Source: a candidate division WOR-3 bacterium
GTDB lineage: Bacteria; Hydrothermota; Hydrothermia; JBDRYB01
Direction of reading: 5' to 3'
NCBI GenBank assembly: GCA_039803205.1
Contig: JBDRYB010000014.1
Coordinates: forward strand, 4,939 to 48,341
DNA: 43,403 bases
The first letter of the stretch is position 1. The number at the start of each line of letters is the position of its first letter. Both the position numbers and the translations under genes were made by a program. Below are positions 1-43,403 of this stretch, one piece after another. The notes under the pieces are model-generated. The model made no database searches. It was not told the DNA's origin and saw nothing but the letters and a program-made list of their open reading frames with translations.

Positions 1-54
1 CCCCTAAAAAACCCCCAAACGTAACCCCCAAAACCCCACCCCCCCCCCCCCCCC
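1..54. other. Low-complexity C/A-rich contig end, probable sequencing artefact (reverse complement of a poly-G tail)
   Basis: Runs of C and A merge directly into a truncated CRISPR repeat whose first 3 nt (GTG) are replaced by CCC. Confidence 0.75.
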
Positions 55-3000
55 GCAATCCCTTCGTAATAAGGGAGTCGTTTCTACCAGATATCATACA
101 AGGAGATGGAGCAGATAATCAAAAGCTACTCGTGGCAATCCCTTCGTAATAAGGGAGTCGTTTCTACCAACCAAGGTTCTTTGAGATACATGGTATTAGT
201 GTTGGTGGCAATCCCTTCGTAATAAGGGAGTCGTTTCTACCCTGATGGGTTCGTCAGGGATGAAGGTGGCCGCATAGTTGCGTGGCAATCCCTTCGTAAT
301 AAGGGAGTCGTTTCTACCAAGAGATAGTAGATCTCCTCGGAGAGGAATACGAGGAGGGTGGCAATCCCTTCGTAATAAGGGAGTCGTTTCTACGACGCTT
401 AGGGGATGCAATAGGTCTTTGCCGTAGCAAATATCACGAGTGGCAATCCCTTCGTAATAAGGGAGTCGTTTCTACTACCTAATTTAAAAATCGGTGTGTC
501 ATTGCAGGCTGAAGGCAGTGGCAATCCCTTCGTAATAAGGGAGTCGTTTCTACTTCCCAGTCTAGAACCGAAGCTATACAAAATTGCTGTGGTAGTGGCA
601 ATCCCTTCGTAATAAGGGAGTCGTTTCTACCACAATCATATATATCCAAAGTTCCCATTGGGACTTATACTATTGGGTGGCAATCCCTTCGTAATAAGGG
701 AGTCGTTTCTACAACAGGGCAAGAAGTAGAGATCGGGGAGGAGGAGCTCGAAGAGCGTGGCAATCCCTTCGTAATAAGGGAGTCGTTTCTACGCCACTAC
801 TAGTTGGGGTACAGTAAGCTATAGAATGTGGCAATCCCTTCGTAATAAGGGAGTCGTTTCTACGGCAAGAAACTTGGATTCAAGAAGGTGATGGTTGAGT
901 ATGTAGTGGCAATCCCTTCGTAATAAGGGAGTCGTTTCTACCTGTTCAAATTCGGCCAATTTTGTAATATCATCTTGTTCAGTGGCAATCCCTTCGTAAT
1001 AAGGGAGTCGTTTCTACGTTGCCACCGAAGCTTCCGACCGCAAGTGCTCTTTTGGTGGCAATCCCTTCGTAATAAGGGAGTCGTTTCTACTATTATGCTC
1101 TTAACGGAGTAGTGACTCATATACCTGGCTCTGTGGCAATCCCTTCGTAATAAGGGAGTCGTTTCTACAAACACTGATACTAAAACACAGGCGCTCACTT
1201 TATACTAATGTGGCAATCCCTTCGTAATAAGGGAGTCGTTTCTACCATGAAGATGATCCGTGTAGTCTTTGACACCCCATACGGTGGCAATCCCTTCGTA
1301 ATAAGGGAGTCGTTTCTACGATATAAAGTAGCACCCAAGAAAAACTGAAAAATATCCCAAAGAGTGGCAATCCCTTCGTAATAAGGGAGTCGTTTCTACG
1401 AGCCGGGAGGGAATACTATGAGCACCATGTTAATACCAGTTCTGGTGGCAATCCCTTCGTAATAAGGGAGTCGTTTCTACCACAGGGGATTGTAAAATGA
1501 GCGAGAAAGAGCCTTATAAGAACGTGGCAATCCCTTCGTAATAAGGGAGTCGTTTCTACATAGTTATACAAGTTCAAGGGTTCAGAAGTTTCCGGTGGGG
1601 AAAGTGGCAATCCCTTCGTAATAAGGGAGTCGTTTCTACTAAATCCATAAAACCTGAGCCTGCTCCGTTTCCCGATGTTGTGGCAATCCCTTCGTAATAA
1701 GGGAGTCGTTTCTACTAGTTTTCCTTGCCGCGCCATTTCGACAAAATCTTCGGTGGCAATCCCTTCGTAATAAGGGAGTCGTTTCTACATGATTATTACT
1801 CCAAGAGGAGGTCAGCATACGTTCCGCGTGGCAATCCCTTCGTAATAAGGGAGTCGTTTCTACTGAGACTTATCAACCTCACCCCTCACACAGTGGTGTT
1901 GAGGTGGCAATCCCTTCGTAATAAGGGAGTCGTTTCTACATAAACCAGGGAGTTATGCCTATCAGAAAGAGAGATCGCCGTGGCAATCCCTTCGTAATAA
2001 GGGAGTCGTTTCTACATGGTTCCCATGAACCCGGCGCACGCGTGGAGCACCTTGTGTGGCAATCCCTTCGTAATAAGGGAGTCGTTTCTACTTATATTCT
2101 TTTAGGCTCTCTAGCATTGCTTACCTCCTTTATGTGGCAATCCCTTCGTAATAAGGGAGTCGTTTCTACAGCAATTGCTTCATGGGCTCTGGCTCGAGTA
2201 CCTCACAGAGCTGTGGCAATCCCTTCGTAATAAGGGAGTCGTTTCTACAGGAGCTGATGTATCTCCCCCTGGTGGCCCTGAGGGCTTTAACGTGGCAATC
2301 CCTTCGTAATAAGGGAGTCGTTTCTACCTGGATAAGTTGCACTGCGAATACAGCACAGAAACAAAGTTCAGGTGGCAATCCCTTCGTAATAAGGGAGTCG
2401 TTTCTACAAGATAAAAGAGATAGACTGGAAGGAAAGAGGATTGACCTGGGTGGCAATCCCTTCGTAATAAGGGAGTCGTTTCTACGTGTAGGGTTGTTGA
2501 GTGTCTACCAGATACCGGGAAGCTAGTGTGGCAATCCCTTCGTAATAAGGGAGTCGTTTCTACGAGGCTATTGAAAGCGCTGAGGAACCTTTATAGGAGG
2601 TGTGTGTGGCAATCCCTTCGTAATAAGGGAGTCGTTTCTACTGGAGCTCATGTGCCGTTCCCAGCCCCAGTTCCCCGTGGCAATCCCTTCGTAATAAGGG
2701 AGTCGTTTCTACCTGATAATTGGAGCAGGAATGGGCCTTCTGGGGTTAACTCTTTTGTGGCAATCCCTTCGTAATAAGGGAGTCGTTTCTACGCTACAAC
2801 GCCCGCTCCTGAAGGCTGGACGCCTCCGAAGGTGGCAATCCCTTCGTAATAAGGGAGTCGTTTCTACGAAACTTCTGATTGGTTAACTGCAATGTTAACT
2901 GGCAGTGGCAATCCCTTCGTAATAAGGGAGTCGTTTCTACCCCCTGGTTCCGAGCTTTGTGCTGGGGCTGTAAGAGGAGGTGGCAATCCCTTCGTAATAA

Positions 3001-4016
3001 GGGAGTCGTTTCTACGCCTTGTGGGAGAAAGGCGGGGGATATTCCAACACCGGCCACGCTGTGGCAATCCCTTCGTAATAAGGGAGTCGTTTCTACTCCT
3101 GTCTTCCAGAAGTTTAGCTACTACATTTTCCATTATATCGTGGCAATCCCTTCGTAATAAGGGAGTCGTTTCTACGTTGAGCTAAGTGGCTACGGAACAG
3201 AGCTTGATGGATTTCCGTGGCAATCCCTTCGTAATAAGGGAGTCGTTTCTACAAGAGGTGAGGTTGGTAAACCTCACCCCTCATGTTATGTGGCAATCCC
3301 TTCGTAATAAGGGAGTCGTTTCTACGTGAGATGAAAATAGAAATAGAAAGAACAAAAAAGGGGTTCCCCGCCGTGGCAATCCCTTCGTAATAAGGGAGTC
3401 GTTTCTACAAGGACAAGAGGTTCAGTTGGTGAACCTCACCCCCCAGTGGCAATCCCTTCGTAATAAGGGAGTCGTTTCTACGGGCGCTAAGGTGGTAATT
3501 GAACGAATAGACAGGGACGGGTGGCAATCCCTTCGTAATAAGGGAGTCGTTTCTACCCGCAGGATGGTACTCTATACATCGTCTCCTCCCTAGTGGCGGG
3601 TGGCAATCCCTTCGTAATAAGGGAGTCGTTTCTACGTAATAGATTTGCTGAAGTTCAGTATGTTGGTTCTGCTAAGGCCAGTGGCAATCCCTTCGTAATA
3701 AGGGAGTCGTTTCTACTCCTATTATAGATAATATATGTAATGGATATATCAAGGCTGGTGGCAATCCCTTCGTAATAAGGGAGTCGTTTCTACAGCGCTT
3801 GCTTAAATCCGACTTCTTGGGCCTTTAGTTTGTGGCAATCCCTTCGTAATAAGGGAGTCGTTTCTACTAGTTGTCACAGATTCTTTCCATACCCAATCTC
3901 TTGCAGTGGCAATCCCTTCGTAATAAGGGAGTCGTTTCTACAGGAGTATCGCGAAGAGGACGGAGACACAATAGAGATAGGTGGCAATCCCTTCGTAATA
4001 AGGGAGTCGTTTCTAC
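52..4016 (-). CRISPR. CRISPR array: 52 repeats (first one partial) of 36 bp, 51 spacers of 35-47 nt; truncated at the left contig end
   Basis: Invariant repeat GTGGCAATCCCTTCGTAATAAGGGAGTCGTTTCTAC on + (starts at 132, 205, 282 ... 3906, 3981). Its reverse complement GTAGAAACGACTCCCTTATTACGAAGGGATTGCCAC has a CCCTT/AAGGG hairpin followed by an 8-nt ATTGCCAC handle. The leader and cas genes lie to the right on the minus strand, so crRNA is inferred to be minus strand. Confidence 0.98.
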
Positions 4017-4196
4017 AGCCACCCCCAAACTCCTTGTCATAAAGGGACTCTGTATCCCGTTTTGTCGCGAGGGCATCGGAGCCATCCTTTTCACTCACCC
4101 GAAGAGTATACAGCTCCCCGCCGGTGGGGATCAAGAAAACCCTGTATCACCGGCGGGGAGCAGGGTTTCGTGGTCCGTGCCTTCTTCTGTCGCGAC
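4017..4196 (-). promoter_or_regulatory. CRISPR leader between cas2 and the first repeat
   Basis: 180-bp non-coding gap abutting the terminal repeat; contains a perfect 14-bp inverted repeat (4113-4126 / 4148-4161) and two TCGCGA motifs. Confidence 0.8.
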
Positions 4197-4481
4197 TCAC
4201 ACTATCCAGAAATCCGGATCAGGCGTCGGTTCCGCGAGGCCCAGGTATTCGCACTGCCTCTCACAGCGAGAGCACAGTCGGTATATCCGTATGGAGTCCT
4301 TCTCAGGGTCTATGAGCCTCGCGACGCGTTCCATCATTCGTTCGGTCTGCCGCTCAGAAAGGTGGGCCTCAAAAACGCTCTTCTGCACCGCGTAGCCCCA
4401 TCTCATCAGCTCCTTGTGAACCCTGAGGCGGGTTTTATCGTCCGTGATATCGTAGCTTATCACGACAAGCATGGTCATCAC
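4197..4481 (-). CDS. cas2: CRISPR-associated endonuclease Cas2
   Basis: 94 aa; VISYDITDDKTR and VQKSVFE motifs, DSIRIYRLC; directly downstream of cas1. Confidence 0.96.
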   Translation of the reverse strand: MMTMLVVISYDITDDKTRLRVHKELMRWGYAVQKSVFEAHLSERQTERMMERVARLIDPEKDSIRIYRLCSRCERQCEYLGLAEPTPDPDFWIV

Positions 4482-5437
4482 TCCAGGAGAAAGGGCTCAT
4501 AATCAGAGTTGTCCCTTATGGCCCTGCTCAACTTCTCTGCTTGCTTTCGGATCAGGGGCCTGAAGCGCAAGGCCCTCCTCTCGTAGTGAGCCAGAAATCG
4601 TTTTCTCGTTTCTGGTGTCATGAGGAAACCGCCTTCTGGGGTTGGTCGGAAGCCTTCTTGGAGGTCCACCATTCGCCTTGAAACCAGATTCAGGACGACC
4701 ATATCAACGAAGGGATGCCTAAACTCCTCCATGAGGTCCAGGGCCAGAGCCGGCCTTCCGTGCTTTATGCCGTGATAAAAGCCTATGAAGGGGTCAAGCC
4801 CGTGGGCGGCGAGAGCTGATGTGCAATCCGAAACCAGGATCGCATATCCATACGAGAGCATGGAGTTGATCGGGTCTTTTGGGGGCCTTCTCGTCCTGCG
4901 GAACTCGTTGAGCCCAAGCAAGAGGCTCCCGAAAGCGTTGAAGTAAATGGAGGTGCTGGCTCCCTCAAGCCCCATGAGGCCGTTTAGGCTAGTCTTCATT
5001 GGTATGCGGGAGCGTAATTCCCTCATCTCCTCAAGCGCATCGGCAAAGCCGGACTCCCTTCGGTAAAGGGCCTTCTGGATCACCCTTGCCTGGTTGTATA
5101 GCTTTGCCCGGATGAACTCCTTTGCAAGACATAAGGAGCGACCGGAGTCGCTGTGTGTTCTGTATTGAGAAAGCCTCAGGGGCGCGTTCACGGAACGAAG
5201 GGGTTCAAGGGACCCCTTGAACCTGCCGTCTGTTCCCAGGAACACCGTGGCAACCCCCATCTCAAGCAGGGCGCATAGGGCCTGGGTTGATACCTGAACA
5301 TAACCCTCAATCACGACCCTCTCGGTGTTGGCTATTGGAACCTCAAGGAGAAGCTGGCTCTCCTTCTCAACAAGGAGCCTTCCGCCTTCCTTTCTGAGCA
5401 CAGAGCCTTGCTCCACGAGATAAAGAGTCCCGGCCAT
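4478..5437 (-). CDS. cas1: CRISPR-associated endonuclease Cas1 (not RT-fused)
   Basis: 319 aa; TLYLVEQG N-terminus, LMGLEG, RRPPKDPINSMLSYGY, GLDPFIGFYH, LALDLMEEFR (catalytic E/H/E present). Confidence 0.97.
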   Translation of the reverse strand: MAGTLYLVEQGSVLRKEGGRLLVEKESQLLLEVPIANTERVVIEGYVQVSTQALCALLEMGVATVFLGTDGRFKGSLEPLRSVNAPLRLSQYRTHSDSGRSLCLAKEFIRAKLYNQARVIQKALYRRESGFADALEEMRELRSRIPMKTSLNGLMGLEGASTSIYFNAFGSLLLGLNEFRRTRRPPKDPINSMLSYGYAILVSDCTSALAAHGLDPFIGFYHGIKHGRPALALDLMEEFRHPFVDMVVLNLVSRRMVDLQEGFRPTPEGGFLMTPETRKRFLAHYERRALRFRPLIRKQAEKLSRAIRDNSDYEPFLLE

Positions 5438-5538
5438 CTCCGTTTCGGGTTGGCCGCAGAGGATCCGGTAGTTCGGTTCCTGTCCCGCTCATCAAACCGC
5501 CTCTTTGCCAAAGAGCAAACCCAGGCTCGGAGCCTGGC

Positions 5539-6633
5539 TCAATCAACCCTTCTCAGCTTCACCCAGCCGAAGACGGGTTTATCCTGGTATTCTGTTGCTG
5601 ATATAACCTCCCTTGTTTTGGGCATAAAATTCTGCCAGTTATACCCTGCGAGACGCACGGTTTTCCTGTGTCTTCCGGTGCCTCGGGCCATTGAGAGGAT
5701 TGCCTCGCCGGAGGAAGTGGGGATCTGAAGCATACCGCTGTTGTAAAAAGACTCAACCAGATTGTAGAGACTTCTCTGGGAAGCTTTATTTTCTCGGTTG
5801 TCATATAGCTTACCCTTGCGGTCTTTGAGGATCTTGTTTTTGACCTCACCTAGAGATTCTTGTTCCGATGCGAGGACGGCCTGTGAGAAGAGGTTACTCG
5901 CCCCCAACAGCTCGCGCACGATGGTTTCAGGATCAGAGCCGAGACCCGTTTTTTCAAACCATTTCCCGGCAAAGCTGTGTCCGAGATGGATCTTGATCGT
6001 AAAGGTGAATTTCCTTCCCGGAGGCACGATTTCCCAGTAGTTGATCAGCTTCCTTCTGGAACCTATCCTCTGGCTTTTCACTACTTGAAGAACACCATCA
6101 TCGGGCTCTTTGGGCAGGGCATCGGACACGCCAATGGCCTTGAAGACATCGTCAAAGCCTCCGCCTTCCTCTTTCTCCCTGAAAAGATCTTCTACATCAC
6201 GGTAAGGTTTCCCTTTCTTGACCAAGGCAAAGGCCGCGGCGGTTCGGAGCGCGCCCTTGATTGAACTGCCTGGGATATATGGCCTGCTGTTGAGGTCCTT
6301 GATGAATGTGTGTATCTCTTGGCACCGCCCTGGAAGGAAGTCCTTAACCAGAACCCTCATTACCCTCTCCGCGCCTTTTTCCCCTTCAAGGTTTATTACC
6401 AGGGTTTCAACAGTTCTTTGGGAATCTGTGAGTCTCTCTCCCAAGTAGAAGATGCCTTCAGGGATCCTGTCCACGAAGTCTGGGTAATTATTCAAGATCC
6501 ACTCCAATTTCACCACATAGAGCTTGTTCTGGTGGAAGATGTATTCCATGGAGAGCAAGCTTGAACCGTCGCCTATGTGCAGAGGTGTAAGGATCTCCAG
6601 CTCCATATTAAAGACTTCATAAACCTTATCCAT
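5539..6633 (-). CDS. csm5: Type III-A RAMP subunit Csm5 (Cas7 group)
   Basis: LTPLHIGDG, PYIPGSSIKGALRTA, VSDA and C-terminal FGWV motifs; position after csm4. Confidence 0.9.
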   Translation of the reverse strand: MDKVYEVFNMELEILTPLHIGDGSSLLSMEYIFHQNKLYVVKLEWILNNYPDFVDRIPEGIFYLGERLTDSQRTVETLVINLEGEKGAERVMRVLVKDFLPGRCQEIHTFIKDLNSRPYIPGSSIKGALRTAAAFALVKKGKPYRDVEDLFREKEEGGGFDDVFKAIGVSDALPKEPDDGVLQVVKSQRIGSRRKLINYWEIVPPGRKFTFTIKIHLGHSFAGKWFEKTGLGSDPETIVRELLGASNLFSQAVLASEQESLGEVKNKILKDRKGKLYDNRENKASQRSLYNLVESFYNSGMLQIPTSSGEAILSMARGTGRHRKTVRLAGYNWQNFMPKTREVISATEYQDKPVFGWVKLRRVD

Positions 6634-7645
6634 CGTAGCTCTCCCTCTTCGTTGCCCTTACCGCGAAAGCGACTCCCTGGGCAATAACCGAAAAATCAGG
6701 CCTGTTCTCGCCCTCTGGCGTGACATCCGGGTTCTTTCCGGGGGTTGGGTTGTCCAGCCACGGCAAAACCGAGCCCTCGGCCATGTAAAGAACCGGACGC
6801 TTGAAGACATTCACACCGCCGGTCAAGCGAGAGCTATCAACCCTGCCTTTGCGGCGCTCGGTCCTGTAGGCGCTTATGGGATCTTTCCGGATCCTTTCCC
6901 ATTCATCGTGTTGGGGGTAATATAGGGAAAGCGAGACCCAGGCGTTGCCGTCTGTGAACTCCTCAAAAGGCATGTCTGTCTCCCCGAGCTCAAAGCAACC
7001 CATCCCGTATGTCGCGCCTCCTCCGAGTCCCCTGTCTCCGATGAACCTGAGAGCGGCCTTTGCCTTGTCTAGCCATTCGTCCTCGCCTCTCATAACGAGC
7101 CAGGCCCCGGCCGACAGGATGACCAGGCGCTGGTAAAACAGGTCAGTCTCACCGCCTGTTCTGGGAACCCTGACCCTGGGCCGCTCATTGAGCTTACCAG
7201 GGGAGGGATATTTCTTGAAGTCCTCATCGGTCTTCAGATCCTTCAGACACTCAAGGGAACCCTCGGATACGGCCTTCTGGAAATCATCAGCCTTGAGCCA
7301 CCTCAACTTCTTGCGCCTCTTGAAGATCTCGTATTGCGCCTCATCCTGGAAATCCCCGCCGGGAGTTTCATACATGGGTTTGGGCAGGAAGAAATAGCGC
7401 GGAGGCTCAACAACGATGTCCTCGCCTTTGTCATCTTTCTCATACGCGCACGGGAACACCGAAGAGAGAACCAGGGGAGGGGATTTCTCGTAGAGGTCAA
7501 GGAACTCGGTTTTCGGGTCCCCAATGAGGCCCAGCTCCTTCATTGCCCAGACCAGAGCGCCGAAGAGGGTGTCGGAGCGAGGAAGCTCGTTCTGAAAGAC
7601 GAGAGGCCCGGATAGGGGTTTAAGTCTGAGAGCGAGGGTTTTCAT
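6626..7645 (-). CDS. csm4: Type III-A RAMP subunit Csm4 (Cas5 group)
   Basis: RSDTLFGAL, LSSVFP, FFLPKP, GLGGGATYGMGCF, SLSLYYP and MAEGSV motifs. Confidence 0.92.
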   Translation of the reverse strand: MKTLALRLKPLSGPLVFQNELPRSDTLFGALVWAMKELGLIGDPKTEFLDLYEKSPPLVLSSVFPCAYEKDDKGEDIVVEPPRYFFLPKPMYETPGGDFQDEAQYEIFKRRKKLRWLKADDFQKAVSEGSLECLKDLKTDEDFKKYPSPGKLNERPRVRVPRTGGETDLFYQRLVILSAGAWLVMRGEDEWLDKAKAALRFIGDRGLGGGATYGMGCFELGETDMPFEEFTDGNAWVSLSLYYPQHDEWERIRKDPISAYRTERRKGRVDSSRLTGGVNVFKRPVLYMAEGSVLPWLDNPTPGKNPDVTPEGENRPDFSVIAQGVAFAVRATKRESYDG

Positions 7646-8465
7646 TTCCCACGACTTCCTTGAGCTTTTTTATCAAACAACCCTTTTCCTCTTCGGTCAT
7701 CCTTATCTTTACACCTTCCACAGGTTCCTCGCGGTCGCCCTTCAAATAGTAGTCTTTGCTCCTGAAGACCACCTTCAGGTCCTTGAATTCAACCTGGCCT
7801 GATCCTCTCGTTCCCATTCCTCCGAGATAGGAATCCTCAAGGAGGGCCATGGCCTTGAAGATATAGGGGAAGAACTCAATATCCAGTCTCTCGTTCTCGC
7901 CGGGTATCTCGTATATAGAGTAGACCATTGAGAACTCAAACTCGGTTCCCTCTGGGACGCGCTCAACTGGCCTGGGATGTTCCGCTTTGCCGCTTATCCT
8001 GTCAATGGCGTTCTCGTATTTCAACTCAGTCTCAGAGCCGAGATTCTTAAACCGCTCAAGGCTACTCTGATCCGGAAACGCATCCCTCACGATAAGCCTT
8101 GAGGGGCCATATGTCCTTTCACTTTCGGCTGGACTTCCAAAAACACGGCATATGGGACAATCTGGTTTCCCGCACCTACATCCGTATCTGGTTCGGCCAT
8201 CTTTGATCCTGGTTTTGTCTCCCTCTTTTTCTGTTTCAGGTCTTCCCCTGGTATGTAGTTTGTCTTCTATCCATTCTAGGAGCGACCGAAGCTTTCCCTT
8301 TAAGGATGAACCTGGTATATACGGAATGTCCTCCAGCGTTTTTATAACCGGGTTGTCCATGCCTCCTATCTCGTAGGCGTCCTTTGCACCGCCTATGTGG
8401 AGGGCTGTTTTGCACCGGATCCTGCCCTCTAGGATGATATTCCCTATAAACTTATACTCGTTCAT
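7620..8465 (-). CDS. csm3: Type III-A backbone RNase Csm3
   Basis: TALHIGG, IGGMDNPV (catalytic Asp), PYIPGSSLKGKLRSLLE, CPICRVFG, ENAIDR, ERVP, YLGGMGTRGSGQV. Confidence 0.96.
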   Translation of the reverse strand: MNEYKFIGNIILEGRIRCKTALHIGGAKDAYEIGGMDNPVIKTLEDIPYIPGSSLKGKLRSLLEWIEDKLHTRGRPETEKEGDKTRIKDGRTRYGCRCGKPDCPICRVFGSPAESERTYGPSRLIVRDAFPDQSSLERFKNLGSETELKYENAIDRISGKAEHPRPVERVPEGTEFEFSMVYSIYEIPGENERLDIEFFPYIFKAMALLEDSYLGGMGTRGSGQVEFKDLKVVFRSKDYYLKGDREEPVEGVKIRMTEEEKGCLIKKLKEVVGNENPRSQT

Positions 8466-8477
8466 GGTTCACCTCAC

Positions 8478-8888
8478 CTATTCTTTGGCACTATGGAAGT
8501 AGTGATAACCTACCAGACATTCAAAGAAGTCGCAGAATCCAAGAACTTCCTTCTTGAACTCCTCTGGGTTGCTCCGTAGGTTCTTAACCCTCTCCACAAA
8601 CACATCTATCAGAGGCTTGAGGGCATCAACGCCTTTAACCCCTTGCCTTTTGCTGTCATACGCGGCCTTTGCCTTCATCTTAAGAAGCTTCACCTTCGCC
8701 TGGTCTACTGTCTTCTTACCAGCCTTCAGTTCTGTAGCTATTTCCTTTATCTGGCAGAAGTATTCTCTGATCTTGGTTCTTTCTAGCTTCTTCTCGACAA
8801 GGTGTCTAGCTTCCGCCTCCGCTTGCTCCATGGCTTCCTGATAATTACCATCTTTTATAAGCTCCTTCGTGCTTTTTCCATTGCTCAT
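8478..8888 (-). CDS. csm2: Type III-A small subunit Csm2 (Cas11)
   Basis: Start re-assigned to ATG 8888 (ATGA overlap with the cas10 stop, GGAGG upstream); helical 136 aa with TKIREYF, KAKAAYDSKR, FCDFFECLVGYHYF. Confidence 0.9.
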   Translation of the reverse strand: MSNGKSTKELIKDGNYQEAMEQAEAEARHLVEKKLERTKIREYFCQIKEIATELKAGKKTVDQAKVKLLKMKAKAAYDSKRQGVKGVDALKPLIDVFVERVKNLRSNPEEFKKEVLGFCDFFECLVGYHYFHSAKE

Positions 8889-11191
8889 CTCTTTTCCTCC
8901 TTTGTTTCTTTGGTCTCCTCTTTCTTCCTTACCTTCAAAAGCGCTACATTTGCCCACAGTTGGGCGGTTTTCATCATGGTGTCCTCCATGGTTTTCTCGT
9001 TTACAGGGATTTTAACGAGCTTCTCCTGGAGCTCGCCCTTTAACTCATCAGGCACATTCCTGGCTATCTGATAAAGGACTCTTGAGGCCCAGATCAGTCT
9101 CCCTTCTTTGTGATCCTTGTGATATATGTCCAGCATGGTCTGGACAAAGCCTTTTGAGATTTGGCTATTTCCTATATAGTGCTCTAACATTTCCGCAAAA
9201 CAGAGGGCTTTCTTGACATCCTTCCAACCGAAGACCTCGTTGAAGGCGCAGAGCGCGTTCTTGCCGCCCTTTTTTGCCTTGTTCTCTGCTTCCCCGCATT
9301 CCTCAGCGGCCCTGCCTATGGGGAACTTTGGCTTGAATATGGTGTAGCCAGCCGAGAGGTGAAGGCTCTCGCTGTTTTCGGTGTATTCCCAGAACTCCTT
9401 GTTTATCTCCCTTGCCTTCTCAATGACCTCGTTCCACGCGCCCACTATGAATAGGTCATCCCCGCCAGCATATACAATGTAGAGGTTATCGTTTTCTCGC
9501 ACGAGGGTGTTGATGTATCCGGAGAAAAAAAGGTCCAACTGCCTGCTTATTGACGCGTAGACAGATGGGGTGCGGAAATCCATTGGTATGCCCTTTGCCA
9601 GCAGATAGCCCATGCCGTCCACATCCATGCGGAGGGCCGCGAGGTAGCTGGCTCCCTCGGCCTTTTTGGCCATGCTCTCAAAGGTATCTGGCACATGAGA
9701 GGCGATGAACCTGAACCCCATAGCCAGATTCCTGTTTTCTCCAATTGGCTCAAGGAAATTCATGCCCCTTATCTTGTAGAGGATTCCGGTTTCCGGTGGG
9801 CTATCGGGCGCTTCTTTGAGAAGGCACCATTTCTGACCCAAGATCTCAAAGAATGGGCCGTCAGAATTCCAGTCCTCTTCTGTCCACAGAAGGTATTTGG
9901 AATCCGGCAATAGACCCCCTATGCTCTCGTGGAGCTGGCAATCTGGGCATATAGAAACCAACCTTTCGGTTCCATCCTCCTCAACCAGCTTGCCTTCGCT
10001 TTCCTTCATGGGTGCCGCACAGACGATACATTCGTCCTCGTCCGAAGCCAGCTCTGGCCATGCCTCCATTTCCGAAAACTTGCGCTCCTTTGCCTTAGCT
10101 AGCTCCTCGTGTATGTCTTTCATCAGTTTCCCGAAATTGCTCCCCATATCGTTGATGGAGGCCTCAACCTTTACCACGGCGAGGCTGAGCTGGCCCAGGT
10201 GCCTTTCCAGAAGCCAGGCTTCGGTTTCTTTGATAGCCTCTTTCAAATTCTCGTTGATTCCGGATGTATTGGGCGCCAAAAGCAGGAATCCTCCCCCTCC
10301 AGCGAAAATGAGGTTGGGCTCAGGGAGCCTGAGCCTCCCCATTATGAACCTGGCGATGCTTTCAGTTAGAAGAGAAAGGTAAAGAGAACGCCCCCTGAGC
10401 CTCTTGGCCATGCCGGTCTGGGCATCATCCGGAGACGCAAGGTAGTAAATGAAGTCCTGTATGCCGCCAAGGTCTCCACTTATGAGCATAAAGCGTTTAT
10501 CATTATCACTCTCAGCATTTCCGGTGTGATACAGGCACCAGGCTATGGCCGCTGTCATCCTGGCGTGGTCAAAGAGGGAAATGGTTGGATAGCTTTTGAA
10601 AACAGCCGAAGGAACGCACCAAGTATATTTGTAGAGAAGGTGATAGAGGGAAAGGAAAAAGGCGTCAAAGGAGTCTTTGGGAAGGTTCTTAGCTTCATCG
10701 GCAAAACCCTTCCAGATTTCCTCATAGCTGCCTTTATCCTCACTTGGTTTTATGGGGAATATGTTATCGGCGTATGTGCCGAGGGGAGCAAGGGGCAACA
10801 TGGGAAGCGAGTGTATGTCCTGGCTACACGATTCCTTTCCCAGGGCAGAGAGAGAGGAGCGCAGGCGAAACTCGGATATTTTCTCATCGGAAAAGAAACG
10901 CCTTTCCTGTCTTTCGCTTGCTGAGATGCGATCAGCCTTTTTAACGATCCTCGCTATGAATTCAGAAGGTTCTCCTTCATGATGTTCACGCACGATCACT
11001 CTAACCCTCTCTTTGTCCTCTTTGTCCAGAAAAGTCAAAAGGTCAGTGAGAGCCTTGACAACCTTCTCGCTCAGTTCTTGATGAAGCTCTCTTTCACCTT
11101 CATCCAAAGCCCTCTGCGCAAACTTCCCTATGTCATGCAGTAGCGCTCCAAGGAGGAGCACTTGCTCATTCTTTTCAAGGTTCAAAGCCAC
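8885..11191 (-). CDS. cas10: Cas10/Csm1 with intact HD nuclease and GGDD cyclase motifs
   Basis: 768 aa; GALLHDIGKF, ADRISASER, ISLFDH, GDLGGIQDFIY, LRGRSLYL, CxxC...CxxC, RMDVDGMG, YAGGDDLFIVGAW. Confidence 0.97.
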   Translation of the reverse strand: MALNLEKNEQVLLLGALLHDIGKFAQRALDEGERELHQELSEKVVKALTDLLTFLDKEDKERVRVIVREHHEGEPSEFIARIVKKADRISASERQERRFFSDEKISEFRLRSSLSALGKESCSQDIHSLPMLPLAPLGTYADNIFPIKPSEDKGSYEEIWKGFADEAKNLPKDSFDAFFLSLYHLLYKYTWCVPSAVFKSYPTISLFDHARMTAAIAWCLYHTGNAESDNDKRFMLISGDLGGIQDFIYYLASPDDAQTGMAKRLRGRSLYLSLLTESIARFIMGRLRLPEPNLIFAGGGGFLLLAPNTSGINENLKEAIKETEAWLLERHLGQLSLAVVKVEASINDMGSNFGKLMKDIHEELAKAKERKFSEMEAWPELASDEDECIVCAAPMKESEGKLVEEDGTERLVSICPDCQLHESIGGLLPDSKYLLWTEEDWNSDGPFFEILGQKWCLLKEAPDSPPETGILYKIRGMNFLEPIGENRNLAMGFRFIASHVPDTFESMAKKAEGASYLAALRMDVDGMGYLLAKGIPMDFRTPSVYASISRQLDLFFSGYINTLVRENDNLYIVYAGGDDLFIVGAWNEVIEKAREINKEFWEYTENSESLHLSAGYTIFKPKFPIGRAAEECGEAENKAKKGGKNALCAFNEVFGWKDVKKALCFAEMLEHYIGNSQISKGFVQTMLDIYHKDHKEGRLIWASRVLYQIARNVPDELKGELQEKLVKIPVNEKTMEDTMMKTAQLWANVALLKVRKKEETKETKEEKR

Positions 11192-11193
11192 GG

Positions 11194-12093
11194 TTAAACC
11201 TCCTCTATCCTGTATGTTCCAAAGCCAAAGCTGGTCCCCTTACCCACATGAATTATCTCCCCAGCGATCAGAAGGTCCCAGAGCTCGCGGCTGCCGCCCG
11301 ACAGCACCACATCGCCCATAAAGCCTTGGAGCCTGAGCCTCTTCCTCTGGCGTCCAGAGAAGCTTTCGTGCTGAACCGGGTGGGTCTCGTCTCTTAATAC
11401 ATTCAAACCCTCAAGGAGTTCTTCTGTTGGAGGAAGTCCGAGATTCACGCGAGGTTCCTCGTGGATTCTGATCAAAAGGGAAAGCCTTCTAATGAGAGAG
11501 GAGATAACGCCCTCCGGAGAAAAGCGTTTCATTAAACTCCCATTATGAACGATCCTGGTGGGAGTCTTGAAAGAGATAGCCCACTTGCCCTTTGGGCGCA
11601 TTCTTGCCGCGATGTAATCACCGATGCTCATAATAATGGGCTTGGCTGTGATCACACCGTCTTTATAGACCTGAAACCCACCGGAAAAAACCACGGGCGA
11701 AAAACGGAATCGCTCTCTTCCGAGCCCATTTTGTCCCATCCTTTCAACAGCAAGAAGAAGATTGTTGAAAAACTGGGTCCCCTTTCCCAAGAGGATAATG
11801 CGAAAAGACTCCCCATCCAGGGGCGGTTCTATCACATATGGGTGAGGATAGTAGGGATACTTGCGTGTTCCGGGTTTCTCCGGGTTTGGTGGCGTTTCAA
11901 ACAAGTAGAAATAAGCGCACTGCTCCAATAGTAGACAGGAATCGCATTTGATTCTTGGCCTCAAGCAGCTTGTCTTCTTCAAGGAGTGCCCAAGTGCACC
12001 CCTTATTGTGGAGCCCCTTAATTGACCGATATATTCAGCCGGAATTCCGGCAAGTTTTATTTCTGTATTTACGAATCTGAGGCATGCGTCCAT
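11194..12093 (-). CDS. cas6: crRNA processing endoribonuclease Cas6
   Basis: GSTIRGALG, Cys cluster CLRPRIKCDSCLLLEQCAY, PHPYVIEPP, FKTPTRI, C-terminal HVGKGTSFGFG glycine-rich loop. Confidence 0.93.
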   Translation of the reverse strand: MDACLRFVNTEIKLAGIPAEYIGQLRGSTIRGALGHSLKKTSCLRPRIKCDSCLLLEQCAYFYLFETPPNPEKPGTRKYPYYPHPYVIEPPLDGESFRIILLGKGTQFFNNLLLAVERMGQNGLGRERFRFSPVVFSGGFQVYKDGVITAKPIIMSIGDYIAARMRPKGKWAISFKTPTRIVHNGSLMKRFSPEGVISSLIRRLSLLIRIHEEPRVNLGLPPTEELLEGLNVLRDETHPVQHESFSGRQRKRLRLQGFMGDVVLSGGSRELWDLLIAGEIIHVGKGTSFGFGTYRIEEV

Positions 12094-12099
12094 GAAGAA

Positions 12100-12105
12100 A
12101 TTATA
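12100..12105 (-). promoter_or_regulatory. -10 box (TATAAT) 6 nt before the cas6 ATG; probable leaderless cas operon transcript
   Basis: Minus strand reads TATAAT-TTCTTC-ATG with no SD. Confidence 0.65.
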
Positions 12106-12205
12106 CTCTAGAACCTGAGAAATAAACCATTTAGTGATCCTCTCCCTCTCTGTGCTTATTTTTGATCTCCGGCATATCCCCCTGGTCTGAGAAGCGATGG
12201 GCAGC

Positions 12206-12609
12206 TCAGCTGAACAGGGCTTTCATGTCCACTACGCCGCGCAAATGCCTCACCAAAGGCCCGGGTGTGATGAGCTCAGGATGATGACCAAAATGCTTCT
12301 CTGTCCTGAGGAGTCCTACTGTATTTGAAAGCCAGAACAGGATGTCCTTCGTGTATCCAGGAGGTGCCCTCCCTGAGGTGAAACCGCTATGTGCACCACG
12401 GGCCAGTTCTTCTTTCTCCCCCTGAGCCTCTCTTCAAGGTCAAACCCGAGCATGAGTAGGCGCTTGTAGACCCCTGAGGGAGAGACATTCCTTCCTGTCA
12501 TCGCCCTCATTACCTTAGCCGTGTTCTCAACTGAGAGCCCCAAATACCAGAGGAGAGAAGCCAAGGTCCAGAGCCTATAAGAGTATGTGCTTTCTTCTGG
12601 TTCTCTCCT
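12206..12609 (-). pseudogene. Degraded transposase fragment (HTH of a DDE-type IS)
   Basis: Frame 12316-12564 reads LWYLGLSVENTAKVMRAMTGRNVSPSGVYKRL...WPVVHI, resembling an IS HTH and the start of the DDE strand; no good start codon and early stops. Confidence 0.5.
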
Positions 12610-12664
12610 TCATGCCCAAAATGATAAACCATGAGGTCAATCAGGGAAGTGAGGGATCACATAT

Positions 12665-13042
12665 CTACTCTACCCTCTTGCCCTTCCACTCTCCTATGTT
12701 CCAATCCCCGCGCTCGTTCGCTTGCCCCCACTTACCCTCTATCCTATATCCCTTATCCCTCAGGACAAAATAGCCTACTCCCTCGGCTTTCTGGCCAGCA
12801 CTGATCTCTGTCCATGTGAAGTAAAAGGTATCGTTCACTATCTCGCCGGTGAGCATGCCCTTTGTCCCTTTGTATTCGTATGTTCCGTCAACAACATTAC
12901 CCTTCTGAGTGAGCTCCACGGTTCCCCAGTTCGTGTCCCACCTCCCGGTAAAGCTGTCCTTTGCCTCCTTCTTTCCAAACATCTGGCAGGCCAAGAGGGC
13001 CGCACCCAGAATTACGGCAGGAAATATCCTTCTAGTATTCAT
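12665..13042 (-). CDS. Small beta-strand-rich lipoprotein of unknown function
   Basis: Start at ATG 13042 gives signal MNTRRIFPAVILGAALLAC (lipobox LLAC); FTGRWDTNWG...VDGTY...IEGKWG beta-barrel-like pattern. Confidence 0.75.
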   Translation of the reverse strand: MNTRRIFPAVILGAALLACQMFGKKEAKDSFTGRWDTNWGTVELTQKGNVVDGTYEYKGTKGMLTGEIVNDTFYFTWTEISAGQKAEGVGYFVLRDKGYRIEGKWGQANERGDWNIGEWKGKRVE

Positions 13043-13092
13043 AGTTAAAAAAGTATAAAGGGATCGAGCGGGTTCAAACAAGGCAGATGCCC

Positions 13093-14526
13093 CTACCTCA
13101 CCTCAAGCACCTCTATCCTGAGCTTGCCCACCACCGGAATTATCTCTGACTGCCTTTCTATCTCGCCTATTTTGAGGATGATGTGGCCGCAGGAAGCGGG
13201 AAACTCGCCGGCTATTGGATCGACCCCGACCCACATCCCATCAACAAAGCTCGCGTTCCAGGCATGATAATAAAACCTGCCTTCCTGCCACACGAGTCCA
13301 GCGAGGACAACAGTGGGTATCCCTGCGGCGCGGGCCAGCGCGCCATAGAGGATTGAATGCTCGTTACAATCGCCATAGCGCATATCAAGGACCTCACGGG
13401 CCGAGGGAACCGTCACGGTTGCCCGTTTGTCAAGATAACCAAAAACCCATCGCATTATTGCCTCGGCCTTGTCCGTTTCTCCGGAGATGCCTTGGGTGAT
13501 GCTGTCAGCTATCTGTTTTATCCGGGGATCATCGGCCTGCATGAATGATGTGGGGGTTGTGTAAAGGGCGCGGAGGCTATCCGGAAGCCCCTGGCCCAAC
13601 CTATCAACCATGGCTCTGGGGTCATCCGAACGAACCTCAATTATAACGAATCCCTTCCCTTTTTCCAAAAGGTCTTGAATCCCCAGCAGCTCCAGATCAA
13701 GCTTTCCTTCAAGGTTTCTGAGCCTGTATTTGATGCGTTTGGCTCCCCTATAAACCGGTTTGCCTTCAGGTTGGATGGAGAAGGTTCTCAGGAGGTCCAG
13801 GGGTGGGCCGGGTTCCTGCATGAGGGCCCTTTCCCTCCCTTCTTCTACGAAAGAGAGGTCCATAGGGTAATTCTCGCGGATTATTCTCCCCTTGCAGAGG
13901 TAAAAAGAGGTCACCGAACCCATGAACACGGATGTGTATTTGGAGGCCTTTACACGCTGGCCCATGTAATCCATGGTTGTATCCCCCTTATATTCAACGC
14001 GCGCGCTATCCAGGCTAAATGTAGAGGGGTCATAGAGCCATATTAGGCCCATGGGCGCCTTACCAAAGGCAAGCGCGCCTGCCCATGTCTGGGGCAGGAA
14101 TGTATTCTCGCGCCAGGGGATCTCTCTCTGAATAACTTTGCCCGAACCATCATCAACCGAGAGAAACAGCTTCTCCGCTGAGACTGTTCCGTCAACTATC
14201 ATGTGCTGGTCTCCGGTCTTCATCGCGAATGTCATCCTATCCATTCTGAAGCTGGAATCGCACTCAGCTGTGAGCTGGGATGTTATTTCCTTCGGCACCC
14301 CCATCATCGCGAGGCTCATGTAGCCATCCTCTTGAACGCGAAAACCGGAGCTGGTCGGTATCACCTGGAAGTGGCTGTGGCCTATCTTGGTCTCCTTTAG
14401 GTATGTGCTCATCCAGAGATCGAGCCCTGCCGGCAGCTCCTCTTGGCTTGGCGCAACAGCTGTAGCCTGTGGTTTCCTGCAAGAGGGCAATAGGGCCAGC
14501 AAAACCAAAAAAACACGCTTTCTCAT
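13093..14526 (-). CDS. Transglutaminase-like domain lipoprotein
   Basis: Start at ATG 14526 (MRKRVFLVLLALLPSC, lipobox-like); Cys-His-Asp triad motifs GDCNEHS, YYHAWN, WVGVDP; ARAAGIP. Confidence 0.88.
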   Translation of the reverse strand: MRKRVFLVLLALLPSCRKPQATAVAPSQEELPAGLDLWMSTYLKETKIGHSHFQVIPTSSGFRVQEDGYMSLAMMGVPKEITSQLTAECDSSFRMDRMTFAMKTGDQHMIVDGTVSAEKLFLSVDDGSGKVIQREIPWRENTFLPQTWAGALAFGKAPMGLIWLYDPSTFSLDSARVEYKGDTTMDYMGQRVKASKYTSVFMGSVTSFYLCKGRIIRENYPMDLSFVEEGRERALMQEPGPPLDLLRTFSIQPEGKPVYRGAKRIKYRLRNLEGKLDLELLGIQDLLEKGKGFVIIEVRSDDPRAMVDRLGQGLPDSLRALYTTPTSFMQADDPRIKQIADSITQGISGETDKAEAIMRWVFGYLDKRATVTVPSAREVLDMRYGDCNEHSILYGALARAAGIPTVVLAGLVWQEGRFYYHAWNASFVDGMWVGVDPIAGEFPASCGHIILKIGEIERQSEIIPVVGKLRIEVLEVR

Positions 14527-14611
14527 GCAGAAATTATAATCCGCGCCTCCGGCCAGGATCATCCTAATTCCATATCCTATCCAGAGACCGGATTGACCTA
14601 CCAAAAAACAC

Positions 14612-14693
14612 TAATAAAAAGACCGGGGAGCTTAAAAGCCCCACGGCCCTAATGGAGGTATTATCGCTTCGCTAGCCTTCGATCGCGAAGCCC
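14612..14693 (-). ncRNA. Putative stand-alone ~80-nt small RNA with an exposed anti-SD segment
   Basis: Own TTGAAA-N17-TATAAT promoter, 5' hairpin GCUUCGC/GCGAAGC, linker GAUAAUACCUCCAUUA, then an intrinsic terminator; no ORF. Confidence 0.65.
14613..14649 (-). terminator. Rho-independent terminator
   Basis: GGGCCG-U-GGGGCU-UUUA-AGCUCC-C-CGGUCU followed by UUUUAUU. Confidence 0.8.
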
Positions 14694-14697
14694 GAAA

Positions 14698-14726
14698 ATT
14701 ATAAAGGATCTTTTATGGAGTTTCAA
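14698..14726 (-). promoter_or_regulatory. Near-consensus sigma70 promoter
   Basis: TTGAAA (14726-14721), 17-nt spacer, TATAAT (14703-14698). Confidence 0.75.
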
Positions 14727-14791
14727 GCTCTAAGCTCCTGTGCCCCAAGAACCCGTAGGCTGTTGAGAGTGTGTGAGAGCTCAGCGCTGGT

Positions 14792-15391
14792 CTATCTTTT
14801 TCTAAGAACCCCCACATAGCTCCTCTCAAACCCGTGGACGGGGATTATCTCGCACGAAAAGCCAAAAGATTCGGCCAAGCCAGAGAACTCCTCAGGCTCT
14901 ATGGTGTAGATCTCAAGGCCCGTGGTTAGCCTGTGAAAGAGCCTTAGCGCTCTCGTGAACCATGTTGAACCCGTGAGGGTAACCACAGCGGCCCTCTCGG
15001 TCAGCTTATAGAGCTTAGCCATTGCCTCATCCCTGGGCCAAAGGAGAACGAAAAGCCCTGAGAGCAGGACGCATTCCGCCCCGCGCTCCAGATCGTAGAA
15101 GTCAGATGTCATGAAAGAGAGGTTTCTGATGCTGTTGTGCCTTCTCGCCATCTTCGTCATGGACGGCTCGGAATCAACCGAGATCACCCTTGCTCTCGGC
15201 AAGAGCAAGGCAACCCTGCGTGCGAACTTTCCCCATCCTCCTCCTATCTCCATTACCTCGAAGGGGTTAAGGTCCTTGATGGCGCGGAGGACTGCTCTTT
15301 CTGTAGCAAGCTTGAGAAAAAGCAAGGGCCAAACCAAGAAGGCTACTTCCCTGAGGCGCGGGGTTTCGTAGTAGTGGAAGAAACCTCTCAT
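14792..15391 (-). CDS. Class I SAM-dependent methyltransferase
   Basis: VMEIGGGWG motif I, VISVDSEPSM, FMTSDFYDL. Confidence 0.8.
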   Translation of the reverse strand: MRGFFHYYETPRLREVAFLVWPLLFLKLATERAVLRAIKDLNPFEVMEIGGGWGKFARRVALLLPRARVISVDSEPSMTKMARRHNSIRNLSFMTSDFYDLERGAECVLLSGLFVLLWPRDEAMAKLYKLTERAAVVTLTGSTWFTRALRLFHRLTTGLEIYTIEPEEFSGLAESFGFSCEIIPVHGFERSYVGVLRKR

Positions 15392-15440
15392 CTCTCGTTA
15401 GATAAAAGAGGGGGTTGGGGGCCAGAGAGGATCAAGGGCA

Positions 15441-17840
15441 TCACCTTACGATGACAAAGCTCTCCCTCCAGGCCTTGCCGGATGCTATCACATAGACCCC
15501 TGGCCTAAGATCCGAGACAGGGATGCGTATCTGCCCTGGACCATCAAAGTTCGCCTCTTTCACCCTCCGTCCAACTGGGTCATAGATGACGAAGGTATGG
15601 GAGCCCGAAAGATCTGCCCCGATCATCAAATAATCTCCCACAGGGTTTCTCAACAAGGAAAACCCTCCTGATTTTCCTGGCAATTCAACCACGCCAGGGA
15701 AGTCCCACCCTATTGTCTCAGCGTATATGTCTGAGCCCTTTGAATCACGCCAATCGCACCAGACCGCGGCAACCCCGGCCGAGGTTCCGACTGTCCCTAA
15801 TGCGTATGATTGTTTCGGTAGGGCGCCTCGGTCCCCCATCTCAGCAAAGCCGTCCCCTGGATTCCCTACATTCTCGTTGTATTGCTTTATGTAGAGTCCG
15901 GGGTGATTCAACCACCCATCCCACAATATGGCTATGCTGTCCCCGAAAGCGGCTACCGAGGGCCTGGATTGGTATCTCTCCCATGTCGCTGGGGTTACTA
16001 TGTCGGATGCTGGCGAACCGTCTGGCCGGAAGCTCCTCGCGTATATGTGTCTGATGTCCTCCCAGGCTATCGTGAAGATGGAATCCGTCGCGGCAACTGA
16101 GACATCCTGGACCTGATGGGTGGGCTCAGAAATAATCATGGGCAGGGTAATAGGAATGCCGTCGGAGCTGTAGAACCTGGCATAAGCAGAACCCCCCTGA
16201 ACCCAAGTAACGCAAAACCTTCCGTCGGCAAGCGCGGAGACACGAGGGTTGTGGACATCCCCTACTGAGGAGATGGTTAGGGGAATTTCCGCGGGCTTCA
16301 TCACGCCCCTTATGACCCAATCCGAGACCAGCTCCTCCCAAACAGCAACATAGCCACTGCCTTGCCTGACGGCAGAGGGTTTTGCCTGATAATTGACGCT
16401 GGGATAGAGCTGGAAATCCCCCCCGAGGAAATTGCCGAGGGTATCAGAGAACCTCCCGTATATCTGATAGTGACCGAGCCTGTTGTCCTGCCATAAGATT
16501 AGGAAGGAGTCAGCAAGCCCAACGACCGAGGGATACAGTTCCTTCCCAGATGTCTGAGTTGGGACCGGAAAGTCGTCCCCCGTAGGGCCGGAGCTCGTAA
16601 AGAGCCTCGCGTAGACATCCGGATTATCTCTGGGGCCCGTGTCGTTCCTGTAATCCGTCCAGGCGGAGAGAAATATCCTGCCTGCAGAGGACACGGATGG
16701 GGTCCACTGGGAGGGTTCCTCCGCGTTCAACATCCTGCCCCCGGAGGTATAGACATCGTAATCTCTCCTTCTCCTGTCTGTCCAGAATGGCACAAGACCA
16801 GACCCTTCCTGAACCACTGAGAACCAGAAAACCGAATCAGGGCTATCGTCTAGTCTGGCTGGCCCAGATATGAGGCCGAGGTTCATGTCAGTGGTGGCCC
16901 ACATCACCTTACCCTCCTCAAGCCATGCTATTGCAAATGTGTCTCCGGGAAGCCTGGCGCCTGTGAGGTCGGTTTTCGGGGCTCCAGGAAAAACCACGAT
17001 CTGGCCAAATCCAAGGGATGAACCAAACTCCGTAAATGCCTGGCCTATTATCCCTGGGCCTGGTCCTGAGTCGCTCATCCAGAAAACCACGAATCCCTCT
17101 GTCCACCGGAGGACGAGGGGGTAGCTTTGTCTCCCTATGTATGAAACCAAGGAATATGCAGAACCAACAGGGGAACCATTCTCGCGGAAGACCCTGTAGA
17201 AAGCATCTAGACTGGTGTCGGATTTTATGGCCTGCCACGCTATCATGACGGTTGAATCAGCCACACCAATGGATGGGTTCGCGTGGGCCTTGTTCGTGTC
17301 TTCCGGGACATTTATAACGAAAGAAGCCGCAGAGCCGTTCGGGTAGAAGAGCCTCGCGTGTATCCCTTCCATGCCCAGCCTCTCATCCTCCCAGGCTATC
17401 CAAAGTATGGAGTCCAGCCAAGCGCAGGCGGGGTTTCTCTGGTTGTCGTTCTCCCAGTAGTTATCAACCTGGTATGCCTTGAAGAGGGGTTCCCCCGTGG
17501 TGGTGCTGAAAAGCCTGAACCAGACCTTTGGATACGGTGTCCTCATGTCCTCCCAGGCTATAACAAACCTATCAGGGCCAAAAGCGACAGCCGGGTTGAG
17601 CTGATCCTCCAGGGTTGAATCCCTGTTTGCCCGAACATCCTGAACTATGGGGTTGCCAGTTGGATCGAAAAGGCTGAAATATATGTCCGCGTTCCCGTTC
17701 CGCCAATCCTCCCATGCCACAACAAAGGAACCATCAAGCGCCCTCGCGGACGCGACCCGGCCCTGCGCGGCTGATCCAATAAGGCCGACATCAGAATTGA
17801 GCTTGAACGCTCCCCACAAAGCGAGGATCAAATTGATCAT
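15441..17840 (-). CDS. Large secreted repeat (beta-propeller-like) protein with T9SS/Por-type C-terminal sorting domain
   Basis: Start re-assigned to ATG 17840 (MINLILAL); many F-x-x-AWED-x-R...DIY repeats; C-terminus LLRNPV...IYDPVGRRV...LRPGVYVI. Confidence 0.8.
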   Translation of the reverse strand: MINLILALWGAFKLNSDVGLIGSAAQGRVASARALDGSFVVAWEDWRNGNADIYFSLFDPTGNPIVQDVRANRDSTLEDQLNPAVAFGPDRFVIAWEDMRTPYPKVWFRLFSTTTGEPLFKAYQVDNYWENDNQRNPACAWLDSILWIAWEDERLGMEGIHARLFYPNGSAASFVINVPEDTNKAHANPSIGVADSTVMIAWQAIKSDTSLDAFYRVFRENGSPVGSAYSLVSYIGRQSYPLVLRWTEGFVVFWMSDSGPGPGIIGQAFTEFGSSLGFGQIVVFPGAPKTDLTGARLPGDTFAIAWLEEGKVMWATTDMNLGLISGPARLDDSPDSVFWFSVVQEGSGLVPFWTDRRRRDYDVYTSGGRMLNAEEPSQWTPSVSSAGRIFLSAWTDYRNDTGPRDNPDVYARLFTSSGPTGDDFPVPTQTSGKELYPSVVGLADSFLILWQDNRLGHYQIYGRFSDTLGNFLGGDFQLYPSVNYQAKPSAVRQGSGYVAVWEELVSDWVIRGVMKPAEIPLTISSVGDVHNPRVSALADGRFCVTWVQGGSAYARFYSSDGIPITLPMIISEPTHQVQDVSVAATDSIFTIAWEDIRHIYARSFRPDGSPASDIVTPATWERYQSRPSVAAFGDSIAILWDGWLNHPGLYIKQYNENVGNPGDGFAEMGDRGALPKQSYALGTVGTSAGVAAVWCDWRDSKGSDIYAETIGWDFPGVVELPGKSGGFSLLRNPVGDYLMIGADLSGSHTFVIYDPVGRRVKEANFDGPGQIRIPVSDLRPGVYVIASGKAWRESFVIVR

Positions 17841-17937
17841 GGGTAAATTATAATATTTGGCAGGCCTGGTTTTCAATCCCGCGCCGCGCGAAAACCATAA
17901 CTGGCACGAGGCAATTGCCCCTCGTTATAATTTGCCC

Positions 17938-18723
17938 ATGTTTCCCATACTCCTAAAGCTCGGCAGTATTGAAATAAGGACATACGGGGTAATGCTGCTT
18001 TTGGCCTTCCTCTTCGGAATATGGTGGACGGGAAGGGAGATGGCGAAGAAAGGCCTCCAGAGGGAAAAGGTCTGGGATCTGGCTCTGTGGATCATGATCG
18101 CGGGCGTCGCGGGCGCGAGACTCGTATATGTCTGGGAGCACTGGGCTTATTTCTCAAAGAACATGGGCGAGATAATCGCTGTGTGGCACGGGGGCCTGAC
18201 TTTCTACGGGGGGCTCCTGGCTGTGCCAGCCGCGCTCGTGTTCTTCAGGATAAACCGGTGGCCCTTCTGGCAAACAGCGGACATCATAGCCCCATCCCTC
18301 GCGGCTGGAATAGGCATAGGCAGGTGGGGTTGTTTCTTCAATGGGTGTTGCTACGGCAAACCAACCAGCCTGCCCTGGGGAATTAGCCTACCGCCCGGAA
18401 CCGAGTTCGGCCAGCTCTTTCCGGGCCAGCGCATTCATCCATCGCCTCTCTATGAGAGCCTCGGGGAGTGGATCCTGTTTTTCGTCCTCATATTTCTGGT
18501 GAGGAAAAGGGCACCATATCCTGGTTTCACATTCCTGTTTTTCGTGTTCTTCTCCGCTCTAATCCGTTTCTTCAACGACTTCACTAGGCACTACGCTGAG
18601 ACCGCTTATGTGCTACCGCCTCTAACATTCAACCAGCTGATAGCCATAGCTCTCATGTTAACAGCTCTAAGTTTCATAATCTACTTTGAGATTCGCAAGA
18701 GACGCCTTAGCAGGGCTTCTTGA
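17938..18723 (+). CDS. lgt: Prolipoprotein diacylglyceryl transferase
   Basis: MFPILL, TYGVM, GARLVYV, WHGGLTFYGG, IGRWGCFFNGCCYG, HPSPLYES; ATG 17938 lies 6 nt after TATAAT. Confidence 0.95.
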   Translation: MFPILLKLGSIEIRTYGVMLLLAFLFGIWWTGREMAKKGLQREKVWDLALWIMIAGVAGARLVYVWEHWAYFSKNMGEIIAVWHGGLTFYGGLLAVPAALVFFRINRWPFWQTADIIAPSLAAGIGIGRWGCFFNGCCYGKPTSLPWGISLPPGTEFGQLFPGQRIHPSPLYESLGEWILFFVLIFLVRKRAPYPGFTFLFFVFFSALIRFFNDFTRHYAETAYVLPPLTFNQLIAIALMLTALSFIIYFEIRKRRLSRAS

Positions 18724-19327
18724 TTTCTTCCTTCCGCCGGCTTGCTCTGGTTGCGGAGCCGGAGGGGTGGATTTGCTCTGTGACTCTTGCAGGAATGAGC
18801 TTTCGGGGCTTTTTGGAAAACACCTGAAGTCAACCGAGGGCATTGAAATACTCGGGGGGTTCCCCTACGAGGGGCCAGTAAGGAATCTTGTGGTTGACTT
18901 CAAGTATCACGGGATAAGGGGCATTGCAAAAGAAATGGCCCTTTTCATGGCAGAGAGGATAAACGGCCTCGGCATAAATTCCCTCGTTCCGGTCCCAATT
19001 CACAGGGGGAAGATAAGGGAGAGAGGCTATTCCCAGACCGCGCTTTTGGCAAGGGAAATATCAAGGATAACCGGCATCCCTGTCTGCGACTGCGTGAAGA
19101 GAAGGCGCTATACGGTCGCGCAGGTGGAGCTTAGGGGCGAGGAGAGGCTCAGGAACCTCGCCGGAGCCTTTGTCTTCAAGGGCCCTGTCCCAGAGGAACC
19201 CGTTGCAATCGTGGATGATGTAGCAACCACAGGAACAACCATATCTGAGGTATCCAGAGTCATCCCAGCAACCAGGAAGATAGGCCTTGTTTTTGCCATA
19301 GCTGGGGAGGGCCAGGATGCGCGTTAG
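18686..19327 (+). CDS. comF: ComF family protein (Zn ribbon + phosphoribosyltransferase)
   Basis: LDFFLPPACSGCG...LCDSC, FKYHG, VPVPIH, ERGYSQ, IVDDVATTGTT. Confidence 0.88.
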   Translation: MRFARDALAGLLDFFLPPACSGCGAGGVDLLCDSCRNELSGLFGKHLKSTEGIEILGGFPYEGPVRNLVVDFKYHGIRGIAKEMALFMAERINGLGINSLVPVPIHRGKIRERGYSQTALLAREISRITGIPVCDCVKRRRYTVAQVELRGEERLRNLAGAFVFKGPVPEEPVAIVDDVATTGTTISEVSRVIPATRKIGLVFAIAGEGQDAR

Positions 19328-19519
19328 AAGAATAGTGCTGGTCTCTGATTTCACCGATGAGATGGCCGCGGCCATCTCATACCTTGAGAGGATCACGCGA
19401 AAGAGGCTGGCGTCCGGGTTATTCAGCTCGCTGTCCACGAGTTTAACCAGCCTGCCATCGGTTTTTATGAGAAAAAGGGGTTCAGGACACTGATGCGAAA
19501 AATGATTAAGAGGATCTAG
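19317..19519 (+). pseudogene. Chimeric remnant: universal-stress-protein-like N-terminus joined out of frame to a GNAT acetyltransferase C-terminus
   Basis: ATG 19317 reads MRVRRIVLVSDFTDEMAAAISYLERI; another frame from ~19392 reads HAKEAGVRVIQLAVHEFNQPAIGFYEKKGFRTLMRKMIKRI-stop (19519). Confidence 0.65.
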
Positions 19520-20908
19520 ATGGAAACCAGCAAACCTGTGAGCAAAAATGTTGTCCTTTTCATAACGGCAACCAGCTCATTCCTGACCCCTTTGATGGGC
19601 TCCGCGGTGAACCTGGCCTTGCCAGCCTTGGGGAAAGAATTCGGGATGGACGCTGTTACCCTGGCCTGGGTCTCCACAGCTTATTTGCTTTCAGCCGCGG
19701 CTTTCCTGGTGCCTTTTGGCAGAATAGCTGATATATTTGGGAGGAAGAAGGTCTTTCTCTTTGGGATAGCTACCCTGACCATCACATCGCTTTTTTGCGG
19801 ATTTGCCCCCTCATCCGGGTTTCTCATACTCTTCAGGGTTCTCCAGGGCTTAGGCGGCGCCATGATCTTCGGGACAGGGGTGGCAATACTCACCTCGGTG
19901 TATCCGAAAGAGGAGCGGGGCAAGGCTCTTGGGATAAATACCGCGTCGGTCTATCTTGGCCTATCCGCAGGGCCATTCTTGGGCGGTATCATAACCCAGT
20001 ATCTCGGTTGGCGCTCTGTATTTTTCATGAACCTTCCCATATGCCTTTTTATAATCGCCATGGTTCTTTGGAGGCTCAGGGGCGAGTGGGCTGGCGCGAG
20101 GGGTGAAAGGGTGGATATCCTCGGCTCTTTGGTTTATGCCCTATCAATAACGGGCTTCATCTATGGATTATCTCACATGCCGTCCGCGCTCGGTGGAGTG
20201 CTCATAGGTTGTGGGATTCTTGGGTTCATGGGTTTCATAATTTGGGAACTGAGGGCGAAAAGCCCTGTTCTTGATGTAAGGCTATTCGGCCTAAACAGGG
20301 TTTTTGCCATGTCAAACCTCGCGGCGCTGATAAACTACGCCGCGACCTTCGCCGTTGGTTTTCTAGTGAGCCTTTACCTTCAATATGTCAAAGGCCTGAG
20401 CCCGCAGTTCGCAGGTATAGTAATGATCTCCCAGCCGGTTGTTCAGGCCGGATTCTCTCCTGTTTCAGGAAGGCTTTCTGATAGAATAGAGCCGAGGATC
20501 GTCTCCTCAGTTGGGATGGGCCTTTCGTCCCTCGGGCTCCTTCTGATGGCATTCGTTACCAGGACAACCCCTTTGGGGCTGATTATCCTGAACCTCATCG
20601 TCCTCGGCCTCGGTTTCGCGCTCTTCTCCTCGCCGAACACCAACGCGGTAATGAGCTCCGTAGAGCAGAGGTTTTACGGCGTCGCGTCCGGAACACTCGG
20701 AACAATGCGCCTCGTGGGCAACATGCTGAGCATGGCAACAGTGATGCTCATTTTCGCGATAATAATTGGCAAAACCCAGATAACCTCCCAAACAACGGAG
20801 ATCTTTCTGAGGAGCATGCGGGTTGCTTTCTTTCTTTTTTCGGGGGTGTGCGCGGCAGGCGTTGTCCCATCAATGGTCAGGGGAAGGGTCAGAAATCAGC
20901 CTGTATAG
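19520..20908 (+). CDS. MFS transporter, DHA2 (EmrB/QacA-like, 14 TM)
   Basis: VNLALP, GRIADIFGRKK motif A, RVLQGLG, ERGKALG, GPFLGG, WRSVFFMNLP. Confidence 0.92.
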   Translation: METSKPVSKNVVLFITATSSFLTPLMGSAVNLALPALGKEFGMDAVTLAWVSTAYLLSAAAFLVPFGRIADIFGRKKVFLFGIATLTITSLFCGFAPSSGFLILFRVLQGLGGAMIFGTGVAILTSVYPKEERGKALGINTASVYLGLSAGPFLGGIITQYLGWRSVFFMNLPICLFIIAMVLWRLRGEWAGARGERVDILGSLVYALSITGFIYGLSHMPSALGGVLIGCGILGFMGFIIWELRAKSPVLDVRLFGLNRVFAMSNLAALINYAATFAVGFLVSLYLQYVKGLSPQFAGIVMISQPVVQAGFSPVSGRLSDRIEPRIVSSVGMGLSSLGLLLMAFVTRTTPLGLIILNLIVLGLGFALFSSPNTNAVMSSVEQRFYGVASGTLGTMRLVGNMLSMATVMLIFAIIIGKTQITSQTTEIFLRSMRVAFFLFSGVCAAGVVPSMVRGRVRNQPV

Positions 20909-21934
20909 GGTATCCCTTTTGGCTGGCCTGAAACCAGAGGCCTCTATGAGCTCTCTTATCTCGGATTCGGTCGCTGTAAGCCTATGGCCAGCTGATCGCA
21001 TGACATTCTCCTCAACCAGAAGGGAGCCGAGATCATCTGCCCCATAATGCAGAGCGAGTTGGCCTATCTCCTTCCCCTGTGATGACCAGGATGCCTGGAT
21101 GTGCGGGAAGTTATCAAGATAAAGCCGGGATAGGGCGATTATCCTCAGATAGAGGGTGGGAGATGCTTTTGGCAGATGCGCGAGCCGGGTGTTCCCGGGC
21201 TTGAAGTCCCAAGCTATAAAAGCTGTGAAACCCCCTGTCTCATCCTGAAGTTTCCGTATAGCTTCAAGGTGTCCCACGATCTCTTCTGGCCATTCCCCGA
21301 CCCCAAACATCATGGTGGCCGTTGTCTTGAATCCTATTTTGTGTGCCTCTCGCATTATGCGAATCCAATCCTGGGCCGAGAGCTTGCGCGGGCTGAGAGC
21401 GTTTCTCAGCCTTTCCGAAAGGATCTCGGCTCCCCCGCCCGGAATCGTCCTGAGGCCAGCGCTCCAGAGCTCTAGGAGCGCCTCTCTCGTTGAAATCCCC
21501 TCTTTCTCAGCAACAAAGCCTATCTCTGGGGGGCTAAAAGCGTGAAGATGGATGCGGTATTTCCTTGCCCTTCTGACCATCTCAAGCATGTAATTTAGGG
21601 AAATATCTGGGTTAAGACCTCCTTGAAGCAGAACCGTCGTGATTCCAGAGGCCTCAGCGTCTCGAAGCCTTTCCTCATATTCCTCAAGGCTCATGGTATA
21701 GGACTCAGGATGCTCGTGCGACCTCCAGAAAGCGCAGAAAGAGCAACGGGAGGAGCAGACATTGGTGTAATTGATGTTCGTATCAACTATGTATGTGACC
21801 CTCTCCGGATCGTTTAGGCGACATCGGAGCTCGTGCGCGCGGGAACCAAGAATGTGCAAGGGTTCTTCAAAAAATAGCCTGAGGCCCTCGGAGGGGGAGA
21901 GCCTCCTTCTCATCCGGAGACCTCTGAGCGACAT
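20870..21934 (-). CDS. mqnC: Cyclic dehypoxanthinylfutalosine synthase (radical SAM)
   Basis: VTYIVDTNINYTNVCSSRCSFCAF, LLQGGLNP, IPGGGAEIL, HIQASW, GADDLGS..EENV; clustered with mqnA and mqnE. Confidence 0.88.
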   Translation of the reverse strand: MSLRGLRMRRRLSPSEGLRLFFEEPLHILGSRAHELRCRLNDPERVTYIVDTNINYTNVCSSRCSFCAFWRSHEHPESYTMSLEEYEERLRDAEASGITTVLLQGGLNPDISLNYMLEMVRRARKYRIHLHAFSPPEIGFVAEKEGISTREALLELWSAGLRTIPGGGAEILSERLRNALSPRKLSAQDWIRIMREAHKIGFKTTATMMFGVGEWPEEIVGHLEAIRKLQDETGGFTAFIAWDFKPGNTRLAHLPKASPTLYLRIIALSRLYLDNFPHIQASWSSQGKEIGQLALHYGADDLGSLLVEENVMRSAGHRLTATESEIRELIEASGFRPAKRDTLYRLISDPSPDH

Positions 21935-21936
21935 CC

Positions 21937-22680
21937 CTATACCCCAAGCAGTTCCCTGAACCTCGTGAGGCCCTGTTTCTCAGCTGGTCCCATCCTGTAG
22001 GTGAATCCCTTTATGTATGAGACCGCCTCTGCCTGAGAAAGCCCAAGCTTGCGCCTCTTTTCCTCAACGAGCCCAAGCAGGTCGTTGAGGTTTGCCGTGA
22101 GGGCAAAGGCGAGGTCCCTAGCGAGCTCTGAGGCCTGCGTCTCGTCAACATCCCCCCTTATAACCCATATCGCATAGACAAACGGAAGGCCAGTCCAATC
22201 ATACCAGAGCTCCCCGAGGTCATATGCCTTGTAGCCCGGGAAGGACCTAAGCCTCTTTCTCAGATAAAGCGCTTCGTCCCCTATGGAGAGATACGCGATG
22301 GGCCTTGAATAGAGATCGTCCTCTGTGTAGACAAAATCATTGACACCAAAGGCCTTCCTGAGAAGAACATCAAGGAGAGCGGATGATGTCGCTGTTTGCT
22401 TTGTTATGCCTATCTTCTGGCCAGCAAGCCCGCTGATCTCAACCCTTGAAAACAGGAGCACGCTCCTCACAGCCCCCCTCGCGGCAACGCAGAAATCCTT
22501 CAGCGGAAATACCTTACCCTCCATGGCGAAATATGTCGCGGATGGCATGATCGTAGCGTGCACGAGGCCGGCCGAGACCACAGCGCCGGCATCGCGGGGC
22601 ATTATTGGCACGAGCTTGTAGCCCACGAGGCCCCTGAAAAATGGGTCAGAGTTGAGATAGGGTATTCTGCCCAGGATCAT
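21937..22680 (-). CDS. mqnA: Chorismate dehydratase (futalosine pathway)
   Basis: GRIPYLNSDP, GAVRSVLLFS, TATSSALL, IGDEAL, DLGELWYDWTGLPFVYAIW. Confidence 0.92.
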   Translation of the reverse strand: MILGRIPYLNSDPFFRGLVGYKLVPIMPRDAGAVVSAGLVHATIMPSATYFAMEGKVFPLKDFCVAARGAVRSVLLFSRVEISGLAGQKIGITKQTATSSALLDVLLRKAFGVNDFVYTEDDLYSRPIAYLSIGDEALYLRKRLRSFPGYKAYDLGELWYDWTGLPFVYAIWVIRGDVDETQASELARDLAFALTANLNDLLGLVEEKRRKLGLSQAEAVSYIKGFTYRMGPAEKQGLTRFRELLGV

Positions 22681-23699
22681 AGGAGGTTGTAAAGCCCATC
22701 CCTCTTTACAGGAACCCCACCTGCCCAGCGAATTATCTCTTTGACTTCATCCTCAGCGAGGCCAAAGGGGCTTTCGGCGCCGGCCGAGTGCGCGACCCGC
22801 TCATGGCCGACCGTGCCATCGAGATCGTCCGCTCCAGAACAAAGGGCAACCGCGGCGAGACGAGGCCCGGTCATTATCCAGTAGGCTTTTATGTGGGAAA
22901 AGTTATCGAGAAACAGCCTGCTTATGGCTATCACGCGAAGGATCTCCTGGGATGAGAGAGGCTTTACCCCTTGGCCCAGAGGATTGTTCCTTCTCTGGAA
23001 TGGTAGGGGAACAAAGCACATAAATCCCCCTGTTTCGTCCTGAAGCTCCCTCAAGAGCTCAAGGTGTCTGATTATCTCATGCCTGGTTTCCCTGTGGCCA
23101 AAGAGCATAGTAGCGTTTGATCTGATGCCGAGCGAATGCGCCTCCTTGTGAACCCTGAGCCAGGTCTCCGGGTCAGCCTTCCGTGGGAATAGTTCACGGT
23201 GCAGGCGCTCAGAAAGGACTTCTGCCCCTCCCCCTGGCAGTGCATCCAGGCCAGCATCCTTAAGGCGCCCCAGAACATCAATCGTATTCATGCCCTCCTT
23301 ATGTGCTATGAATGCTATCTCCGTGGCCGTAAAGCCCTTCAGGGTGATCCGAGGGTTTCTCTCCTTTATTCTCCTTATCATCTCCTCGTAATACCCTATT
23401 CCCAGCTCCGGATTGAGGCCGCCAGTTATGTGGAGCTCAGTGAGGCTGTTCCCGACCGTGGAAAGAACCTCCTCCACGCTGAGAGTTTGGGAGCTCTCCC
23501 GGTCCCTCCAAAAAGCGCAAAAACCGCATCTGGAGACGCAGTAATCCGTGTAGTTTATGTGGAGGTTCAAGGAGTAGTAGACCCTCTCTCCGTGGAGCGA
23601 GAGCTTAGTCCTGTGGGCTTCCTGAAGGAGCTCGTGAAGGCCCGCGTCAAAAAGCCCAAGCGCTTCCTTTGGGGAAAGCCTCTGGGAAACATAGGGCAT
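22677..23699 (-). CDS. mqnE: Aminofutalosine synthase (radical SAM)
   Basis: NLHINYTDYCVSRCGFCAF, ELHITGG, KGFTATEI, LPGGGAE, SNATMLFGH, HIKAYW, GADDLDGTV; start placed at ATG 23699. Confidence 0.88.
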   Translation of the reverse strand: MPYVSQRLSPKEALGLFDAGLHELLQEAHRTKLSLHGERVYYSLNLHINYTDYCVSRCGFCAFWRDRESSQTLSVEEVLSTVGNSLTELHITGGLNPELGIGYYEEMIRRIKERNPRITLKGFTATEIAFIAHKEGMNTIDVLGRLKDAGLDALPGGGAEVLSERLHRELFPRKADPETWLRVHKEAHSLGIRSNATMLFGHRETRHEIIRHLELLRELQDETGGFMCFVPLPFQRRNNPLGQGVKPLSSQEILRVIAISRLFLDNFSHIKAYWIMTGPRLAAVALCSGADDLDGTVGHERVAHSAGAESPFGLAEDEVKEIIRWAGGVPVKRDGLYNLL

Positions 23700-23788
23700 C
23701 AGACTGAGATTATAAAGGCCCAGAACCATAACCTGCCAACTGTTTTGGTTGCGAGAGCACGCGGTTTTTCTTTATATTTTCAAGCTCA

Positions 23789-25108
23789 ATGAGAAAGAGA
23801 GTTCTCATCCTTGGAGCCGCAGGAAGGGATTTCCACAACTTTAACATGGTTTTTAGGGCCAGGCCCGAATATGAAGTGGTTGGCTTTACCGCGACCCAGA
23901 TACCGGGCATAGCTGGGAGGGTCTACCCGCCTGAGCTGGCAGGGGAGCTCTATCCGAAGGGAATCCCCATTTACAGCGAAGAGCAACTTGAAGAGATAAT
24001 CCGGGACAAAGGGGTTGACCTCGTTGTTTTCGCGTATTCCGACATAACCCATGAGCATGTCATGCACACAGCCTCAAGAGCCCTTTCGGCCGGAGCCAGC
24101 TTCATGCTTCTCGGACCCCGTGAGACAACCCTGAAATCGTCAAAGCCGGTTGTCGCAATATGCGCTGTTAGAACGGGTTCGGGAAAGAGCCAGACAACGA
24201 GGCATGTCGCGAGCGTGCTTGAAAGCCACGGCAAGAGGGTCGTTGTGATCAGGCACCCAATGCCATATGGAGAACTGAAGGAGCAGATATGCCAGCGCTT
24301 CGCTTCACTTGAGGATCTCGTTCGGCATAATTGCACGATTGAGGAAAGGGAGGAGTATGAACCCCACATAAACGCTGGCAGGGTCGTGTATGCTGGGGTT
24401 GATTACGAGATGATACTCCGCGAGGCCGAGAAGGAAGCCGATGTCATACTTTGGGATGGGGGGAACAACGATTTCCCGTTTTATCAACCCGATCTCCTTG
24501 TGGTTGTTGCCGATCCCCTTCGCCCCGGCCACGAGCTCCTTTATCACCCAGGAGAAACCGTCCTCAGGATGGCGGATGTCGTTCTCATCAACAAGGTGGA
24601 TTCGGCCCCCCTAGAGGGGATAAACGCGGTCGCGAACTCAGCGAAGAGCGTGAACCCAAAAGCAGAGATAATCCTTGCCGCGAGCCCCGTGTTCGTAGAA
24701 GACCCCTCGGCCGTGAGGGGCAAAAGGGTCCTGGTCATAGAGGATGGGCCCACCCTCACCCACGGAGAAATGGGATACGGTGCTGGATGGGTCGCGGCAA
24801 CCCGTTTCGGAGCGGCAGAGATCATAAGCCCGGTCCCATATGCAGTTGGGTCAATATCTGAGGCATACAGAAAATACCCGCAGGTCAAGGATGTCCTACC
24901 AGCGCTCGGATATTCCCCACATCAGCTAAAGGAGCTTGAGGCCACGATAAACGCGTCTCCGGCGGAGCTGGTTTTGTCAGCCACGCCCATAGACCTGGGG
25001 AGCCTCATAAATGCCAACAAGCCCATAATGCGCGTGCGGTATGAGCTGCAGATCATAGGCAGGCCGAACCTTGAGGACGCGCTCAGAACAAAGGGGCTCA
25101 TAGACTAA
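23789..25108 (+). CDS. COG2403 P-loop protein (cyclic 2,3-diphosphoglycerate synthetase-like; probable arginine synthetase ArcE homologue)
   Basis: ILGAAGRDFHNFN, FTATQIP, AVRTGSGKSQT, RHPMPYG, TIEEREEYEP, WDGGNNDFPF, EDGPTLTHG. Confidence 0.8.
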   Translation: MRKRVLILGAAGRDFHNFNMVFRARPEYEVVGFTATQIPGIAGRVYPPELAGELYPKGIPIYSEEQLEEIIRDKGVDLVVFAYSDITHEHVMHTASRALSAGASFMLLGPRETTLKSSKPVVAICAVRTGSGKSQTTRHVASVLESHGKRVVVIRHPMPYGELKEQICQRFASLEDLVRHNCTIEEREEYEPHINAGRVVYAGVDYEMILREAEKEADVILWDGGNNDFPFYQPDLLVVVADPLRPGHELLYHPGETVLRMADVVLINKVDSAPLEGINAVANSAKSVNPKAEIILAASPVFVEDPSAVRGKRVLVIEDGPTLTHGEMGYGAGWVAATRFGAAEIISPVPYAVGSISEAYRKYPQVKDVLPALGYSPHQLKELEATINASPAELVLSATPIDLGSLINANKPIMRVRYELQIIGRPNLEDALRTKGLID

Positions 25109-25235
25109 GTCCATCCGAACAGCTTAACACCGCACGCTCATCCTCACCAGTGTCCTTGGTTTAACTCACTCTCTTGAACCCTGGGAGAGAAGCGAGCGTT
25201 TGCGATTCATGCGGGAACTGGGTTATAATCTGCTC

Positions 25236-26336
25236 ATGACTGACCCAAGAGTGGAAAATCTTGCGGATATTTTGGTTGACTATTCCCTGGAGATCAAAAA
25301 GAACGACCTCTTCCGGATAACCGCTGGCATAGAGGCAGAGCCATTGATCAAGGAGGTATACCGGAAGGCGCTTGAGCGAGGGGCACATCCCTTTCTCAGG
25401 CTATCGCTTCCGGGGCTTTCTGAGATATATTACAGGCACGCATCGGACGAGGAGCTGGAATACCTCTCAGAGATAGCTATGTTTGAGGTTGAAAGGATAA
25501 GCGCTTCCCTCGCTATATGGTCTGAGCTGAACACGAGGGAGCTAACCAACATCTCCCCTGATAAAACCAGCAAACACCATAAAGCACAGGCACCTTTGAT
25601 AAAAAGGTATTTTGAGAGGGCGGACTCCCGCGAGATCAGGTGGTGTGGAACCCTTTTCCCGACACCATCCTTTGCCCAGGAGGCTGAGATGGGGACAGAG
25701 GAATTTGAGGATTTCGTATTCTCAGCGTGTTTCGCGGACAGGCCTGAACCCATAGCTGAGTGGAAAGCAGTGCACGAGCGTCAGGAAGAGCTGAAAGGGT
25801 TCCTGGACAGGGTTTCTGATATGCACATAGAGGGCAGGGAGATCGACCTTCGGATAAAGGTAAAAGGCAGGTATTGGGAGAACTGCGACGGCAAGAAGAA
25901 CATGCCGGACGGCGAACTCTTCACCTCGCCCGTGGAGGACAGCGCGGAGGGAGTGGCCTATTACCCTTACCCGAGCCTGGCTGGAGGCCGCCTCGTTGAG
26001 GGCGTGAGGCTTGAATTCAAAGAGGGCAAGGTCGTCAAGGCCTCTGCTGAAAGGGGCGAGGATTATCTCCTCAAGAACCTTGACTTGGATGAGGGCGCGA
26101 GGTTCATAGGGGAGCTGGCCTTTGGGACGAACCCTTATATCCAGAGGATAACGAAGAACATACTCTTTGATGAGAAAATAAAAGGGACGATGCACATGGC
26201 ACTTGGAAAGGGTTTTCCTAACCTGGGTGGGAAGAACGATTCCATACTTCACTGGGACCTCCTCCTTGATATGCGAGAGGGTAGGGTAACCGCGGATGGC
26301 TCGGTAATTTACGAAAACGGGGAGTTTAAGGTCTGA
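25236..26336 (+). CDS. Thermophilic metalloaminopeptidase (M29, AmpT/AmpS family)
   Basis: MTDPRVENLADILVDYS, AQEAEM, NMPDGELFTSP, IGELAFG, LFDEKI..HMALG, HWDL; ATG 25236 lies 6 nt after TATAAT. Confidence 0.93.
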   Translation: MTDPRVENLADILVDYSLEIKKNDLFRITAGIEAEPLIKEVYRKALERGAHPFLRLSLPGLSEIYYRHASDEELEYLSEIAMFEVERISASLAIWSELNTRELTNISPDKTSKHHKAQAPLIKRYFERADSREIRWCGTLFPTPSFAQEAEMGTEEFEDFVFSACFADRPEPIAEWKAVHERQEELKGFLDRVSDMHIEGREIDLRIKVKGRYWENCDGKKNMPDGELFTSPVEDSAEGVAYYPYPSLAGGRLVEGVRLEFKEGKVVKASAERGEDYLLKNLDLDEGARFIGELAFGTNPYIQRITKNILFDEKIKGTMHMALGKGFPNLGGKNDSILHWDLLLDMREGRVTADGSVIYENGEFKV

Positions 26337-26426
26337 TCCAAAGAACAATTCTTCCGATTCGGTTTAGGATAGGACTCGCACATGCGAACAGGCGCAGAGA
26401 CCTACTCCTGCATTATAATCTTCCGA

Positions 26427-27059
26427 GTGAAGATAATCCTTCTAGGCCCGCCAGGAGCGGGAAAAGGGACCCAGGCCGCGCGCCTTGAGAGGGAGTTCGG
26501 TTTCAGGTGGGTCTCCGTGGGCGATATGCTCAGGAAACACGCGGCAGAAGGGGTAGAATTGGGCAGAAAAATAAAGTCATTCCTGGATAAGGGGGAGTTG
26601 GTTCCGGATGAGATAATCATGGAGCTGATAGAAAAAAGCCTTTCTCACGAGAACATAATCTTTGATGGGTTTCCCAGGAACCTTAACCAGGCGAAGGCCT
26701 TGGATGCGCTCCTGGCCAAGAGGAACGAAGGGATTGACGCAGTTGTCCTGATTAGCGTTCCGGAGAAGGAGCTGATAAAAAGGCTCACGGCAAGGAGGGT
26801 GTGTAGCAATTGTGGGGAAAACTACAACCTCATAACGAAGCCGCCGAAAAACGACAATAGGTGTGATATATGTGGAGGACTTTTGTATCAAAGGGAGGAT
26901 GATAACGAGGAGACCGTCAAGCGGAGGCTTGCAGTCTACCATGAAGCCACGAAACCCCTCATTGACTTCTACAGCAAAAGGGGCAACCTGATCGTCATAA
27001 GGGGCACGGGTAGCCCGGACGAGATATATGTGGAGCTGAAAAAGGCGCTTGAGCTTTGA
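26427..27059 (+). CDS. adk: Adenylate kinase (Zn-LID type)
   Basis: LLGPPGAGKGTQA, GELVPD, FDGFPRN, CSNCG...CDICG, QREDDNEETV; GTG start. Confidence 0.96.
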   Translation: MKIILLGPPGAGKGTQAARLEREFGFRWVSVGDMLRKHAAEGVELGRKIKSFLDKGELVPDEIIMELIEKSLSHENIIFDGFPRNLNQAKALDALLAKRNEGIDAVVLISVPEKELIKRLTARRVCSNCGENYNLITKPPKNDNRCDICGGLLYQREDDNEETVKRRLAVYHEATKPLIDFYSKRGNLIVIRGTGSPDEIYVELKKALEL

Positions 27060-27805
27060 TAATCCTGAAGTCAAGGCTTGAAATAAAGGGCATCAGAAGG
27101 GCCGCGGCGTCTGCCAGGAGGGTTCTTGATTTCGTAAACCCTCATATCCAGCCCGGAATCACCACCAAGGAGATAGAGCGCCTCGTCCACGATTTCATAG
27201 TGAAGGAGATCGGCGCAGTTCCGACTTTTCTAGGCTACAGGGGATTCCCAGCCTCTTGCTGTATATCCCTGAATCACGAGGTCGTCCACGGCATCCCATC
27301 CGAGAAGGTGATAATAAAAGAGGGCGATCTCGTTAAGCTTGATGTGGGGGTAACCATTGATGGCTATGTGGGGGATGTGGCTGACACATTCATCGTTGGA
27401 AAAGTAAAGCCTCAGACCGAGCTCCTCGTTAAGGCTACCAAGGAGGCATTCTACAAGGCACTTGAGGTCATGAGGCCCGGGAACAGACTGGGGGACATAG
27501 GCCACGCGATTCAGTCCTATGTTGAGGGATTTGGGTTTTCCCCTGTAAGGGACCTCGCTGGGCACGGGGTTGGGTTGCACCTGCACGAGGAACCGCTTGT
27601 CCCGAACTACGGCACCCCTGGCACAGGGCCGGAGCTGAGGCCCGGCATGACCCTTGCCATAGAACCCATGATAAACATGGGAACCTGGAAGGTAAAGACC
27701 CTTGAGGACGGCTGGACAGTGATCACAGAAGACGGAAAACCTTCCGCGCATTACGAGCACGATGTTTTGATAACGGATGGGGAGCCGGAGATCCTCTCTC
27801 TGTAG
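27056..27805 (+). CDS. map: Type I methionine aminopeptidase
   Basis: CISLNHEVVHGIP, KLDVG, GDVADT, GHGVG.LHEEP, AIEPM, SAHYEH. Confidence 0.96.
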   Translation: MIILKSRLEIKGIRRAAASARRVLDFVNPHIQPGITTKEIERLVHDFIVKEIGAVPTFLGYRGFPASCCISLNHEVVHGIPSEKVIIKEGDLVKLDVGVTIDGYVGDVADTFIVGKVKPQTELLVKATKEAFYKALEVMRPGNRLGDIGHAIQSYVEGFGFSPVRDLAGHGVGLHLHEEPLVPNYGTPGTGPELRPGMTLAIEPMINMGTWKVKTLEDGWTVITEDGKPSAHYEHDVLITDGEPEILSL

Positions 27806-27998
27806 GGATATAGTGAGCCTCCGTTCTTCACCATGAACCGAGTGCCGCAGCATTTCAGGATTCCGGATCACCTAAAGGCACCCTGAAGGGTATAGAACTG
27901 AGTAATTCCCACCGGGAAAGCGTTTCAGATTCACGCAGGACCTGGGCTGAAAAGCCTTTTCGAGTTTGGGTAAAGCTATTCTTGTAGCTATCGCGAGC

Positions 27999-28028
27999 TT
28001 GATCCCCATCCTCCATCTGTTTTATAAT
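27999..28028 (+). promoter_or_regulatory. Putative his operon promoter
   Basis: TTGATC (27999-28004), 18-nt spacer, TATAAT (28023-28028), 7 nt before ATG 28036. Confidence 0.7.
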
Positions 28029-28035
28029 TTTCGGG

Positions 28036-28122
28036 ATGAAGGACTTGCCCCACCATCATACCACCGGAGCATCCCTCCGGGGCCGGAGTATTGTCTTCCG
28101 GCAAGGGGCAGATCTGTCCTGA
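28036..28122 (+). CDS. Putative his operon leader peptide (28 aa, MKDLPHHHTTGASLRGRSIVFRQGADLS)
   Basis: Three consecutive His codons CAC CAT CAT (28051-28059) directly ahead of hisZ; followed by GC hairpins; not in the ORF track. Confidence 0.65.
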   Translation: MKDLPHHHTTGASLRGRSIVFRQGADLS

Positions 28123-28789
28123 AAAAGCCTGGTCAATTCTGACCAAAACCCATTCCATCTGTCTCTCGGCTGGCTGGTCGCCGATTCTTATGCCGCCGAC
28201 AGAAAGGGTTCAGACCTACCTTGAATTATTGGGAACGATTCCACCTGACCTAATGACCAGCTCGCACGGATTGGCTCTTCAATACGACCCCACATGTTCC
28301 GTGATCAGGATGCTCATGGATAATGCTTTACCCGGAAAGCGCGTTTTCTATTTTGCTCCAGTAAGCAGAAACGGGAGGACATCCTGGCAGATAGGGTTTG
28401 AGGTCCTGGGCGAGGAAATGCCCTATGGCGAGATTGAAGCAATAATGATGATGCTTGCAGTGATTGAGTCGCTTGGCCTCAGCGAATACAGGGTCTCCCT
28501 CGCACCACCTGGTTACGAGGGGAGAATAGTGGAAAGGACAGAGCTGGACGCGAGTTGGCTTGATTCGCTTGGGCCCCTAATAAGCCTCCTCGGAGAAAAG
28601 GCAATAATAGGAGGAGTTTTTCCCGTTAGCATGGAATACTATCGTCGGGTGCGATTCCTGATTTACACGAGAGGAGCGGGTATTCCAATCGGTGCTGGCG
28701 GCAGATATGACGGGGCCATCCCAGGGCTTTTGGGGACCGGGGGTTATCTGGACCTTGAGATACTTGGGAGAATGATATGTTTACCATAG
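28091..28789 (+). CDS. hisZ: ATP phosphoribosyltransferase regulatory subunit (short, divergent)
   Basis: HisRS-like motifs LALQYDPT, RVFYFAPV, QIGFEVLG, EYYR, GAGGRYDG; precedes short-form hisG; start codon uncertain. Confidence 0.75.
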   Translation: MSSGKGQICPEKAWSILTKTHSICLSAGWSPILMPPTERVQTYLELLGTIPPDLMTSSHGLALQYDPTCSVIRMLMDNALPGKRVFYFAPVSRNGRTSWQIGFEVLGEEMPYGEIEAIMMMLAVIESLGLSEYRVSLAPPGYEGRIVERTELDASWLDSLGPLISLLGEKAIIGGVFPVSMEYYRRVRFLIYTRGAGIPIGAGGRYDGAIPGLLGTGGYLDLEILGRMICLP

Positions 28790-29349
28790 CCATACCCAAG
28801 GGCAGGCTTCAGGATGAAGCCTTGAGTTTCCTAAGGGAACGCGGGTTCCGGATAAACAGCAACTGGGAACGCGATCTCGTTCAGGTTGCAAACGGCTACA
28901 GGTTCATTCTAGCGAAGCCAACCGATGTCGCTGTTCTGGTGCAAGAGGGATTAGCACAAGCGGGTATAACCGGGACAGACATACTTGAGGAAACTGCTCC
29001 GGAAGTGATAAGGCTGAAGAGGCTGGGTTTCGGGTTTTGCAGGTTGGCCCTCGCTGGGCCTGAAGCGCTTCCGCAGAGGCCATGGACAGTTGCAACCAGG
29101 TATCCAAATCTCGCGGCTAGATTCCTCGGCTCCAGGGACAGGATCATAATACTCAACGGAGCAGTGGAGCTCGCGCCCCGCCTAGGATTAGCACATGCGA
29201 TCGTTGATCTGGTGGCAACCGGAAAAACCCTTGAGGCAAACGGCCTAAGGGTAATAGAGTTCTTTCTTGATTGTGAGGCTGAGCTCATAGCCAATCCAGC
29301 GAGCCTCAGCTTCGGCTGGGAGGAATACTATGAGATGGCTCAACTTTGA
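28777..29349 (+). CDS. hisG: ATP phosphoribosyltransferase, short form
   Basis: IAIPKGRL, KPTDV, GITGTDILEE, VATRYPN, GAVELAP.LGLA.AIVDLVATGKTL.ANGL. Confidence 0.95.
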   Translation: MFTIAIPKGRLQDEALSFLRERGFRINSNWERDLVQVANGYRFILAKPTDVAVLVQEGLAQAGITGTDILEETAPEVIRLKRLGFGFCRLALAGPEALPQRPWTVATRYPNLAARFLGSRDRIIILNGAVELAPRLGLAHAIVDLVATGKTLEANGLRVIEFFLDCEAELIANPASLSFGWEEYYEMAQL

Positions 29350-30571
29350 GGATTTCTCTCGCGAGTTAGCGAGGGAGGATTTTGATGAACGCACGACAAT
29401 CGTGCAGAAAATCATCCGCGATGTAAAGGAAAGGGGCGACTCAGCCCTCGTGGAGTTGACCAGGCGATTTGACGACCCGAAATTCAGAGCGGAAGATCTG
29501 ATTCTAAAACCCAAACCAACCCTCTCGGGGGAGCTAGCGAGATACATGGATATGGCGGCTGAGAGGATCACTTCTTTTGCTCGCGCCACCCTGCCCTGCG
29601 TTGATCCGGATGAATTACCATCCGGCACGAGCGTGAGGTTCGTTCCTGTTAAAAGGGCTGGAATATATGTCCCGGGAGGCAGAGCACCCTATCCCTCATC
29701 TGTGCTAATGGGCGTAATACCCGCTGTTGTAGCCGGAGTAAGCGAGGTATATGTTGCAAGTCCTCCGCGTGTTAATCCAATCATAGTCCACGCCGCTTGG
29801 CTAGCTGGGGCAAAGGCTATATTTCAGGTCGGAGGAGCACAAGCGATCGCGGCCCTGGCCTTCGGAACCGAAACCATACCTAGAGTTGATTTTGTTGCTG
29901 GGCCGGGAAATGCCTATGTTCAGGAAGCCAAAAGATTGCTTTGGGGCAAAATCGGCGTGGATACAATAGCCGGACCCTCGGAGGTTTGCGTTGTGGCAGA
30001 TGAATCAGCTGAGCCAGAGCTGATCGCTTGGGAGCTGGCCGCGCAGGCAGAACACGACCCTGACGCGAGGGTTTATCCGATCCTGATGGACGCTAGACTC
30101 ATCTCATGTGTGGAGGATCACCTTTCCCAAATACTTCGGCAAACACCGAGGGCCGAGATAACCGAAATGGCCCTGAGAAACAGCTTCGGGCTTTTGGCTA
30201 GGGACGAGAATGAAGCGATCCTCGCTGTGGATGCGCTCGGGCCTGAACACCTGGTATTGATGACAAGAAACGCGGATGCTCTTGCCGAGAGAATAAAGAA
30301 TGCTGGCGCGATATTCTTGGGCAAGTGGTCACCTGTGGCCTCCGGAGATTACATAGCGGGGCCATCACACATACTCCCAACCGGAAGATGGGCAAAGTTC
30401 TCCTCTGGCTTGACACCGTTGAACTTTATTCGTATCCAAGGAGTGATTTCATGGAAACCCGAAGATCTGGCCTCGGCTGGGCCCCCAGCCGCGGCAATAG
30501 CGAAAGCCGAAGGTTTTTGGGCACATCAGAAGAGCCTGGAGGTGAGAATTGATATGCTTGGACAACAATGA
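29330..30571 (+). CDS. hisD: Histidinol dehydrogenase
   Basis: GIYVPGG.APYPSSVLM, GGAQAIAALAFGT, GPGNAYV, AGPSE, QAEHD, PEHL, GDY.AGPSHILPT. Confidence 0.96.
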   Translation: MRWLNFEDFSRELAREDFDERTTIVQKIIRDVKERGDSALVELTRRFDDPKFRAEDLILKPKPTLSGELARYMDMAAERITSFARATLPCVDPDELPSGTSVRFVPVKRAGIYVPGGRAPYPSSVLMGVIPAVVAGVSEVYVASPPRVNPIIVHAAWLAGAKAIFQVGGAQAIAALAFGTETIPRVDFVAGPGNAYVQEAKRLLWGKIGVDTIAGPSEVCVVADESAEPELIAWELAAQAEHDPDARVYPILMDARLISCVEDHLSQILRQTPRAEITEMALRNSFGLLARDENEAILAVDALGPEHLVLMTRNADALAERIKNAGAIFLGKWSPVASGDYIAGPSHILPTGRWAKFSSGLTPLNFIRIQGVISWKPEDLASAGPPAAAIAKAEGFWAHQKSLEVRIDMLGQQ

Positions 30572-31460
30572 GTGCCCGTGGGATATTCTGAAAGAGGCTA
30601 AGGCCGAAATAGCCTCCAGTATACCTTGGAACCGCTACCCCTCGGCTGAGGCGGAGTCCTCCCTTATCAGACGACTAGGTGAATATCTCCTGTGGGAGCC
30701 GGAAAACATCCTCCTGACTAACGGTGGAGATGAGGCAATTCTTCTCTTGACCATCATCTCCAGTGGCAAGGTAATAGTTTCCAGGCCCGGGTTCAGTGTT
30801 CCCGAAAGGATAGCGAAGGCCCTTGGGAGAGAGGTTGAACCTGTAGCTCCGAGAGATATTCCACTCCGCAGGGGCGGGCTCGCGTGGCTAATTTCACCGC
30901 ACAACCCGTTGGGTTTCATGTATGATCAGGAGGAGATAACCTCCGCAGCTGAGAATTACGGGATGGTCGGGGTTGACTGCGCCTACTGGGAGTTTTCCGA
31001 AACCCGACCATGGGAAGGCATTCCTGATAGGAAAAACATCCTCTTTATCGGAACCTTTTCAAAGGCTTGGGGCATTGCTTCCCTGAGGCTAGGGTATATT
31101 CTGGCTCGAGATGGGATCAGCGCGAAGATCAGGCAGGCACGGCTTGACTATCCTGTCAATGGCGTTGCTCTTGCCGCGGCCTCATGGATGCTGGGGAACA
31201 TTGAATTGGTAAGGGAAAGGGTAAATAAGATAATCTCTGAGAGGGAAAGAATCAAAAGATCCCTCAGGGGCTTGGTTGACGAAGTCTTTGATACCAGGGC
31301 CAATTTCGTGACCTTCCGCGCCAGACCGGGCCTGAAGGAAGACCTTGCGAGAAGGAGAATTTTGATAAAGGAATATGAGGTAGGTTTATACCGAGTTACC
31401 GTGGGAAAACCAGAAGAAAACGAGGCTTTTCTGTTCGCTATAAAGGAGATGCTTTCATGA
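30549..31460 (+). CDS. hisC: Histidinol-phosphate aminotransferase (N-terminally short)
   Basis: LDNNE.P, NRYP, NGGDEAI, SPHNPLG, DCAYWEF, TFSKAWGIASLRLGY, RVTVG. Confidence 0.9.
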   Translation: MICLDNNECPWDILKEAKAEIASSIPWNRYPSAEAESSLIRRLGEYLLWEPENILLTNGGDEAILLLTIISSGKVIVSRPGFSVPERIAKALGREVEPVAPRDIPLRRGGLAWLISPHNPLGFMYDQEEITSAAENYGMVGVDCAYWEFSETRPWEGIPDRKNILFIGTFSKAWGIASLRLGYILARDGISAKIRQARLDYPVNGVALAAASWMLGNIELVRERVNKIISERERIKRSLRGLVDEVFDTRANFVTFRARPGLKEDLARRRILIKEYEVGLYRVTVGKPEENEAFLFAIKEMLS

Positions 31461-31981
31461 CACGCTTAGAGAGACGAACCATGGAGACATTGGTAGTGAT
31501 TGAACTGGCTCTTGAACCCGGTAAGATTGAGGTAAAGACAGAGTATGGAATGCTGGATCACTTCCTGAACACTCTAGCCAAACACGCTGGCTGGACCCTC
31601 ATTTTCAGGGCAGAAGGGGACCGGACCGAGGACAAACACCACCTAACCGAGGATGTTGCCATAGCCCTCGGCCAGGCTTTTGGCAAGGCTTTGGGCGAGA
31701 GAAAGCTCGCCAGGTTTGGGCACGCGCTGGTTCCCATGGATGAGGTGCTGGTCAGGGGAGCCGTTGATCTGGCTGACAGGGCTTTCTTCTCCTCCAACAT
31801 GGCTGATCCGCTCTTTCACCACTTCATGAGGAGCTTCGCATTTGCAGTCCCCATGACCCTCCACCTTGATGTCCTCAAACAGGGCGAACCCCACCATGAA
31901 ACTGAGGCTTGCTTCAAAACCTTGGCCCTGTGCCTGAAACAGGCAACCAGACCCGCAGAGGAATTTCCGACGGTAAAATGA
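31457..31981 (+). CDS. hisB: Imidazoleglycerol-phosphate dehydratase
   Basis: RRTMET, LDHFL, DKHHLTEDVAI.LG, PMDE, HHETEACFK. Confidence 0.93.
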   Translation: MTRLERRTMETLVVIELALEPGKIEVKTEYGMLDHFLNTLAKHAGWTLIFRAEGDRTEDKHHLTEDVAIALGQAFGKALGERKLARFGHALVPMDEVLVRGAVDLADRAFFSSNMADPLFHHFMRSFAFAVPMTLHLDVLKQGEPHHETEACFKTLALCLKQATRPAEEFPTVK

Positions 31982-32568
31982 AAAGGGTTCTCATCCTCAA
32001 CTACGGAGCGGGCAACCTTTTTTCGGTTGCCAGGGCTTTTGAGGCTTTGGGCGCTCTCTCGGAAATATCTGAGGAGCCCTACAAGATCCTACGCGCTGAT
32101 CTGGTTGTCCTGCCGGGTGTTGGCCACTTTTCAGTATTGGCGCAATCCCTTGAGAAAGGCCTTGGTGGGACACTGATGGAACGCTTGAATCTTGGAGGCA
32201 AAATCCTGGGGATATGTCTCGGAATGCATATCTTATACGAAGGTAGCCAAGAGGCTCCGGGGTTTAGGGGCATGGGAATATTCCCCGGCGAGGTATTGGC
32301 GTTCCCTCAGGGCATGAGGGTTCCCCACTTGGGTTGGAACACCATAAGAGAGACAAGCGCGGATTGGCTAAGAGATTTTCGGGGCAAGCGCCTCTATTTC
32401 GCGCACAGCTACTACTGCCCGCCGCCGGGCGACGCCACAACAGAACACGAGGGGATAGATTTTGCATCGGTTATCAAGCAAGATGGGGTCATCGGGATCC
32501 AGTTTCACCCCGAAAAGAGTGGTCCAGAGGGCTTGGAATTTCTAAGGAGGATATTGTCATGGAAGTGA
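31978..32568 (+). CDS. hisH: Imidazole glycerol phosphate synthase, glutaminase subunit
   Basis: Start ATG 31978 overlaps the hisB stop; YGAGNL.SV, LPGVG.F, GICLGM, VPHLGWN, YFAHSY, QFHPEKSG. Confidence 0.95.
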   Translation: MKRVLILNYGAGNLFSVARAFEALGALSEISEEPYKILRADLVVLPGVGHFSVLAQSLEKGLGGTLMERLNLGGKILGICLGMHILYEGSQEAPGFRGMGIFPGEVLAFPQGMRVPHLGWNTIRETSADWLRDFRGKRLYFAHSYYCPPPGDATTEHEGIDFASVIKQDGVIGIQFHPEKSGPEGLEFLRRILSWK

Positions 32569-33251
32569 TACCAGCGATAGACCTCCTGGGTGGAAAATCT
32601 GTCCGTCTGATCAGGGGCTCGTATGAGGATGTCATTGTCTATGGCAAACCCATTGAGTGGGCGAAAAAATGGGTTTCTATGGGAGCCAAGCGCTTGCACA
32701 TTGTTGATCTGGATGGTGCCAGAGAGGGTAGGCCCGCGCACCTTGACACGCTATCAGAGATAATCAGGGTGGGAGTTCCGGTTCAGTTTGGAGGAGGGAT
32801 AAGGTCTCCTGAGATCGCTGAGGAACTCCTTATGATTGGAATAGAGAGGCTGATCGTTGGCACTGCATTCTGGGAAAGTCCGGATTCTTTCGCGCATCTC
32901 CGCGAAAAGATACTACCCGCTCTGGACATAAGGGATGGCTTGCTCGTTGCATCCGCTTGGCAGAGAGGGATTATGAACATGAATGAGGCCCTTCATCTGC
33001 TTCGGAAAAATCGCATGAATAATGCGTTTCTCACTGCAGTATCAAGAGACGGGACCCTGGCGGGACCGGACATCGGGCTGGTTGAGAAAATCGCATCTGA
33101 GGGGTTCACATTGACAATCGCTGGCGGTATAAGCAGGCTGGAGGATCTGGCTCTGATTTCAAGAATTGCCGGGGTTGAAGCCGTTGTCGTTGGAAGGGCG
33201 CTTTACGAGGGTATCTTAAAGGAGGTCTTGCCTTGCTGGCCAAAAGAATAA
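32559..33251 (+). CDS. hisA: ProFAR isomerase
   Basis: Start ATG 32559 after AGGAGG; IPAIDLLGGKSVRL, LHIVDLDGA, QFGGGIR, RDGTLAGPD, GRALYEG. Confidence 0.95.
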   Translation: MEVIPAIDLLGGKSVRLIRGSYEDVIVYGKPIEWAKKWVSMGAKRLHIVDLDGAREGRPAHLDTLSEIIRVGVPVQFGGGIRSPEIAEELLMIGIERLIVGTAFWESPDSFAHLREKILPALDIRDGLLVASAWQRGIMNMNEALHLLRKNRMNNAFLTAVSRDGTLAGPDIGLVEKIASEGFTLTIAGGISRLEDLALISRIAGVEAVVVGRALYEGILKEVLPCWPKE

Positions 33252-33982
33252 TAGTGTGCCTGGACACCAGGGATGGAAGACTGGTAAAGGGGGTTCGTTT
33301 CAAGAGCCTCGTTGACCACGGATCTCCGGCCGAGGCCGCGATGAGATACTACAACGAGGGCGCGGACGAGATATGCTTTCTGGATATCTCGGCAACCCAA
33401 GAGGGAAGGCTAGCGCTCGCAGATGTAGTAAAGGATGTTGTGAGAGGGGTTTTTATACCCCTCACTGTGGGCGGCGGAATAAAAAATCTCAGTGATATTC
33501 GCGTCCTTACCGGCTCTGGCGCGGACAAGGTATCATTGAATACGGCCGCCGTGGAGAACCCAGGCCTCATTGAGGAGGTTTCACGACTACTTGGTTCCCA
33601 GAGCGTTGTCATAGCCATAGACGCCGCTAGAACTCCGGATGGTTTCCGCGTCTTCACTCACGCGGGCACTAGAGAGACACGCCTCAGGCCCGACGAGTGG
33701 GCGAGCGAAGCAGTATCTTTGGGAGCAGGAGAAGTCCTCCTGACCAGCATAGACGCGGATGGGACTCAGGAAGGTTATGACATTGAACTCCTCCGGACGG
33801 TGAGAAGGGCTGTTAATGTTCCTCTGATAGCCTCTGGTGGCGCGGGGAAACACGAGCATTTTCTGGAGGCTTTCTCAGCGGGGGCGGACGCGGCCCTTGC
33901 CGCATCGCTCTTTCACGAGGGAAGGATGAGCATAGGGGGGCTTAAAAATTACCTGAGAGAAAAAGGGGTAGCAGTCCGATGA
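33233..33982 (+). CDS. hisF: Imidazole glycerol phosphate synthase, cyclase subunit
   Basis: LAKRIIVCLD, VKGV.F, GADEICFLDISA, IPLTVGGGI, GADKVSLNTAA, TSIDADGT..GYD, IASGGAG. Confidence 0.96.
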   Translation: MLAKRIIVCLDTRDGRLVKGVRFKSLVDHGSPAEAAMRYYNEGADEICFLDISATQEGRLALADVVKDVVRGVFIPLTVGGGIKNLSDIRVLTGSGADKVSLNTAAVENPGLIEEVSRLLGSQSVVIAIDAARTPDGFRVFTHAGTRETRLRPDEWASEAVSLGAGEVLLTSIDADGTQEGYDIELLRTVRRAVNVPLIASGGAGKHEHFLEAFSAGADAALAASLFHEGRMSIGGLKNYLREKGVAVR

Positions 33983-34581
33983 AACCTGATTTTGAAAAAA
34001 TGAACGGGCTCTTGCCGGTCGTGGTGCAAAACGCCAGGACAGGCGAGGTTCTCATGCTTGGATACATGAACCAGGAGGCTCACGATAAGACCACCGAAAC
34101 AGGGCTTCTTCACCTATGGAGTCGCTCAAGGGGATCGCTGTGGCTCAAAGGAGAGAGCTCGGGCCATCTCCACAAGGTAGTTGGACTCATCCTTGATTGC
34201 GATAGGGATGCCTTGCTTGTTGAAACACTGCCAAACGGACCAACATGCCACACGGGCGAAATTTCCTGTTTCCACAACATCGTCAAGGGCTCCGGATTTG
34301 AGGCCTCCAAACTGAGAGAGCTTGAGGATATTATAAGAGACCGGTTGTCCAGACGGCCCGAGGGCTCATACACCTGGAACCTGACGAAACAAGGGCGAGA
34401 AAGGGTTGCCAAGAAGATAATTGAAGAAGCTGGCGAGGCGGCCTTGGCTTACCTTTCCGGGAGCGACGAGCGCTTTCTTGAGGAAGCCGCTGATCTGGTT
34501 TATCACCTCCTCATATCCTTGGCTGAAAGGGAGCTGAGTTGGTCAGGAGTTGAAGAGGTTCTGAAACGGAGAAGAAAATGA
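33979..34581 (+). CDS. hisIE: Bifunctional PR-AMP cyclohydrolase / PR-ATP pyrophosphatase
   Basis: GLLPVVVQ, WSRSR..LWLKGESSG, DCDRDALL, PTCHTG..SCF, KKIIEEAGE, EEAADL.YH. Confidence 0.95.
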   Translation: MKPDFEKMNGLLPVVVQNARTGEVLMLGYMNQEAHDKTTETGLLHLWSRSRGSLWLKGESSGHLHKVVGLILDCDRDALLVETLPNGPTCHTGEISCFHNIVKGSGFEASKLRELEDIIRDRLSRRPEGSYTWNLTKQGRERVAKKIIEEAGEAALAYLSGSDERFLEEAADLVYHLLISLAERELSWSGVEEVLKRRRK

Positions 34582-34639
34582 ACGAAAACGCATTTCACCT
34601 CTCAAGCTACAGTGTGCCTGAAGGGGGTTCGGGTAGAAA

Positions 34640-36250
34640 TTATGAATCAGTCTGTTCTTTGAAAGCCCTCTTTCTGAGCCTCTCGTAATATTGCCTGTAT
34701 TCGTCAACATAACGGTCATAAGGAAACTCGGGCAAAAACTCACCCCTTGCCAGTTTCTGAGCCTGAGCGAGATAATCCTTCTTTTCGGCTGGATCGAGGG
34801 TCGCGTCAGCAAGTCGCATTAGATTCTCAACTTCAGAAAAGTCAGTCCACACATCACCATCAAGTTGGTAAAAATCCCCCTTTTTGCTGATAATATCACG
34901 CCTCCCCAGGTTTCTTCTTATAGTATCTATTGCGACATAGAGCCTGTATCTAGTTTTCTCATTAAATTTGGTTCCGGGCCACAGGAGGTAAAAAAGGTGA
35001 TCTATGGCCAACCTGTGTTTCGGCGACAGCAAAAGATACACGAAGACCTTTATGGCACTCTTTCTGGTCCAGGACATCACCTGAATCTCCTTCCCATCCA
35101 GGAAAACCCTGAATCCTCCTATAAGGGTGGCTTTTAATCCCCGTTCACTTCTGAAACTCGTCTCCCCTTCTGTAAAAGATTCTACTCTGACCATGAAATT
35201 TCCAAGTAGGGGGTCATTTCTGAACCCCGGATGAAGAGGTAATAAGGGCATCAGAAATTTTACGGCTTTGGGGAAAACCGAGCTGTCCGTGCGCCACGCG
35301 AACCATGCGGAGGTGAGCCCTGCGAGGCATGCCTCCATGGGTTGGTATGACTTGCGGTAGTGCTCGGCCGCTGAAAGGAGCATGTCTGAGGCTTCCCCTT
35401 CATCTTCTATGAGCAGAGCTTGTATCTCTTCAGCCGCGGCTAGCCCCACAGAGCTTTCCCCCTTGACTCTTCTGAGGCATTTCCTTATGAGCTCATGCGG
35501 GGGTGGTTCAATGCCTGCAAGCCTGCTGAGCTGCAGTGCTTTCGCACAGGGGAAAACTCCCGCGGCCGAATCCAAATCTATACTCAGACGAATCGCCTCC
35601 AGAAAAGAGTCCATAGCCTCATCAAACCTGCCCATCATTCTCATAGCGAGACCTTTCATCTCTATGACACCAGAACCACTCTGAGTTCCGAATTTTTTTA
35701 ACAGCATGTCCAGCATTTCCAGGGCTTTCTGAGGCCTACCAGCGATCACTTCCAGAATGGCCAGGTAATAAAAGGCTCTTGGTTTGTATGAAGGCGTGGG
35801 ACGATGGAAGAATTTCTTTATCTCGGAACGGATTGACGAATATTCCGCCTTGAGGAATCTCAGAAAGATGAGACCCATCCGCGCCGCATCCATGGTGGCC
35901 TTTTCACCTCTCTCGTCAGCGAGCTCTAGGCATCTGAGAAAATAGTTCTCGGCCGTTTCCACCTCCCCCAACGCAGTGTAAGCGAGCGCGAAGATCTCAA
36001 ACGCTATGGGGGCGAGATCCGGCCTCCGCGCGATCTCCAAAAGGAGCTTCTGCTTTCTTCTTAATGCAGGATAAGGTGTCCGCGTTTTCGTGGTGATGTG
36101 GAGTTCCAGTAGCTCCGCGGCCAGGGGGTCATCCCCTCTCAGGTTTTCCAGGTGTTCGCCGAAAGCGGCATGCTCGCCCAAAGCGAACAACCTCAGCCCC
36201 TCTCTTATCCTCTTCACTGCCTCAGGGCTCACCCTGAGATCGTCAAGCAT
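34640..36250 (-). CDS. Transcriptional regulator: N-terminal TPR-like region, C-terminal OmpR-type winged helix and truncated BTAD (SARP/AfsR-like)
   Basis: Helical TPR-like repeats; C-terminal LIGGFRV..DGKEI...W.RKSAIKVFVYLL...LWP...LYVAIDTIRRNLG...YQL...VWTD...GEFLP; start ATG 36250 or TTG 36268. Confidence 0.78.
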   Translation of the reverse strand: MLDDLRVSPEAVKRIREGLRLFALGEHAAFGEHLENLRGDDPLAAELLELHITTKTRTPYPALRRKQKLLLEIARRPDLAPIAFEIFALAYTALGEVETAENYFLRCLELADERGEKATMDAARMGLIFLRFLKAEYSSIRSEIKKFFHRPTPSYKPRAFYYLAILEVIAGRPQKALEMLDMLLKKFGTQSGSGVIEMKGLAMRMMGRFDEAMDSFLEAIRLSIDLDSAAGVFPCAKALQLSRLAGIEPPPHELIRKCLRRVKGESSVGLAAAEEIQALLIEDEGEASDMLLSAAEHYRKSYQPMEACLAGLTSAWFAWRTDSSVFPKAVKFLMPLLPLHPGFRNDPLLGNFMVRVESFTEGETSFRSERGLKATLIGGFRVFLDGKEIQVMSWTRKSAIKVFVYLLLSPKHRLAIDHLFYLLWPGTKFNEKTRYRLYVAIDTIRRNLGRRDIISKKGDFYQLDGDVWTDFSEVENLMRLADATLDPAEKKDYLAQAQKLARGEFLPEFPYDRYVDEYRQYYERLRKRAFKEQTDS

Positions 36251-36298
36251 CCCAATGGCCGGTTTCAAGTTGATTAGAAAGGGATATCTGCCTCACCC

Positions 36299-36330
36299 TG
36301 TTAAATCTTTGTTAAATTATTTCCTATAAT
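36299..36330 (+). promoter_or_regulatory. Activator-dependent promoter: TGTTAAAT direct repeats (11-bp period) and a TATAAT -10 box
   Basis: TGTTAAAT at 36299 and 36310, TATAAT 36325-36330, no canonical -35; identical copy at 42042-42073. Confidence 0.7.
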
Positions 36331-36356
36331 ATGGGCGTGAACAAACGGAGGTTTTT

Positions 36357-37919
36357 ATGATGAGTTTCTTCATACTCATGGGTGTTTCTGCGGTCATCCC
36401 TCAGGGATGGCCCATGTTCAGGTATGACCAAGCACGGACCGGGTTCTGCCCTGCAGTCTCTGACTTCTCCGCTAAACCCCGTTCTAAGGTAGAGTGGATG
36501 GTTTGGGACGAAGGTGACCTCATACTCGCTTCCCCTGTTGGCGCTGATTTCAATGACGATGGCTGGCATGATGTTGTGACTAGCTCCTACACCGCTGGGT
36601 TCTTTTATCCGCTTGTTGATGTATACCGGGGGGATAATGGCTTGAGGATCTGGTCCTCAGGAAGGTTTGCCTCCGAAGGATGCTACCGTAGTAGCCCCGC
36701 GCTCATGGATGTCAATGGAGACAACAAACCGGAAGTCTTCGTTTCACACACGGGGGCTGGCGCTCTTTATGCTTTGAGTGGAGTGGATGGCTCCAAACTC
36801 TGGGAGGTTCCTATCGGCCCAGACCAATACTCATCCCCCCTCGTTAGGGAAGATGGTCCCGAAGGCAGGGTCTACGCATGCAACGACGCAGGGGTTCTGT
36901 ATTGCTTGAATCCGATCACGGGAGCTGTGCTCTGGGCACACGGCGCTAGCGCTGGGGGAACATGCTATTCTTCCCCTTCTGCCGGCGATGTGAACAGCGA
37001 CGGCCAGGACGAGATAGTCTATTCCTGCGGGACAAACCTTTATGTGGTTTCTGAAAGCGGTGTAGAGCTCTGGAATGTCTCTGTTGGAGAGGATTATCTT
37101 AGCACAGTGGCCCTCTCGGACAAAGACGGGGATGGAGACCTAGAGATGTGGGTTTACTGCGGTAAATCAGGTTTTCTGAAGGTCTATGAATACGGAAATC
37201 CCTCCCCTGTAATAAGCACTTTCGTGGGTTCAATCTATGGCCTTGGTGGTTTGGATTGGCCCCCTCCTCCAGCGGTCGCTGATGTAAATAATGATGGGAC
37301 ACCGGACGCGGTCCTACACCACTTCAACGGCGTAATCATGGTTAATGGGGCATCGGGTTCAGTGGCCTGGAACACACCCGCGCAGGACCTGTATGGCCCG
37401 GTTATCATGGCCAACCTTGACCTTGATCCGTATCTTGAGATCGTAGTGACAGGAATGCCACCAGACTGGGGAACCCGTTGCAAGGTTGAGATGTATCAGG
37501 AGAATGGTTCCCTGGCCTGGCAATGGTGGTCAGAAGAAAACGCTGATTATCATGACGAGGTGGAGGGCGAGGCCATCCTCATCAATGTTGATGCTGATCC
37601 CGAATACGAGATAGCCGCTGTTGATTACTCATGCTGGGCCGTCGTCCTGGATAACAGCCCTCTGCAAACCGAAGAGGACGCGCATGACAGGCAGGTTATC
37701 TTCACGACCAGAGGGCATGATCTTTACCTTTGTCTTCCGAAAGAGGCCCGCGTCTCCCTTTCTGTTTATGACGGCTCGGGTCGCCTGACAGAGAACCTTT
37801 ACGATGGTGTCCTTTCAGCAGGGGATCACGCCTTCAACCTGAGCACGCAGACCAAAGGTGTTTATCTGGTTGTTCTCAACTGTGAGGGCCAGGTAAGAAC
37901 CGTAAAAGTGATAAGATGA
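36357..37919 (+). CDS. Secreted PQQ-like/FG-GAP (VCBS) beta-propeller protein with T9SS-like C-terminal domain
   Basis: WPMFRYDQARTG, repeated SSP.x.GD(V/L)NxDG..EIV motifs, C-terminal SVYDGSGRL...GVYLVVL...KVIR; SD GGAGGT. Confidence 0.85.
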   Translation: MMSFFILMGVSAVIPQGWPMFRYDQARTGFCPAVSDFSAKPRSKVEWMVWDEGDLILASPVGADFNDDGWHDVVTSSYTAGFFYPLVDVYRGDNGLRIWSSGRFASEGCYRSSPALMDVNGDNKPEVFVSHTGAGALYALSGVDGSKLWEVPIGPDQYSSPLVREDGPEGRVYACNDAGVLYCLNPITGAVLWAHGASAGGTCYSSPSAGDVNSDGQDEIVYSCGTNLYVVSESGVELWNVSVGEDYLSTVALSDKDGDGDLEMWVYCGKSGFLKVYEYGNPSPVISTFVGSIYGLGGLDWPPPPAVADVNNDGTPDAVLHHFNGVIMVNGASGSVAWNTPAQDLYGPVIMANLDLDPYLEIVVTGMPPDWGTRCKVEMYQENGSLAWQWWSEENADYHDEVEGEAILINVDADPEYEIAAVDYSCWAVVLDNSPLQTEEDAHDRQVIFTTRGHDLYLCLPKEARVSLSVYDGSGRLTENLYDGVLSAGDHAFNLSTQTKGVYLVVLNCEGQVRTVKVIR

Positions 37920-37926
37920 GAGCTTT

Positions 37927-37976
37927 GGGCCGGCCGGCAATATCACATCGCACCTCCATCAGAAACCGGCCGGCCC
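37927..37976 (+). repeat. Long-loop GC hairpin, copy 1 (GGGCCGGCCGG / CCGGCCGGCCC, 28-nt loop)
   Basis: Perfect 11-bp stem; loop CAATATCACATCGCACCTCCATCAGAAA; no U tract. Confidence 0.85.
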
Positions 37977-38014
37977 GTGTTATCCGAAAACAAAACCCCA
38001 AGGAGGTATGATAT

Positions 38015-39610
38015 ATGCCTATGAGGTTCTTTTCATCGTTGTTGTCTTTTGGTGTTGGTGTTTCGGCCCTCCTTGCCCAGACATGGAGCACATACCACGG
38101 TGATAACTACAATACCGGCTATGCGCCGGGCATGGGGGCCATGAGTATGCCCACTCTCAGATGGGCATTCAACGGAGGCGGTAGAATATGGATAAACAGC
38201 CCTGTTGTGGGCGAGCTGGACGGCGACGCGAACCTGGAGGTGGTCTTCGGAACATACGACAATGGCACATATTATGCCCTACACGCGGAGGATGGATCTC
38301 TGTATTGGTCTTATCATCTTGCCACCACCCAGAACTTCGGAAGCGCTGTCATTGGCGATGTCGATGGAGACGGCTGGAATGAGGTCATATGTCCCTTTGA
38401 ATCCTTTGATGATGACACCAAGAACCAGATCGTTTGTCTAGAACACGACGGGACACTGCAGTGGAGCTTCAGCGACTTTTGGAGCGGCTGGTTTGAAGCC
38501 CCGTGCAAGCTCGCTGATGTAGATGGCGATGGAAAACTGGAGGTGGTAACCACATCCTACCTTGGTATGGTCTACGCGCTGAATGCGGAGAACGGCTCTC
38601 GGTGTTGGAATGTAGCCAAAGGGACAAACTGCTTCTCCAGCCCTGCTATAACCCCTGTCAGTATAAACGGAGGAAGCACCCCGGATGTCATAGTTACCAT
38701 CTATACCCCCCCCGACGGTGGTGGCCTTTACGCTCTTGAGGGTTCTAACGGGGCCGAGATATGGTCAAACCCTTCAGCTGGCTACGGTTATTATACCGCT
38801 CCGGTCATCGCTAACATAACTCCGGACCCAAGCCTTGAGGTAATAGCCTGCAACACAGAAGCAGGGGCCGTCTATTGTGTGAACATAGAGGATGGCAGTC
38901 TGAACTGGCGCTACCCTGCGGCTGGCAGTATAGGCGATATCGGCAACACCCCAGCGGTTGGTGACCTCAACGGGGACGGGGATAACGAGATCGTCTTCGC
39001 CCGTGATTACTGGCCAACAGGGACGGTGTTCGCGTTGAATCCTGATGGAACGCTTTTCTGGAGCACGAACCTGCCCAGGATAACCTATTCCTCCGCGGCC
39101 ATATGCGATATAGATGGTGATGGTAAACCAGAGGTGCTCATAGGGACAATCAGCGATACCAGCCTCTATTGTTTGAACGGCGAGGACGGGACAATACTGT
39201 GGAGCTATCCAACCAGAGGCGCTGTGGTCAGCTCGCCCGTGCCGGTGGATGTTGAACATGACGGCGCACTTGGCGTGCTAATAGGCTCCACTGATTATAA
39301 CTTGTATCTGTTGGATGTCAAACCCGTTTACGGCGGTTCACTGGAAGATGAAACAGTCCGTGGCCAGAGGCTTACGGCCACCCCAAGCGCCGGGGGAATC
39401 ACGGTGAGGTTTTCCCTTGCAGACCCCTCACCAGTTTCCCTGGAGCTCTATGACATATCCGGCGCTTTGGTTTCGCGCGTGAACCTTGGAGAGATCGGAA
39501 CCGGAGAACACACCAGGTTCATCCCCACCAGAAAGGCTGGGATTTTCTTCCTAGTGCTTAATACTAGAAGCGGTTCATCGAGCACCACATGCTTGATTCC
39601 AGAGCGTTGA
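38015..39610 (+). CDS. Secreted PQQ-like/FG-GAP beta-propeller protein with T9SS-like C-terminal domain
   Basis: Signal peptide; WSTYHGDNYNTG; multiple (G/A)D(V/L)DGDG..E(V/I)(V/I) repeats; LYDISGALV...GIFFLVL. Confidence 0.85.
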   Translation: MPMRFFSSLLSFGVGVSALLAQTWSTYHGDNYNTGYAPGMGAMSMPTLRWAFNGGGRIWINSPVVGELDGDANLEVVFGTYDNGTYYALHAEDGSLYWSYHLATTQNFGSAVIGDVDGDGWNEVICPFESFDDDTKNQIVCLEHDGTLQWSFSDFWSGWFEAPCKLADVDGDGKLEVVTTSYLGMVYALNAENGSRCWNVAKGTNCFSSPAITPVSINGGSTPDVIVTIYTPPDGGGLYALEGSNGAEIWSNPSAGYGYYTAPVIANITPDPSLEVIACNTEAGAVYCVNIEDGSLNWRYPAAGSIGDIGNTPAVGDLNGDGDNEIVFARDYWPTGTVFALNPDGTLFWSTNLPRITYSSAAICDIDGDGKPEVLIGTISDTSLYCLNGEDGTILWSYPTRGAVVSSPVPVDVEHDGALGVLIGSTDYNLYLLDVKPVYGGSLEDETVRGQRLTATPSAGGITVRFSLADPSPVSLELYDISGALVSRVNLGEIGTGEHTRFIPTRKAGIFFLVLNTRSGSSSTTCLIPER

Positions 39611-39645
39611 TTCTCAAAGGTGATCGACCCATCATGATAGGTTTC

Positions 39646-39705
39646 AGGGCCGGCCGGAAAGTATCTGTACCTCCCGTTTCCCACTCCGGCCGGCCCTTGT
39701 TTTTT
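39646..39705 (+). terminator. Long-loop GC hairpin, copy 2, with U tract
   Basis: 13-bp stem AGGGCCGGCCGGA / TCCGGCCGGCCCT, loop containing GTACCTCCCGTTT, followed by TGTTTTTT. Confidence 0.75.
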
Positions 39706-39744
39706 CTTTGAAAACAAAAACGCGAAGGGGGTCTTAGCATTAAC

Positions 39745-41049
39745 ATGATTAGCATAGCCCTTGTGCTGATGATGGGTCAGTGGACCTTGATGCCGGTAGA
39801 CACAACGAATTACATAGGCTGGTTCCCTTCCCTGGCCCTGGATGTGAACAACAACCCACATATATCTTATGGCAATGAAAGCAGTGGCGACCTTATGTAT
39901 GCCCGGTGGGATGGCTCAGCTTGGCAAATTGAGGTTGTTGACACTGCTGGCTGGGTTGGCGAGTGCACCTCAATAGCCCTTGATTCTCAGGGCAGGCCAC
40001 ATATCTCCTACTTTGATAGGTCCAATTATAACCTCAAATACGCCCGGTGGGATGGCTCAGCCTGGCAGATAGATGTGGTTGACGCTACCGCCGACTGGGT
40101 TGGCGCCCCTACCTCAATAGCCCTTGATTCTCAGGACAGGCCACATATCTCCTACTATGATTGGTCCAACTCTAACCTCAAATACGCCCGGTGGGATGGT
40201 TCAGCCTGGCAGATAGATGTGGTTGACGCCGCCGGCGATGTAGGCGACTATACCTCAATAGCCCTTGATTCTCAGGACAGGCCACATATCTCCTACTTTG
40301 ATAGGTCCAATTATAACCTCAAATACGCCCGGTGGGATGGCTCAGCCTGGCAGATAGATGTGGTTGACGCCGCCGGCGATGTAGGCGACTATACCTCAAT
40401 AGCCCTTGATTCTCAGGGCAGGCCACATATCTCCTATCATGACGCTGACAACGAGATCCTCAAATACGCCCGGTGGGATGGCTCAGCCTGGCAGATAGAG
40501 GTTGTTGACGCTACTGCCGGTTGGGTTGGCGTCCATACCTCCGTGGCCCTTGATTCTCATGACAGTCCACACATATCCTACCATGATTGGTCCAACTACA
40601 ACCTCAAATACGCCCGGTGGGATGGTTCAGCCTGGCAGATAGAGGTTGTTGAAGGAGGTGGGCTTGGAGCAGGTTTTTTTGGCACCGACCGCTCTCTGAG
40701 AATAGGCACGGATGACTGTCCGAGGATAGCTTATCATGTGGAGGATCCGGAAGACCTTTACTACGCGCACATGGGCTGTCCTCCCCTTGCTGGGGATATA
40801 TCCGAAGAGAAGGGGAACAGGAATATTGAGTTCCGGCCCCTGGGTAAGAAGGTTTACCTGTTCCTGCCGGGCCAGACCCGGATCTCTCTATCGCTCTACG
40901 ATGTTTCGGGTAGTCTCGTGCAGAACATCTATGACGGCATCCTTTCCGCGGGGAGTCATACCTTTATCTTTGAGAATGAGAGGATGGGGGTCTACTTTGC
41001 GGTGCTCAGACACCCGGATGGGATGAAAACCATAAAGGTAATAAGATGA
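39745..41049 (+). CDS. Secreted tandem-repeat beta-propeller protein with T9SS-like C-terminal domain
   Basis: 47-48 aa repeats TSIALDSQ.RPHISY.D..N.NLKYARWDGSAWQI.VVD; C-terminal SLYDVSGSLV...GVYFAVL...KVIR. Confidence 0.85.
   Translation: MISIALVLMMGQWTLMPVDTTNYIGWFPSLALDVNNNPHISYGNESSGDLMYARWDGSAWQIEVVDTAGWVGECTSIALDSQGRPHISYFDRSNYNLKYARWDGSAWQIDVVDATADWVGAPTSIALDSQDRPHISYYDWSNSNLKYARWDGSAWQIDVVDAAGDVGDYTSIALDSQDRPHISYFDRSNYNLKYARWDGSAWQIDVVDAAGDVGDYTSIALDSQGRPHISYHDADNEILKYARWDGSAWQIEVVDATAGWVGVHTSVALDSHDSPHISYHDWSNYNLKYARWDGSAWQIEVVEGGGLGAGFFGTDRSLRIGTDDCPRIAYHVEDPEDLYYAHMGCPPLAGDISEEKGNRNIEFRPLGKKVYLFLPGQTRISLSLYDVSGSLVQNIYDGILSAGSHTFIFENERMGVYFAVLRHPDGMKTIKVIR
39901..40650 (+). repeat. 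Intragenic tandem repeat, six near-identical units of 141-144 bp
   Basis: GCCCGGTGGGATGG recurs at 39901, 40042, 40186, 40327, 40468 and 40612. Confidence 0.92.
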
Positions 41050-41076
41050 AAACAAAACCACTAAGGAGATTTTATC

Positions 41077-41949
41077 ATGACAGGATGTATCTTGACTATG
41101 TGCATGTTCAACCTGTGGGTCAACTGCATAGCGTTGAAGGACGGATATCCCGGAAACAGTTCTGCTGTCTCTGCCTCAAGGGTGTTTTCCGGCGATTACC
41201 AGCCCTTCTATCTGCCTGAGACTGAGACCCTCAAGGTTGATGATGGTGTGATGGCCGCCGAGGTTTCTATGGGTGGTCCGCAGGCATACTTTGTAATCCA
41301 GCTACCAGTGACCAAAGCGGGATGGATAACTGCTCTGCTTTACTATCCTACCGACGCTGGTGGGGATACCGCTATTGATTTGATTCCTCTGGATTGGTGT
41401 GTTTGGGATGATGACGGAGCAGATGGTTATCCTGGCACACTCTTGGCTTCCGGGACCAAAGCGGACTTAGCCTACCTTACCTGGAACTCTGTGGATGTGA
41501 GCTCCTATAACATCAACATAGACCCAGGTTATGTATATGTTGGATGGAAAGGATCCCCGCAAGAGGATTCATCTTATTGGAACGGGCTTGATGCTCAGCG
41601 AGACGGCCACCTATACTACTATGACGGTTCGTCGTGGATGCTTGCTGACCAGTGGTGGCTTTGGGGCGACCTCATGATAAGGGCCGTGCTTCAGACAACG
41701 GATGTAGCCGAAGGTGAGGCGTCAAAACCCATATCCTTCAGAGTATATCCAAACCCTTCTGATGGACTCGTGTCTTTCGTTCTATCGGGCGTTGATAAGG
41801 GTATGCTGTCCATCTATGACCCTTCTGGAAGGAGAGTGATTGAGACCGAGTTTTTCTCCACCAAGAGCGTGATCCTTGACCCCGGCTTATACTTCTACCG
41901 GGCATCTGCTGGTAACCAGACCTTTTTGGGAAAACTGATGATAAGGTAA
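41077..41949 (+). CDS. Secreted protein with T9SS type A-like C-terminal sorting domain
   Basis: C-terminus FRVYPNPS...SIYDPSGRRV...PGLYFYR...GKLMIR; DLMIRA motif before the CTD. Confidence 0.8.
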   Translation: MTGCILTMCMFNLWVNCIALKDGYPGNSSAVSASRVFSGDYQPFYLPETETLKVDDGVMAAEVSMGGPQAYFVIQLPVTKAGWITALLYYPTDAGGDTAIDLIPLDWCVWDDDGADGYPGTLLASGTKADLAYLTWNSVDVSSYNINIDPGYVYVGWKGSPQEDSSYWNGLDAQRDGHLYYYDGSSWMLADQWWLWGDLMIRAVLQTTDVAEGEASKPISFRVYPNPSDGLVSFVLSGVDKGMLSIYDPSGRRVIETEFFSTKSVILDPGLYFYRASAGNQTFLGKLMIR

Positions 41950-41960
41950 CCAAATACCAG

Positions 41961-42017
41961 GGGCCGGCCGGTAATATACATCGCATCTCCATCAGAAACC
42001 GGCCGGCCCGCTTTTTT
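41961..42017 (+). terminator. Long-loop GC hairpin, copy 3, with U tract
   Basis: 11-bp stem identical to copy 1; 27-nt loop TAATATACATCGCATCTCCATCAGAAA; followed by GCTTTTTT. Confidence 0.75.
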
Positions 42018-42041
42018 GTGAGGATTTTGCGGGCCTCACTC

Positions 42042-42073
42042 TGTTAAATCTTTGTTAAATTATTTCCTATAAT
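42042..42073 (+). promoter_or_regulatory. Duplicate of the 36299-36330 promoter (TGTTAAAT x2 + TATAAT)
   Basis: 42033-42196 is nearly identical to 36290-36453 (offset 5743). Confidence 0.75.
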
Positions 42074-42099
42074 ATGGGCGTGAACAAACGGAGGTTTTT

Positions 42100-43403
42100 A
42101 TGATGAGTTTCTTCATACTTATGGGTGTTTCTGCGGTCATCCCTGAGGGATGGCCCATGTTCAGGTATGACCAAGCACGGACCGGGTTCTGCCCTGCGAC
42201 CGCGGATTTCAGTTCCCGGCCCCAGGCAAAGGCTGAGTGGATGGTCTGGAGCGAGGAGGACAACATATACGCTTCGCCGGTGGGGGCTGACTTTGGGGGC
42301 GATGGTTGGCACGATGTGCTCATTGGCTCTTATGGCAAGACGGCGAGCTACCCTCTTGCTGATGTTTACTGCGGGAACAATGGCGCTCTGATCTGGGCAT
42401 CCAGCACATATACCTCGCAAGGATGTTATCTTGGCGGCCCCGCGCTGATGGATGTAACCGGGGACAACAGGCCCGAGGTCTTTGTTCCAAATATACAGGC
42501 CGGCGCTCTTTATGCCCTGAATGGTGCGGATGGCTCCAAGCTCTGGGAGGTTCCTATCGGCACTGACCGATATTCCTCTCCCCTTGTAAGGGAAAATGGG
42601 CCAGAGGGCAGGGTCTATGTCTGCAATGATGACGGGACCCTGTTTTGCCTGAACGCGACCACAGGGGCCACCATGTGGACATATACCCCTGATTTGGGTG
42701 GTACATGCTACTCGTCCCCCTCGGCTGGGGATGTGAACAGCGATGGCCAGGACGAAATAGTCTATTCCTGCGGCTCGGAGATACATGTGGTCTCACTCGG
42801 TGGTGTGGAGCTGTGGAGTGTTTCGGCTGGGGACGCCTCTCTAAGCACCGTGGCCCTTTCGGACAGGAACGGGGACGGAACCAGGGAAATGTGGCTCTAC
42901 TGCAATCAAACCGGTCGCATCAAGGTCTTTGAATACGGCAATCCAGCCCCGGTCGTGAATGTTTTTATTGGATCAGCGAGCCTGGTTTGCCCGCCTCCCC
43001 CCGCGGTCGCTGATGTGAATGCTGATGGTGTCCCGGACGCGGTCGCGCATCATAGCGACGGACTTACCATGGTTGATGGGGCAAACGGCGCCCTGGCCTG
43101 GAATGTATCCGCGCAGGATCTGTATGGCCCGGTCATCATAGCCAACCTGGACCCTGACCCTTACCTTGAGATAGTGGCCACGGGGAGACCTCCGATACTC
43201 TACCGTTGCAAGGTTGAGATGTATCAGGAAAATGGCTCTCTGGCCTGGCAATGGTGGACTCCGAGCCCTCTCGCCAATGACGAGGTGGAGGGCGAGGCCA
43301 TCCTCATCAATGTTGATGCTGATCCCGAATACGAGATAGCCGCTGTTGATTACTCATGCTGGGCCGTCGTCCTGGATAACAGCCCTCTGCAAACCGAAGA
43401 GGA
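42100..43403 (+). CDS. Paralogue of the 36357-37919 FG-GAP beta-propeller protein, truncated by the window end
   Basis: Open frame from ATG 42100 (MMSFFILMGVSAVIPEGWPMFRYDQARTG...) to the end; absent from the ORF track because it has no stop. Confidence 0.88.
   Translation, partial: MMSFFILMGVSAVIPEGWPMFRYDQARTGFCPATADFSSRPQAKAEWMVWSEEDNIYASPVGADFGGDGWHDVLIGSYGKTASYPLADVYCGNNGALIWASSTYTSQGCYLGGPALMDVTGDNRPEVFVPNIQAGALYALNGADGSKLWEVPIGTDRYSSPLVRENGPEGRVYVCNDDGTLFCLNATTGATMWTYTPDLGGTCYSSPSAGDVNSDGQDEIVYSCGSEIHVVSLGGVELWSVSAGDASLSTVALSDRNGDGTREMWLYCNQTGRIKVFEYGNPAPVVNVFIGSASLVCPPPPAVADVNADGVPDAVAHHSDGLTMVDGANGALAWNVSAQDLYGPVIIANLDPDPYLEIVATGRPPILYRCKVEMYQENGSLAWQWWTPSPLANDEVEGEAILINVDADPEYEIAAVDYSCWAVVLDNSPLQTEE
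43277..43403 (+). repeat. 127-bp exact copy of 37552-37678
   Basis: ATGACGAGGTGGAG...AAACCGAAGAGGA is identical in both paralogues; the window ends exactly here. Confidence 0.9.

Follow-up and report, generated by a model that had tools for sequence, protein, structure and literature searches.

What does a hairpin with a long, conserved loop do at the 3′ end of a gene for a secreted protein? The question is raised by an array of such genes in the 43,403-nt stretch of WOR-3 DNA analyzed here (the window), in which three intergenic hairpins share one stem. The original prediction proposed an RNA control layer in which the loops pair with neighboring Shine-Dalgarno (SD) sequences, each being matched to the gene that it follows.

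Three hairpins in an array of secreted-protein genes

The three hairpins were found as predicted, with a common 11-bp stem (left arm GGGCCGGCCGG at 37927, 39647 and 41961; right arm CCGGCCGGCCC at 37966, 39686 and 41999), loops of 28, 28 and 27 nt and folding z-scores of −3.4, −4.3 and −3.6, respectively. The literal complements are also present, ACCTCC (37952) and TACCTCC (39668) facing GGAGGT (36347 and 38002), and ATCTCC (41985) facing GGAGAT (41065). The features of the array are listed below, with start sites taken from our own gene caller and manual choice.

36325..36330, + strand: candidate −10 box of the array, TATAAT (consensus match only)
36347..36352, + strand: gene 1 SD, GGAGGT (sequence position)
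36357..37919, + strand: gene 1, FG-GAP/PQQ-type beta-propeller with T9SS type A sorting domain (TIGR04183, 23.9 bits, cut-off 23); stop ATGA
37916..38011, + strand: putatively translated relay mini-ORF of 31 codons, from the ATGA overlap across hairpin 1 to 3 nt before the gene 2 ATG
37927..37976, + strand: hairpin 1, array type, 7 nt 3′ of the stop, weak U-tail; core CACCTCC at 37951-37957 (fold and family model)
38002..38008, + strand: gene 2 SD, GGAGGTA (sequence position)
38015..39610, + strand: gene 2, beta-propeller with T9SS-type C-terminal domain (TIGR04183, 22.5 bits, slightly below cut-off)
39634..39711, + strand: mini-ORF of 25 codons across hairpin 2, in frame with TTG at 39607 (sequence)
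39646..39697, + strand: hairpin 2, 36 nt 3′ of the gene 2 stop, strong U-tail; core TACCTCC at 39668-39674 (fold)
39745..41049, + strand: gene 3, BNR-repeat propeller with T9SS-type C-terminal domain (profile match), followed by a 27-nt spacer without hairpin
41065..41070, + strand: gene 4 SD, GGAGAT (sequence position)
41077..41949, + strand: gene 4, 290 aa, T9SS type A sorting domain (40.1 bits); stop TAA
41961..42017, + strand: hairpin 3, terminal type, 11 nt after the TAA and followed by six T; core variant CATCTCC at 41984-41990 (fold)
42068..42095, + strand: gene 5 TATAAT (42068) and SD (42090), duplicating the upstream region of gene 1

Gene 5 likely has its own promoter because of this duplication, and sequence comparison identifies hairpin 3 as a near-copy of hairpin 1. 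Within the window, the relay is intact at hairpin 1 only; the mini-ORF of hairpin 2, whose stop falls 33 nt short of gene 3, can be read as a decayed relay. Rfam covariance models run over the whole window gave no match above the gathering threshold. Hairpin 1 scores 46.7 bits with our family model, of which it is a training sequence.

A hairpin family within reach of the terminating ribosome

The hairpin family is real and extends far beyond chance, with 35 copies genome-wide and covarying stems. All but one (34/35) lie behind the ends of T9SS-cargo genes, in a genome in which 241 of 2039 called genes (about 12%) encode a T9SS-type sorting domain, and the family has further members in metagenome contigs and in two other genomes of the genus. 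In an unbiased survey behind all genes with this C-terminal domain, 30 of 34 strong hairpins (score of at least 29, loop of at least 12 nt) carried the motif. Both sides of the stem change in 12 of 13 pairs, and stem cells are paired in 88.5% of cases, compared to 72.8% after shuffling and at most 55% after sliding. Columns 11-20 read on the sense strand contain 15 G-U pairs and 4 non-pairs, which favors that strand; against this, simple minimum-energy folding prefers the antisense strand for 35 of the 57 copies folded. A second genome of the genus (G001) contains four double copies, one of which encloses a domain remnant.

The loop core, CACCUCC, is constant and corresponds to the 16S tail of the organism (GAUCACCUCCUUUU). 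Its positions are kept in 33-35 of the 35 copies, positions outside −1 to +8 in at most 26, and the seven best-conserved ones match the 16S tail exactly. The core is predicted to be >90% unpaired at both 37 and 65°C, and lies 25-35 nt from the stop codon in 28 of 35 copies. These data support selection on a family of RNA elements, without an Rfam entry, that present an anti-SD loop downstream of genes for paralogous surface proteins. To this extent the original prediction is supported; its gene-specific fold-back is not, as detailed below.

The stem begins at a median of 8 nt from the stop (31 copies), compared to 23 nt for 61 ordinary terminators of the genome (p = 3e-11). As in intrinsic terminators, a GC-rich stem is followed by a U-tract, but the loops, mostly 19-32 nt, exceed the short loop of that class (3-8 nt; 3-9 nt in the ordinary terminators here), and the standard terminator scan missed them. 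Terminal copies mostly follow a TAA or TAG stop and have longer U-tails: of nine tail positions, 6.3 are T on average, compared to 4.75 in array copies (p = 0.002). Terminators a few nt behind a stop are repressed by ribosomes in the tR2 tests, done at about 5 nt, that are described in PMC4824070.

In the arrays, the gap is spanned by a short ORF running from the upstream stop to the downstream start, as in a termination-reinitiation relay. Where the next cargo gene is close, 28 of 30 stops overlap an ATG or GTG, and in 25 of the 28 array copies with an NTGA stop the mini-ORF spans the hairpin and ends at most 7 nt from the next start. In this genome alone the count is 13 of 15, of which 11 are exact ATGA overlaps; shuffling gives 1.8 of 15 on average and at most 8 in 5000 shuffles, and the background rate of the genome is 11/66. 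The relay recurs in 12 of 13 copies from another genome (G002) and metagenomes. The frame is kept at spacers of 73, 82, 91, 94, 97, 103, 112 and 118 nt, while five of the eight off-frame spacers (93, 95, 96, 99 and 104 nt) instead bring the stop 1-4 nt before the start. Reinitiation is described as requiring overlaps or very short gaps (PMC10666635). Through-loop frames and peptides vary among copies, as expected of a relay whose peptide is irrelevant, and at least one downstream gene (C1+364066), with an exact overlap, has no recognizable SD. ATGA also occurs in seven copies lacking an intact close downstream gene. On the C-terminal-domain tree, the four well-supported independent array/terminal contrasts go the same way in 2.6 cases and the opposite way in 0 on average, which is not significant; since stop codon and spacer are physically linked, swapping of modules may account for part of the ATGA/TAA split. 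Both the position within reach of the terminating ribosome and the relay mini-ORF, the features most telling on mechanism, had escaped the original prediction.

Loop pairing and alternative explanations

In the window, loop 2 forms with GGAGGTATGATAT the extended duplex of about 13 bp that had been proposed, which includes G-U pairs and a single bulge (−17.2 kcal/mol). Pairing with a downstream RBS is likewise possible: for loop 1 the RBS of the next gene (−14.0) is as good a partner as that of its own gene (−13.0), and for loop 3 those of genes 1, 2 and 5 (−10.4 to −12.7) are better partners than that of its own gene (−8.8). Over the collected copies, the loop core is a generic anti-SD and is not tailored to the SD of its own gene, contrary to the matching that was claimed. 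Permutation of 50 loop/own-RBS pairs showed pairing no better than with shuffled partners (p = 0.18/0.12), as did an earlier test on 29 pairs (p = 0.33) and the 18 independent pairs (p = 0.72), the pairs of this genome alone being borderline (n = 32; p = 0.078 for energy, 0.047 for core length). At least six Watson-Crick pairs with the core are possible for 27 of 50 own SDs and at most five for the other 23. Genes whose SD is GGAGA, GGAGT, GGAGC or GGAGGC keep an unchanged CACCTCC loop in 18 of 20 cases, leaving ATCTCC/GGAGAT, originally seen as a compensatory change, a single case; the loop thus varies independently of the SD. The SD match is no better in genes with the element than in cargo genes without it (p = 0.76). 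GGAGGT is found in the SDs of 104 of 240 cargo genes and 172 of 1775 others, and the cargo-type SD ending GGAGGTG-Y, which fits the loop, is equally common in relatives without the element.

A fold-back in which the loop pairs with the SD about 1.5 kb upstream in the same mRNA, as in icaR or hok, and silences or destabilizes it, is an unlikely explanation on these numbers. It has a natural precedent in icaR (PMC3868564), and a distal anti-SD is reported to repress in B. subtilis, still by 44% at >500 nt (PMC12697547). Good own-RBS pairings exist (9 bp for copies C16-40831 and C38+6051, besides the bulged 13 bp of hairpin 2), hairpin 3 matches gene 4, the borderline signal of this genome fits, RNase III and RNase Y are encoded, and a generic anti-SD acting on GGAGGT would require no covariation. 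But neither the full nor the independent set of pairs shows a signal, the core is perfect in nearly all copies even though 23 of 50 SDs offer so few pairs, none of the seven GGAGT genes has a compensating loop, matching SDs are not enriched, and AUCUCC/GGAGAU pairing amounts to −2.8 kcal/mol at 65°C, which may not be the growth temperature. The loop might instead form an H-type pseudoknot with the next SD, keeping new ribosomes from initiating there until the one arriving by relay melts the structure, which would make coupling strict. The geometry is feasible (an A-rich spacer of 25-30 nt), is compatible with the relay and yields single good pairings (8 bp for C5+48613, 7 bp for C16-41786), but we consider it quite improbable: loops do not covary with the RBSs of the genes that follow (n = 24, p = 0.75; n = 35, p = 0.31), and in this genome the 15 terminal copies without a close downstream SD keep the core equally (13/15 versus 14/16 array copies).

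A loop bound by a protein, as a C-rich motif or anti-SD mimic rather than a pairing seed, with terminator and relay unchanged, would account for a core and flanks that are constant regardless of the neighboring SD and for a predicted open core at a regular distance from the stop. However, the seven most conserved positions coincide with the 16S tail, neither Hfq nor KhpB turned up in this genome, which is 96% complete, and no candidate protein was identified, so that we hold this to be improbable. Least likely of all, and very much so, is that the loop and mini-ORF are unselected by-products of a terminator copied with the coding end of the C-terminal domain, or of a MIRU-like insertion at ATGA. 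In its favor, the arrays consist of paralogues that recombine, as the orphan double hairpins with a domain remnant illustrate, hairpins 1 and 3 are near copies, and the tree test is not significant; against this, the core is fixed while stems, loop flanks and spacers vary over three genomes and several metagenome contigs, and the frame is kept or compensated over 13 spacer lengths. The absence of copies at 236 close non-cargo ATGA junctions sets the element apart from a mobile repeat that targets ATGA.

The ACCUCC noted in a candidate sRNA at 14.6 kb is indeed present (minus strand, 14654-14659), in the single-stranded linker joining two hairpins, but this RNA does not match the family model, and no homologue was found in G001-G003.

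14612..14692, − strand: separate candidate sRNA with a 5′ hairpin, single-stranded ACCUCC and terminator, outside the hairpin family

Proposed mechanism and known systems

Our preferred reading, to which as a whole we assign a probability of roughly 55%, is a near-stop, ribosome-gated terminator or barrier hairpin, with a relay ORF in arrays and a generic anti-SD loop. Terminal copies would act as intrinsic terminators weakened by a ribosome sitting at the stop codon. In arrays, the terminating ribosome would restart at the overlapping AUG, melt the hairpin and restart at the next gene, so that gene n+1 would depend on full translation of gene n. When the hairpin is folded, its loop may serve as a generic anti-SD seed, most plausibly on cargo mRNAs, which would be the bearers of most long SDs in the genome. 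This is the weakest step of the scheme; in B. subtilis, anti-SD 8-mers caged between pairing segments are reported to lose most of their effect (PMC12697547). Pairing in trans, by 3′-derived RNAs acting across paralogues, is less likely than not and is only tentatively proposed. More doubtful still is a secretome-wide control layer, in which the ends of propeller mRNAs sense ribosomes and switch accordingly, together forming a 35-member sRNA pool that damps cargo initiation: a gene translated to its end would have its hairpin melted and the ribosome relayed, while incomplete translation would let the hairpin close, stop transcription and display the anti-SD seed. If true, the pooled mRNA ends would reduce initiation at the strong SDs of some 240 T9SS cargo genes and form a feedback on secretion load that needs neither Hfq nor dedicated sRNA genes.

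Near-stop terminators, relay mini-ORFs and anti-SD loops, each known separately, are here joined in a single 50-nt unit that occurs in dozens of natural variants and therefore offers a ready test set for two questions: do ribosomes cross structured intergenic gaps solely by translating them, and can a loop-caged 3′ anti-SD act at a distance? The element, found in one genus, with a function proposed from sequence, is a natural counterpart of bicistronic-design cassettes.

Integron attC hairpins hinder downstream translation, which an internal short ORF relieves by termination-reinitiation (Jacquier et al., as reviewed in PMC8876359). The element resembles them as a stable hairpin between tandem genes with a short ORF within, but has an invariant anti-SD loop, terminator-like terminal copies and one class of secreted-protein hosts. 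MIRUs are likewise repeated intergenic units, with a small ORF and a −4 overlap that couples it to the following gene (Supply et al., 1997, as reviewed in PMC12548453). Whereas that review describes them as apparently mobile and inserting at start codons, the element is confined to cargo ends in all but one copy, was not found at the close ATGA junctions of non-cargo genes, has an anti-SD loop that is conserved and is terminal, without relay, in half of its copies. Cuckoo RNAs of Alphaproteobacteria (CcsR/RSs0680, NfeR1, ar14) are confirmed sRNAs of 2-4 adjacent hairpins with CCUCCUCCC (PMC4615179); they share the multiple copies, the variable compensating stems and the single conserved anti-SD-like loop motif, while the element is a single hairpin with GCACCUCCCG in an about 20-28-nt loop fused to mRNA 3′ ends, and the adjacent CCUCCUCCC hairpins are not seen. 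The five near-identical Listeria LhrC sRNAs, under LisRK control and with UCCC motifs, bind the SD region of a surface-protein mRNA through a C-rich terminator-loop motif, without need for Hfq (PMC4132741); the element, similar in its loop, is known here from DNA. S. aureus icaR combines a 3′ anti-SD and an SD in one mRNA (PMC3868564), and RNase III is present here too; that account concerns one gene with a matched pair, whereas our motif is family-wide, loop-caged and does not track its own SD (50 pairs; 18/20 non-GGAGGT SDs uncompensated). Near-stop terminators share the GC stem and U-tail, the element differing by its conserved loops of about 20-28 nt and ordinary terminators here lying about 23 nt from the stop. 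We thus regard the element as a new combination of known parts, found in attC and MIRU relays, cuckoo and LhrC loops, and icaR.

A long-loop hairpin family behind T9SS cargo genes

The three long-loop hairpins lie where the original prediction placed them, with arms at 37927/37966, 39647/39686 and 41961/41999, loops of 28, 28 and 27 nt and folding z-scores of -3.4 to -4.3, and the loop/Shine-Dalgarno (SD) matches quoted for them are present, including the 13-bp bulged duplex of hairpin 2. Rfam gives zero matches anywhere in the window. The genes around them code for beta-propellers or related proteins carrying T9SS type A sorting domains; the TIGR04183 cut-off separates genes 1 and 4, which exceed it, from genes 2 and 3, which do not.

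An iterated profile built from the four window C-termini identifies 241 T9SS-type cargo genes in this 2.3-Mb genome. A scan blind to loop content returned numerous GC hairpins whose long loops have a motif in common; this motif is present in 30 of the 34 strong hairpins with loops of at least 12 nt behind cargo genes. We collected 35 copies, 32 behind sorting-domain genes, two where the gene end is a domain remnant or is cut by the contig edge, and one behind a non-cargo gene; they are commoner behind cargo genes of 470-570 aa (27/121 vs 5/119). In the stem alignment, 12 of 13 pairs vary on both sides and 88.5% of the paired cells are complementary (72.8% when shuffled, at most 55% when slid), with 15 G-U against 4 non-pairs among the inner nine pairs, these covariation counts being inflated by kinship among copies. 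The loop core CACCTCC, which is the tail of the genome's own 16S rRNA, is kept at each position in 33-35 of the 35 copies, a conservation that is partly circular as copies were collected with about one core mismatch at most, the 30/34 count being free of this circularity. Flanking positions G(-1), C(+7) and G(+8) are kept in 27-28 copies, and all others in 26 or fewer. A possible mini-stem at the loop apex, enclosing the 7-nt core, shows no covariation. Minimum energy was rejected as a guide to the sense strand: it favours the antisense in 35 of 57 cases, an outcome attributed to pairing between G-rich antisense loops and the C's of the stem, and the pair-type count favours the sense strand.

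A covariance model finds at least 18 matches in G001 and at least 9 in G002, two genomes of the same genus, some of them reverse-strand echoes. Among the best 130 or 44 candidates scored per genome, 3 of 38 other class members gave single weak matches, on inspection two short-loop terminators and one atypical hairpin, and in the 121 genomes taken from the phylum nothing scored beyond the genome under study, G002 and one weak 37-nt match. A metagenome pattern scan returned 86 stretches, those of at least 38 bits being further family members; none of the 25 inspected is identical to any copy of our genome. Among the sequencing runs listed as containing this DNA none is of RNA, and the best-matching ones are hot-spring metagenomes from a single study, possibly its source. 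The same scan on genome contigs gave, among the 80 matches listed, chance matches and a best hit of 31 bits in Sphingomonas azotifigens (L177:2191-2246, minus strand), a GC hairpin whose long loop contains CACCTCCCGT and which has a T-tail, possibly a convergent element. At four G001 loci (L034, L070, L071, L072) two hairpins stand ~80-120 nt from each other, in one case with a remnant of a sorting-domain end between them, as if recombination had removed a gene from an array.

Several other features of the window were recorded. The upstream region and start of gene 5, which follows hairpin 3, duplicate those of gene 1 (36298-36420 and 42041-42165), and their proteins share 73% identity over 440 aa. 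Within gene 1, related strains (runs X3, X4) carry ~35 clustered differences at 36778-36959 and are nearly identical elsewhere, which suggests a swapped propeller segment. Gene 3 contains near-identical internal 141-nt repeats (39890-40640) with ATCTCC at 40003, 40147, 40288 and 40429, and the interior of gene 2 holds a perfect antisense TTGACA-16-TATAAT (39294-39321, minus strand). Type III-A-like CRISPR genes (cas6, cas10, RAMPs, cas1) occupy 4478-12093 on the minus strand.

Candidate partners of the loop

Each loop had been proposed to match the SD of the gene it follows. We compared loop/RBS (ribosome-binding site) pairing with that of permuted partners, start sites coming from custom gene calls and manual choice, and this family-wide test did not bear out covariation: for the own RBS, p = 0.33 over 29 genes, 0.18 (energy) and 0.12 (core length) over 50 pairs, and 0.72 over 18 independent pairs, the 32 pairs of our genome alone being borderline (p = 0.078 and 0.047). 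Covariation with the downstream SD is likewise absent (p = 0.75 over 24 genes; p = 0.31 over 35 pairs). Only 27 of 50 own SDs form six or more pairs with the core, and genes with the element match it no better than the 208 cargo genes lacking it (p = 0.76). The gene-specific silencing built on these matches lost its support: CACCTCC is unchanged in 18 of 20 genes with GGAGA, GGAGT, GGAGC or GGAGGC, and loop 3 of the window pairs better with other genes' RBSs than with its own. The ATCTCC/GGAGAT compensatory change does exist, but in one of only two GGAGAT genes, the window case; at the SD concerned, that of gene 4, and at loop 3, DNA contigs of related strains carry no listed variant. On these tests the loop is a generic anti-SD without tailoring to its own gene, and the compensatory change is a single event. 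The best gene-specific pairing seen (~12 bp, one bulge) is that of the copy at G000:C4:122190-122235 (minus strand) with the RBS of the gene it follows, an unrelated gene of 140 aa ending 64 nt ahead; no other copy follows a non-cargo gene.

The ACCUCC core had also been noted in a candidate sRNA elsewhere in the window:

14612-14692, minus strand: candidate sRNA of ~80 nt, preceded by a TATAAT and made up of a 5' hairpin, single-stranded AUAAUACCUCCAUU (ACCUCC) and a terminator; z -2.5

The motif is indeed shared, but the element is not a member of the hairpin family and has no covariance-model match; it is single-copy, and a search of three relatives (G001-G003) gave no homologue.

What the loop, predicted to be >90% unpaired, does is a separate matter. 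The core is perfect in 13 of 15 terminal copies, which have no cargo gene closely downstream, and in 14 of 16 array copies, which have one; being kept equally in both, it cannot have a downstream pseudoknot as its sole role. A distal anti-SD can repress in cis, most of the effect being lost between pairing segments, according to the available text of PMC12697547, and LhrC offers a precedent in which a terminator loop binds an SD region without Hfq (PMC4132741, available text). Pairing in trans we consider possible rather than probable (roughly 0.3), ranking it above protein binding, own-SD fold-back and a downstream pseudoknot. GGAGGT occurs in 104 of 240 cargo SDs against 172 of 1775 others, also for upstream gaps of at least 30 nt, and since most long SDs sit there, cargo genes would be the natural targets. 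Cargo SDs moreover favour GAGGTG-Y (36:19 vs 12:52 in other genes; 22:15 by protein family). Co-adaptation to the loop was nevertheless rejected because relatives without the element show as high or higher a bias: genome-wide, GGAGGTGY:GGAGGTGA before ATG is 55:51, 40:30 and 34:30 in the three genomes that have the element, compared with 113:59, 82:44 and 85:55 in these relatives.

A fixed RNA partner was discarded, the best sense-strand complements lying at dispersed coding sites and in a single 5' UTR. The UTR site, a candidate trans target at G000:C7 ~18188 (plus strand), is a tied best loop match in the genome, a perfect complement ACGGGAGGTGCG in a short 5' UTR just ahead of the SD of a 664-aa gene, TonB-dependent receptor-like by eye. 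A cargo gene on the minus strand of C1 (22204) carries the loop complement CGGGAGGTGC between its stop and an ordinary terminator. With 16S rRNA, the structural RNA that was checked individually, the loop reaches at best -18 kcal/mol, in one region. Searches of this 96% complete genome gave no Hfq, RNase E/G or KhpB and no RNase J match above the cut-off; it does have Rho, RNase Y and RNase III.

Stop-proximal position and a probable relay frame

Over 31 copies, leaving aside four atypical ones, the median distance from the stop to the GC stem is 8 nt; in 61 ordinary terminators it is 23 nt (p = 3e-11). For an E. coli terminator placed 5 nt past a stop, the available text of PMC4824070 reports that efficiency falls from ~90% to <10%, an effect abolished without translation. 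Two subtypes occur in our genome: 16 array copies, with the next cargo gene 82-104 nt downstream, weaker U-tails and ATGA or GTGA at the stop in 15 of 16, and 15 terminal copies, with stronger U-tails and TAA as the stop in all 15.

From this overlapping ATG or GTG, 13 of the 15 frames cross the hairpin and end at most 7 nt from the next start, 11 of the 13 in an exact ATGA overlap with it; the remaining two are an in-frame fusion and a frame that runs on. With shuffled spacers the mean is 1.8 (maximum 8 in 5000), and other co-oriented gene pairs give 11/66. In G002 and metagenome loci, ATGA is found in 13 of 14 array copies and 12 of 13 frames end at most 7 nt from the next start, the three G002 ends being read from printed sequence context. 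Spacers of eight different lengths (73-118 nt) keep the frame; off-frame spacers have, at five of the eight lengths, a stop 1-4 nt ahead of the start. In the window:

37916-38011: relay mini-ORF of hairpin 1, intact
Hairpin 2: relay decayed, stopping 33 nt before gene 3
Hairpin 3: terminal copy, with a TAA stop, six T and a TATAAT ahead of the next gene

The relay, well supported by the comparison of copies, would supply the overlaps or very short gaps that reinitiation is reported to require (PMC10666635, available text). The mini-ORF peptides show no conservation, and stop-codon read-through was rejected, the in-frame extension not being conserved. Against the relay, ATGA persists in 7 copies that lack an intact gene close downstream, and against the subtype split, stop codon and spacer move together in recombination. 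Both readings must also accommodate a 58-row tree with only four supported independent array/terminal contrasts (2.6 in the same direction, 0 opposite, not significant); a 240-row domain tree is mostly unresolved. Three array copies (G000:C1 minus 202365, L077, L125) have, in place of the next gene's start, a similar sequence with CTTTGACAC, which may be the end of a mobile element that inserted at the start codon.

Comparison with known systems

In the literature covered, the main texts of papers mostly available without subscription, we found no description of this element, only a ribosome structure joining anti-Shine-Dalgarno and T9SS, and nothing on type IX secretion or a structured RNA motif in WOR-3. 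When tested for membership, the family falls outside the cuckoo RNAs, the MIRU-like mobile repeats and the matched fold-backs of icaR type (PMC3868564, available text). Its parts nonetheless have counterparts, in so far as the available text of the sources describes them: the hairpin relay would act like attC (PMC8876359) and MIRU relays (PMC12548453), the hairpins resemble near-stop terminators, and the loop is possibly like those of cuckoo RNA (PMC4615179) and LhrC (PMC4132741). The hairpin family is real, restricted to one genus, and a new variant built from known parts.
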